From Gammaproteobacteria bacterium (GTDB lineage: Bacteria > Pseudomonadota > Gammaproteobacteria > PIVX01), in contig PIVX01000002.1 in the NCBI GenBank assembly GCA_003353785.1, positions 26,902 through 90,901 on the forward strand: a stretch of 64,000 nt of DNA, given 5' to 3'. Position numbers and translations under genes: made by a program. How positions within the stretch are numbered: the first letter of the stretch is position 1; each line of letters starts with the position of its first letter. Below the pieces are notes generated by a model that worked only from the letters and a program-made list of their open reading frames with translations, was not told the DNA's origin and made no database searches. This document shows, piece by piece, positions 1 to 64,000 of this stretch.

Positions 1-727
1 CAAAAGGATCACAAATAAAGCTGTTTCCCCAGAAATCTATGCCAGTTTCTGGATTGTTTTGATTTGGTTCAAATCCTACTCTGTTACATGACGCTAAATG
101 GAGTCCGTTGGCAATTGCATGAGAAGTTTGAATAGTTTTCCACGCATTAAGTTGACGTAGTTTTTCCTGAGTTGGATCAGTTGGTGTATAGCCGATTGCC
201 GTTGGGATCAGAATGATATCGGCGCCATTTAAGGCGAGTTTTCGTGCTCCTTCAGGAAACCATTGATCGTAACAGATTAATATACCAAGATTTCCTATCG
301 ATGTTTTGATCGTCAAAAACTCTGGTTCACCACTTGTAAAATAAAATGACTCATTATATTCAGGGCATGATGGGATATGAACTTTACGGTATTTACCTAC
401 TATTAGTCCATTTTTTTCAATTACAACCACGGTATTATATAGTTTATTGTCAAGTGATTTTTCATAGACAGATGCTACAATTATTATGCTTAGATTTTTA
501 GCCAAATTAGCAAATTTAATGATTTCTGGGCTAGGAATAATTTGTGCGAGACTAAAATTTTTTTCATTTTTTGTTTGGCAAAAATAAGGATGTGAGTATA
601 GCTCAGATAATAATACTATATCTGCTTTTTGTTGAGCAGCACGTCGTATATTATTAATAATTTTCTGTTGATTATTATTAAAACTCGGATCTATTTTTTG
701 CTGTATTAAAGCTAATTTAAATTGCAT
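1..727 (-). CDS. aguB: N-carbamoylputrescine amidase (nitrilase superfamily); 3' end runs off the window
   Basis: My own minus-strand translation from ATG at 727-725 reads MQFKLALIQQKIDPSFNN... The catalytic-Cys stretch GILICYDQWFPEGAR has its Cys codon at 274-272, in frame with the start. The gene lies directly upstream of agmatine deiminase. It is absent from the ORF track because it is open at the window edge. Confidence 0.8.
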   Translation of the reverse strand, partial: MQFKLALIQQKIDPSFNNNQQKIINNIRRAAQQKADIVLLSELYSHPYFCQTKNEKNFSLAQIIPSPEIIKFANLAKNLSIIIVASVYEKSLDNKLYNTVVVIEKNGLIVGKYRKVHIPSCPEYNESFYFTSGEPEFLTIKTSIGNLGILICYDQWFPEGARKLALNGADIILIPTAIGYTPTDPTQEKLRQLNAWKTIQTSHAIANGLHLASCNRVGFEPNQNNPETGIDFWGNSFICDPF

Positions 728-756
728 GTCAATTTCCTAGATAGTGCAATTGTATA

Positions 757-1770
757 TTATTTTTTGGCTATTTGGATAGTGCTACAATGAATACCTCCTC
801 CTTGTTGTATTAGAATACGGCAGTCTACAAATGAGATAGCTCTGTTTTTAAAATATTGGCTAAATATGTTTTTAACGGTGTCATCTAATTTAGAATTAAA
901 AGAGGGAATAATTATTGAGTTATTTGTTATAAGAAAATTTAAATAACTGGCGGGAGTTCTTTTGTTATCAATTATTATGGGTGTTGGGAAGGGAATAGGT
1001 ATGAGATCATAAAGCTTATCTTTGGAGTTTGTAATGTTTATAAGTTGTTTTTCTAATTTCATTGATGTTTTATAATGTTCATCATCTGTATTTTGGCATC
1101 TGGAGTAAAATATAGTATTTGGATCAATAAACCTGGCAAAATTATCTATGTGTCCATCTGTATCGTCGCCAGCCAGATAGGTATTTTCTAACCAGTAAAT
1201 TTGCTTTAGATTAAAAATATCTTTAAGTTTTTGCTCTAATATTTCGAGTGGTAAACAGTTACGGTTAGGATTAAGTAAGCATGGCTTTGTAGTTAGCAGT
1301 GTACCATTTCCATCAGTATCAATACTCCCTCCTTCTAAGATTATATTATAGCTTAGTAAATTGTTAATGAGCTCTAGCTGTAGCATTTCTTGTGGAACAC
1401 AATTATCATATTGATGAGAGTATTTATTCCCATATCCATTGAAAATAAATTCTAGATATTTTGTTGTATTATTTTGTTGGCACGATATAGGTCCATAGTC
1501 TCTTATCCAGGTGTCATTAGTTTTGATAATTTTTATTTCTATATTAGCAATATTTGCTTTGGATGATTCGAGTGTTTTTAGAATTTGTTTACTATGGTCA
1601 TTAGAATAAGCCAAGATAACTAGTTTGTCTAAATTAGCTATTATAACGGCTAAATTTGTATAAGTTTTTTGTATTTGGTTGTATTGTGGATACCAACTAC
1701 TAAATTCGTGAGGCCAAGTTATTATTACGTATTCTTGTGGATACCATTCAGGTAATAGAGTTAGCGTCAT
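757..1770 (-). CDS. aguA: agmatine deiminase
   Basis: 337 aa. It has the C-terminal GGGIHCSTIQ catalytic-Cys motif of the agmatine/peptidylarginine deiminase fold, plus WIRDYGP and DGHIDNFARF stretches. It is paired with aguB. Confidence 0.9.
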   Translation of the reverse strand: MTLTLLPEWYPQEYVIITWPHEFSSWYPQYNQIQKTYTNLAVIIANLDKLVILAYSNDHSKQILKTLESSKANIANIEIKIIKTNDTWIRDYGPISCQQNNTTKYLEFIFNGYGNKYSHQYDNCVPQEMLQLELINNLLSYNIILEGGSIDTDGNGTLLTTKPCLLNPNRNCLPLEILEQKLKDIFNLKQIYWLENTYLAGDDTDGHIDNFARFIDPNTIFYSRCQNTDDEHYKTSMKLEKQLINITNSKDKLYDLIPIPFPTPIIIDNKRTPASYLNFLITNNSIIIPSFNSKLDDTVKNIFSQYFKNRAISFVDCRILIQQGGGIHCSTIQIAKK

Positions 1771-1927
1771 AATTAATTTTACTCTTGTTGATCTTACCCA
1801 TATATAAAAATCTAGGGTATAGTTTATTGTATTTATATATTAATCTTTATCAAATATTATTGCATACTAGAAAAATTTATCTAATTTACTGAGAGATGTT
1901 TCAATATTAATCAATTTAAATTTTGAC

Positions 1928-1970
1928 TTATCATACAACTGGCGTATGGCTTAAGTTAATTGTATGATAA
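1928..1970. repeat. perfect 11-bp inverted repeat TTATCATACAA-N21-TTGTATGATAA in the aguA/lolC divergent intergenic region
   Basis: Read directly: arms at 1928-1938 and 1960-1970, 28 nt upstream of the lolC start. The sequence is certain; any function (operator or 5' UTR hairpin) is unknown. Confidence 0.5.
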
Positions 1971-1997
1971 AAACTATTTAAAATTTTTTGATGTCCT

Positions 1998-3248
1998 ATG
2001 TTTAAACTATTTCCTTTGTATGTTGGCTTACGTTATTCGTGTTCTAAAAAACATCAATGGTTTGTTTCTTTCATAGTTTTAGCATCAATGATTGGTATAG
2101 CTCTAGGTGTTTGTGTATTGATAACAGTTCTTTCAGTTATGAATGGTTTTAATGATGAGATAGAAAACCATATATTTAAAATGGCGCCTCACGTACTTGT
2201 AACAAATGTTGATTTTGATAAAAATAAGCAAGTGGAGTTTACTACAGGTATTCGAGATAATAGTTTTGTCAAAAATTTTTCTCCATATATTCTTGAGTAT
2301 GGATTAATTAAAACTTCTGAAGCTTTAAAACCTGTTGTTGTCCATGGGATAGAACCAAGTCAAGAAGGTAGGGTTTCAGCAATTGCGGATAATTTACTGA
2401 CTGGGAAGTTAACGGATTTAGTTTATGGGTCTTATAAGGTTTTGATAAGTCAGAAGCTAGGTCGAGAGCTTGGTTTAGAGTTAAATGATAAAGTTCTTAT
2501 TATGATCCCCAATGCTAAAATTAGTCCGGTAGGTTTAATGCCGAGATATAAACGTTTTACTATTGGTGGTTTTTTTCATGGCAGTAATGGTCTCGGGATT
2601 GATAATAACTATATAATTATTAATATTAAAGACGCCAAAAAATTATATCAATATGATGATAGAATTACTGGGTTTCGTTTGCAAGCTCATAGTTTATATG
2701 AGGCGCCTATTGTTGCTAGCAATATGAGGAAATTGTTACCATTTGATTATTATGTTACTGATTGGACCATGCAATATGGTTCTCACTTAAAAGCTGTTAA
2801 ACTTGAGAAAATGATGATGTTGCTAATTTTATCTTTGTTAATAGTTATTGCAGTATTTAATTTAGTATCGTCACTAGTAATGATTGTAAATGAGAAACAG
2901 CCGGATATAGCTATTCTTAGAACAATGGGGGCTCGTTCTACCACAATATTAAATATATTTTTAGTCCAAGGAAGTTTAGTAGGATTATTTGGTACTATTA
3001 TTGGAGTATCTATGGGTTTACTATTATCTTACAATGTAACATTTGTAGTAGATATTATTTTAAAACTAGTTGACTTAGATGGATTGTTGTCAACAGTATA
3101 TAGAGTTGATCATTTCCCTTCAAAAATTATGCTCGAAGATGTATTAATTGTTAGTACTGTATCAATGTTGTTGAGTTTGCTTGCAACTATTTATCCTGCC
3201 TGGAGAGCATCAAAGTTAAATCCAGTTGAGATTTTGAGATATGAATAA
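1998..3248 (+). CDS. lolC: lipoprotein-releasing ABC transporter permease (LolC/LolE/LolF family)
   Basis: 416 aa. N-terminal LRY...FVSFIVLASMIGIALGVCVLITVLSVMNGF matches the MacB/FtsX-type LolC/E signature, followed by a large periplasmic loop and a C-terminal FtsX-like 3-TM block. Its end overlaps the lolD start. Confidence 0.85.
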   Translation: MFKLFPLYVGLRYSCSKKHQWFVSFIVLASMIGIALGVCVLITVLSVMNGFNDEIENHIFKMAPHVLVTNVDFDKNKQVEFTTGIRDNSFVKNFSPYILEYGLIKTSEALKPVVVHGIEPSQEGRVSAIADNLLTGKLTDLVYGSYKVLISQKLGRELGLELNDKVLIMIPNAKISPVGLMPRYKRFTIGGFFHGSNGLGIDNNYIIINIKDAKKLYQYDDRITGFRLQAHSLYEAPIVASNMRKLLPFDYYVTDWTMQYGSHLKAVKLEKMMMLLILSLLIVIAVFNLVSSLVMIVNEKQPDIAILRTMGARSTTILNIFLVQGSLVGLFGTIIGVSMGLLLSYNVTFVVDIILKLVDLDGLLSTVYRVDHFPSKIMLEDVLIVSTVSMLLSLLATIYPAWRASKLNPVEILRYE

Positions 3249-3927
3249 AATTATGTTATTAGAGTGTAAACAGGTATCAAAAAAATTTTTTGATAAAACA
3301 AAAGATATTTGTATTTTAAATAAAATGGAGTTACAAATCACCAATGGTGAAAGTGTTGCCATTGTTGGACCATCTGGATCTGGCAAAAGTACATTATTAC
3401 ATATACTAGCTGGGCTTGATAAACCAACTAGTGGTGAGATAATAGTAGCTGGGAAAGCATTAAGTAAGTATACAGAAAGAGATTTATGCAGACTACGAAA
3501 TAATGTGTTTGGTTTCGTATATCAGCATCATCATTTATTGAAAGATTTTAATGTAGTTGAAAATATCATGATGCCTTTATTGATCCAAGGGATGAATTAT
3601 GAGCTTGCTAAACGAAAAGCATTGTCATTAATGCATCTTGTCAATTTACAAGATCGTGATTATTTTGCTGTAACGAAATTGTCAGGAGGGGAAAAACAGA
3701 GGGTTGCTATTCTTAGAGCATTGGTGAATGATCCCAAAATATTATTTGCCGATGAACCAACTGGGAACTTATGCCAGGCTACAGCTAGCGGAGTTTATAC
3801 CACTTTGTTAGAGTTAAAGGATAGATTAGACGCTGCTATATTGATAGTAACTCATGATTTACATTTGGCAAGAAAAATGGATAAGGTATATTTATTAGAT
3901 GATGGTAATCTTGTTTTACAAAATTAA
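3241..3927 (+). CDS. lolD: lipoprotein-releasing system ATP-binding protein
   Basis: Walker A GPSGSGKST, signature LSGGEKQRVAILRAL, Walker B ILFADEPTGNL. 228 aa, coupled to lolC. Confidence 0.9.
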   Translation: MNKIMLLECKQVSKKFFDKTKDICILNKMELQITNGESVAIVGPSGSGKSTLLHILAGLDKPTSGEIIVAGKALSKYTERDLCRLRNNVFGFVYQHHHLLKDFNVVENIMMPLLIQGMNYELAKRKALSLMHLVNLQDRDYFAVTKLSGGEKQRVAILRALVNDPKILFADEPTGNLCQATASGVYTTLLELKDRLDAAILIVTHDLHLARKMDKVYLLDDGNLVLQN

Positions 3928-3936
3928 CTGGATAAA

Positions 3937-4656
3937 ATGATGGAATCAGAAATTAAACTCCCGAGGCATGTTGCTATTATAATGGATGGGAATGGTCGAT
4001 GGGCGACTAAAAAAGGTGTTACTAGGAAAGAAGGGCACCTTGCAGGAGTTGAAGCTGCTCTTAAAATAATCACTCATTGTGTAAAATCAGGTATTAATAC
4101 TCTTAGTTTATTTACCTTAAGTAATGAAAATTTAAATAGACCTCCAAAAGAAGTACAAGATTTAATGGGGATCTATATGAGTGTAATAAAAGCAAATTCT
4201 GTTTCATTAAAACAAGAAGGTATAAAAGTTAAATTTATTGGTGATCATGCTGTTTTTTCAGATAAGTTACAATCATCAATGGGGCAATTAGTAAAAAGTA
4301 CGGCTAGTAATTCTAGAATGAATTTGATTATTGCTATGAATTATAGTGGGAAATGGGATATATCTAATGTTGTTATAAAAATTGCTGATCAAATTAAGCA
4401 GGGAGCTATAACTGTCTCTGAACTTACTGTAGATAAAATAAATGATTTTTTTGCAACTAAAGATTGTTTTGAGCCTGATTTACTTATTCGTACGAGTGGT
4501 GAGTATAGAATTAGCAACTTTTATTTATGGCAACTAGCTTATACAGAGTTATATTTTACTGATATATTTTGGCCTGATTTTAATGAAGATGAATTTGATA
4601 AAGCTATAAATAATTTTTCTAATAGAATACGAAGGTTTGGATTAAGAAATGAGTAA
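3937..4656 (+). CDS. uppS: undecaprenyl diphosphate synthase
   Basis: HVAIIMDGNGRWA and RTSGEYRISNFYLWQLAYTELYF motifs. Confidence 0.95.
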   Translation: MMESEIKLPRHVAIIMDGNGRWATKKGVTRKEGHLAGVEAALKIITHCVKSGINTLSLFTLSNENLNRPPKEVQDLMGIYMSVIKANSVSLKQEGIKVKFIGDHAVFSDKLQSSMGQLVKSTASNSRMNLIIAMNYSGKWDISNVVIKIADQIKQGAITVSELTVDKINDFFATKDCFEPDLLIRTSGEYRISNFYLWQLAYTELYFTDIFWPDFNEDEFDKAINNFSNRIRRFGLRNE

Positions 4657-5455
4657 TACGGTATTAAGGGTAATAACGGGAACAATCTTATTATTTTTTG
4701 TTATTTTGTTGCTGTTGGTAGCTTCTAGTTACCAATTTACTTTGATAATAAGTTTATTATACATAGCGGCGACTTTTGAGTGGTTTAAGTTGGTTGGCAT
4801 TAAGAGTGATTTTTTTAAAATAGTATATGGTCTATTGATAATGGGAACTATGTATATTTTGAGTGATCAATTTAGTTCGAACTTGTTATCTTGGATGTTG
4901 ATAATTTATCTAACATTATGGATTACTATAATATTAGCTTTATTCAGTTATCCAAAAAAAACATTTCTATTTAAAAAGATCCCATTAATATGTTGTTCAT
5001 ATTTAGCCATAGTAACAGCATGGTATGGTTTTGTATTGTTAAGATCTCAGCATGCAGGTAGATATTTATTATATTTAGTTATATTTGTAACAATTGCTGA
5101 TTCGGCAGCTTATTTTTTTGGTAAAGTATTTGGTAAACATAAATTATCTACAAAAATTAGCCCTGGTAAATCTGTTGAAGGAGCATTAGCTGGAACTATT
5201 TGTGCAGTTGGTTTTGGTTACTTTACTTTTTTTAATTGCTCTTATTCTCATTTAATGAATTTAACTGCAATGATTTTGTTGGCAATGGTTTCTATAGTAG
5301 GAGACTTATTCATAAGTATGCTAAAACGCAATAGTAATATTAAAGATTCTGGTCATTTATTGCCAGGACATGGGGGTATATTAGACAGAATTGACAGCAT
5401 TAGTGCAATATCTTTTCCGTTTGCTATATATCTGAACGATTATTTGCAAGTCTAG
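4649..5455 (+). CDS. cdsA: phosphatidate cytidylyltransferase
   Basis: Polytopic membrane protein with the CdsA signature SMLKRNSNIKDSGHLLPGHGGILDRIDS. It follows uppS as in the conserved cluster. Confidence 0.9.
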   Translation: MSNTVLRVITGTILLFFVILLLLVASSYQFTLIISLLYIAATFEWFKLVGIKSDFFKIVYGLLIMGTMYILSDQFSSNLLSWMLIIYLTLWITIILALFSYPKKTFLFKKIPLICCSYLAIVTAWYGFVLLRSQHAGRYLLYLVIFVTIADSAAYFFGKVFGKHKLSTKISPGKSVEGALAGTICAVGFGYFTFFNCSYSHLMNLTAMILLAMVSIVGDLFISMLKRNSNIKDSGHLLPGHGGILDRIDSISAISFPFAIYLNDYLQV

Positions 5456-5593
5456 TATGGGTGATATAGATAACGTAGCTTTACTATCTTGAATGGTATT
5501 CTTTTTGGAAAAATACTGGAACGGATAATAGATATGTATTAAAGTTTACCTTTGATTAAAATTGGCTATTAACACGGTATATAAGCGGATATT

Positions 5594-7927
5594 ATGCACA
5601 TAACGAACAAAAAAGTAACAATTGCCGGGTTAGTTTGTTACTTTATCATTTTTGGAATGTCGTTTAGTTGTTTTGCTACAAAAATAACTGATATTAAAGT
5701 GAAGGGTCTGTTTAAAATTAGAGAATCTACTTTTATGGATAATTTATCTATCAAAAAAGGGGATGACTTTGAATCTTCGATGTCTTCAAAAATTATTCGT
5801 GATCTTTATAAAAAAGAGTTTTTTAATAATATCGAACTTACTAGAAAAGGTAGTACGTTAATTTTTAATGTCGTTGAAAGACCGGTTATATCTGCAATTC
5901 ATTTTCATGGTAACAGTGCAGTGCCAAATGATGCATTTTCTCAAGCATTAAAATCTGCGGGTTTGATCAAAGGTAGAATGTTTAATCATGCAAGCTTAGA
6001 GGCTATTGAGCAATCATTAAAAGCTCAATATGCTATGCGTGGTAGAAAAGGTGTAGAAATCGAAACTTCTATTGAAAAATTACCTCGCAATAGAATAAAA
6101 ATTGAAATTAATATAGATGAGGGCTCAGAAAATCAAATAAGGCATATAAGAATTCTAGGAAATAAGAATATTTCAACAAATAAATTATTGAGTGAAACTG
6201 ATATTTCTACAACAGGATTATTTACTTACTTTACCGAAGAAGATAAATATTCTGAGGGAAAAATGAATCGTGCTTTAGAACTTATTAAGAATTATTACAA
6301 AGATCGAGGTTATGCCAAGGTAGCAATAGAATCGGTTAATGTTGGTAAACTGCCGAATATTAACCATGTGAGAGTTGTAATTAAGATAAAAGAAGGTGAT
6401 ATCTATAAAATCAAAGATTATAAATTGACCGGTAACATTGCGGTACCAATTGAGGTATTAGAAAAGCATATTGATCTGAAAAAAGGCCAGCGGTATTCTA
6501 GAAAGGATATTAACAAAATTGTTGAAAATATTAGTACAGAATTAAATGATAGAGGCTATACTTTCTCTGTAGTAGATCCACAGCCGGAATTTGATGATAA
6601 AACTAAAGAAATCTCAATTAACTTCCATATCAATCCTGGCAGGCCTATTTATGTTAGACGAATAATTTTTGTAGGAAATCATAAAACAGCAGATTATGTT
6701 TTGCGTCGTGAATTACTACAGGAAGAGGGAGCCTTATTGTCGGTAAGTAGAGTAAAGGAATCAAAAAGAAAAATGATGAATCTACGTTATGTTGAAGGTG
6801 TTTATGAAGACACTCAGCAAGTTCCTGGTACTAATAATCAGGTAGATATGATCTTTAATGTTACTGAAACTAACATTGCTGAATTCCAAGGACAGGCTGG
6901 GATTTCATCCACTGGCTTTGAAGTAAAAATAGGAATTAATCATTATAATGTATTTGGTACTGGAAAAAGAGCTGGAATTAATTTTAAGCATGATTCATGG
7001 GGGCAAAATATTGCCTTAGACTATTATAATCCTTACTATACTGAAAGTGGTATTGGTAGAGGGTTTAGAGTTTATTATCGTAGAACATCTGTTAATCAAC
7101 GACTAAAGAGTCAGCTTGCTGATTTTAGCATGGATTCATTTGGCACAGGAGTTAATTTCAATATACCTCTAACTGATACTAATAGTATCAATTGGGGGAT
7201 CACCTTGAAGAAAGATAAAATTATCAAATTAGGGGGGGATACGTTAATAAAACAGTATCAAAGTTACGTAGATGCTTTTGGTGATGAATATTATAGCGCT
7301 GCTTTAGATATTGGTTGGGGATATTCAAATTATGACCAGTTTCCTTTCCCGACATCCGGATTAAACGTCAGTGTATCAGGGACGCTTAATTACCCTATTG
7401 TAAAGTATGGTAGATACTATAAGATAGGAACAGAAGTGAAATATTATCAGCCGTTATTTGCTGGGATTATTTTAGGGATGGCAGGAAGTATTAATTTTGC
7501 CGAAAGCTATTCTGCTAAAGAAGCGGTACCGTTCTATCAATACTATAGGGCAGGAGGGGCTTCCTATGAGGGTCAAGTTCGTGGTTATGAAACGGCCTCA
7601 CTTGGACCAAGAAGTGAGCAGACAAAACAAGCAATGGGAGGTAATTTTTTGGTAAATAGTACTTTAGCTTTGATTTTGCCTGATCCGCTAAGCGGTAAGA
7701 AATTTAGAACGTCAATATTTTATGATGTTGGAAACGTATATCAAACTTTTTCTGATCGAAGATTTAAAGGAGATACTAATTCTGGGAGAATTAGAACCTC
7801 TGTAGGTCTTGGTATTCAATGGATAACTCCATTTGGGCCAATTAGATTGAGTTTTGCTTATGCTATTAATCCAGAAAAAGATGATAAGTTAAGTATACCA
7901 GCTTTAAGTTTTCAAACGGGTTTTTAA
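5594..7927 (+). CDS. bamA: outer membrane protein assembly factor BamA
   Basis: 777 aa with a signal peptide, POTRA-like repeats (VRRIIFVGNHKTADYVLRRELL) and a C-terminal beta-barrel ending in F. It lies between cdsA and skp. Confidence 0.95.
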   Translation: MHITNKKVTIAGLVCYFIIFGMSFSCFATKITDIKVKGLFKIRESTFMDNLSIKKGDDFESSMSSKIIRDLYKKEFFNNIELTRKGSTLIFNVVERPVISAIHFHGNSAVPNDAFSQALKSAGLIKGRMFNHASLEAIEQSLKAQYAMRGRKGVEIETSIEKLPRNRIKIEINIDEGSENQIRHIRILGNKNISTNKLLSETDISTTGLFTYFTEEDKYSEGKMNRALELIKNYYKDRGYAKVAIESVNVGKLPNINHVRVVIKIKEGDIYKIKDYKLTGNIAVPIEVLEKHIDLKKGQRYSRKDINKIVENISTELNDRGYTFSVVDPQPEFDDKTKEISINFHINPGRPIYVRRIIFVGNHKTADYVLRRELLQEEGALLSVSRVKESKRKMMNLRYVEGVYEDTQQVPGTNNQVDMIFNVTETNIAEFQGQAGISSTGFEVKIGINHYNVFGTGKRAGINFKHDSWGQNIALDYYNPYYTESGIGRGFRVYYRRTSVNQRLKSQLADFSMDSFGTGVNFNIPLTDTNSINWGITLKKDKIIKLGGDTLIKQYQSYVDAFGDEYYSAALDIGWGYSNYDQFPFPTSGLNVSVSGTLNYPIVKYGRYYKIGTEVKYYQPLFAGIILGMAGSINFAESYSAKEAVPFYQYYRAGGASYEGQVRGYETASLGPRSEQTKQAMGGNFLVNSTLALILPDPLSGKKFRTSIFYDVGNVYQTFSDRRFKGDTNSGRIRTSVGLGIQWITPFGPIRLSFAYAINPEKDDKLSIPALSFQTGF

Positions 7928-7951
7928 TATATAAATGAAAAGGAGAAAAAA

Positions 7952-8473
7952 ATGAGAAAGATTGTCGCTACTATTTTGAGTTTAGCAATAATTGGTTTTA
8001 GTCATGCAAAAGATATGAAGATTGGTGTGGTTGATTTTCAAAAGGTTATTGTAGAAGCTCCGGCTGCTAAAAAAATGAATAGTGAATTGCAGAAAAAATA
8101 TAAGCCACGTAATTCGGAAATAAGGACATTAAAGTTGTCTGTGGAAAAGCAAGAAGCTGAGTTACAAAAGAATGAAAGTATTATGACTGCTGACCAGGTA
8201 GATAAAACGCGTAATAAATTAATCAGTCTTCGACGTTCTCTTGAGCGTAAAGTTGAAGATTTTCAACGTGCTTTACAAGAAGATCAAATCCAGGCTTCCA
8301 AGAAATTCTCTAAAAAAGTGGAGAGTCATGTCGAAAAAATTGGAGAGGAAGGAAACTTTGATATTATTTTACAAAAACAGGCTACTGTATTTGTAAAAGG
8401 GCAAAATAAAAAAGGGAAGAATAAAAAAGGTGGATTAGATATTACTGCACAGTTAATTAAAGTACTTAAATAA
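7952..8473 (+). CDS. skp: periplasmic chaperone Skp (OmpH)
   Basis: 173 aa with a signal peptide, then KIGVVDFQKVI and a K/E-rich coiled-coil body. It sits in the canonical bamA-skp-lpxD position. Confidence 0.85.
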   Translation: MRKIVATILSLAIIGFSHAKDMKIGVVDFQKVIVEAPAAKKMNSELQKKYKPRNSEIRTLKLSVEKQEAELQKNESIMTADQVDKTRNKLISLRRSLERKVEDFQRALQEDQIQASKKFSKKVESHVEKIGEEGNFDIILQKQATVFVKGQNKKGKNKKGGLDITAQLIKVLK

Positions 8474-8475
8474 AT

Positions 8476-9525
8476 ATGGTTTCTTTCTCTCTTAGACATC
8501 TTTCAGACTTAGTGAATGGTGAATGGAGTGGTGAACCCGATATTAAGATAGAAGGTATTGCTCCTTTAGATCGTGCTAATGATAAAAAGATCACTTTTTT
8601 GTTTGATCCAAGGTATATTAAATATTTAGCTGATACTAAAGCAGCAGCAGTTGTTATAAATAAAGAGCATGCTGCCAGTTGTCCGGTTAATTTTATAGTT
8701 GTATCAGATCCATATGTTGCATATGCTATTATTTCTAAGAGTTTTGATAATACGCCTATTTCTGCTAGGAATGTCCATCCTAGTGCTGTAATTGATGATT
8801 CGGTAAAACTTGGAGAAAATGTTAGTATTGGCCCTAATACATCAGTTTATTCAGGAGTTACTATTGGGGATAATGTAGTTATTGGTGCAAACTGTGTTAT
8901 AAGAGAGAATGTTACATTAGGAGATAGTTGTTGTCTTCACGATAGTATTTCTATTTATCATAGTTGTGTTTTAGGAAACAATGTAAGTGTACATAGTGGA
9001 GTAGTAATTGGTGCTGATGGTTTTGGTATTGCTAAATCTGAAGGTCGATGGCTTAAAATATCGCAGCTTGGTTCGGTAACTATTCATGACGATGTAGAAA
9101 TTGGTGCAAATACAACTATTGATAGAGGTGCTATTGATGATACTGTGATCCACCAAGGTGTTAAATTAGATAATCAAATTCAGATTGGTCATAATGTTTC
9201 TATAGGTAGTAATACAGCTATAGCTGGTTGTACTGGAATAGCTGGTAGCGCTAAAATTGGTAAGGATTGCCTTATTGGAGGGAGAGTTGGTATTTCTGGG
9301 CATAATACTATTACTGATAATGTAACTCTAATAGCATTTGCTGGGGTTAGAGGTTCAATAAAAAAACCTGGGGTGTATTCTGGTGGGATCGGTTGTATGG
9401 AGCATAAGAAATGGAATAAGATTGAAGCAAGGATAAAGCGATTAGATAGTTATATTAAAAAGTTAAAAAAATTAGAGCAAAAAATTCAAGTAGAAGAGGA
9501 AAATGATACAAATGATGCAGATTAA
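8476..9525 (+). CDS. lpxD: UDP-3-O-acylglucosamine N-acyltransferase
   Basis: Hexapeptide-repeat left-handed beta-helix (IGDNVVIGANCVI..., HNVSIG...) and the LpxD N-terminal domain. Synteny supports the call. Confidence 0.95.
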   Translation: MVSFSLRHLSDLVNGEWSGEPDIKIEGIAPLDRANDKKITFLFDPRYIKYLADTKAAAVVINKEHAASCPVNFIVVSDPYVAYAIISKSFDNTPISARNVHPSAVIDDSVKLGENVSIGPNTSVYSGVTIGDNVVIGANCVIRENVTLGDSCCLHDSISIYHSCVLGNNVSVHSGVVIGADGFGIAKSEGRWLKISQLGSVTIHDDVEIGANTTIDRGAIDDTVIHQGVKLDNQIQIGHNVSIGSNTAIAGCTGIAGSAKIGKDCLIGGRVGISGHNTITDNVTLIAFAGVRGSIKKPGVYSGGIGCMEHKKWNKIEARIKRLDSYIKKLKKLEQKIQVEEENDTNDAD

Positions 9526-9952
9526 AGAAATAATGAATAAAATTCCCCATAGATATCCATTTATATTGGTTGATAGAGTATTACATGTGGAGAAGTTTGT
9601 TAACCTTAGTGCTATTAAGAATGTTTCTATAAATGAACCTTATTTTAGTGGTCATTTTCCTGATAATCCGGTTATGCCAGGGGTATTAATTTTGGAGTCG
9701 CTTGCTCAGGCAAGCTCTATTTTTGCTCAATTTTCAGGTGCAAATGTAGGTGAAAATGCTATTCAAGTATTTGCTGCTATTGATAATGTTCGTTTTAAGA
9801 GAATAGTTGTACCTGGAGATCAATTAAAACTACAAATTGAATATATAAAACATAAAAAAGGTATTTGGAAAATTAAAGGAACGGCATTAGTCGAGGATGA
9901 AATAGCTTGTAGTGCTGATTTAACAAGTGCCACTAGGGAGTTTAGCGGGTGA
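9503..9952 (+). CDS. fabZ: 3-hydroxyacyl-ACP dehydratase
   Basis: IPHRYPFILVDRV and HFPDNPVMPGVLILE motifs. Several in-frame ATGs (9503-9533) make the exact start uncertain. Confidence 0.95.
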   Translation: MIQMMQIKEIMNKIPHRYPFILVDRVLHVEKFVNLSAIKNVSINEPYFSGHFPDNPVMPGVLILESLAQASSIFAQFSGANVGENAIQVFAAIDNVRFKRIVVPGDQLKLQIEYIKHKKGIWKIKGTALVEDEIACSADLTSATREFSG

Positions 9953-10719
9953 TTGACGAAAGGGCTCATATTGATCCATCTGCTAAAATTCATGACGGTG
10001 TTCAAATAGGTCCGTGGTCTTACATTGGTGAAGATGTAGAGATTGGCAATAATACAGTGATAGGGCCACACGTTGTTATTAAGGGAACAACTAAGATTGG
10101 TAAAGATAACCATATTTTTCAATTTGCATCAATCGGGGAAATATCCCAGGATAAAAAATTTAAAGGAGAAAATACTTTTCTTGAAATAGGTGATGGTAAT
10201 ACTATAAGAGAGAATGTTACTATTAATCAGGGTACGGCTGGTGGTAATGGTACTACCAAAATTGGTAATAACAATTGGATTATGGCTAATGTTCATATAG
10301 CTCATGATTGTATTATTGGTAACAATGTGACTTTTGCAAATTATGTAGGTTTAGCTGGTCATGTAACCATAGAAGATTATGCGACAATAAGTGGATATGC
10401 AGCTATTCACCAGTTTTGTGTAGTTGGGGCATACAGTTTTATTGCTAAAGCTTCTTATGTAACAAAGGATATATTACCATTTTTAATGATAGCAGGTTAT
10501 AATCCGGTTACATGTGGTTTAAATATTTTAGGTCTTAAAAGAAATAACTTTAGCCAAGAAGTAATTGATTTTTTAAAACAGGGCTACAAAATTATTTTTA
10601 GAAAAAATTTAACCGTAAATGAGTCAATCGAGGAATTAGAAAAACTATTACCAAAATGCTCTGAACTACAGTATTTTATTGATGGGTTAAAAATTTCCTC
10701 GCGTGGCATTATAAGATAA
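9949..10719 (+). CDS. lpxA: UDP-N-acetylglucosamine acyltransferase
   Basis: GTG start overlapping the fabZ stop (GTGA). Hexapeptide repeats and an LpxA C-terminal helical domain. Confidence 0.95.
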   Translation: MIDERAHIDPSAKIHDGVQIGPWSYIGEDVEIGNNTVIGPHVVIKGTTKIGKDNHIFQFASIGEISQDKKFKGENTFLEIGDGNTIRENVTINQGTAGGNGTTKIGNNNWIMANVHIAHDCIIGNNVTFANYVGLAGHVTIEDYATISGYAAIHQFCVVGAYSFIAKASYVTKDILPFLMIAGYNPVTCGLNILGLKRNNFSQEVIDFLKQGYKIIFRKNLTVNESIEELEKLLPKCSELQYFIDGLKISSRGIIR

Positions 10720-10741
10720 TATTAATCAATAATTATTTAAA

Positions 10742-11875
10742 GTGAAAGTTGGAATTGTTGCTGGAGAATCCTCCGGAGATATAATTGGGGCAAGGCTTAT
10801 TAAAGCATTAAAAGCTAACTATAAAAATATATCTTTTTATGGGTTAGCTGGGCCTAAAATGATAGCAGAAGGCTGTGTACCTATTGTGGAGATCAGCAAT
10901 GCTAATGTCATGGGTTTTGGTCATGTCATAAAGAAATTACCTAAAATATACAGTATAAAGAAACAACTACTGAATAATTTCAGGAATGATATTCCTGATC
11001 TTTTTATTGGGATTGATTTTACTGATTTTAATCTTGATTTAGCTAAAGATCTAAAAAAGCTCGGGGTTAAAATTGTTCAATATAAAGGTCCTTCTGTTTG
11101 GGCATGGCGCCCTGGTAGAAAAAAGAAAGTTGCAAAAATAGTTGACTTGCTGTTAACGATATTCCCATTTGAGCAGGAAGCTTATAAGGATGTACCAATT
11201 AATGCTAAGTATGTAGGGCATCCTATTGCTGGAGAGATCCCGCTAGTTATCGACAAGGCTGGGGCCCTTAAAAATTTGGGATTTAGTAGTGATGATAGGA
11301 TTGTTGCAGTTTTGCCAGGTAGTCGTGATCAGGAGATAATGACTTTGAGTGAAATTTATTTGAATACATTGGTTAGATTATCAAAAATATATCCGGATCT
11401 GATATTTGCTTGTGCTCATTTAAATGATCATACAATGCAAAAATTTAAAGGGATCCAAGATAAAATGAGTCTAGATATTAATATTAAACATTTTATTAAT
11501 AAAACTAGATTGGTATTAGAAGCATCCGATGCTGTTTTAGCTACTTCAGGAACTGTTACTTTTGAAGCTATGCTATACAAGAAGCCGATGATTGTAGCTT
11601 ACAAGGTTTCTTGGTTATTGGGTAAAATTTTAAGACAGTTAATCTCTATTAATCATATGGCTTTACCGAATTTGTTAGCAGATAAAGAAATTGTTAGAGA
11701 ATACAAACAGCTTGAGGTTAATGCTAAAGACTTATCTGAAGGGTTAGTTAGGGCTCTAGAAGATCGGGACTATCAACGGGAAATTAATACAGTTTTTATG
11801 GAGATCCATCAGAAGCTGCTGATGGATACAGAAAAAGAAATTGTAAAAAACATTAGTGATTTATTAGTAAGATGA
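10742..11875 (+). CDS. lpxB: lipid-A-disaccharide synthase
   Basis: GTG start. N-terminal KVGIVAGESSGDIIGARLIKALK is typical of LpxB. 377 aa. Confidence 0.9.
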   Translation: MKVGIVAGESSGDIIGARLIKALKANYKNISFYGLAGPKMIAEGCVPIVEISNANVMGFGHVIKKLPKIYSIKKQLLNNFRNDIPDLFIGIDFTDFNLDLAKDLKKLGVKIVQYKGPSVWAWRPGRKKKVAKIVDLLLTIFPFEQEAYKDVPINAKYVGHPIAGEIPLVIDKAGALKNLGFSSDDRIVAVLPGSRDQEIMTLSEIYLNTLVRLSKIYPDLIFACAHLNDHTMQKFKGIQDKMSLDINIKHFINKTRLVLEASDAVLATSGTVTFEAMLYKKPMIVAYKVSWLLGKILRQLISINHMALPNLLADKEIVREYKQLEVNAKDLSEGLVRALEDRDYQREINTVFMEIHQKLLMDTEKEIVKNISDLLVR

Positions 11876-12453
11876 TTATATATAAAATAGCAGGAGTAGA
11901 TGAGGCAGGTAGAGGTCCTTTAGCAGGGCCTGTCGTTGCTGCATCAGTAATTTTAGAGAGAGAGATTAAAGGAATAAGAGACTCAAAAAAGCTTTCAGAG
12001 AAAAAACGATTTAGCTTATCAAAGGATATTTATGATAATGCTAGTGCTATTGGTATAGGTATGTGTTACCCAGCTGAAATTGATTCTATAAATATTCACA
12101 ATGCTAGTTTATTAGCGATGAAAAGGTCAATAGATAACTTAGAAGAAGTACCAAATTATGTGTTAGTTGATGGAAGTTTTGTTCCTCCTGATGTTTCATA
12201 TTTATGTTTTTCAATAGTCAAAGGCGATATAAGTAATTACCTTATTTCTTCTGCATCGATAATTGCTAAAACGGTTCGTGATAGCATAATGATAAATTAT
12301 GAAGAGCAATATCCTGAATATGAATTTTCCAAGCATAAAGGATACCCGACAAAACAGCATATTGCTTCTCTTAGACAATATGGTCCTAGCCCAATCCATA
12401 GATATAGTTATGCTCCAGTTAAAAAATTTATTGAGGTGAGTGATGACAATTAA
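11872..12453 (+). CDS. rnhB: ribonuclease HII
   Basis: GVDEAGRGPLAGPVV active-site motif. ATGA overlap with lpxB. Confidence 0.95.
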   Translation: MIIYKIAGVDEAGRGPLAGPVVAASVILEREIKGIRDSKKLSEKKRFSLSKDIYDNASAIGIGMCYPAEIDSINIHNASLLAMKRSIDNLEEVPNYVLVDGSFVPPDVSYLCFSIVKGDISNYLISSASIIAKTVRDSIMINYEEQYPEYEFSKHKGYPTKQHIASLRQYGPSPIHRYSYAPVKKFIEVSDDN

Positions 12454-15400
12454 ATTTATTCATCTAACAACTCATTCAGAATATTCAATGTCAAGTAGTA
12501 TTATTAGGTTGGATGAGATGCTACAGATGTCAAAAGAAGGTGGAATGCCATCCGTTGCTTTAACAGATCATATGAATTTATTTGGAGCAGTTAAATTTTT
12601 TAAAAAAGCTATTTCAAAAGGAATAAAACCTATTATAGGATGTGAATTAGATTTGATCTACGATCCTAAAGATCATGACAAATTCTCTTTAACGGTTTTA
12701 TGTCAGAATCAGCAAGGCTATGAGAATTTATTGGAGATTTTGTCTAGGGCTTACCAGCTTGATAATATGCAGAAAAAACCATTGGTTGAGAAACGATGGC
12801 TGCTAGAATTATCTGGTGGTTTGATAGTTTTGTCTGGTGGTTATAAGGGAGACGTAGGTAAATTTATATTGTCTGATGATGATAAGAAAGCATTACAAGC
12901 TGTTAAAGAATGGAAAAACTGTTTTGGGGATCGTTATTATTTAGAAGTTAGTAGATTTAATCGACAAAGAGAAGCAGAATTAATTAGAAAATTAGCTATT
13001 ATATCAGATGTTACAAATGTTCCTTTGGTTGCTACAAATCATCCATTATTTATAAATGTTGATGAATATGAGTCTCATAGTACTAGAGTTTGTATAAGCG
13101 AAGGGAAATTATTATCACATTATAATAAGAGCCCTAAATATTCTAAGCAGCAATATTTTAAGAGCCAACAGCAGATGCAAGAATTATTTGCTGATTTACC
13201 CCACAGCTTAGAAAATACTATTAACATTGCTAAACGTTGTAACGTGATTTTAATATTAGATCAAATTTCTTTACCAGATTTTCCTTTACCTAATAATTAT
13301 ACGGTAGAGACTTATCTAACTGAAGTGGCTGAAAGTGGGCTGAAAAAAAAATTTGATGATAAATGTATAAGTAACAATGATGAAGCCGTAGACATTGAGG
13401 AGGTCTATTATAAAAGATTATCTACAGAATTATCAGTGATTATATCAATGGGATATGCAGGATATTTTCTGATTGTACATGATTTTATTGTATGGTCTAA
13501 AAATAATAATATTCCTGTTGGTCCTGGAAGAGGTTCTGGTGCTGGTTCGATTGTAGCATACTCTTTAGGAATAACAGATATCGATCCAATCAAATATGAA
13601 TTATTTTTTGAAAGATTTTTAAATCCAGAACGGGTTTCAATGCCTGATTTTGATATTGATTTTTGTATTAATGGTAGGGATAAAGTTATTAATTATGTAG
13701 CTGCAAAATATGGTCAGCATACGGTAGCTCAAATTATAACTTTTGGTACTTTATCAGCTAAGGCAGTAGTTAGAGATGTGGGGAGAGTATTTGGTCAACC
13801 ATATGGTTTAGTAGATAGGGTAGCAAAACTTATTCCAATGGAGCTTGGTATAACTCTAAAGAAAGCATTGACAGAGCCTGAATTGAAAGATAAGTATGAT
13901 TCTGACGATGTGGTTAAATCTATTATTGATATGGCAATAAAATTAGAGGGAATTGTGAGAAATGCTGGCAAGCATGCTGGAGGTGTTGTTATTGCACCTG
14001 GTGCTATTAAAAAATATTCAGCTGTATATCGGGAAAGTATTCAAGATAATTTAGTTACTCAATATGATAAGGATGATGTGGAGCAAGTAGGACTAATAAA
14101 ATTTGATTTACTTGGTTTAAAAACATTAACTATTATCGATAATGCCGTTAGAATTATAAATAAAAATCTTATTGATAAACTGGATATCAGTAAAATTGAC
14201 CTTTGTGATTCAAAAGTATATGAGTTGATTTGTCGATGTAATACAACAGCAGTTTTTCAGCTTGAATCACGAGGAATGAAAGATTTAATTAAAAGACTGC
14301 AACCAGACAGGTTCGAGGACATAATAGATTTAATTGCTTTATTTAGACCTGGGCCATTACAATCAGGTATGGTTGATGACTTCATTAATAGAAAGCATGG
14401 TAGAGAAAAAGTCAAATATATTCATCTAAGTCTTGAACCGGTTTTGTCAACTACTCATGGTGTTATTTTATATCAGGAACAAGTAATGGAAATAGCTAGA
14501 AGGGTTGGCTCATATACACTCGGTAAAGCTGATTTATTAAGAAGGGCTATGGGCAAGAAAAAACTACAAGAAATGGCTATGCAGCGTAATACCTTTTTAA
14601 CCGGTGCTATTAGTAATGGATTAGATGAGCGTTTGGCAAATATAATTTTTGATCTAATGGAAAAATTTTCTGGTTATGGTTTTAACAAATCTCATTCAAC
14701 AGCCTATGCATTGTTAACTTATCAAACTGCATGGCTTAAAACAAATTATACTGCTGAGTTTATGGCTGCAGTTATGTCATCTGAGTTAGAAAATACGGAT
14801 AAGTTGTTTGGCTTGATCAATGAATGTAGACAAATGGGTATAAAGGTATTGTCACCATCTGTCAATAATAGTGGCTATAAATTTAGTATTGAAGAAAATG
14901 GAATTAGGTTTGGCTTAGGAGCGATAAAAGGAATCGGACAATCTGTAGTAGATGAAATAATAAACAAACGTAATGAAGGTGCTTTTGTAAATCTATTTGA
15001 TTTTACCAATCGCGTTAATTTAAAAAAAGTGTCTCAAAAAACTATGGAAACTTTGGCATATTCTGGTTGTTTAGATTCTCTTAATGATTCTAGGGGTGCA
15101 ATAATTAGTAAATTACCACGTTATTTTGGTTTATCAGAGCAGAAGCAGCAAGATGAGCAAAATGGACAGGTAAGTTTATTTGATAGAGGTTTTGACAATA
15201 ATATTGCTAATGATGTAGATGAGAGTATTGGCAGTGAAATTACTACTAAAGAATATTTATCTGGCGAAATGGATACTTTAGGATTTTATTTTAGTATTCA
15301 TCCTATGGATTTATATAAAGAAGACGTTAAATCCTTAGGAATTTTATCAATTAAGTCTGTCTACGATAATAATAATTTACCAAAAAAAGTTGTTTTGGCA

Positions 15401-15880
15401 GGTATCATAATTGCTATTAAAAGAATTGTAACAAAGCGAGGAGAGCCGATGTTTTTTGTTACTATTGATGATGGGAATATGATGACTGATTTACTAATTT
15501 TTAATGATGTTTATCAGGAATCAGTTGATCACGTTATTAAAGATCGTGTTATTAAAATAGAATGTGCTGTATCCGTAGATTCTAATAATGTATTAAGATT
15601 AAGAGCTGTTAAGATTGAATCTCTCCAGCACTTTAGAGAGGAAAGTTGTAGAACTATAGAAATTAAGGTATCTGAAGAAGATTATTCGTCGGAGAAGTTG
15701 TCTCAATTATCAGATATATTGGCTGAGCAGCAACAGGGTGGGTGTTCTATTTTTTTATCATATGATAAAAATAAGTTCACTGGAAAGTTCAAGTTAAAAG
15801 AAAATTTTAGACCAGCTTATGATATTGTTTGGAATTTAAGGAATATTTTCGGCGATAACAGTATACTAGTAAGATATTAA
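12440..15880 (+). CDS. dnaE: DNA polymerase III alpha subunit
   Basis: 1146 aa with a PHP domain (FIHLTTHSEYS), a GRGSGAGSIVAYSLGITDIDP palm motif and an OB-fold tail. The track start is GTG at 12440; the ATG at 12443 is equally plausible. Confidence 0.97.
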   Translation: MMTIKFIHLTTHSEYSMSSSIIRLDEMLQMSKEGGMPSVALTDHMNLFGAVKFFKKAISKGIKPIIGCELDLIYDPKDHDKFSLTVLCQNQQGYENLLEILSRAYQLDNMQKKPLVEKRWLLELSGGLIVLSGGYKGDVGKFILSDDDKKALQAVKEWKNCFGDRYYLEVSRFNRQREAELIRKLAIISDVTNVPLVATNHPLFINVDEYESHSTRVCISEGKLLSHYNKSPKYSKQQYFKSQQQMQELFADLPHSLENTINIAKRCNVILILDQISLPDFPLPNNYTVETYLTEVAESGLKKKFDDKCISNNDEAVDIEEVYYKRLSTELSVIISMGYAGYFLIVHDFIVWSKNNNIPVGPGRGSGAGSIVAYSLGITDIDPIKYELFFERFLNPERVSMPDFDIDFCINGRDKVINYVAAKYGQHTVAQIITFGTLSAKAVVRDVGRVFGQPYGLVDRVAKLIPMELGITLKKALTEPELKDKYDSDDVVKSIIDMAIKLEGIVRNAGKHAGGVVIAPGAIKKYSAVYRESIQDNLVTQYDKDDVEQVGLIKFDLLGLKTLTIIDNAVRIINKNLIDKLDISKIDLCDSKVYELICRCNTTAVFQLESRGMKDLIKRLQPDRFEDIIDLIALFRPGPLQSGMVDDFINRKHGREKVKYIHLSLEPVLSTTHGVILYQEQVMEIARRVGSYTLGKADLLRRAMGKKKLQEMAMQRNTFLTGAISNGLDERLANIIFDLMEKFSGYGFNKSHSTAYALLTYQTAWLKTNYTAEFMAAVMSSELENTDKLFGLINECRQMGIKVLSPSVNNSGYKFSIEENGIRFGLGAIKGIGQSVVDEIINKRNEGAFVNLFDFTNRVNLKKVSQKTMETLAYSGCLDSLNDSRGAIISKLPRYFGLSEQKQQDEQNGQVSLFDRGFDNNIANDVDESIGSEITTKEYLSGEMDTLGFYFSIHPMDLYKEDVKSLGILSIKSVYDNNNLPKKVVLAGIIIAIKRIVTKRGEPMFFVTIDDGNMMTDLLIFNDVYQESVDHVIKDRVIKIECAVSVDSNNVLRLRAVKIESLQHFREESCRTIEIKVSEEDYSSEKLSQLSDILAEQQQGGCSIFLSYDKNKFTGKFKLKENFRPAYDIVWNLRNIFGDNSILVRY

Positions 15881-15892
15881 AAGGGAGTAATT

Positions 15893-17560
15893 ATGACTAA
15901 CAAAGTACTTAAACTAATTAACTTTATAGTGTATATAATGTATGTCCGATTAAAAATCACCTTAGTATTATCATTATGGTTTTTGACGATTTGCCAGGTT
16001 TCTGCCAGCAGCCTTGGAATGATTAATATCCTCTCTGACGTTGATGAGCCTTTTGTTGCTCTTATTCCTATTTCTCCTAAAACTGATCTTAGTAAATTTA
16101 ACGTCCAGTTAGCAGATAAAAAGACATTTGATAACAAGGGTATTATTAGAGAAGATTTTATTAGTAATATTAAAATAGAGATTGTCAAAACTAAGGACTC
16201 TAATAATATTAAATTAAGTTCTCGACATCCAATTTTCACCAATTTTTTTACTATTTTATTGGTTATAAATGACGTTGGTGAAAAAAATATTTATAGTGTT
16301 TTAATAGATCTTGATAACCCGGCTCCTGTGGCTTCATTAATCTTTGGCACTAAGATTGGAGAAGATTTTGTTGATACAAAAAATGTTAAGACACAGATAT
16401 ATATTGAGCCTATAGAGAAAATAAGAAAGAACTATAATGATATTGATAACACTAAGCTAGATGATGTTATTGATGACAATAAAAATATGAATAAAATCAA
16501 GAAGAAGATACAACAGCAAAAAGATAAAATTTTGGATAAAAACGTTTCTTATAATTCTGATTTAGCTCCCGAAGATAAGCGATTATTTAAGTCGCAACTT
16601 TATCGTAAAATTATTGATAAAACACCAGAAACTATTCAAGATATTTATATACCAACCACTGGCAATCCTGTAAGCGTTAAAGTTAAAAGTAAGAAGACTA
16701 TTAGCACAGATCAGGAACGTAGAGTTAAATTAAAAACTATTAATGAAGCTATTATTCATAGTGATGAGTTATCCGCGGCTAATAGTCCTGAAGATGGAAT
16801 TTTTAGAGTTGCTATGGGAAATCCTAATATAGCAGAATCTTTTAGAAAAACAGGATATAAAAACCAAGATTATTTTTATGTCAAGATCCTATCAGCATTA
16901 ATGTTGGGTTTAATGTTAACAGTTATTTTAATGATGTATTCTATCATTAATAGACGTAAGAAATTGCAGCAAGTATACCTTGGTAATTTTAACAATAAAA
17001 ATGAATATGTTGATGATACTGATAAGCTTTATTCTAGGAAATTTCATAATTCGATAAGAGCTTTACTAAACAATGGTGAATTTGATGAAGCAAAAAAGTT
17101 ATTTAGAGATGAATTTCTTAATCGTGGTATGAGTTTGTACGCTCTTTGCCGATATTATAGTACTTTTCAAGATTATGGTATTCAAGAATTTAATAGTAAT
17201 TTATTTCTACCAGATAATTTAACTGGTTTTCAAACTACTCATAATTCTATTTATGATCAAAAAAATACTGAAAATGGTCAGCTAGATAATTCTTTGTATA
17301 GAGGAAAAAATTCAAGTAGTAAGTCGAACAAGACTAGGAGTAAACATAAGGGTACCGAAAACAATAAGATGGTGCAGGACAATGTTGATCTATCTGAAGT
17401 TGCTGAAGATATTATCACAGCTAAATTGAATTTAGCTAGTGCTTATACAAATATGAAGGATTTTGTTAAAGCGGAAGGTATTCTTGTTCAAATTTGCCGT
17501 ACTGGTAGCCCACAACAACGTAAGGAAGCTAGTAGGTTGCTTAAAAAGATAAAGTTCTAG
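15893..17560 (+). CDS. fimV: FimV-like inner-membrane protein (no LysM domain seen)
   Basis: N-terminal SLGMINILSDVDEPFVALIPIS matches the FimV N-terminal motif. There is a single mid-protein TM (ILSALMLGLMLTVILMMYSII). C-terminal LNLASAYTNMKDFVKAEGILVQICRTGSPQQRKEASRLLKKI matches the FimV C-terminal motif. It lies directly upstream of truA, as fimV does in Pseudomonas. Confidence 0.6.
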   Translation: MTNKVLKLINFIVYIMYVRLKITLVLSLWFLTICQVSASSLGMINILSDVDEPFVALIPISPKTDLSKFNVQLADKKTFDNKGIIREDFISNIKIEIVKTKDSNNIKLSSRHPIFTNFFTILLVINDVGEKNIYSVLIDLDNPAPVASLIFGTKIGEDFVDTKNVKTQIYIEPIEKIRKNYNDIDNTKLDDVIDDNKNMNKIKKKIQQQKDKILDKNVSYNSDLAPEDKRLFKSQLYRKIIDKTPETIQDIYIPTTGNPVSVKVKSKKTISTDQERRVKLKTINEAIIHSDELSAANSPEDGIFRVAMGNPNIAESFRKTGYKNQDYFYVKILSALMLGLMLTVILMMYSIINRRKKLQQVYLGNFNNKNEYVDDTDKLYSRKFHNSIRALLNNGEFDEAKKLFRDEFLNRGMSLYALCRYYSTFQDYGIQEFNSNLFLPDNLTGFQTTHNSIYDQKNTENGQLDNSLYRGKNSSSKSNKTRSKHKGTENNKMVQDNVDLSEVAEDIITAKLNLASAYTNMKDFVKAEGILVQICRTGSPQQRKEASRLLKKIKF

Positions 17561-17569
17561 TAGGATGAT

Positions 17570-18358
17570 ATGAGGCTAGCTTTTGGTGTTCAGTATATTG
17601 GGACGAACTACTTTGGTTGGCAAAGCCAGCTTAATGGTTTGACTATTCAGGAGCAATTAGAAAAAGCTTTTAGTAAAATAGCAGACGAAGAGATCACTAT
17701 AACTGGATCAGGAAGAACTGACACAGGTGTGCATGCTAGTGGGCAAATAGGGCATTTTGATACTAATTCAAATAGAGCAGGGGTAGCTTGGGTAAGAGGT
17801 GTTAATAGGATTTTACCTTCGGATATAAATGTAATTTTTGTTACTAATATTGACAGCTCATTTCATGCTAGATTTTCTGCGGTAAAGCGCCAATATCGTT
17901 ATTTAATATATAATAATAATGTACGTTCTAGCTTTTGGGGAAATTTTTCAAGTCAGGAATTTTTGCCTCTTAATGAGCTTGAGATGCAAAAAGCGTCTAA
18001 GTTATTGCTAGGAAAGCAAGATTTTACATCAATAAGAGATTCAGGATGCCAAAGCTCTACTCCAGTTAGAAAGGTTTATTCTGCTGACGTTAGAAGGAAG
18101 GGAAATTTTGTGATTTTTGAGATAACCGCAAATGCTTTTTTATATCACATGGTAAGAAATATTTTAGGTTTATTGATACCTATTGGATTAGGTCATAAGC
18201 CGATAAGATGGGTCAAAGATGTCATGGATGCTAAGAATAGAGCACAGGCAGGGGTTACCTATTCACCAAGAGGACTATATTTGCACAGAATTTATTATGA
18301 AAAGTCATTTTCTTTTAAATTATCTAAGCAAGATTATATAATTGATATGTTTGATTAA
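17570..18358 (+). CDS. truA: tRNA pseudouridine(38-40) synthase
   Basis: GSGRTDTGVHASGQ catalytic-Asp motif. 262 aa. Confidence 0.95.
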   Translation: MRLAFGVQYIGTNYFGWQSQLNGLTIQEQLEKAFSKIADEEITITGSGRTDTGVHASGQIGHFDTNSNRAGVAWVRGVNRILPSDINVIFVTNIDSSFHARFSAVKRQYRYLIYNNNVRSSFWGNFSSQEFLPLNELEMQKASKLLLGKQDFTSIRDSGCQSSTPVRKVYSADVRRKGNFVIFEITANAFLYHMVRNILGLLIPIGLGHKPIRWVKDVMDAKNRAQAGVTYSPRGLYLHRIYYEKSFSFKLSKQDYIIDMFD

Positions 18359-18384
18359 TTGGATATTAGAGAGGTGATAATTTT

Positions 18385-19251
18385 ATGAGTTGGTTTGGTA
18401 AATTAATTCCACAAAAAATTAGAACAGAAAGTTCTAAGAAAAGCGATATGCCTGAGGGGCTATGGTCTAATTGTAGTAATTGTAAGGCTGTACAGTATAA
18501 GGCTGAACTGGAGCGTAATCTTTTTGTATGTTCTAAATGTGGATTTCATTCAAGAATTGGTGCAAGAAATAGATTAGAGATTATTTTAGATCACGGTAGT
18601 TCTTTCGAAATAATAAATGATCTAGTAAATAAGGATCCTTTGAAATTTAAAGATAGTAAAAGATATAAAGATAGAGTTGTAGCAGCACAAAAGAAAACAA
18701 ATGAGCAAGATGCACTTATAGTATTAAAAGGAAAAATAAATAAGATGTCTGTTGTTGTTGCTGCGTTTGAATTTGGTTTTATGGGTGGTTCTATGGGAGC
18801 TAGTGTTGGTGAGATGTTTGTAAGGGGAGTTAGAGCAGCAATAAAAAGATCTTGTCCTTTTATAGTATTTACTGCAAGTGGTGGAGCTAGGATGCAAGAA
18901 GGGGTGATTTCTTTATTTCAGATGGCAAAGACCAGTGCCATCTTGAAAAAGCTCAATAATAATAAATTACCATATATCTCCGTCTTAACAGATCCTACTC
19001 TTGGAGGTGTATCAGCTAGTTTAGCGATGTTAGGAGATATAATTATAGCAGAGCCTGATGCGCTGATTGGTTTTGCCGGACCTCGAGTAATTGAACAAAC
19101 TGTCAGGCATAAACTTCCTGATGGTTTTCAAAAGAGTGAATTCCTATTAGAAAAAGGCCATATCGATATGGTCATTGATAGAAGAGAATTAAAAGACAGT
19201 TTACATTCTATTTTGATGCATTTAATGAGTAACAAACAACAGAATGTTTAA
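18385..19251 (+). CDS. accD: acetyl-CoA carboxylase carboxyltransferase beta subunit
   Basis: N-terminal Zn ribbon CSNCKAV...CSKCGFH and a carboxyltransferase core [10 protein letters not shown]...GGARMQEG. Confidence 0.95.
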
Positions 19252-20494
19252 AGATTTAAGTAGTTGGCTTAATTACTTAGATAAACTTCATCCAACTAAA
19301 ATAGATTTTGATCTAGATAGAGTGGTTGAGGTTGCAACTAGAATGGGGCTTTTGTATTTTGATGCAAAAGTTATAGTTGTTGGCGGGACAAATGGCAAAG
19401 GCACTACATGTGCATTATTAGAATCAATTTTATTTGCAAATGAATACTCTGTTGGAGTTTTTTCCTCTCCTCACATAAGTAGATTTAATGAAAGGATCCG
19501 TTTAAATGGTCAAGAGGTCAATGATAGTGAGATCATCGATGCATTTAAAGATATTAATATTTATCGAAACGATATTTCTCTTACTTATTTTGAATATACT
19601 ACTTTAGCGGCTTTGTATATATTTAAAAATTATAATTTAAGTTTCATTATTTTAGAAGTAGGGTTAGGTGGGAGGTTAGATGCAGTTAATATTGTCCATC
19701 GAGATGTAGCTATTATTACAAGTATAGGGATTGACCACACAAATTATTTAGGTGATAGTGTCGATGCTATAGGGCGTGAAAAAGCATATATTTACAAGGA
19801 TAATTGCTATGCAATTATTGGTGTTAATGATTTTCCCAGTTCAGTAGATAAGTATATTATCGAACATAGTATTGATTTACACGTATTTGGTAGAGACTTT
19901 AAGGATAATATTTACGATAACAGTATGAGTTGGAGTAGTGGGAATTTTTTCCTTGAGAATTTAGCTTTACCATCAATAGTTCCTGTAAATTTATCTTGTG
20001 CTCTTGAATGCCTGAAAGGTCTTGAGTTAAATAGTTTATTAAAAACAGAGTTAATTAATAACGGCTTAAATAAATTTAATTTATTCGGGCGTTTAACAGT
20101 TGTTAAAAAAAAATATTCGATAATATTTGATGTAGCACATAACTTACAAGCAATAGAAAATTTATCAAAAAAACTACAAAAAACTGGTACTAGCTTAGCT
20201 GTTTTTGCTATGTGTAAAGACAAAGATATTTATAATACAATAAATACTTTTATTGACTATTTCGATCATTGGTATGTTGTGATTTTTGACGATGATCTGC
20301 GGATGGCAGAACCTACTGAATATGATTTGGTCTTTAGGAAACTTGCAATAAAAAACTATACATATTTTAGTTTGGTTGATGATTTGGTTAAAAATACTAA
20401 TGAACTAACTAGTTCAGATCAATTAGTTGTATTTGGTTCATTTAGTATAGTAGAAAAAATTAAACATAAACTGCATTTATTTGCTAAATCGTAA
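19244..20494 (+). CDS. folC: bifunctional folylpolyglutamate synthase / dihydrofolate synthase
   Basis: Mur-ligase P-loop [10 protein letters not shown]. It follows accD as in the enterobacterial accD-folC arrangement. Confidence 0.9.
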
Positions 20495-20787
20495 TAGATA
20501 AGTATTTAAAAATAGCTTATTTAAAACAGCATTAATAGAAGAAAAAAGAGTGCTGCTATATAAGTTATTGATCTCATTGATACTTAAATAATTTTTCATC
20601 CAAATTGATTGAAAATATCACATCTATTTGCTGTCAATAGTTATATATAATTTTATATATACTATATTTATATGTATGGTACGGTAATTTATTGTAATTA
20701 AAGAATAGTAGAATAGAACTAAAAAAATTAATTATCTAGAAAATATTATCTGCATAAGAAAGTACTTAGTTTATCAAGGAATTGAAG

Positions 20788-29385: not shown

Positions 29386-30966
29386 TTAATTTTGAGTTAT
29401 GGTTTTGCCTGTTTGGGATATTTCTGGCTCATAGTCTAGTGAGTTTGTTGCTTGGCATGATTCTTTGATACCTGGTACTAATTCGTGTAGCTTAAAAATA
29501 GAATATATCCATAATAGAATCAAGCTAATAATGATCACCGACACAAATGGTATTGTAGCGGAGATATTCCCAAAGATAATTAGTAAGACAATATAAAATA
29601 TTGAGCCAAAAGATTTCCCTAATCGAGAAGTAATTCCATCTACTATAGCTTTACTTTTACGTTGCTCATATTTTGATAAAGGTATAAAGCACATTTCTTT
29701 GGTTGTATCAAAGATAGTATACTTGCAGCTTCTACCTAGACTTATTTGCAATGTTCCTAGTATTAAAATTATGTTAGTTGGATTCTGGACAAAAGTTGCA
29801 AAAATATCTGATGCTATAATATTTTCAAATAGTATTGCTGAATAGAAGAGTGTACCTGTAGCTAGCCATACCAGAGGGGTTACAAGAGCTGAGTATTTCC
29901 ATCCACTATTACGTATGATAGCTCCAGAAATAACGCAGCCAAAAAATGTAGAAATTATTCCTGTTAACATAGTTACTTGATTCATATATTGATAAAAAGA
30001 TTTACTATCAGGATAGGCTATTTTGGCTCTATGTGACCAGATTACATCAGCTAAATTCCAAACGACATTATATGACAGTACAAGAAGCACTATATATATA
30101 AGGTATTTGGATTTTTTAAGTAGGACGATGCATGCATACAATGATATCTTTGGTTTTTCTTTGGGGTGTAAATAAGATGGATTTTCTGCTTTAATAATAA
30201 ATTTATTTATATAACAAAATATTGCAATAACTGTAATAGATAAAATTATAACAGTTAATAATTGGTAAAATACCCATTGGTATTCAGCATGATAAATCTT
30301 TACTATTGGTAGCTTCATTGAGATCATCTTACTAGAGAATATTCCCATAAAAATACCTGCGATATTTATACCAGTACAAAAAACGGCATAGAACCTTTTG
30401 GCTTCATTCATCTTGGTAATTTCATTAGCAAACCCCCAAGTTAGCATAAGTAAAACCACGCTACTCCAAAGCTCTGAAATAACATAAAATAAAGCTATAT
30501 TCCAATATCTTATAATAACAATAATCCCGTCAAATCCATTTGCAATTAGCATATTGGATTTCAAGAAGTCTGCAATTGAATGTAGTTCTAGAAGATCTTG
30601 ATTAGGGAATAAGATAAAGGTAAACAATAAAAAGTATGTTAGGAATCCTCCCACCATATAATAAAATACTCTCTCACGATTATATTTAGTAGCTAATTTA
30701 GTAAATATATATGTGGCAATAATTGCACTTGGTAAGACACAGCCAATCTTCAAAAATGGGATGATATTAGCCCCGGAACCTTTTAAGGTAATGATCAAGG
30801 CAATTTTCATGTTTCGAAGAAGATGGTAGACAAATGAGACTAGAAAAAATAGGCAAAACATAGGAACGAGCTTTTTGTGCTCATTAGCCTGAATTGGCCA
30901 AATAAGGTTCCGAATTATATCAATAGGTTTTTTTATTTCCATTAGGATGAATTTTATTTTACCCAT
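29386..30966 (-). CDS. tlc: ATP/ADP translocase (nucleotide transport protein, TLC/NTT family)
   Basis: 526 aa, about 12 TM. N-terminal IWPIQANEHKKLVPMFCLFFLVSFVYHLLRNMKIALIIT..GSGANIIPFLKIGCVLPSAI is colinear with the rickettsial/chlamydial Tlc N-terminus (IWPIE..ELKKFLP...LR..KD.LVVT...GAE.I.FLK). Confidence 0.85.
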   Translation of the reverse strand: MGKIKFILMEIKKPIDIIRNLIWPIQANEHKKLVPMFCLFFLVSFVYHLLRNMKIALIITLKGSGANIIPFLKIGCVLPSAIIATYIFTKLATKYNRERVFYYMVGGFLTYFLLFTFILFPNQDLLELHSIADFLKSNMLIANGFDGIIVIIRYWNIALFYVISELWSSVVLLMLTWGFANEITKMNEAKRFYAVFCTGINIAGIFMGIFSSKMISMKLPIVKIYHAEYQWVFYQLLTVIILSITVIAIFCYINKFIIKAENPSYLHPKEKPKISLYACIVLLKKSKYLIYIVLLVLSYNVVWNLADVIWSHRAKIAYPDSKSFYQYMNQVTMLTGIISTFFGCVISGAIIRNSGWKYSALVTPLVWLATGTLFYSAILFENIIASDIFATFVQNPTNIILILGTLQISLGRSCKYTIFDTTKEMCFIPLSKYEQRKSKAIVDGITSRLGKSFGSIFYIVLLIIFGNISATIPFVSVIIISLILLWIYSIFKLHELVPGIKESCQATNSLDYEPEISQTGKTITQN

Positions 30967-31160
30967 CAGTTAAATCTAATGTTCATTATACATGAAAAAT
31001 TGTTCAAAAGATAAACTTTTTAAATAAAATTTTAAACATAACTAATTGATTTATCTTGTTTTTGTCTAATTGAGGGTTGATTATTATAGTTATTAATAAA
31101 ATGAGCTGATTAATTTTCTATACTTTTATATACCACGGACTTATATGGTTAGCTTTTATC

Positions 31161-32309
31161 ATGGATTTACTAATTAATTTGGAAGAATGTTATAGCAATG
31201 AAGATAGGATGATTCAAGCAACGGTTGCTGATTTTGCTAATAAAGAGTTATCAACTGGAATTAGTGATGCTTTCGAAAAAGGGTATTTCCCCACAAAAAT
31301 TATTCCCGAGTTTGCTAATTTAGGTTTATTTGGTATTAGCTTACCAAAGCCATACGGTTTAGAACTTTCAAAGCTTGCTTATGGTTTAATATGCTATGAG
31401 CTCGAGAAAATAGATAGCGCATATCGTAGTTTTATATCGGTACAGAATTCTCTTGTTATGTACCCAATACATGAATTTGGCAATGAAAAACAGAGATCTA
31501 TTTACTTACCAAAAACATCTTCTGGAGAATGGATAGGGTGTTTTGCTCTAACTGAGCCCGATCATGGCTCTGATCCAGATAATATGGAAACGGTTGCTGA
31601 AAAAATTAGTGGTAAATGGGTAATAAATGGTTCTAAGGCTTGGATCACCAACGCTCCAATTGCAGATTTTATTATATGCTGGGCTAAAACATCTATAGGG
31701 ATCAGGGGGTTTTTAGTTAATAGTGCCACAAGAGGAGTAATTATTAATGAGATGAAGCATAAAATGTCTCTGCGCGCTTCTGTAACTGGTGAAATTGTAT
31801 TTGAGAATGTTGAATTAGCTGAAGATTGTATTTTACCAGGAACAGAAGTAGGGTTAGTTGCTGCACTAAAATGCTTAACTCAGGCAAGATTTGGGATCTG
31901 TTTTGGTGCTATTGGGGCTGCTATGGATTGCTTTGAAACCGCACTTGATTATTCTAAAAATAGAAGGCAATTTGATAAACCAATTTCTAGTTGTCAGTTA
32001 ATTCAAGCAGATCTAGTAGAAATGTATCAAGAGTTAACGAAGTCACAATTAATGAATATCCAACTTGCAAAAAATTCTAATACTAAAAACTGGCATATCC
32101 AGGTTTCTCTTGCTAAACGTAATGCCTGTAGAGTTGCGTTAAATGTAGCAAGAAGTTCTAGGAACATACTTGGTGCAAACGGTATAATGTTAGAATATAA
32201 GATAATTCGTCATTTATTAAATTTAGAAACAGTATTTACCTATGAGGGAACAGACAATATTCATACTTTAATTGTTGGTAAATATCTTACTGGAGATAAT
32301 GCTATTTAA
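31161..32309 (+). CDS. gcdH: glutaryl-CoA dehydrogenase
   Basis: SAYRSFISVQNSLVMYPIHEFGNEKQRSIYLP...GCFALTEPDHGSDPDNMET is closely colinear with the GCDH family. 382 aa. Confidence 0.85.
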   Translation: MDLLINLEECYSNEDRMIQATVADFANKELSTGISDAFEKGYFPTKIIPEFANLGLFGISLPKPYGLELSKLAYGLICYELEKIDSAYRSFISVQNSLVMYPIHEFGNEKQRSIYLPKTSSGEWIGCFALTEPDHGSDPDNMETVAEKISGKWVINGSKAWITNAPIADFIICWAKTSIGIRGFLVNSATRGVIINEMKHKMSLRASVTGEIVFENVELAEDCILPGTEVGLVAALKCLTQARFGICFGAIGAAMDCFETALDYSKNRRQFDKPISSCQLIQADLVEMYQELTKSQLMNIQLAKNSNTKNWHIQVSLAKRNACRVALNVARSSRNILGANGIMLEYKIIRHLLNLETVFTYEGTDNIHTLIVGKYLTGDNAI

Positions 32310-32329
32310 TTATGTATATAAATAATAAG

Positions 32330-32347
32330 ATGACAGCTATCTGTCAT
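32330..32347. repeat. hairpin ATGACAG-CTAT-CTGTCAT (7-bp stem) followed by CTGAC-AAGTA-GTCAG-TTTT at 32381-32399
   Basis: Read directly. The hairpin lies between the gcdH stop and the tnpB fragment stop. It could be the gcdH terminator and/or the subterminal hairpin of an IS200/IS605 right end. Confidence 0.5.
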
Positions 32348-32438
32348 GAATGACGAAGCTTCCAATATCAATGGCTACAGCTGACAAGTAGTCAGTTTTA
32401 GGCAAGCCTCCATTGGCAGATCGGACAGCCCTTTAACT

Positions 32439-32630
32439 TTAATATATGTTTATTGATGCATTTATATCTCGATCGTGGTGTGCATTACACTTTGAGCAAT
32501 TCAATTTACGCACTGACAATGGTAATTCATCCATTGTAAAAGAATAGTCCGAACATGTTTCAGAGCTAGTAAACCACTGATCAATTTTATAGTTGTAATT
32601 ACCCCATGGATGTGATGAACTGAGCAGCAA
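32439..32630 (-). pseudogene. tnpB: IS200/IS605-family TnpB C-terminal fragment (zinc-ribbon/RuvC-III region only)
   Basis: WFTSSETCSDYSFTMDELPLSVRKLNCSKCNAHHDRDINASINI matches the TnpB C-terminus (fpSSqtCs.CG....L.Ls.R...C..Cg..hDRD.NAA.NI), but the first CxxC pair is degraded (CSDY). Only about 60 of the roughly 400 expected residues remain. A frame-shifted trace (KINRISENYIQAIIKNH) is visible upstream to about 32700. Confidence 0.7.
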
Positions 32631-33172
32631 TGATTTTTAATGATTGCTTGAATATAATTTTCGGATATTCTGTTAATTTTATCAATAAGAATTTTGAGTG
32701 CATGATAAGCTATAAATAGGCTACGTTAAATTCACTTATCTTTATTCAATTAGCGTTTTACTTTGTTATTTTGAGGAAATGCGGTGATTTCTGCTTAGTT
32801 AACTCTAGTTTAATGTCTATATGTTTAGATTTTGGATTAATTTTAATACTAAAAGGTCATTAAAGGTGGTGATTGCTCAATTTGTTGTCGTGTATAACAA
32901 ATTTTTTTGAATTAAAAGGGCACTAATATGAAAAAAACTAAGTTAGCAATATTGTTTGTTTTATGTATAGGAGCTAATTCTTTAGCAAATCATGTGAAAA
33001 TTTATAGTCGTCACCTGCAGGAAATGATAGCGTAATTAATGTTACATATAGTCATACTTTGGCTGTGCTTTAGTTTTAGTGATAGATAGGAAATTGTCAA
33101 AGATTTTTGCTTGTAAGAAATAAAAATAGTACTATGAAAATTTTATATAAATAAAATAAGAATGGAGAGCTG

Positions 33173-34240
33173 ATGTCAAAATTATTAAAAACTTGGTATT
33201 CAAGAAATCTTACTCACCCAAGTTCTATTCGCATGGTAGGTATAATCATTTTATGTATATCCACAATATGCATAGTAGGGGATATATTGACACCGGTTGC
33301 TATTAGTTTAATCATAGCTTATTTATTGGATGGTATTGTAGAAAAATTACACAACTTTAAAATGTCTAATATTTTATCAATTATATTAGTGCTATTTATA
33401 GCTATTAGTATTTTATTTATGATGGCATTTTTATTAATTCCAGTTTTGTGGCATCAATTAGCAGATCTAGTGCATGATATTCCAAATATTGTTACAGCAA
33501 GTCAATCTTATGTTAGTAGTACTATAGAAAGATACCCCGAATTTTTTTCTCCTGAATTAATTGATAATTTCTTCATTAATTTCAAGGATGAAATATCTTC
33601 ATTTGGGCAATTTGTTATTACATTTTCTTTATCATCTATTCCAAATTTAATAATGGTAGTCATTTATTTAGTAATGATCCCATTATTAGTTTTTTTCTTT
33701 CTTATCGATAAACAATTGATCTTAGCTAATTTAAAGAAAATATTTTCTAACGATAAGAAAATATTAGCGGTTGGTCGTGAGATCAATATAAAATTAGGCA
33801 GTTATGTACGAGGTAAATTTATTGAAATGGCAATTGTTGCTGGTGTAACCAGTATAACATTTATGATATTGGATCTAAATTATGGATTGTTACTAGGATG
33901 CTTGGTAGGGACATCTGTTTTTATTCCATTTGTAGGAGCTATTTTTGTCACCATTCCTATTGTTATTATTGGATTGTTACAGTGGGGATTTGATTCATCA
34001 TTCATGTGGTTAGCAGTTATTTATAGTATTATATTGTTTATAGATGCTAATGTATTGGTGCCATTTTTATTTGCTGGGGCTATGAAGATGCACCCTTTGA
34101 CTATTATTATTGCAATTTTTCTATTTGGTGGATTGTGGGGATTTTGGGGGGTATTCTTTGCTATACCTTTAGCTGTTATAATAAAATCAGTAATAATTAT
34201 GTGGCCAAAGGCTACTAGAACTAAGAAATCTGTAGTGTGA
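33173..34240 (+). CDS. AI-2E family transporter (PerM/YdiK-like permease)
   Basis: 355 aa, about 8 TM. The layout is typical of AI-2E family proteins, with the central GKFIEMAIVAGVTSITFMIL...FIPFVGAIF block. Confidence 0.75.
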   Translation: MSKLLKTWYSRNLTHPSSIRMVGIIILCISTICIVGDILTPVAISLIIAYLLDGIVEKLHNFKMSNILSIILVLFIAISILFMMAFLLIPVLWHQLADLVHDIPNIVTASQSYVSSTIERYPEFFSPELIDNFFINFKDEISSFGQFVITFSLSSIPNLIMVVIYLVMIPLLVFFFLIDKQLILANLKKIFSNDKKILAVGREINIKLGSYVRGKFIEMAIVAGVTSITFMILDLNYGLLLGCLVGTSVFIPFVGAIFVTIPIVIIGLLQWGFDSSFMWLAVIYSIILFIDANVLVPFLFAGAMKMHPLTIIIAIFLFGGLWGFWGVFFAIPLAVIIKSVIIMWPKATRTKKSVV

Positions 34241-34248
34241 GATAAAAT

Positions 34249-35133
34249 ATGTTTTCTGGAAGCGTTGTTGCTTTGGTTACTCCAATGCATATGGATGGAG
34301 CAGTAGATTATTCTAATTTAAATAGCTTAATTGAACTGCATATTAAAGAAGGAACGGATGCTATTGTTATTTTAGGATCTACTGGTGAAGCATCAACCAT
34401 TGATTTAGATGAAAAAATATTGATTATTAAATCAGTAGTAAAGCAGGCAGCTGGACGTATTCCTATTATTGTTGGCAGTAATCAAAATGGTACAGATCAA
34501 ACTATTGAGATCACGAAAAGATTTGCTGCTCTTGGTGCCAACGGATGTCTATTGGCATGTCCTTCGTATGTAAAGCCGACTCAAGAAGGTTTAAAGCTCC
34601 ATTTTACTAAAATAGCTGAAGAGGTTGATATCCCTATAATCTTGTACAATATTCCAGGAAGAACATGTTGTGATTTATTGCCTGAAACAGTTATGGAACT
34701 TAGCTGTTTAGCTAATATAGTTGGTATAAAGGAGGCATCTTGTGATGTGACAAGAGTAAGTAAAATTGTAAAAAATGCACCGTCAGATTTTGTAGTTTTG
34801 TCTGGTGAGGATAAGTTAACATTAAATATGATCCAAGAAGGAGCTAGAGGAGTTATTTCTGTAACAGCAAATATAGCTCCTAAATTAGTTAAAGAGCTTA
34901 TTAAAAATGCTTTAGCTGAAAATTTTGACATAGCTGAAGCAATTGATCATAAACTTAGCACATTAAATGAAAAACTATTTGTAGAATCCAATCCTATCCC
35001 GGTAAAATGGGCTCTTAATAGATTGGGAATAATTAATAAAGGGATCCGTTTACCATTGACTCATCTATCTAAAAGGTATACAAGTGAATTGGATAGCGCA
35101 TTGAATATTGATGGTTTGATTAAAGGTTGTTAA
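34249..35133 (+). CDS. dapA: 4-hydroxy-tetrahydrodipicolinate synthase
   Basis: MFSGSVVALVTPM..., GSTGEASTI, YNIPGRT and an active-site Lys context GIKEAS. Confidence 0.95.
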   Translation: MFSGSVVALVTPMHMDGAVDYSNLNSLIELHIKEGTDAIVILGSTGEASTIDLDEKILIIKSVVKQAAGRIPIIVGSNQNGTDQTIEITKRFAALGANGCLLACPSYVKPTQEGLKLHFTKIAEEVDIPIILYNIPGRTCCDLLPETVMELSCLANIVGIKEASCDVTRVSKIVKNAPSDFVVLSGEDKLTLNMIQEGARGVISVTANIAPKLVKELIKNALAENFDIAEAIDHKLSTLNEKLFVESNPIPVKWALNRLGIINKGIRLPLTHLSKRYTSELDSALNIDGLIKGC

Positions 35134-35519
35134 TGATAAGAAGAATTATATTTGTATTAATAGTGTTGGTTATATCAGGTTGTACCCAGTCAAAGGAGTA
35201 TTCGATTTATAATCCTGATAATTTTTATAGAGTTGGTAATAAAGAACCTATTACTTTTCCTGCTGATATTAAGTTAAGAAAAGCTCAGTCCGCTGAATAC
35301 TATTTGCCAAAATCAAATGGTTTGCCTAAACCGATCCCATCTATACTACCTCCTGATAGTGAAGCTCTAAAAGTATATTTGAAAGATGAAGATAGATTAG
35401 ATATGCCTTATTATGAGAGGTTCCCAATTTATTCTATGACCAAGGAGCCAATAGACGTTAAAGATACATTAGATCTAAATTATTATGAGAAACAACCAGT
35501 TTACCCTATGCCTAAGTAG
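35127..35519 (+). CDS. small lipoprotein in the BamC (NlpB) synteny slot downstream of dapA
   Basis: Lipobox LVISGC. 130 aa. Internal 12-aa repeat YYE[RK]xP[IV]Y[SP]M[TP]K at nt 35409-35444 and 35481-35516. Assigning it to BamC rests on gene order only. Confidence 0.5.
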   Translation: MLMIRRIIFVLIVLVISGCTQSKEYSIYNPDNFYRVGNKEPITFPADIKLRKAQSAEYYLPKSNGLPKPIPSILPPDSEALKVYLKDEDRLDMPYYERFPIYSMTKEPIDVKDTLDLNYYEKQPVYPMPK

Positions 35520-36612
35520 TTGTTAGTTGAGTAATAAATTCACCTAAAAATCTTGCTGATTCTCCTCCAGTAATCGCTCTATGATCAAATGTTAAAGATA
35601 CTGGAAGCATTTTACAGATTGCAGGTTTATTTTGTATCGGAGCAATTACATCACGCATTTTACCAATTCCAATAATAGCAACTGACGGAGGCACAACTAT
35701 TGGGTTTGCATATTTGCCAGCTAACGCTCCAAAATTTGATAGTGTAATAGTTAAATTTTTTAGATTTTCCTGATCGATAGTTCTTGTTTGAACCGATTTT
35801 TTATATTCATTTATCTTATTTCTAATTTCAGCTGCTGATAAATTTTGGATTTGGTTTATAACTGGTACGAATAAGCCGTCTTCTGTATCCATTGCTATAC
35901 CTAAATTAATATCAGTAAAGGTTCTCATGCTCATAGAATTAGTATAAAACCAGGAATTTAAATTTGGTTCGGCAGCTACCGCTTGTATTAAAGCTTTAAT
36001 TATTTGTACAGTAATATCTGCAAAGGTAAAGTCAGGAGGAAATATGGCATCTTCAGTAATAGTTACAGGAACAACTGTGATGTGGGCTTGAGTCATAGAT
36101 TGTGCCATGGTTCTTCTGACTCCTTTTAAAGGATGTATTGCTATATCTGAATCGTTGTTATCAATAAATTGTTGTACATCGTTAATAGTGATCTGGCCAT
36201 CTGAACCGCTAGGGGAAATAAGATTTAAATCAATAGCTAATTTTTTTGCCATAGCTCTTACCGCAGGAGTTGCTTTTATCCCAGTTCCTTGGTTAATAGA
36301 GTTTGTGTGGAATCCGCTAGCTTCGTCTAATGTTTCATTGCTAGTAGGTATTTTACCAACTACTGTGCCTGCATCTGTTTTGCCCTCAAATTCTACAAGG
36401 GGAGCAGCTGTTTTGATTATATCTCCTGGTTGACCATATAATTTTTGGATAACACCGTCACAAGGAGATGGAACATCAACAACAGCTTTTGCTGTTTCCA
36501 TTGACACCAAAGGCTCATCTTGTTTGATCTTATCCCCAGGCTTGACATGCCATTCATGGATCTCTGCGTCAGGTAGACCTTCTCCTAAATCTGGTAGATT
36601 AAAAATTTTCAT
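35512..36612 (-). CDS. bkdB: branched-chain 2-oxoacid dehydrogenase E2 (dihydrolipoamide acyltransferase)
   Basis: Lipoyl domain LVSMETAKAVVDVPSP, an E3/E1-binding segment ATPAVRAMAKKLAIDL, and a catalytic LSLTFDHRAITGGESARFL. Confidence 0.85.
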   Translation of the reverse strand: MKIFNLPDLGEGLPDAEIHEWHVKPGDKIKQDEPLVSMETAKAVVDVPSPCDGVIQKLYGQPGDIIKTAAPLVEFEGKTDAGTVVGKIPTSNETLDEASGFHTNSINQGTGIKATPAVRAMAKKLAIDLNLISPSGSDGQITINDVQQFIDNNDSDIAIHPLKGVRRTMAQSMTQAHITVVPVTITEDAIFPPDFTFADITVQIIKALIQAVAAEPNLNSWFYTNSMSMRTFTDINLGIAMDTEDGLFVPVINQIQNLSAAEIRNKINEYKKSVQTRTIDQENLKNLTITLSNFGALAGKYANPIVVPPSVAIIGIGKMRDVIAPIQNKPAICKMLPVSLTFDHRAITGGESARFLGEFITQLTTT

Positions 36613-37589
36613 TAATATTCCATGGTTTCTTTAGCTGCTTGAACAATTTTAGTGGTACTTACCATATTATGCTTTTCCATTTTATAGTATGGCATAATAA
36701 TATCATACCCTGTAATTCTTCTAATTGGAGCTAGTAAACTAGTTAATGCCTTTTCTGCGATAGTTGCCGCAATTTCAGCGCCTACGCCACAACTCTTTGC
36801 TGCTTCGTGGATGATGACGCATCTGCCGGTTTTTTCAACGGAAGATAAAATTGTTTCAAAGTCTATTGGCTTTATAGTTGCTATGTCGATCACTTCTGCT
36901 GAAACATTATACTGCTCTAATTCTTGTGCTGCTTGCATTGTTTCTACAATGGATGCTCCGAAGCTTATCAAAGTAATATTGCTACCTTCACGAAGAATAA
37001 AAGCTGTATCAAGAGGTAAAGCAATGCCGTTATTATCAATTTCTTGTTTATGGAGTCGATAAATTCTTTTAGGCTCTAAGAATAAAACAGGATCTGGTTC
37101 TCTAATAGCGGCAAGAAGTAAACCATAAGCTCGTTCGGGAGAAGTGGGGATAACTACTCTTAACCCTGGAATATGAGCAAATAAGCTTTCAGTACTTTCA
37201 GAGTGATGTTCTGGTGCATGAATGAATCCTCCAAATGGAGCTCTAAACACAATAGGGCAGGTCAATCTATTACGAGTACGATTTCTCATTCTACAAGCAT
37301 GACTGATGATTTGGTTCATTGCTGGATAGATGAATCCCATAAATTGAAACTCAGCAATTGGCTTTAAGCCATGAGTTGACATCCCTATACTCATACCTGC
37401 TATCATGGATTCAGCTAAAGGAGAATCTATAACCCTATTTTCCCCAAATTTTTCTTGTAATCCTTGAGTAGCTCTAAAAACTCCTCCATTTAATCCAATA
37501 TCTTCGCCAATTAATACAACATTAGGATCCTGCTCCATTTCATATTGTAGAGCTAAGTTAATGGCATCTATTAAAGTTACACTAGACAT
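36612..37589 (-). CDS. bkdA2: 2-oxoisovalerate dehydrogenase E1 beta subunit
   Basis: Transketolase-like pyrimidine-binding domain (EDIGLNGGVFRATQGLQEKFGENRVIDSPLAE). 325 aa. Confidence 0.9.
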   Translation of the reverse strand: MSSVTLIDAINLALQYEMEQDPNVVLIGEDIGLNGGVFRATQGLQEKFGENRVIDSPLAESMIAGMSIGMSTHGLKPIAEFQFMGFIYPAMNQIISHACRMRNRTRNRLTCPIVFRAPFGGFIHAPEHHSESTESLFAHIPGLRVVIPTSPERAYGLLLAAIREPDPVLFLEPKRIYRLHKQEIDNNGIALPLDTAFILREGSNITLISFGASIVETMQAAQELEQYNVSAEVIDIATIKPIDFETILSSVEKTGRCVIIHEAAKSCGVGAEIAATIAEKALTSLLAPIRRITGYDIIMPYYKMEKHNMVSTTKIVQAAKETMEY

Positions 37590-38631
37590 TCTTAAGTTCC
37601 ATTTTTTGTTCAGCTAAAATGGTTGGTATATTTGCGTAATGGTAATCAAATAAATCTTCAACATCTTGCAATTGGATCTGCAAATATTTTTCTACAGCTT
37701 CTTTAACTTCTGTTTTAGCATCGCTTAAGATGTTTTCAACGTCATGCTGATTTATAATGGAGTTTTTAATAAGGTAATTTTTTAAACGGTTAACACCATC
37801 TTTTAACCAAGCATTATCTAATTCTTCTTGTGTTCTGTATCTTAAGGCGTCATCTGCTGTAGTGTGATCAGATAATCTATATGTTATTGCCTCAATTAAC
37901 ACGGGGATTGATTCCTTTTTTGCTTTTTCTATTGCTTGTTTGACAACATAATATGATGCAATAGGGTCGTTACCATCTACAATTAATCCATCAAACCCAC
38001 CGGCTATTGATTTTTGAGCAAGAGTTTTGCAAAAAGTTTGTTTCTCTATTGGAGTTGATATAGCAAATTTATTATTACAAATCAAAAATACTACTGGTAA
38101 TTTTAATGCACCGGCTGCATTCATAGCTTCATAAAAGTCTCCTTGGGATGTAGCACCGTCTCCTAATGATACTAGGGCACAATTGTTTTTACCATGATGC
38201 TTTAAAGCAAATGCCGCTCCAACAGCATGTAATGCTTGTGAGGCTATTGGTACAGAACAAGGAAAATCATATTTACAGTTATGAAAGTTATTTCCTCTTT
38301 CATCTCCTCCCCAAAATTGAAACATTTCTGTTAAAGTGACTCCTCGTAAATATTGAGTTCCTTGATCGCGATAATATGGAGCAAAAACATCATTTTTATC
38401 AAGCACTGCCCCAGCTATTACTGAGACGGTTTCACTTCCAAGGATTGATGGGTATGTACCCATTTTGCCAGTTCTTTGTAGGGCGATGGCTTTGTGATCA
38501 AATGTTCTTATGGTCACCATAGCTTTGTATAATTTTAATAGAGTATCAAATTGATGGGCTATGTCAGGAGCATCATCTGATAATTTTCCATCTTTATCCA
38601 AAAATTGCAACATCTCATTGTAATCTTGCAT
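37582..38631 (-). CDS. bkdA1: 2-oxoisovalerate dehydrogenase E1 alpha subunit
   Basis: ThDP-binding motif LGDGATSQGDFYEAMNAAG...VVFLICNNKFAIS. 349 aa. Confidence 0.9.
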   Translation of the reverse strand: MQDYNEMLQFLDKDGKLSDDAPDIAHQFDTLLKLYKAMVTIRTFDHKAIALQRTGKMGTYPSILGSETVSVIAGAVLDKNDVFAPYYRDQGTQYLRGVTLTEMFQFWGGDERGNNFHNCKYDFPCSVPIASQALHAVGAAFALKHHGKNNCALVSLGDGATSQGDFYEAMNAAGALKLPVVFLICNNKFAISTPIEKQTFCKTLAQKSIAGGFDGLIVDGNDPIASYYVVKQAIEKAKKESIPVLIEAITYRLSDHTTADDALRYRTQEELDNAWLKDGVNRLKNYLIKNSIINQHDVENILSDAKTEVKEAVEKYLQIQLQDVEDLFDYHYANIPTILAEQKMELKNV

Positions 38632-38637
38632 AAATAA

Positions 38638-39702
38638 TTATCCCTTATCGTGTGAGGCTAATTTTTCCAGAGCTATTTTATTAGCAACTTTGTGAGTGTG
38701 CGTATTTTCTTTAGTAGAAGTAACAAAAATTTTCTCCAAAGTATTATAAATATTTTCTACCTGTTGTTCGATTATATTGGTTTCAATACCTAGATACTTA
38801 TTGGCAGCAAATATCAACCCTCCAGAGTTAATAACGTAATCAGGTGCATATAAAATACCTTTTTCCATTAAATGTTTACTATCTTTGTTTTCTTCAGCCA
38901 ATTGATTGTTAGCTGCTCCTGCTATAATAGAGACTTGAAGCTGTTGGATAGTTTTGCTATTAATAATTGCTCCTAAAGCATTGGGGCAAAATACATCAGA
39001 TTTTACCGCAAATATTTTTGTTGGTTCAACTATAGTTACATCAAGACTATCTTGACAGTATTTAAGATTCTTTTTATCTATGTCAGTAACAGTAAGTTTT
39101 ACGCCATCTTCTGCCAGCATTTTACATAAAGGCATTCCAACAGCGCCGAGTCCTTGAACACTAATATGTAGATCTGCTAAATTATCTGTTTTCAGTTTGT
39201 GTTTTACTGCAGCTTTAATTCCATTATAAACACCTAAAGCAGTATATTGTGCTGGTGAACTGCCCATTGCCGATGTACTCGATACATATTTTGTTTGCTC
39301 AGCAACTATGTCCATGTCGTTTAAATCTGTACCACTATCTACAGCGGTAATGTATTTCCCCTGTAGGCTTTCAATGAATTTTCCGTATTCAGTAAAATAC
39401 GCTTTTCGATCTTGGATAGGTTCATTTTTTATTAAAACAGCTTTGCCACCACTGAATGGAACTCCAGCTATGACCGCTTTGAAAGTCATTGCTCTTGCAA
39501 GAAGTAGAGCATCTTCCATAGCTTGAAAGGTAGAGACATACGGTACGCATCTACATCCTCCTAAGGTAGGTCCAAGCTTATAACTATTAATGGCTACAAT
39601 TGCTTTAAGTCCTGTTTTACGATCATGGCGTAAATAAATTTCACTATTTTCGTCTATTATATCAAAAAGGTCTTCTTTCAATGTTATGGAACTTAAGTTC
39701 AT
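38638..39702 (-). CDS. ldh: leucine (Leu/Val/Phe-type) dehydrogenase
   Basis: GGCRCVPY and the catalytic-Lys motif GVPFSGGKAVL, plus a Rossmann GLGAVG. It is the first gene of the bkd operon. Confidence 0.85.
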   Translation of the reverse strand: MNLSSITLKEDLFDIIDENSEIYLRHDRKTGLKAIVAINSYKLGPTLGGCRCVPYVSTFQAMEDALLLARAMTFKAVIAGVPFSGGKAVLIKNEPIQDRKAYFTEYGKFIESLQGKYITAVDSGTDLNDMDIVAEQTKYVSSTSAMGSSPAQYTALGVYNGIKAAVKHKLKTDNLADLHISVQGLGAVGMPLCKMLAEDGVKLTVTDIDKKNLKYCQDSLDVTIVEPTKIFAVKSDVFCPNALGAIINSKTIQQLQVSIIAGAANNQLAEENKDSKHLMEKGILYAPDYVINSGGLIFAANKYLGIETNIIEQQVENIYNTLEKIFVTSTKENTHTHKVANKIALEKLASHDKG

Positions 39703-39903
39703 AATATTTACTACATCAATAAAAGTTTAATTATTACATAAATTTGTAGATGATCCTTTCATTTAATACGCATTATATAGTATTTGTCTATTAATTCACC
39801 ATACAAAATCAAAAAAAATCTTTAAATAAAAAAATAATGCTTACAATGTGCCAATAGAACGCATTCTAAGCAATAAATGTAGTTTTTCCTACATACATGT
39901 GTA

Positions 39904-40671
39904 ATGATTCATTTTTATTGTAAAATAGTCTATTTAGCAATGTATAATAAGTGTTTACCAAAAATTATTGCTCATAGAGGGGCAAGTGGTGATGCTCCTG
40001 AAAATACTTTACTTGCCATTGAAACAGCTAAAAATATGGGTGCCCATGCTGTGGAAATAGATGTATGTTTAACCAAAGATAAGCAGCCTGTTATTACTCA
40101 CTATCATCACTTAAGTAAAATATTCAGTAAACAAGAATATGTTTATAATATTAATTATGCAGAACTTAAGAGTTATAATGCATCTATGAGTTTTTCTCAG
40201 GATTTTCCAGAAACTCATGTTCCACATTTAGTAGAAGTTATTGAGCTATGTCAAAATTTATCTTTAATGCTTGATATTGAACTTAAGCCTATTAATAACA
40301 ATGAAAAAATTCTGGCAAAAGTAGTTAATGACGCTGTATTAGAGTGTTGGCAAAAGAAAAATGCTGTTTGGATAACTTCTTTTTCTGTAGAAGTTTTATG
40401 TTGTATGTATACAATTAATCCGAAAATTTCTCTTGGTTTGATTGTGGATGAACCTAAACATGATTTAGCTAAAACATTTAAAGAAACTAATGCCAAGATG
40501 CTAGTGGTGAATGCAGATAAACTAACAAAGCAGCAACTGATGGAATTTAATAAAATCACTAATGAGGTATATGCTTATACTGTTAACACAAAGGATAGAG
40601 CAGATGAGTTATTTTCTGCTGGTATAAAAGGGGTGTTTACTGATTATTTAAGTGAGTTCTATGATAGCTAG
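39904..40671 (+). CDS. ugpQ: glycerophosphodiester phosphodiesterase
   Basis: IIAHRGASGDAPENT and VEIDV GDPD motifs. An alternative, more typical start is ATG 39940 (MYNKCLPKIIAHRG). Confidence 0.85.
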   Translation: MIHFYCKIVYLAMYNKCLPKIIAHRGASGDAPENTLLAIETAKNMGAHAVEIDVCLTKDKQPVITHYHHLSKIFSKQEYVYNINYAELKSYNASMSFSQDFPETHVPHLVEVIELCQNLSLMLDIELKPINNNEKILAKVVNDAVLECWQKKNAVWITSFSVEVLCCMYTINPKISLGLIVDEPKHDLAKTFKETNAKMLVVNADKLTKQQLMEFNKITNEVYAYTVNTKDRADELFSAGIKGVFTDYLSEFYDS

Positions 40672-41971
40672 ATTAAAAAATATTTTATATTTTGTTTTGT
40701 TATTCATACTATCAAGTACAGTATTTGCTAAAAAAATAGAGATCAGTTTTTGGCATTCTATGGCAGGGCAACTTGGTAGAACACTTAATGAAATAGTTAA
40801 AGAGTTTAATGATGAGAATGCTAATTATCATATAAAAACTGTTTATAAAGGAACATATCCAGAAACTTTAACTAGCACAGTTGCTGCGTTTAGGGCAGGT
40901 GCTAAGCCAGATATTGTACAAATATTTGATATAGCAACTGCAACTATGATTAATCCTCCTGGAGTAATTATGCCTGTACATGAAGTATTTACTAAAGTTG
41001 GGTTAAGTTTGCCACTTGAACAAATGATCCAGCCAGCTATTGATTATTATTCTGACAGAGATAATAAATTACTAGCTTTACCTTTTAATATATCAACGCC
41101 AGCTCTTTTTTATAATAAAGATTTATTTGCAAGAGGAGGATTAGATCCAGAAGAAAGTCCTAAAACTTGGGATGATGTGGGTAGAATCTCTAGAATTCTT
41201 ATTAAAAAAGGATTAGTTAGCAATGGTTTCAGTAGTGCTTGGATAGGGTGGTCGTTATTTGAATCTTTTTCTTTGATCCATAATTTACCTTTTGCAACTC
41301 AAAATAATGGATTTGACAGCATAGATGTAAAAATATCTTTTAATAATAAAGAAATACAAACATTTATTAAAAAGCTTTTTAATTGGCAAAAAGAAAATAT
41401 CTTTTTGTATGGAGGAAGGCTTGATGATGGTCAATCATTTTTTACTAGTGAGAAATGTGCTATGTTTATTCAATCTTCAGGATCTTATGCTGATATAGAG
41501 CCTTCGGTTAGTTTTAATCTAGGTATGACTAGAATTCCATATCTTGCTAATTATAAGGAAAGTGAACTAGGAAATTTAATTGGGGGTGCAGCCATTTGGG
41601 TAACAAATAATCTGTCAAATGAGAAGCTTTTGGGGATAGCAAAACTTTTTAGATTTATTATGTCTCCTAGAATACAATTAAAATGGCAGAATGCAACAGG
41701 ATATATATCAGTTATTAATAGTAAATATTTACCAAAACAAGAATCTATGACATCGACGGAGAAAATGTTGCTAGAGGTTCAGAAATTTGTTATTAGTCGT
41801 GAAAATAAATATAAGGGGATCAGACTTGGAAATTACATGCAGATCCGCGATCTAGTAGAGCGCCAGTTAGAGGCTGTTTGGGCTGGCTATACACCGGCTG
41901 ATGAAGCATTAGATTTAGCCGCAGAGGAAGCTAATAGAATGTTAATAAGGTTTAATCGTAATATTAAATAA
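40652..41971 (+). CDS. ugpB: sn-glycerol-3-phosphate ABC transporter substrate-binding protein
   Basis: 439 aa with a signal peptide and a family-1 SBP. It precedes ugpA/E/C-type genes, and its size matches UgpB. Confidence 0.8.
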   Translation: MSSMIARLKNILYFVLLFILSSTVFAKKIEISFWHSMAGQLGRTLNEIVKEFNDENANYHIKTVYKGTYPETLTSTVAAFRAGAKPDIVQIFDIATATMINPPGVIMPVHEVFTKVGLSLPLEQMIQPAIDYYSDRDNKLLALPFNISTPALFYNKDLFARGGLDPEESPKTWDDVGRISRILIKKGLVSNGFSSAWIGWSLFESFSLIHNLPFATQNNGFDSIDVKISFNNKEIQTFIKKLFNWQKENIFLYGGRLDDGQSFFTSEKCAMFIQSSGSYADIEPSVSFNLGMTRIPYLANYKESELGNLIGGAAIWVTNNLSNEKLLGIAKLFRFIMSPRIQLKWQNATGYISVINSKYLPKQESMTSTEKMLLEVQKFVISRENKYKGIRLGNYMQIRDLVERQLEAVWAGYTPADEALDLAAEEANRMLIRFNRNIK

Positions 41972-41979
41972 GATATGAC

Positions 41980-42864
41980 ATGAAATATTATACATATTCA
42001 AAAAATAAGATTGTTCCTTATTTGTTTATTGCTCCACAAATATTAGTAACTATTTTATTTTTTATTTGGCCATCAATGATGGCAGTTTGGCAATCTGTTC
42101 AGGAAGGAGATCCGTTTGGAATTTCTTCAGAGTGGGCTTATATTTATAATTTCAAAGATGTGTTCTTAAGCAAATCTTATTTGCACTCTCTTTGGATAAC
42201 TTTATTATACGGATTATTTGTATCTGTGTTTGCAACAGTATTTGGTTTGATTTTGGCTCTACTTGTTTGTCGAGTAAAAAGATTTGCTTATATATATAAA
42301 ATCTTATTGATATGGCCGTATGCTGTTGCTCCAGTAATTGCTGCTGTTCTGTTTAGATTCTTATTGAATCCTGCCATAGGGATATTAACAGAATTTTTTA
42401 GTTTATTTGGTTATGAATGGAATTATCATTTAAATCAGTGGGATGCTTTCTGGATTGTAGTGGTTAGTGCTGTTTGGCAGCAGATAAGTTATAATTTTCT
42501 GTTCTTTTTAGTAGGCTTGAGATCAATACCTAAATCATTACTTGAAGCTGCATCAATTGATGGTGCTTCAAATTTTCAAAGATTTTTTCACATTACTTTG
42601 CCTTTATTATCTCCTACGACATTTTTCTTAATTGTGATGAATTTAATATATTCATTTTTTGATACATTTGGCATAATACATATAATTACCCAGGGAGGAC
42701 CCTCTAATTCTACTAATATCTTAGTTTATAAAGTATTTAATGACGGGTTTGTGGGTTTAGATATAGGTGTATCAGCTGCTCAATCAGTGATTTTAATGTT
42801 AATAGTGACAAGTTGTGTGTTGCTACAATTTAAATATGTTGAAAAAAAGGTTCACTATTCATGA
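41980..42864 (+). CDS. ugpA: sn-glycerol-3-phosphate ABC transporter permease
   Basis: MalF-type permease with an EAA loop LLEAASIDGASNFQRFFHITLP. Confidence 0.85.
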   Translation: MKYYTYSKNKIVPYLFIAPQILVTILFFIWPSMMAVWQSVQEGDPFGISSEWAYIYNFKDVFLSKSYLHSLWITLLYGLFVSVFATVFGLILALLVCRVKRFAYIYKILLIWPYAVAPVIAAVLFRFLLNPAIGILTEFFSLFGYEWNYHLNQWDAFWIVVVSAVWQQISYNFLFFLVGLRSIPKSLLEAASIDGASNFQRFFHITLPLLSPTTFFLIVMNLIYSFFDTFGIIHIITQGGPSNSTNILVYKVFNDGFVGLDIGVSAAQSVILMLIVTSCVLLQFKYVEKKVHYS

Positions 42865-43697
42865 AGTATGATCTTTTTAAAAATTTTTTTATTCATGTAC
42901 TGCTGATATTATGTATATTGATAATAGTATTTCCCCTTTATATAGCAATAGTGGCGTCTACCCATACTGCTGAAGCCCTACTGAATGCTCCTTTACCGTT
43001 GTTACCAGGATCAGAAGGATTAAATAACTATACTATATTGTTGACTAAGGGAGCTGAGGTAACAGGAGGACAGCCTCTACTACCAATGCTATACAATAGC
43101 TTTAAACTAGCCATGATTGTATCATTAGGCAAAATTTTTGTATCTATTTTATCAGCCTTTGCATTTGTATATTTTAAATTCCCTTTAAGAAAATTCTTTT
43201 TTTGGTTAGTATTTGCGACACTGATGTTGCCTATAGAAGTTAGGATTTTACCAACTTTTCAGGTAGTATCTACTTTAGGGCTGATGAATAGTTTTAGTGC
43301 TTTATGTTTGCCATTAATTGCTTCAGCAACGGCAACTTTTTTATTTAGACAATTTTTCTTGACGATCCCTTATGCTCTTGCTGATGCCGCAAGAATGGAT
43401 GGAGCGACACCTTGGAGATTTTTTAAAGATATTATACTTCCTTTGTCTAGAATGAATATAGTTGCCTTATTTATAATAATGTTTATTTATGGATGGAATC
43501 AGTATTTGTGGCCAATAGTGGCATTAACAGACTCAGAAATGAGTACGATCCTAATTGGTATTAGCCAGCTTATGAGTGTTGCTGATCAAATACCTCAGTG
43601 GAATTTTGTGATGGGGAGTGCGATATTAGCTATGTTGATCCCCGTAGTAATAATTATTTCCTTAGAGAAATGGTTTGAGAAAGGTTTAGTTAGATAG
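42861..43697 (+). CDS. ugpE: sn-glycerol-3-phosphate ABC transporter permease
   Basis: MalG-type permease with an EAA loop LADAARMDGATPWRFFKDIILP. ATGA overlap with ugpA. Confidence 0.85.
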   Translation: MKYDLFKNFFIHVLLILCILIIVFPLYIAIVASTHTAEALLNAPLPLLPGSEGLNNYTILLTKGAEVTGGQPLLPMLYNSFKLAMIVSLGKIFVSILSAFAFVYFKFPLRKFFFWLVFATLMLPIEVRILPTFQVVSTLGLMNSFSALCLPLIASATATFLFRQFFLTIPYALADAARMDGATPWRFFKDIILPLSRMNIVALFIIMFIYGWNQYLWPIVALTDSEMSTILIGISQLMSVADQIPQWNFVMGSAILAMLIPVVIIISLEKWFEKGLVR

Positions 43698-43707
43698 GGT
43701 ATAAAAT

Positions 43708-44787
43708 ATGGCAACTTTAGAACTTAGAAATGTTACTAAAAAATTTAAATCAGATATAGTCTTAGATGATATTAATTTGGAGATCGCTAAAGGAGAACTT
43801 GGGGTTTTAGTAGGGCCGTCAGGATGTGGTAAGTCTACTTTACTTAGAATGATTGCGGGTCTAGAGCCTATTACTAGTGGGGATATAAAATTAAATAATA
43901 AGGTTATTAATAAAAAGGAACCTAAAGATCGTGATATTGCTATGGTATTTCAAAATTATGCGTTGTACCCACACATGACTGTATTTGAAAATATGGCTTA
44001 TGGTCTTAGGATCCAGAAATATAAAAAAGCGGAAATTTTAAAACGTGTAGATAAAGCTGCTGAGATATTGGAATTGTCATCTTATTTATATAAAACTCCA
44101 GGAGAGTTATCTGGAGGGCAAAGACAAAGGGTTGCAATGGGTAGAGCAATAGTACGACAGCCTGCAGTCTTTTTATTTGATGAGCCTTTATCTAATTTGG
44201 ATTCTCATCTTAAGGTTCAGATGCGCAGAGAGATTAAAAGATTACATAGAGAACTTGGCGTTACAATATTATATGTAACCCATGATCAGACTGAAGCAAT
44301 GACTTTAGCTGAAAAATTGATTGTGTTCAATAAAGGAAGAATCGAACAAATATCTTCTCCTATCGGTATTTATGAGAATCCTGCTAGCATCTTTGTTGGT
44401 AGCTTTATCGGTTATCCTAGTATGAATTTTTTAAAAGGAAAAATTAAAAATAATAAATTCGTTATATCAGATAATGAATTATTAGATGTGAATGCAGAGA
44501 CCTCTAATTCTGTTGAGGATGTTGTTATTGGTTTTAGACCTGAAAATATTTATCTAAATAATGATGATTATATAAATGAGAATTCTTTGAAATTAAAAGT
44601 TGATGAAATAGAGCTATTGGGATCAGACGTATTAATTTATACTAACGTTGAAGGTGTATTAGAAAATAATAAAATTATTTTAAGAATGCACAAACTTCTT
44701 GACTTAAAATACCAGGATATTATTTCTGTTAATATTCCTAAAAAGCATATTCATATTTTTGATACGAATACTGGGAAGTCAATTTAG
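43708..44787 (+). CDS. ugpC: sn-glycerol-3-phosphate import ATP-binding protein
   Basis: Walker A GPSGCGKST, LSGGQRQRVAMGRA, Walker B FLFDEPLSNLD, and a MalK-like C-terminal regulatory domain. Confidence 0.9.
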   Translation: MATLELRNVTKKFKSDIVLDDINLEIAKGELGVLVGPSGCGKSTLLRMIAGLEPITSGDIKLNNKVINKKEPKDRDIAMVFQNYALYPHMTVFENMAYGLRIQKYKKAEILKRVDKAAEILELSSYLYKTPGELSGGQRQRVAMGRAIVRQPAVFLFDEPLSNLDSHLKVQMRREIKRLHRELGVTILYVTHDQTEAMTLAEKLIVFNKGRIEQISSPIGIYENPASIFVGSFIGYPSMNFLKGKIKNNKFVISDNELLDVNAETSNSVEDVVIGFRPENIYLNNDDYINENSLKLKVDEIELLGSDVLIYTNVEGVLENNKIILRMHKLLDLKYQDIISVNIPKKHIHIFDTNTGKSI

Positions 44788-45007
44788 AATTGTAATTGTT
44801 TACATGCTGTATGCATTAGCCGAGAGCTGAAGAAAGCTAATGACTTTGTTCTTAGAATTTTCTGTATTTAGGTATGGAGAGTATCAGACAACTGCATTTT
44901 AGCTTTACTAACCATAATAAAATCAGGTATTACTTTATCTTTATATCCTTTATTTTAACTGTTATTTTAAGTTGGTATCGTTGGATATAAGAATACATGA
45001 ACGGGTT

Positions 45008-46246
45008 TTAAGATAAGAGTTTTTTTTCTTGAGCAGATTCGTGTCTTTCCCTTCTATCTATATCTATATATTTATCCATTGTAGCCGGATTAGAGTGACC
45101 TACATCATCTCTGATATGTTCTCTTGGTCTGTGTTTTACATCATTAGATATAGCAGTGTGCCTTAACCAATGTACAGTAGCATTTTCCAAATCCAAGGCA
45201 TCATCTAAGAGTTGTTGTTTTTTTAATTTTTCAATAGCGATGTTAAAAGAGTCTTGCACTATATTTCTGATTTGTCTTGTTCCTAAGCCGTTTCTACCTT
45301 TATTTTTGTGAATTAACGGAGTTTTTTCTCCTCTTGATGGTAGTGGAATAAGGCTTCTACTAATTCTATATTTTTTTAATATTTCTAAAAGTTGGGATGG
45401 CACGGCAACTTCTCTTAATTTATTGCCTTTACCTACAGTTGAAAACCACCATAGAGAATTGTGATCTGGATAAAAATCTCCCATGCAAGGGATTCTACCT
45501 GGAGTTTCCGCAAGCTCAGATATTCTAAGTCCAAGCAAATAAAAACAGGATAAAATAAAATATGTTCTTAGATAATTTGGATCTTGAGATGCAAGATCTT
45601 GGGTAGATTTTATTACGCTTTTCCATTGTAGATCAGAAAGCTTCCTAGTAACTTTCATATTTTGTTCGCGTTGTATATATTTACTTTTTTGTCGAATTAA
45701 GGCTACAGGGTTAGTTTGAATATATTGTTCTTGAACTAGATAGGTGAAAAAAGAACTCAGTGTAGCAAAGGTTGATTGGATAGACTTTCCGCTAAGAGTA
45801 AAATTATGTTTATATGGAATTTTACCTTCTTTATATTGATATTTAGGTATTTTAACGACAAAGGGTCTCCATTCTTTATTAAAAGATATGTCTCCTGATT
45901 TAGATTCTTTAAATCTTTTGACAATTTTTGTAGCAATCCATGAGTTTGGTGGATTCTGAACAAAGTCTAAAAATTCTATAATATCATTTCTAGTTACATT
46001 TTTAACTAATGTTTTTTTGATAGTCCAACTCCATTGGATTAATTTTTCTATTTCTCTTCTATAGGCTGTGTAAGTATCGTTAGAGCCGGCATATGCAGCA
46101 AGGTAATTTCTTATTATATTATATTCAATATCAATATTCTTTAAATTTAGAACGCATAAGTATTCTTGAATACAATTATATGGGATTTTATCTATTTTAT
46201 CTAATTTATCAAAAAATGGTTTTGGAGGAGATATTTTTTCTTTCAT
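45008..46246 (-). CDS. tyrosine recombinase / phage-type integrase with a long N-terminal extension
   Basis: Catalytic set LGLRISELAE (Arg), HWLRHTAIS (His-x-x-Arg) and GHSNPATMDKY (His...Tyr). 412 aa. Its ATG (46246-46244) overlaps the ppsR stop (46248-46246). Confidence 0.85.
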   Translation of the reverse strand: MKEKISPPKPFFDKLDKIDKIPYNCIQEYLCVLNLKNIDIEYNIIRNYLAAYAGSNDTYTAYRREIEKLIQWSWTIKKTLVKNVTRNDIIEFLDFVQNPPNSWIATKIVKRFKESKSGDISFNKEWRPFVVKIPKYQYKEGKIPYKHNFTLSGKSIQSTFATLSSFFTYLVQEQYIQTNPVALIRQKSKYIQREQNMKVTRKLSDLQWKSVIKSTQDLASQDPNYLRTYFILSCFYLLGLRISELAETPGRIPCMGDFYPDHNSLWWFSTVGKGNKLREVAVPSQLLEILKKYRISRSLIPLPSRGEKTPLIHKNKGRNGLGTRQIRNIVQDSFNIAIEKLKKQQLLDDALDLENATVHWLRHTAISNDVKHRPREHIRDDVGHSNPATMDKYIDIDRRERHESAQEKKLLS

Positions 46247-47064
46247 TAAATAAACTTTCTAGCTATATTAAGAGTTTCTAGTGCTTTTGTGGCCATTTCT
46301 TCAATAGATAAATTAGTAGCATTGATATACGGAATTTTATTAATCTTATAAAATTTTTCAATTTTATTGATTTCCCATATACATTGAGTTTCGGAGGCAT
46401 ATTTAGAAGTCCCTGTTCTTTCTTGTCTTACTAATTTTAACCTATTGGGCTCAATCAAAAAACCGAATATTTTATGATGGTATTCTTCTACAAATTCAGG
46501 AGTAGCAATTTTATTTAAATCTTTATCTATTAATGGATAATTTGCTGCTTTTAAGCCAAATTGTAGTGCTAGATATAAGCAAGTTGGTGTTTTTCCTGCA
46601 CGAGAAGGTCCAATTAATATTAGATCAACTTCGTTATAGTGATTTGTCCCCATGCCGTCATCGCATGTTAAAGATAAACTGATAGCATTAAGACGTTCCT
46701 TATAGTATTTCTGGTCGAAGACACCATGACTTCTACCTGTTACATGTGTATAGGGTTGCTTTAAAATATTTGATAGTGGGTGCAAAAATATACTGAAGAA
46801 TTCAAATAAATTACCTTTGCTTGAGCTTATTATTTTCCTAATTTCATCATCAATAATAGTTGCCATTATAAGAGGTGAAGAATTATTTTTTTTAAATGAA
46901 TTATTAATTTTTTTTACTGCAGCCATAGCTTTATCTGTTGTATCAACATAGGGAATGGTTATAGATTCAACATCTAAATTTTCAAATTGAGTTATTAGAC
47001 TGTGGCCAAGGGTTTCTGCTGTTATACCAGTACCATCGGATATATAGAATATTATTTGTTTCAT
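46246..47064 (-). CDS. ppsR: phosphoenolpyruvate synthase regulatory protein (PEP synthase kinase/pyrophosphorylase)
   Basis: MKQIIFYISDGTGITAET N-terminus and the P-loop LIGPSRAGKTPTCLYLA, both typical of the DUF299/PpsR family. Divergent from ppsA. Confidence 0.9.
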   Translation of the reverse strand: MKQIIFYISDGTGITAETLGHSLITQFENLDVESITIPYVDTTDKAMAAVKKINNSFKKNNSSPLIMATIIDDEIRKIISSSKGNLFEFFSIFLHPLSNILKQPYTHVTGRSHGVFDQKYYKERLNAISLSLTCDDGMGTNHYNEVDLILIGPSRAGKTPTCLYLALQFGLKAANYPLIDKDLNKIATPEFVEEYHHKIFGFLIEPNRLKLVRQERTGTSKYASETQCIWEINKIEKFYKINKIPYINATNLSIEEMATKALETLNIARKFI

Positions 47065-47232
47065 GAATAAATTATTTGCAAAGTTGTATGCTAACTAGCA
47101 TGAAAATTGTGCAAAAATACCTATTTTTTTTAAGTTAGATGTAGCGTATTATATACGAATTGTGTTTTTATGTTAAATAATTAGTAGCAGATTATACAAT
47201 TGCTATATATATTTTGGAGGTAGTTAAAAAAA

Positions 47233-49602
47233 ATGCAGAATTACTTGTGGTTCAATAAAGTCAATATGGATGATGTGGCCATTGTTGGAGGAAAAAACGC
47301 TTCTCTAGGTGAAATGATAAGCAAATTATTTGAAGTAGGCGTAGATGTTCCTTTTGGTTTTGCTACTACAGCTGAGGCATTCCAAAAATTTATGTCTGAC
47401 AATGGGATAGATAAAGAGGTAGGTAAGATACTTCAAGATTTTGATGTTAACGATATATCTAAATTGCAAAAAGTAGGTAAAAAGATTAGAGATATGATAG
47501 TGGGCTCTGATTTTAATAAAGATTTTGTTGATGATATATCACAAGCTTTTAAAGAGTTATTAGACAGGTCTGGAGATAATACTACTTTCGCAGTTAGATC
47601 CTCGGCTACAGCAGAAGATCTTCCAACCGCATCTTTTGCAGGACAGCAAGAAACCTTTTTGAATGTAGCAGGTTTAGACAATATTCTTATAAAAATTAAA
47701 GAAGTATATGCTTCTTTATTTAACGATCGTGCTATTTCTTACCGTGTACATCATAAATTTAATCATATTGATGTAGCTATATCTGTTGGGATCCAACAGA
47801 TGGTACGTAGTGATTTGGCTGTCAGTGGCGTTATGTTTACTTTAGATACTGAATCAGGTTATCAAGGTGTAGCATATATAACAGCTTCATATGGACTAGG
47901 AGAGTCGGTAGTTAGTGGTGCAGTTAATCCTGATGAATTTTATGTTGATAAAAAAATATTGGCAAATAATAAGCCAGCAATTATTCGTAGGATTAAAGGT
48001 ACAAAAAAAACTAAGATAGTATATTCTCCTGACGAAGAGAATAGTGATATTAGTACTGTAGATGTTTCTCCTGGAGATCAAAAAAAGTTTTCTCTTAGTA
48101 ACAAAGATATTACTGAATTAGCATCTTTAGCGGTAAAAATTGAAAAGCACTATAAAAGACCTATGGATATTGAATGGGCTAAAGACGGTCTCACTGATAA
48201 ATTATTTATTTTACAAGCTAGGCCTGAAACAGTTGAAAGTAATAGAGCTAAAGACGTCAAAATTGAGAAATATATTCTAAAAGAAAAAAGCGATATCCTG
48301 GTATTGGGAAGGAGTGTTGGTAATAAAATAGGAAGTGGAAAATTACGTATATTAACGGGAGCAAATGATATGCATTCCCTTGAAGAAGGTGATGTACTAG
48401 TAGCAGATATGACAGATCCTGATTGGGAACCAATTATGAAGAAATCTAGTGCAATTGTTACCAACAGAGGGGGTAGGACATGCCATGCTGCTATAATTGC
48501 ACGAGAACTAGGAATTCCAGCTGTAGTTGGAACAGAAAATGCAACAAAAATTCTTAAAAATAGAGAAAACGTTACTATATCTTGTGCAGAAGGAGATGAA
48601 GGTAAAGTATATGCTGGTAAATTAGATTACTCTATTAATACTCATATATTATCTATGCTACCAGAAATACCGGTTGATATTATGCTAAATTTGGGAAATC
48701 CTGATAATGCATTTAACTGTCATAATATACCGAATGCAGGAGTTGGGTTGGCTAGATTAGAATTTGTTATTAACAATATGATTGGAATTCATCCAAATGC
48801 AATTTTAAATATTGATGAAATGTCAGATGATGTAAAAAGTAAGATTTTTGATAAGAGTCTTGGATATTCTTCTCCACGAAATTTTTATGAGCAAAAATTG
48901 ATAGAAGGTATTGCTACAATTGCGAGCGTATTTTATCCTAAACCAGTAATAGTAAGGATGTCTGATTTTAAATCCAATGAGTACGCTAATCTCATTGGAG
49001 GTGAACAATTTGAACCCAATGAAGAAAATCCTATGATTGGCTTTAGAGGTGCTTCTAGATATCTTTCGTCTGTTTTTAGAGAGTGCTTTGAAATGGAATG
49101 TAATGCTATTAAATTTGCTAGAAATAAAATGGGTCTTGATAATATAAAAGTGATGATCCCTTTTGTACGTACGGTTGATGAAGCTAAAGCGGTTATTGAG
49201 TTATTAAAAGAGTTTGGTATTGAAAGGCAGGTAGATGGCTTACAAGTTATCATGATGTGTGAATTACCATCTAACGTGGTATTAGCAGAAGAGTTTCTGG
49301 AGTATTTTGACGGATTTTCAATTGGTTCAAATGATTTGACTCAATTAACTTTAGGGTTAGACAGGGATTCATCTAGAGTTGCATATTTATTTGATGAAAG
49401 AAATTTAGCTGTTAAAAAAATGCTTAAAATGGCTATTGAAGCATGTAAAAAATCTAACAAGTATATTGGGATTTGTGGTCAAGCTCCATCGGACTATATT
49501 GAATTAGCTACGTGGTTGGTTGACGAAGGTATTCAAAGTATATCTCTCAATCCAGATTCAGTAGTGAATTCCATTATAGAGATATCTGAAAATAATAAAT
49601 AA
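47233..49602 (+). CDS. ppsA: phosphoenolpyruvate synthase
   Basis: 789 aa with an ATP-grasp N-terminal domain, the phospho-His swivel motif GGRTCHAAIIARELGIPAVVG, and a PEP-utilising C-terminal TIM barrel (GFSIGSNDLTQL). Confidence 0.97.
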   Translation: MQNYLWFNKVNMDDVAIVGGKNASLGEMISKLFEVGVDVPFGFATTAEAFQKFMSDNGIDKEVGKILQDFDVNDISKLQKVGKKIRDMIVGSDFNKDFVDDISQAFKELLDRSGDNTTFAVRSSATAEDLPTASFAGQQETFLNVAGLDNILIKIKEVYASLFNDRAISYRVHHKFNHIDVAISVGIQQMVRSDLAVSGVMFTLDTESGYQGVAYITASYGLGESVVSGAVNPDEFYVDKKILANNKPAIIRRIKGTKKTKIVYSPDEENSDISTVDVSPGDQKKFSLSNKDITELASLAVKIEKHYKRPMDIEWAKDGLTDKLFILQARPETVESNRAKDVKIEKYILKEKSDILVLGRSVGNKIGSGKLRILTGANDMHSLEEGDVLVADMTDPDWEPIMKKSSAIVTNRGGRTCHAAIIARELGIPAVVGTENATKILKNRENVTISCAEGDEGKVYAGKLDYSINTHILSMLPEIPVDIMLNLGNPDNAFNCHNIPNAGVGLARLEFVINNMIGIHPNAILNIDEMSDDVKSKIFDKSLGYSSPRNFYEQKLIEGIATIASVFYPKPVIVRMSDFKSNEYANLIGGEQFEPNEENPMIGFRGASRYLSSVFRECFEMECNAIKFARNKMGLDNIKVMIPFVRTVDEAKAVIELLKEFGIERQVDGLQVIMMCELPSNVVLAEEFLEYFDGFSIGSNDLTQLTLGLDRDSSRVAYLFDERNLAVKKMLKMAIEACKKSNKYIGICGQAPSDYIELATWLVDEGIQSISLNPDSVVNSIIEISENNK

Positions 49603-50545
49603 GATAGCTAATTTTTAATAAAAATCATTAATTAAAACAGTAAAGTTAATATATTTTTCACGTTATAAATTCTTAATATTTATACTTTAACTTACTTTAG
49701 ATATATTGATTAATCTATTGATTATAATAAATTAATTACTATAGAAGTTCTTTTATTGATAGTCATCTAAAATAAATAGGTTCTAAGTCATTATTTACAT
49801 TAAATATATAATATAATATATTGATATAAAACAAATATTGCATATTATGCGTTTTGACTAAATAATTTTTACCAAAGAATACTAAAACTCATTGATTTAT
49901 GTGATATTGAATTTAAGTTCAACAAATCACATCATACTAGAAGGGCAGCATCTTCGTTTTACATTGGTTATGCAGTTAAGAGTTAGCTAATAATTTAACA
50001 TAGCAATTAAACTATTTATTAGAAATTAATTTTTTTCAATGTTACTAAATGGTCAATATTTGTAAATTTCATGGTGTACAAATTGTTTACTAATGGACCG
50101 TATTCTTTCTTAAATTTTAGCTATTAATAGTTTATGAATATTAATCAATAGTATTGCTTTAATAGTTTAACATTGTTTATTGGTACAGGAGGAGAGTATA
50201 GAGGGGCCTACTTATGATTTTTAATTAGGTTTTGGTTAATCAATTCTCTATTTTATTTTAGAATATTGTTTTGAGCCTATTTCATAATGTATTTCAAATA
50301 GAGCAGTATAAATATTTGATCATATATTATTTCATTTAATTACAGGCAAGATTTATATTATTTGAATATTTTTGATAATTTGTAAATCTAATTAATATGC
50401 ACCTATATGTTGTAATAAATAAGCCGATGGAAGATCTGTTTTTTATAATTATATTTGATAATCATTTAGGGCATTGGTTGCTAAAATAGTTATAAGAGAT
50501 AATAAAAGATTAATCTTATCAATTAATTATAATGGAATGGATTAA

Positions 50546-50587
50546 AAAAATATTTTTCATAATGATAATTAATATAAAAATATTTTT
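50546..50587. repeat. two copies of the 12-bp palindrome AAAAATATTTTT spaced 30 bp start-to-start
   Basis: Copies at 50546-50557 and 50576-50587, inside the 1.16-kb ORF-free region upstream of the TraA-like gene. This may be no more than AT-rich low complexity. Confidence 0.3.
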
Positions 50588-50721
50588 ATTTTAGGAAGTA
50601 ATATCAATCAGTTTTATAAAATAATATATGCATATATATGTTATAAAAATTAACGGCTCGTTTTTATCAAACACCGACTATACTTAATTTTATCCTAGAA
50701 ATTTTTCACATTAATAGTGTG

Positions 50722-50743
50722 TTGTATTTAAACAACAATACAA
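50722..50743. repeat. inverted repeat TTGTATT-N8-AATACAA 19 nt upstream of the TraA-like ORF
   Basis: Read directly: arms at 50722-50728 and 50737-50743. Candidate operator or vestigial oriT arm. A 7-bp repeat is weak in DNA this AT-rich. Confidence 0.3.
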
Positions 50744-50762
50744 ATATATGTTCATGGAGTAG

Positions 50763-53700
50763 TTGTTGGCAATATATTCATTTGATTCCAGTGTAATACG
50801 CAGAAGCCAAGGAAATTCTGCTTTAAGGGTTGCTGCTTATTATCGCGGGATCAGAATGCATGAGGAAAGAACTGGAAAAATTACTCCTTGGACAGATGCA
50901 GTAGAAGTAGTTTATAGCAATATTGTGTCCGATGATAATGCCCCACAGTGGGTGCAAAAATTGATCAGCTGTCAGAGTTTTAATGGTCATGCTGTTAGTG
51001 AGTCTCTATGGAACAAAGTATCTAAAATGGAAAAAAGGAAAGACTCTCAAGAGGCATATAAACATTTTTTTGCTTTGCCAAATGAGATGAGATTGAATCA
51101 ATTAATTTCTTTAGCTGATGAAGTTGCAAAGATGATTGCATCCTATGGGACGGTTGTAGATTATAGTATACATTGTAAACAAGGTAACTATGGTATGCAC
51201 ATGTTAGAAACTATGAGGTATTTAAATCAAGATGGTTTTGGATTTAAGAATGCTAGTTTAAGTAAAGGAGTAAATTTTATCTCTGGAAAAGCAAGCCAAA
51301 ATTCCAGGCTATGGTTAATACGTGAACAAGCTTCTGCTATTACCAACAAGCATCTAATTTGTTGTGGGATCAAAGCTTGTATAGATCATCGTACACTATT
51401 TGAACAAAATAATCCATTGAGATCTCCTATTAGGGTAGGGAGTAGTTCTTGTCAAGCAGCTGAGCAGGGGGTACTAACAGAAAGGTTTTTAAAAAATGAA
51501 CAAATCAAGAAAAACAATTTTGAGCTTCTAACAGAAAATCCTGATTTTATTATATCTGAACTAGCAAATAAATTAGATGATTTTACCTATCCTGATATCG
51601 TGAAGAAAATCATGAAGTATATACCAATAAAGAATAATAGTTTTAAATTAGATAAAAAAACTATTAATAGAAGTTTAGAAGTAGAAATGAATAAATTTAT
51701 CCAAGATTTTTTTAAAAAAAGTCATGAAAAAAAAGATCTGATTGAAAATCTAAATAGATCAATAAATATTAGTGAGACTATAGCTAGCAAAATTGCTAAT
51801 ATATTAATATTGTTGCAAGAATCTAAAAAAATGATTTATCTTGGAGTTGATGAGAATGGTTTGAATAGGTATACAACAATTTCCCGTTTTAAGCAAGAAA
51901 ATTTGATGATGGAAAGAGTATTAAAGCTTGCCAACACGAAAAATTATCTTGTCAAAGACAAGATAGTTAATAACGCCATTAGCAAATCTGCAAAAACAAA
52001 AAAAAATAATAAGAAATTTAGGCTAAATGAAGAACAAAAATTTTCTATTAAGTATTTGACTTCAGGCTATCAACTTAGGTGTCTTGCGTGTCAAAATTCA
52101 GAAAATAAAAAAGAACTATTAAGTTTATGTACAACTATTTGGAGGATGCATGGTTTCACTACTATCTTATCATCTGCAGTTGGTTTATCTATCAGTGCTT
52201 TTTCGGAATATGGTTTTAATAAATGTCTAACTATTAATGATCTTTTATTAAAGATTAAAAATTCAGATACTAATATTCTTGATGATAAAACTGTTCTAAT
52301 AGTTAACGATGCTTCTATAATTAATAATCAGGATTTAGGGGCAATTATTAAGGCATGCTCAAATTTTAAGAGTAAACTGATCTTGATTGGAAATTTATCT
52401 GAATTATGTGAAGGAAAAGGGAGTGCTTCATTTAAAACAATCATTGAATCTATAGGTGTTTCTTTATCATCAGATGCTATATTTCAGCAAAAAAAATGGC
52501 AGCGTAGAGCAAGCGCGATGTTTGCTATGGGAAATATTTCAGATGGCCTTGAATCTTATTATGGAAAAGGTAATATTAAATTCTCTGCAGATGATAAGTC
52601 AACAAAAGATAAACTATTAAATGATTGGATGAATAGTCAAGAAGCTATTGAAAAAAAAATCATATTTGCTCATGATATTAAAGATGTTAATGAACTAAAC
52701 TCCAGAGTTAGATATGAAATGCTAGATAGCAGGTATCTTAAAAATAACATTCAATTAGAGCTAGGAATAGAAAAAGATGACAAATTGTTTTTGACTAATC
52801 TTGCTATTAATGAAAGGGTTATGCTTAAAAAAGGGAGTCGCTTATATGATGAATATTTAACAAGCAATAAAATAGCAACTGTTAGTGAGATTAAAACAGA
52901 TAATAGCAATATACTAAGAGGTATAGTTTTTAAACTTGATGATTCTAGTCATGAAGTATTCGTGGGTTCACAAGATATTATAAGTGGTGATGTTAAATTT
53001 TTATATGCTTATGCATTATTAATAAATGATTGTGATGGTTTTAGATTTAACGAATCATATTTTTATTGTGGCAATATCTTAGATAGCTCGGAAATGTATC
53101 TTATTATGACCATGCATATTGTGGATGCCTGCTTATACGTTAGTAATTTAAAATTTAGTGATTTTAATTCTTTAGTAACTGGATTATCAAAAAAAATCCC
53201 TAAAGATATTGAATTAAACTACCCTATAAAATTTGCATTAAGTCGAGGATTAAAGATAGAAGATTTTGTTAGTGATACACTTGGCACTAATATGACTATG
53301 CAAATAGATAAAGATGTAATTTCACCTAAAAGGGATAATGTTGGTGAATTTGTGGTGCAAAACAAAAAAATCATTACTAAAAATAGTAAGTTTTCAGATG
53401 TAAATAAATATGTTAATGCGAAGCAGGATTTTGCCAATGAATGGTCTGAATTTACAAAATATGCTGAAGATAATGACTATTATAACCATATCGATAGTCG
53501 AGTAGAAATATTTAGGATGGGGGATTTATCTATATATAAACAGTTGAAAAAGAATTTTTTCTTTGTTCATGAACTATCTGAATTAGTATTTTCTAGTTTA
53601 GATAAATATGAAACTGATTTACGAAGTATAGATGAATATAAAGATTTCTTACATAGAAGAAAGAGTTATTCTAATCTATTAAATATTGTTTATAAATATA

Positions 53701-54782
53701 AACAGGCAAGAGATAAATTATATAATGCTAAAGCTATAGTCGAGAACATACAAGCTTCCCCTGCTTTTCTTATAAAACTTGAAGATATTAAGCTTGATCA
53801 GGGAATATTAAATAAATGTGCAAGAGAATATGAAAAACAAACATACTTAAAAAAATTAAAAGGTAAAGAGTTAGAACATTTTAAATTAATTGGAAAATAT
53901 GATGAGGTTTGTAAATCTTTAGAAGAGACTAGAAACGTATATCAGAGGTTTTATGAAAATATTGATAAGGAACAATTGCCAGAACAAATGGATAGTGAAC
54001 ATTTTTACTTAAACTCTATTTGTTCAAGTGAATCAAATTCAATGACGATGAAACAGAACTTGCTTAAGCAAGAAAAAATCTGTCAGTCTCTTGCTTATAA
54101 AATTCAAGAAGAAGCAATTGACTCAATAGGGTTAAGCTTTTATAGATTTGATAATGAAAAATTAATAGTAAGGCTAAAAAGCAAATATGAATTAGAAAAT
54201 AGTAAAGAGGGAAATCCCAAGGTAAAGATATTATTGTCTATTAAAAAAAACCTTGATTTTTTAATAGATAAACAACAACAAATAGCTGCACATTCCTTAG
54301 GATATGAATGTTTTATTAATATTATAAAATATAAAAAAGAACCAACTAGTAAACTTGCTGCAAGTATTAGAGCAACTCTTAAGAGTTGCTCTAATATAAT
54401 TTACTCTCTGGCTAGAGAGCATGAAATTAACTGGAATAACTTATTAAATAGGGCAGAGGAATTTGATAAAAATAAGATTTATCAAGGATTAGATAATCAG
54501 CAAAAAATATGTTTTGATAGGGTGGAAAAATATCTGAGTTTAGATAGGAAGCTCCAGGATATTAAATATGAAAAACATTTAAGTGATCCTAACGTTACTA
54601 GAGATAAATTATTTCTAGCAAATCAAATCTTATCTGAATTGAGTGAGCATAAAAAAGCTTTAGAGTTTTATCATTTTGCAGATAATATTGATGAAAATGG
54701 TAAGTTTACACAATATGAAATAGAAAATTTTAACAAGCTTAAAAAAGATCATTTAGACTTTTCTTTACAAAATAATAAATAG
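50763..54782 (+). CDS. Ti-type TraA-like relaxase/helicase homolog with substituted catalytic motifs and a long K/E/N-rich C-terminal region
   Basis: The N-terminus (M)LAIYSFDSSVIRRSQGNSALRVAAYYRG is MobA/MobL motif I. WNKVSKMEKRKDSQEAYKHFFALPNEM and VDYSIHCKQGNYGMHMLETMRYLNQDGFGFKN are colinear with TraA_Ti, and the central region is colinear with the TraA RecD-like helicase (LNEEQKFSIKYLT..., WQRRASAMFAMGN). TTG start at 50763. The second TTG at 50766 has better spacing to GGAG (50756-50759) and gives the family-typical MAIY start. Confidence 0.8.
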   Translation: MLAIYSFDSSVIRRSQGNSALRVAAYYRGIRMHEERTGKITPWTDAVEVVYSNIVSDDNAPQWVQKLISCQSFNGHAVSESLWNKVSKMEKRKDSQEAYKHFFALPNEMRLNQLISLADEVAKMIASYGTVVDYSIHCKQGNYGMHMLETMRYLNQDGFGFKNASLSKGVNFISGKASQNSRLWLIREQASAITNKHLICCGIKACIDHRTLFEQNNPLRSPIRVGSSSCQAAEQGVLTERFLKNEQIKKNNFELLTENPDFIISELANKLDDFTYPDIVKKIMKYIPIKNNSFKLDKKTINRSLEVEMNKFIQDFFKKSHEKKDLIENLNRSINISETIASKIANILILLQESKKMIYLGVDENGLNRYTTISRFKQENLMMERVLKLANTKNYLVKDKIVNNAISKSAKTKKNNKKFRLNEEQKFSIKYLTSGYQLRCLACQNSENKKELLSLCTTIWRMHGFTTILSSAVGLSISAFSEYGFNKCLTINDLLLKIKNSDTNILDDKTVLIVNDASIINNQDLGAIIKACSNFKSKLILIGNLSELCEGKGSASFKTIIESIGVSLSSDAIFQQKKWQRRASAMFAMGNISDGLESYYGKGNIKFSADDKSTKDKLLNDWMNSQEAIEKKIIFAHDIKDVNELNSRVRYEMLDSRYLKNNIQLELGIEKDDKLFLTNLAINERVMLKKGSRLYDEYLTSNKIATVSEIKTDNSNILRGIVFKLDDSSHEVFVGSQDIISGDVKFLYAYALLINDCDGFRFNESYFYCGNILDSSEMYLIMTMHIVDACLYVSNLKFSDFNSLVTGLSKKIPKDIELNYPIKFALSRGLKIEDFVSDTLGTNMTMQIDKDVISPKRDNVGEFVVQNKKIITKNSKFSDVNKYVNAKQDFANEWSEFTKYAEDNDYYNHIDSRVEIFRMGDLSIYKQLKKNFFFVHELSELVFSSLDKYETDLRSIDEYKDFLHRRKSYSNLLNIVYKYKQARDKLYNAKAIVENIQASPAFLIKLEDIKLDQGILNKCAREYEKQTYLKKLKGKELEHFKLIGKYDEVCKSLEETRNVYQRFYENIDKEQLPEQMDSEHFYLNSICSSESNSMTMKQNLLKQEKICQSLAYKIQEEAIDSIGLSFYRFDNEKLIVRLKSKYELENSKEGNPKVKILLSIKKNLDFLIDKQQQIAAHSLGYECFINIIKYKKEPTSKLAASIRATLKSCSNIIYSLAREHEINWNNLLNRAEEFDKNKIYQGLDNQQKICFDRVEKYLSLDRKLQDIKYEKHLSDPNVTRDKLFLANQILSELSEHKKALEFYHFADNIDENGKFTQYEIENFNKLKKDHLDFSLQNNK

Positions 54783-54938
54783 GATTATATTATATAATGA
54801 ACTTACTCCTCCTTTATAGTTCACATATAAAAAAATAAATTATCGACTTTTTCGTAGTATCTGTGAAGTGTTTTAAGGGGGGGAGCCGTCAAAATTCAGT
54901 CCAAACTTACTATTTAGTATTATTTGTAAATGAATCAC

Positions 54939-56411
54939 CTATGCGTGGATTTTTAATTTCTGCCCTGTACGAATAAAATTGACAGATCTAAGATTATTCA
55001 TTCGGAGGATATTCATTGCAGAAGTATTATATTTTCTTGCTATTATAGATAAAGTTTCACCACTTTTAACTATGTGACTCTTCTTAGCTTTTTTATACCA
55101 TATGATTATTTTTTGTTTTAGTTTTAAAGGTCTGTGATGTGAAATTTTATTCCAAAACTCTATTGCTGCTATTGTAACATTGAATTTTTTTGATACTTTG
55201 GCAAAAGTATCATTCTTTTTAATTTCGTAGGTTACTTTTTTAATAGGACATTTTTTATGATTTCTATTGAAAAAATTAGGGTTTTCAATTTTTATTTGGT
55301 TCATGTCATAAGTTTGATTAGTAGGGAGTATTATTTCCTGGTTAATTTTTATAAAATCAGATTTTAAATGGTTAATATCTTTTATAATTTGTACCGGGGT
55401 ATTGAATTTTTTTGCTAGAGAAATAAGTGAGTCTCCTTTCTTTATTTTATATTTTTTAGAGAGGTTTTTATTTTTACTAACTTTATTAAAATTGTTTTTA
55501 AAAATGGCAACTTTTTTGATAGGTAAAAGTAATCTATTTTTTTTATTAGGAGCAGTTAACCATCTGTTGTACCCAGGGTTTAGTTTGAATATTTCGCTAA
55601 TTTTTATTTCAGCAAGGTTTGCAGCAACGTTTAAATCAATCTGTGAATTTACTGTTACAACACCAAAATATGGCTGATTATTAAATTCTGGCAATTTAAT
55701 ATTATATTTCTCAGGGTTTTTTATAACTAATGCAAGGGCGAGTAATCTTGGGACATATTTTTGAGTTTCTTTAGGTATTTCTAGAGACCAAAAATCTACG
55801 CTCATACCTTTAGCAATGTTTTTTTTCATTGCTTTTTTAATTGTACCTTCACCAGAGTTATATGCCGCCAAAGCAAGCAACCAATCTTCTCCAAAGAATT
55901 TATGTAAATAACGCAAATAGTCAATAGCTGCCTTTGTGGAATCAATTAAGTCTCGTCTTCCATCGTACCACCAGTTCTGTTTTACTCCAAAGCCAGTTGC
56001 TGTTCCAGGCATCATTTGCCATAATCCTGCTGCTCCAGGATGTGAGTGTGCAAAAGGATTAAAATCACTTTCTATCATAGGCAGTAAAGCTATTTCTGCT
56101 GGAAATTTATTTTCTTGCATTTGTTGTATTATGTGGTGAATATAAGGTGTTGCTCGTTCAACAAGCTGACGTATATAAGTAGGGTTTTTTGATATCCAGT
56201 TAGTGTGATCTTCAATTTCTTTTGTAATGCTAATTCCATTAAGTTCAAAATTATTTCTAAGATATGTCCATACACATTTTTCATTTTTGAATTTTTTAGC
56301 TTTATTACGGTGTTTACTATTTTTTGAATGCTCGTCATCATTAAGTACTTTACAACTGGATAGTATTAATACTGAAAAACATACCAATGAAATATTTTTT
56401 AAGATAGACAT
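54939..56411 (-). CDS. mltD: membrane-bound lytic murein transglycosylase D
   Basis: Lipoprotein-like signal (LILSSC), an SLT domain (ESDFNPFAHSHPGAAGLWQMMPGTA) and three C-terminal LysM repeats (YKIKKGDSLISLAKKF..., YEIKKNDTFAKVSKKF..., HIVKSGETLSIIARKY...). Confidence 0.9.
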   Translation of the reverse strand: MSILKNISLVCFSVLILSSCKVLNDDEHSKNSKHRNKAKKFKNEKCVWTYLRNNFELNGISITKEIEDHTNWISKNPTYIRQLVERATPYIHHIIQQMQENKFPAEIALLPMIESDFNPFAHSHPGAAGLWQMMPGTATGFGVKQNWWYDGRRDLIDSTKAAIDYLRYLHKFFGEDWLLALAAYNSGEGTIKKAMKKNIAKGMSVDFWSLEIPKETQKYVPRLLALALVIKNPEKYNIKLPEFNNQPYFGVVTVNSQIDLNVAANLAEIKISEIFKLNPGYNRWLTAPNKKNRLLLPIKKVAIFKNNFNKVSKNKNLSKKYKIKKGDSLISLAKKFNTPVQIIKDINHLKSDFIKINQEIILPTNQTYDMNQIKIENPNFFNRNHKKCPIKKVTYEIKKNDTFAKVSKKFNVTIAAIEFWNKISHHRPLKLKQKIIIWYKKAKKSHIVKSGETLSIIARKYNTSAMNILRMNNLRSVNFIRTGQKLKIHA

Positions 56412-56424
56412 AATTTTGATTAGG

Positions 56425-57189
56425 TTAAAATTTATCTTTTAATTTTCTGATATTTTTGAAAACCTCTACAGGATCTTGTAAAGTGTTATGGCAAAAATTT
56501 TGTACATTCTGTATAATATCAGAATTATTGCATCTAAGGAATGGGTTTATTTGCTTCTCTATGCCTATTGTTGATGGCAATGTGACTAGATTTTCCCCGA
56601 TAGCGCAAATTTCTTTCAACTTGCTTGTAATCATACTATTATTAACATCAATCTTAGATGCAAATTCTAGGTTATTCTTAGTATATTCATGCCCGCAGAA
56701 TATTTTATATTCATCAGGAAAAGAAGTAATTATTTTTAAAGAGTTGTACATCATTTCGTATGTTCCCTCAAATATTTTACCGCATCCGGCAGAGAATAAG
56801 GTATCTCCTGTAAAAATATTTTTGTCTATTACATATGCTACATGATCTAGGGTATGTCCAGGTATACTTAATACCTGAAAACTTAAACTAGGTTTATCAA
56901 TAGTAACTTTATCATTATCTGAAACTAAATATGCTTTAGCATGAATAGACTTGTTTGGTACGAAAATTTTTGGAGAGTATTGCTTGTAAAGATCATTTAT
57001 TCCTGCTGTATGATCAAAATGGTGATGTGTTATTAGTATAGAACTTAGTGTTAAATTATTTTCGTCTAGAAATTTTTTGACCGGATCAGCTTCTCCTGGA
57101 TCAATGCAGATACAATCAGAACCATTGTGTGCTTTAATTATCCAGATATAGTTATCATTTAAAGCGTGCACGGGTATAATATTATACAT
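56425..57189 (-). CDS. gloB: hydroxyacylglutathione hydrolase (glyoxalase II)
   Basis: Metallo-beta-lactamase motif ITHHHFDHTAG. 254 aa. It lies next to mltD, as in the E. coli mltD-gloB-yafS arrangement. Confidence 0.93.
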   Translation of the reverse strand: MYNIIPVHALNDNYIWIIKAHNGSDCICIDPGEADPVKKFLDENNLTLSSILITHHHFDHTAGINDLYKQYSPKIFVPNKSIHAKAYLVSDNDKVTIDKPSLSFQVLSIPGHTLDHVAYVIDKNIFTGDTLFSAGCGKIFEGTYEMMYNSLKIITSFPDEYKIFCGHEYTKNNLEFASKIDVNNSMITSKLKEICAIGENLVTLPSTIGIEKQINPFLRCNNSDIIQNVQNFCHNTLQDPVEVFKNIRKLKDKF

Positions 57190-57219
57190 GATTATCCCAT
57201 AATATTATAAATATAAACA

Positions 57220-64000: not shown

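Follow-up and report, generated by a model that had tools for sequence, protein, structure and literature searches.

A solitary TraA-type relaxase-helicase gene with a degenerate helicase, possibly retained for binding, in a Legionellales-like genome

An insertion between ppsA and mltD

The window, that is, the whole 64-kb stretch of DNA analysed here, contains an intact open reading frame (ORF) of 1338 amino acids on the plus strand (positions 50766-54782), surrounded by ppsR, ppsA, mltD, gloB and fadE/A/B. The ORF holds a single in-frame stop, compared to 52-236 stops in each of the five other frames, and the chance that it would stay open by composition alone is 5e-58. A GGAG at 50757-50760 and a match to the family N-terminus M-A-I-Y favour the second TTG, at 50766, as the likelier start; residues are therefore counted from this position and are one lower than the numbers of the earlier note on this DNA. 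The ORF runs through DNA of 28.5% GC, and its GC1 > GC2 > GC3 periodicity agrees with that of the host genes.

Judged by profile and alignment searches, the ORF is a real homologue of the MOBQ/Ti-type TraA relaxase-helicases, which bears out the assignment first proposed from reading the sequence. A Pfam profile search returned MobA_MobL (1.3e-33) and AAA_30 (1.3e-8), and PF03389 (MobA/MobL, MOBQ) matched aa 19-231 well above its curated cut-off (117 bits vs 26.7). The NCBIfam model TraA_Ti (TIGR02768) matched at 2.6e-105 and 353 bits, under its equivalog cut-off of 590 bits; MobQ (NF041496) matched at 2.4e-34, also under its cut-off of 200, and the NES relaxase 4ht4 matched at 1e-10. In tblastn against the traA genes of pTi, Aquicella and Legionella, aa 1-829 aligned end to end at ~25% identity (E ~1e-58), and colinearity thus extends to ~830 aa instead of the ~650 residues proposed earlier. 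The ORF shares with Ti-type TraA (pTiC58; TIGR02768) and with the Aquicella and Legionella plasmid TraA proteins the same layout, a MobA/MobL relaxase fused to a RecD-like helicase. It is a singleton: no ortholog was found among 15 billion proteins or in genome and metagenome scans.

In a syntenic relative, whose DnaE is 56% identical to that of the host, mltD and ppsA overlap by 8 nt, and both the ORF and the spacer in front of it are missing. Because the two genes abut in this empty site, the ORF together with its 1.16-kb spacer represents an insertion, and its absence from this relative shows that it is dispensable for the wider clade. The spacer (49603-50765; 1163 nt, 20.9% GC) is the longest intergenic stretch in the window, with 32-43 stops in each frame and a longest open run of 43 codons. 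Searching it by tblastn with the neighbours of related relaxases revealed no gene remnant, and it contains no oriT core of the family type and no hairpin. The spacer probably derives from the left part of the element that inserted here, and its complete erosion implies that time has elapsed since insertion.

A 17-nt direct repeat brackets the spacer and the ORF on the plus strand. ppsA terminates within the left copy, AAAATAATAAATAAGAT (49589-49605), which encodes its final E-N-N-K and the stop, and the ORF within the right copy, AAAATAATAAATAGGAT (54769-54785), which encodes its final Q-N-N-K and the stop. The repeat occurs only in these two copies within the 64 kb, and random zone pairs attained a 16/17 match in 0.05% of cases. 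Furthermore, PpsA of the syntenic relative terminates in VIAS, directly followed by the stop, and does not have the codons covered by the left copy, which is possibly an att-like left boundary of the insertion.

As already noted earlier for T4SS and coupling-protein genes, no tra, T4CP, T4SS or accessory Mob genes were found within the 64 kb. The window also holds neither an exact match to a cognate oriT nor a stable hairpin for one, and one-mismatch oriT matches numbered 20, fewer than the 29 that chance would give. The host seems to be an intracellular relative of the Legionellales: it encodes a TLC ATP/ADP translocase, and among named organisms DnaE is closest to that of Legionella and Legionellales.

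Domain organisation and closest relatives

The nearest relatives of the ORF are two giant relaxases, P0008 (1722 aa, from a JGI metagenome contig) and P0009 (2992 aa, from a contig in the Globobulimina foraminifer assembly GCA_003358065.1). Both are colinear with the ORF along its whole length at 31-33% identity overall, and both have an intact His triad, intact Walker A and B motifs and all other helicase motifs. P0008 and the ORF additionally share the derived motif H-M-L-E-T-M-R and a K-G-[VI]-N-F insertion. The contigs of P0008 and P0009 are plasmid-like, encoding ParAB, SSB, PemK and a TrwB-type T4CP, and an RSF1010/pTi-type oriT (GCGC-N3-TATA plus a hairpin) lies 100-160 nt upstream, an arrangement shared by five relatives. 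By contrast, the ORF is chromosomal and has neither the upstream oriT nor the plasmid gene surroundings. The comparison sets apart a small and hitherto unnamed subfamily of giant plasmid relaxases, known from an environmental metagenome and a foraminifer assembly, whose helical module can occur in several copies. For column-level comparison, we used a broader set, namely the 155 top-scoring proteins from an exhaustive search.

The relaxase domain (MobA/MobL, MOBQ; aa 1-235, 50766-51470, plus strand) shows a conservation rate typical of the family, with 45% identity to P0008 and 38% to P0009. The catalytic Tyr25 is kept (Tyr in 152/152 aligned relatives), as are N141 and the E-K-R-K-D-S and L-P-x-E motifs, and 10 of 12 near-invariant relaxase columns are retained, the same number as in the active relative P0008. 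The damage lies in the histidine motif, H136-C-K-Q-G-N141-Y-G143-M-H145 (51171-51200, plus strand), where position 143 is Gly in the ORF vs His in 154/154 relatives. The three-histidine metal site (H ... N-x-H-x-H) is consequently incomplete, with H136 and H145 retained and the middle one lost; in relaxases this His triad holds the catalytic metal (PMC2943615). The earlier reading of this motif was right about the middle His, but the acidic residue after the first His, which it also counted as lost, is not conserved within the subfamily. More distant TraA proteins have 5 aa more in the loop that carries the motif. Relaxase and helicase are joined by a linker (aa 236-420, 51471-52025, plus strand; delimited by alignment with relatives), in which the ORF retains 4 of 4 near-invariant columns. 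A segment of ~40 aa in this linker is common to the subfamily and other large relatives, whereas the pTi, Aquicella and Legionella TraA proteins lack it.

The RecD-like SF1B helicase domain (aa 421-830, 52026-53255, plus strand) is colinear with the family and degenerate. The ORF scores 35 bits against AAA_30, compared to 144-188 bits for relatives, and retains only 10 of 26 near-invariant columns, compared to 24 of 26 in both P0008 and P0009; 16 of the 26 positions that are at least 93% conserved among the 155 nearest relatives are thus substituted. At the Walker A position (52089-52112, plus strand), G-x-A-G-x-G-K-S/T is replaced by C-Q-N-S-E-N-K-K (G442C, A444N, G445S, G447N and S/T449K), with K448 alone retained. 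The Walker B position, V-L-I-V-N-D-A-S (52293-52316, plus strand), carries N-D (D514N, E515D) in place of the D-E found in 153/153 relatives. Further changes (D543N, Q546E, R573F and R783M) strike motif III and the arginine positions in motifs IV and VI, and each of these ATPase-motif positions is 93-100% conserved across the 155 relatives, among which no other full-length protein showed such a helicase-specific loss. The strings previously read at these sites and at the histidine motif (HCKQGNYGMH, LACQNSENKK, VLIVNDAS and ILIGNLSEL) recur at the same coordinates, and the Walker A and B residues are substituted at the aligned columns themselves. Judged by these motifs, normal ATPase function is impossible, in agreement with the earlier prediction, and the motor is clearly dead. 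The broader statement that every catalytic motif is substituted does not hold for the relaxase half, which keeps its Tyr and two of three His; by column counts, the relaxase half is far less damaged than the helicase half. Relative to Ti-type TraA, the losses in the ORF comprise both Walker motifs, motif III, the arginines and one His.

The part beyond the helicase, previously thought to be without homology, has homologues: the last ~470 aa match P0008 and P0009 at E 1e-55 and 1e-51. It comprises a first helical extension (aa 831-1115, 53256-54110, plus strand), which is predicted to be all-alpha and has homologous sequence in P0008 and P0009 as well as, at a weaker level, in other giant relaxases, and a C-terminal helical module (aa 1116-1338, 54111-54782, plus strand), which is 41% identical to P0008 aa 1198-1401 and 34% identical to P0009. 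Among the proteins matched, the module is found in relaxases only. The ORF has one copy and ends ~10 aa past it, whereas the relatives have 2-3 copies and run on into DUF7146/Toprim primase, found in P0009 itself and in the ORF following P0008; the query has no DUF7146/Toprim. Neither of the two models of the C-terminus gave a Foldseek hit to a known fold at E<0.6. The earlier note had drawn on the BID domains of Bartonella Beps as a precedent. As homology, this does not hold for the C-terminus of the ORF, where Pfam gave no BID hit (PF17841) at E<=0.1 and hhalign a probability of 0.2%. In comparison, pTiC58 TraA carries a BID domain after its helicase (1e-42). Divergent traC/D/G or Mob genes and an oriT, as in the Ti-type group with the Aquicella and Legionella proteins, are likewise absent around the ORF. 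By sequence comparison, the C-terminus is a native all-helical extension of a small relaxase subfamily. The coding sequence of the module also contains the longest perfect palindrome in the 64 kb (32 nt, 54365-54396, within I-R-A-T-L-K-S-C-S-N-I).

Domain-specific divergence

We compared the branch length of the ORF with that of its relatives for each domain separately. The excess was close to zero for the relaxase domain (+0.05 [-0.16, 0.25]) and for the C-terminal module (-0.08 [-0.42, 0.23]), whereas the helicase showed an excess of +0.61 [0.39, 0.86], about twice the relatives' divergence, and the difference between helicase and relaxase was above zero in 1000/1000 bootstraps. This comparison uses two relatives with identities of 31-45%, and in the linker and first extension the alignment is uncertain. 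Of all single substitutions in the ORF, 5.7% would create a stop, giving a nonsense/missense ratio of 0.076; if the ~250 excess helicase replacements were neutral, ~19 stops would be expected, and none is present in 1338 codons. The ORF thus has no internal stop, and its divergence is domain-specific rather than uniform. The open frame, the branch lengths that differ between domains and the eroded adjoining spacer favour retention of the protein by selection over mere decay, as the earlier note had argued from the open frame. The putative donor contigs, of the P0008/P0009 type, are AT-rich like the host (33-34% GC), and composition therefore gives no clock for the insertion. The helicase could have died on the plasmid already, with a recent insertion.

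A relaxase retained for binding, and alternative explanations

With moderate confidence, we read the ORF as a solitary domesticated plasmid relaxase that has been retained for binding instead of catalysis. A plasmid-like conjugative or mobilisable element would have inserted between the convergent ppsA and mltD, leaving the ORF as its sole surviving gene. The ancestor would have been a giant MOBQ/Ti-type relaxase-helicase resembling P0008 and P0009, with its motifs intact and accompanied by a standard oriT, ParAB and a coupling protein. Its descendant would no longer be an enzyme, having an SF1B helicase without the residues for nucleotide binding and hydrolysis and a nickase without one of three metal ligands, and around it the oriT, accessory protein and coupling protein would have disappeared and the primase part been truncated away. 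Probably, the ORF is kept as a protein for a non-enzymatic job; that this job is binding, not catalysis, we infer by analogy. In TraI of F and R1, an SF1B helicase domain without Walker A and B is kept as a binder of single-stranded DNA (PMC5422253), and the helicase part of the ORF most plausibly works like this vestigial domain. The relaxase domain and dead helicase may together hold single-stranded or hairpin DNA, and the helical module may supply protein contacts. TraI differs in that it belongs to another relaxase family (MOBF) and has a second, active helicase within a working conjugation enzyme, whereas the ORF has the dead copy only.

Stranded conjugation genes of intracellular bacteria are usually read as junk being lost. 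Here the loss is selective, with the motor dead and one metal ligand gone while the fold, the catalytic Tyr, the module and the frame are kept. From the sequence of this one gene in one genome, the ORF is a concrete candidate for the conversion of a conjugative relaxase into a binding protein.

We consider it unlikely that the domesticated scaffold, with both catalytic centres disabled, serves either as a DNA-binding effector delivered by a T4SS or as a decoy in the chromosome that captures the oriT or the coupling machinery when plasmids of the same family enter. This would lead from conjugation enzyme to non-enzymatic factor by a path other than that of the BID domain, and translocation or decoy activity, if present, would give evolution a second way of turning a relaxase into an effector or defence factor. 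In the effector version, put forward in the earlier note, the dead relaxase would be recognised by Dot/Icm or another T4SS, with the signals located in the C-terminal module or else in the relaxase or helicase scaffold, and be delivered into a eukaryotic host cell to bind DNA or proteins; we rate this as similarly improbable. T4SSs natively transport relaxases, and the translocation signals of TraI lie in helicase-fold subdomains (PMC3912908, PMC5422253). Relaxase-derived parts are described as reusable in this way for Bartonella Beps and alphaproteobacterial relaxase BID domains (PMC5675462). The Legionellales-like host, the unaccelerated C-terminal module and the foraminifer origin of P0009 also fit an effector. 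However, T4SS and T4CP genes are absent from the 64 kb, the module is confined to relaxases, and neither the ORF nor its subfamily has a BID domain by Pfam, hhalign or Foldseek. Moreover, Beps retain the signal domain only, whereas the ORF retains the whole relaxase-helicase scaffold, and a pure secretion-signal role leaves the kept catalytic Tyr and active-site frame unexplained.

It is quite unlikely that the ORF is a non-functional remnant, a young pseudogene whose first stop or frameshift is yet to come, whose helicase had become vestigial while still on the donor plasmid and whose chromosomal copy is now decaying. Such a remnant would account for a solitary ORF that starts with TTG, is cut before the primase part, has no oriT or partners, is missing from the syntenic relative and from all databases, and carries H143G at an otherwise invariant residue. 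Against it stand 1338 open codons in DNA of low GC content with host-like codon periodicity, the time implied by the eroded spacer, and the relaxase and module without excess divergence, since uniform neutral decay would strike all domains equally. The traA copies of Rickettsiales RAGE elements (Orientia, Rickettsia) are likewise transfer-gene remnants stranded in an intracellular chromosome, but in the descriptions we draw on they are multi-copy, fragmented and largely pseudogenised, unlike the single, full-length and open ORF with its domain-specific conservation.

Finally, a working nickase acting on a distant genomic or plasmid-borne oriT, with unwinding and transport supplied in trans and the helicase as a DNA clamp, is very unlikely given the loss of an invariant metal ligand, the below-chance number of one-mismatch oriT matches in the window and the absence of a T4CP or accessory Mob protein nearby, even though Tyr25, two of three His and as many relaxase columns as in active P0008 are kept on an unaccelerated branch.

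Family membership and catalytic residues

The TraA-like ORF between ppsA and mltD is intact, as the earlier note had held: it has 1 stop in its own frame, while the other five frames have 52-236 each, and the probability of 1338 open codons by base composition alone is 5e-58. A first TTG, at 50763, lies only 3 nt away from the GGAG; a second, at 50766, has normal GGAG spacing and yields the family N-terminus M-A-I-Y. We therefore counted residues from 50766 (ORF 50766-54782, + strand), so that our numbers are those of the earlier note minus 1.

The protein matched the Pfam families MobA_MobL (1.3e-33, aa 19-231) and, weakly, AAA_30 (1.3e-8, 35 bits), as well as the NCBIfam Ti-type TraA model (2.6e-105, 353 bits, far under the 590-bit cut-off), and the NES relaxase 4ht4 was its sole solved-structure relative by sequence. 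In tblastn searches of plasmids, aa 1-829 aligned end-to-end with traA of the Agrobacterium Ti, Aquicella and Legionella plasmids (~25% identity, E ~1e-58). The colinearity with TraA first proposed is thus real homology, but its extent of ~650 residues was set too short. A word-index search with the full protein returned only TraA proteins of 20-23% identity, since low-complexity words displaced the true relatives; these were recovered by exhaustive phmmer against 1.84 billion representatives, which gave 7507 relatives. The closest two, P0008 (1722 aa, 580 bits) and P0009 (2992 aa, 564 bits), are giant relaxases of plasmid type, and both alignments ran past residue 1050. P0008 is encoded on a 46-kb metagenome contig that carries genes for ParA/ParB, SSB, a PemK toxin and a TrwB-type coupling protein, with a DUF7146/Toprim ORF downstream; P0009 is encoded on a 19-kb contig of assembly GCA_003358065.1, with the accession prefix PJEL of the Globobulimina foraminifer genome paper (PMC6783311). 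The ORF is of plasmid-relaxase ancestry. Its codon-position GC (0.37/0.28/0.20) resembles that of host genes; because the donor-type contigs (33-34% GC for those of P0008 and P0009) are as AT-rich as the host, this is silent on residence time, and base composition was ruled out as a clock.

We then inspected each catalytic column in an alignment of the 155 best family members. The four motif strings reported from the sequence alone translate exactly as and where they had been quoted, and the claim that every catalytic motif is substituted holds for the helicase but was overstated for the relaxase. Y25, a Tyr in 152/152 relatives, is kept, as are R13, E89, R91, D93, L104, P105, E107, H136, N141 and H145. 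Within the His triad, by which relaxases bind their catalytic metal (PMC2943615), only one member is lost: position 143 is Gly in the query and His in 154/154 relatives. The missing acidic residue after the first His, also counted as a loss at first, is at a position that is not conserved in the P0008/P0009-type subfamily. The nickase thus lacks one metal ligand and otherwise looks like that of active relatives.

The helicase part presented a different picture. Walker A carries G442C, A444N, G445S, G447N and S/T449K, with K448 (155/155) retained; Walker B, D-E in 153/153 relatives, carries D514N and E515D; and D543N, Q546E, R573F and R783M affect further positions. In P0008 and P0009 the His triad, Walker A, Walker B, motif III and the motif IV/VI arginines are all intact. 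Across 42 columns, each at least 93% conserved, the query keeps 10/12 in the relaxase, 4/4 in the linker and 10/26 in the helicase, against 10/12, 4/4 and 24/26 in P0008 and 12/12, 4/4 and 24/26 in P0009; the only other sequences with many apparent losses in this column set were short fragments. The AAA_30 score is likewise reduced, to 35 bits vs 158 for P0008, 144 for P0009 and 188 for pTiC58 TraA. Together with the column losses, this indicates that the ATPase is dead by every sequence criterion.

Insertion into the host chromosome

The window is otherwise ordinary chromosome, with lolCDE, uppS, cdsA, dnaE, fimV, truA, accD, folC, dapA, ugp genes, ppsR-ppsA, mltD-gloB and fadE/A/B; at the counterpart of 5594-12453, the syntenic host-relative contig L086 carries bamA, skp, lpxD, fabZ, lpxA, lpxB and rnhB. 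A TLC ATP/ADP translocase gene (29386-30966, - strand; Pfam 3.7e-133), syntenic in the relatives' contigs L087 and L088, suggests the energy-parasitic intracellular life of a Legionellales-like lineage, and among named organisms the nearest DnaE proteins are those of Legionella and Legionellales (47-49% identity). On these two genes, the host is probably an intracellular relative of Legionellales.

Closer relatives have DnaE proteins 56-76% identical to that of the host, and contig walking made one of them readable across the insertion site. In this relative gloB, mltD, ppsA, ppsR and an integrase-like gene lie in identical order, and mltD and ppsA share 8 nt at their ends. Compared with that genome, the segment 49603-54938, comprising a 1163-nt spacer and the ORF, is therefore an insertion. 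The integrase-like gene itself (45008-46246, - strand; 412 aa) was rejected as a part of the element, being syntenic in the relative without the insertion (L088 4762-5997) and 65% identical there, slightly above PpsA (62%). This tyrosine-recombinase-like gene has its start overlapping the end of ppsR and scores 73 bits, far under the XerC/XerD cut-offs (335); it resembles a recombinase that has been domesticated more than the integrase of a mobile element.

Little of the element remains beside the ORF. At 20.9% GC, the spacer is interrupted by 32-43 stops in every frame, and no remnants of Mob, ParB, coupling-protein or primase genes were detectable in it; the sole match of the remnant search was between the ORF downstream of P0008 and query aa 1284-1327, a further copy of the helical module described below. 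The transfer partners are gone: a scan of the ORFs outside 5594-12453 found no type IV secretion system (T4SS), coupling-protein or tra genes in the window, in agreement with the earlier note, and no tRNA genes, Rfam matches or PADLOC defence models were found in it.

An oriT of RSF1010/pTi type is common to the five traA loci of relatives that we read (Aquicella, Legionella, pTiC58 and the P0008 and P0009 contigs). In it, GCGC-N3-TATA runs directly into a hairpin of 5-7 bp; it sits 100-160 nt upstream of traA, always on the same strand relative to the gene (upstream regions L081 3216-3449, L082 2743-3000, L083 5797-6000, L084 9594-10000 and L085 3147-3590). The window holds no exact core of this type, and one-mismatch matches number 20 vs 29 expected. 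A GC-rich spacer patch spotted by eye at 50197-50214 (TAAGTAGGCCC) was dismissed as a degenerate oriT, because its core matches at 8/11 positions with no hairpin (z = -0.1) and because one-mismatch cores are no commoner than chance.

A 17-nt direct repeat (AAAATAATAAATA[A/G]GAT) at 49589-49605 and 54769-54785 forms the last codons and stop of both ppsA and the ORF. The copies lie 5180 nt apart with no third copy in the window, 0.05% of random zone pairs match equally well, and the PpsA of the syntenic relative is without the C-terminal residues corresponding to the repeat. These features would fit a site-specific insertion bounded by att-like ends, with later deletions inside it, a post-hoc reading on which we do not rely.

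The C-terminal module and domain-specific conservation

The C-terminus had been described as free of recognisable homology. Contrary to this, the last 470 residues aligned with P0008 aa 899-1401 (E 1e-55) and P0009 aa 881-1376 (E 1e-51). Residues 1116-1338 make up a module with 41% identity to P0008 aa 1198-1401; this module is present once in the query, twice in P0008 (the second copy crossing into the ORF after it) and three times in P0009. Downstream of the modules, both relatives have a DUF7146/Toprim primase part; the query ends ~10 residues past its single module. A search with a module-only profile found no copy outside relaxases. P0008 and the next ORF (DUF7146/Toprim, 837 aa; L084 10001-17721) together match the single P0009, and the second module spans the gap between them; the two are probably a single gene that a stop, a frameshift or the gene caller has divided.

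A T4SS effector would be plausible in such a host, and the earlier note had invoked the Bartonella Bep/BID precedent. In pTiC58 TraA a BID domain (PF17841, 1e-42) directly follows the helicase, but Pfam detected none in the query, P0008 or P0009, and profile-profile comparison with hhalign gave a probability of 0.2%. AlphaFold models from shallow alignments were all-alpha (mean pLDDT 79.6 for aa 860-1115 and 75.7 for aa 1111-1338), and Foldseek found no match to either in the PDB with an E-value <0.6. Neither BID nor any other known fold was thus recognised in this region; the analogy fails, and we regard an effector as unlikely.

Scans of genome and metagenome contigs with the protein, and of metagenome contigs with MltD, found no ortholog of the query, and a PpsA scan gave matches only ~60% identical. 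As dN/dS was therefore impossible, we compared terminal branch lengths per domain among the query, P0008 and P0009 (Kimura-corrected, 1000 bootstraps), taking the excess as the query minus the mean of the other two. The excess was +0.05 for the relaxase (95% interval -0.16 to 0.25) and -0.08 for the C-terminal module (-0.42 to 0.23), compared to +0.61 for the helicase (0.39 to 0.86), +0.45 for the linker (0.05 to 1.00) and +0.95 for the first extension (0.46 to 1.92), and the helicase exceeded the relaxase in every one of the 1000 bootstraps. Uniform neutral decay would stretch all domains alike, and the pattern argues against it and for constraint that persists at the two end domains while the middle is relaxed. 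Furthermore, with a nonsense/missense ratio of 0.076 for this sequence, the ~250 excess helicase replacements would, if neutral, be expected to bring ~19 stops; 0 were observed. A young pseudogene, whose helicase died on the plasmid before a recent insertion, is rather improbable, given that the spacer is already eroded and that relaxase and module are not accelerated.

The evidence best supports, with moderate confidence, a plasmid relaxase that survives as a solitary, domesticated remnant and works by binding and not by catalysis. The product would still be made, its relaxase and dead helicase would bind DNA, and the helical module may mediate protein contacts. For the helicase part, the nearest functional parallel is found in F TraI, whose vestigial helicase domain no longer has Walker A and B and acts in ssDNA binding (PMC5422253), although TraI has a second, active helicase whereas the query has none. 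A still active nickase is very unlikely, as an invariant His is lost and no oriT was found in the window.

Stranded transfer genes are common in intracellular bacteria. The query, a singleton known from its sequence, is not a new kind of system but an unusual variant of them: a relaxase-helicase whose motor is selectively dead, but which is full-length and frame-intact and has a conserved module specific to its subfamily.

Other features of the window

The coding sequence of the module contains a 32-nt perfect palindrome at 54365-54396 (TATTAGAGCAACTCTTAAGAGTTGCTCTAATA), the longest perfect one in the 64 kb (the runner-up is 92% over 13 nt); compared to the homologues, nothing is inserted there. 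The palindrome could reflect templated quasi-palindrome correction or be a putative binding site.

Tandem paralogues at 20782-22458 and 22721-24382 (+ strand; ~555 aa, 46% identical) lie between folC and cvpA and gave no Pfam, NCBIfam or PADLOC match; since folC adjoins cvpA in L087, the pair is lineage-specific. In L087 (contig SRR23272268_31325), positions 8338-9997 read skp-fabZ-rnhB without lpxD, lpxA and lpxB; the window (8476-11875) and L086 have all three, and the L087 lineage may have lost lipid A synthesis. The second-longest gap in the window, 863 nt at 32310-33172, has 30% GC and no ORF of at least 120 aa.
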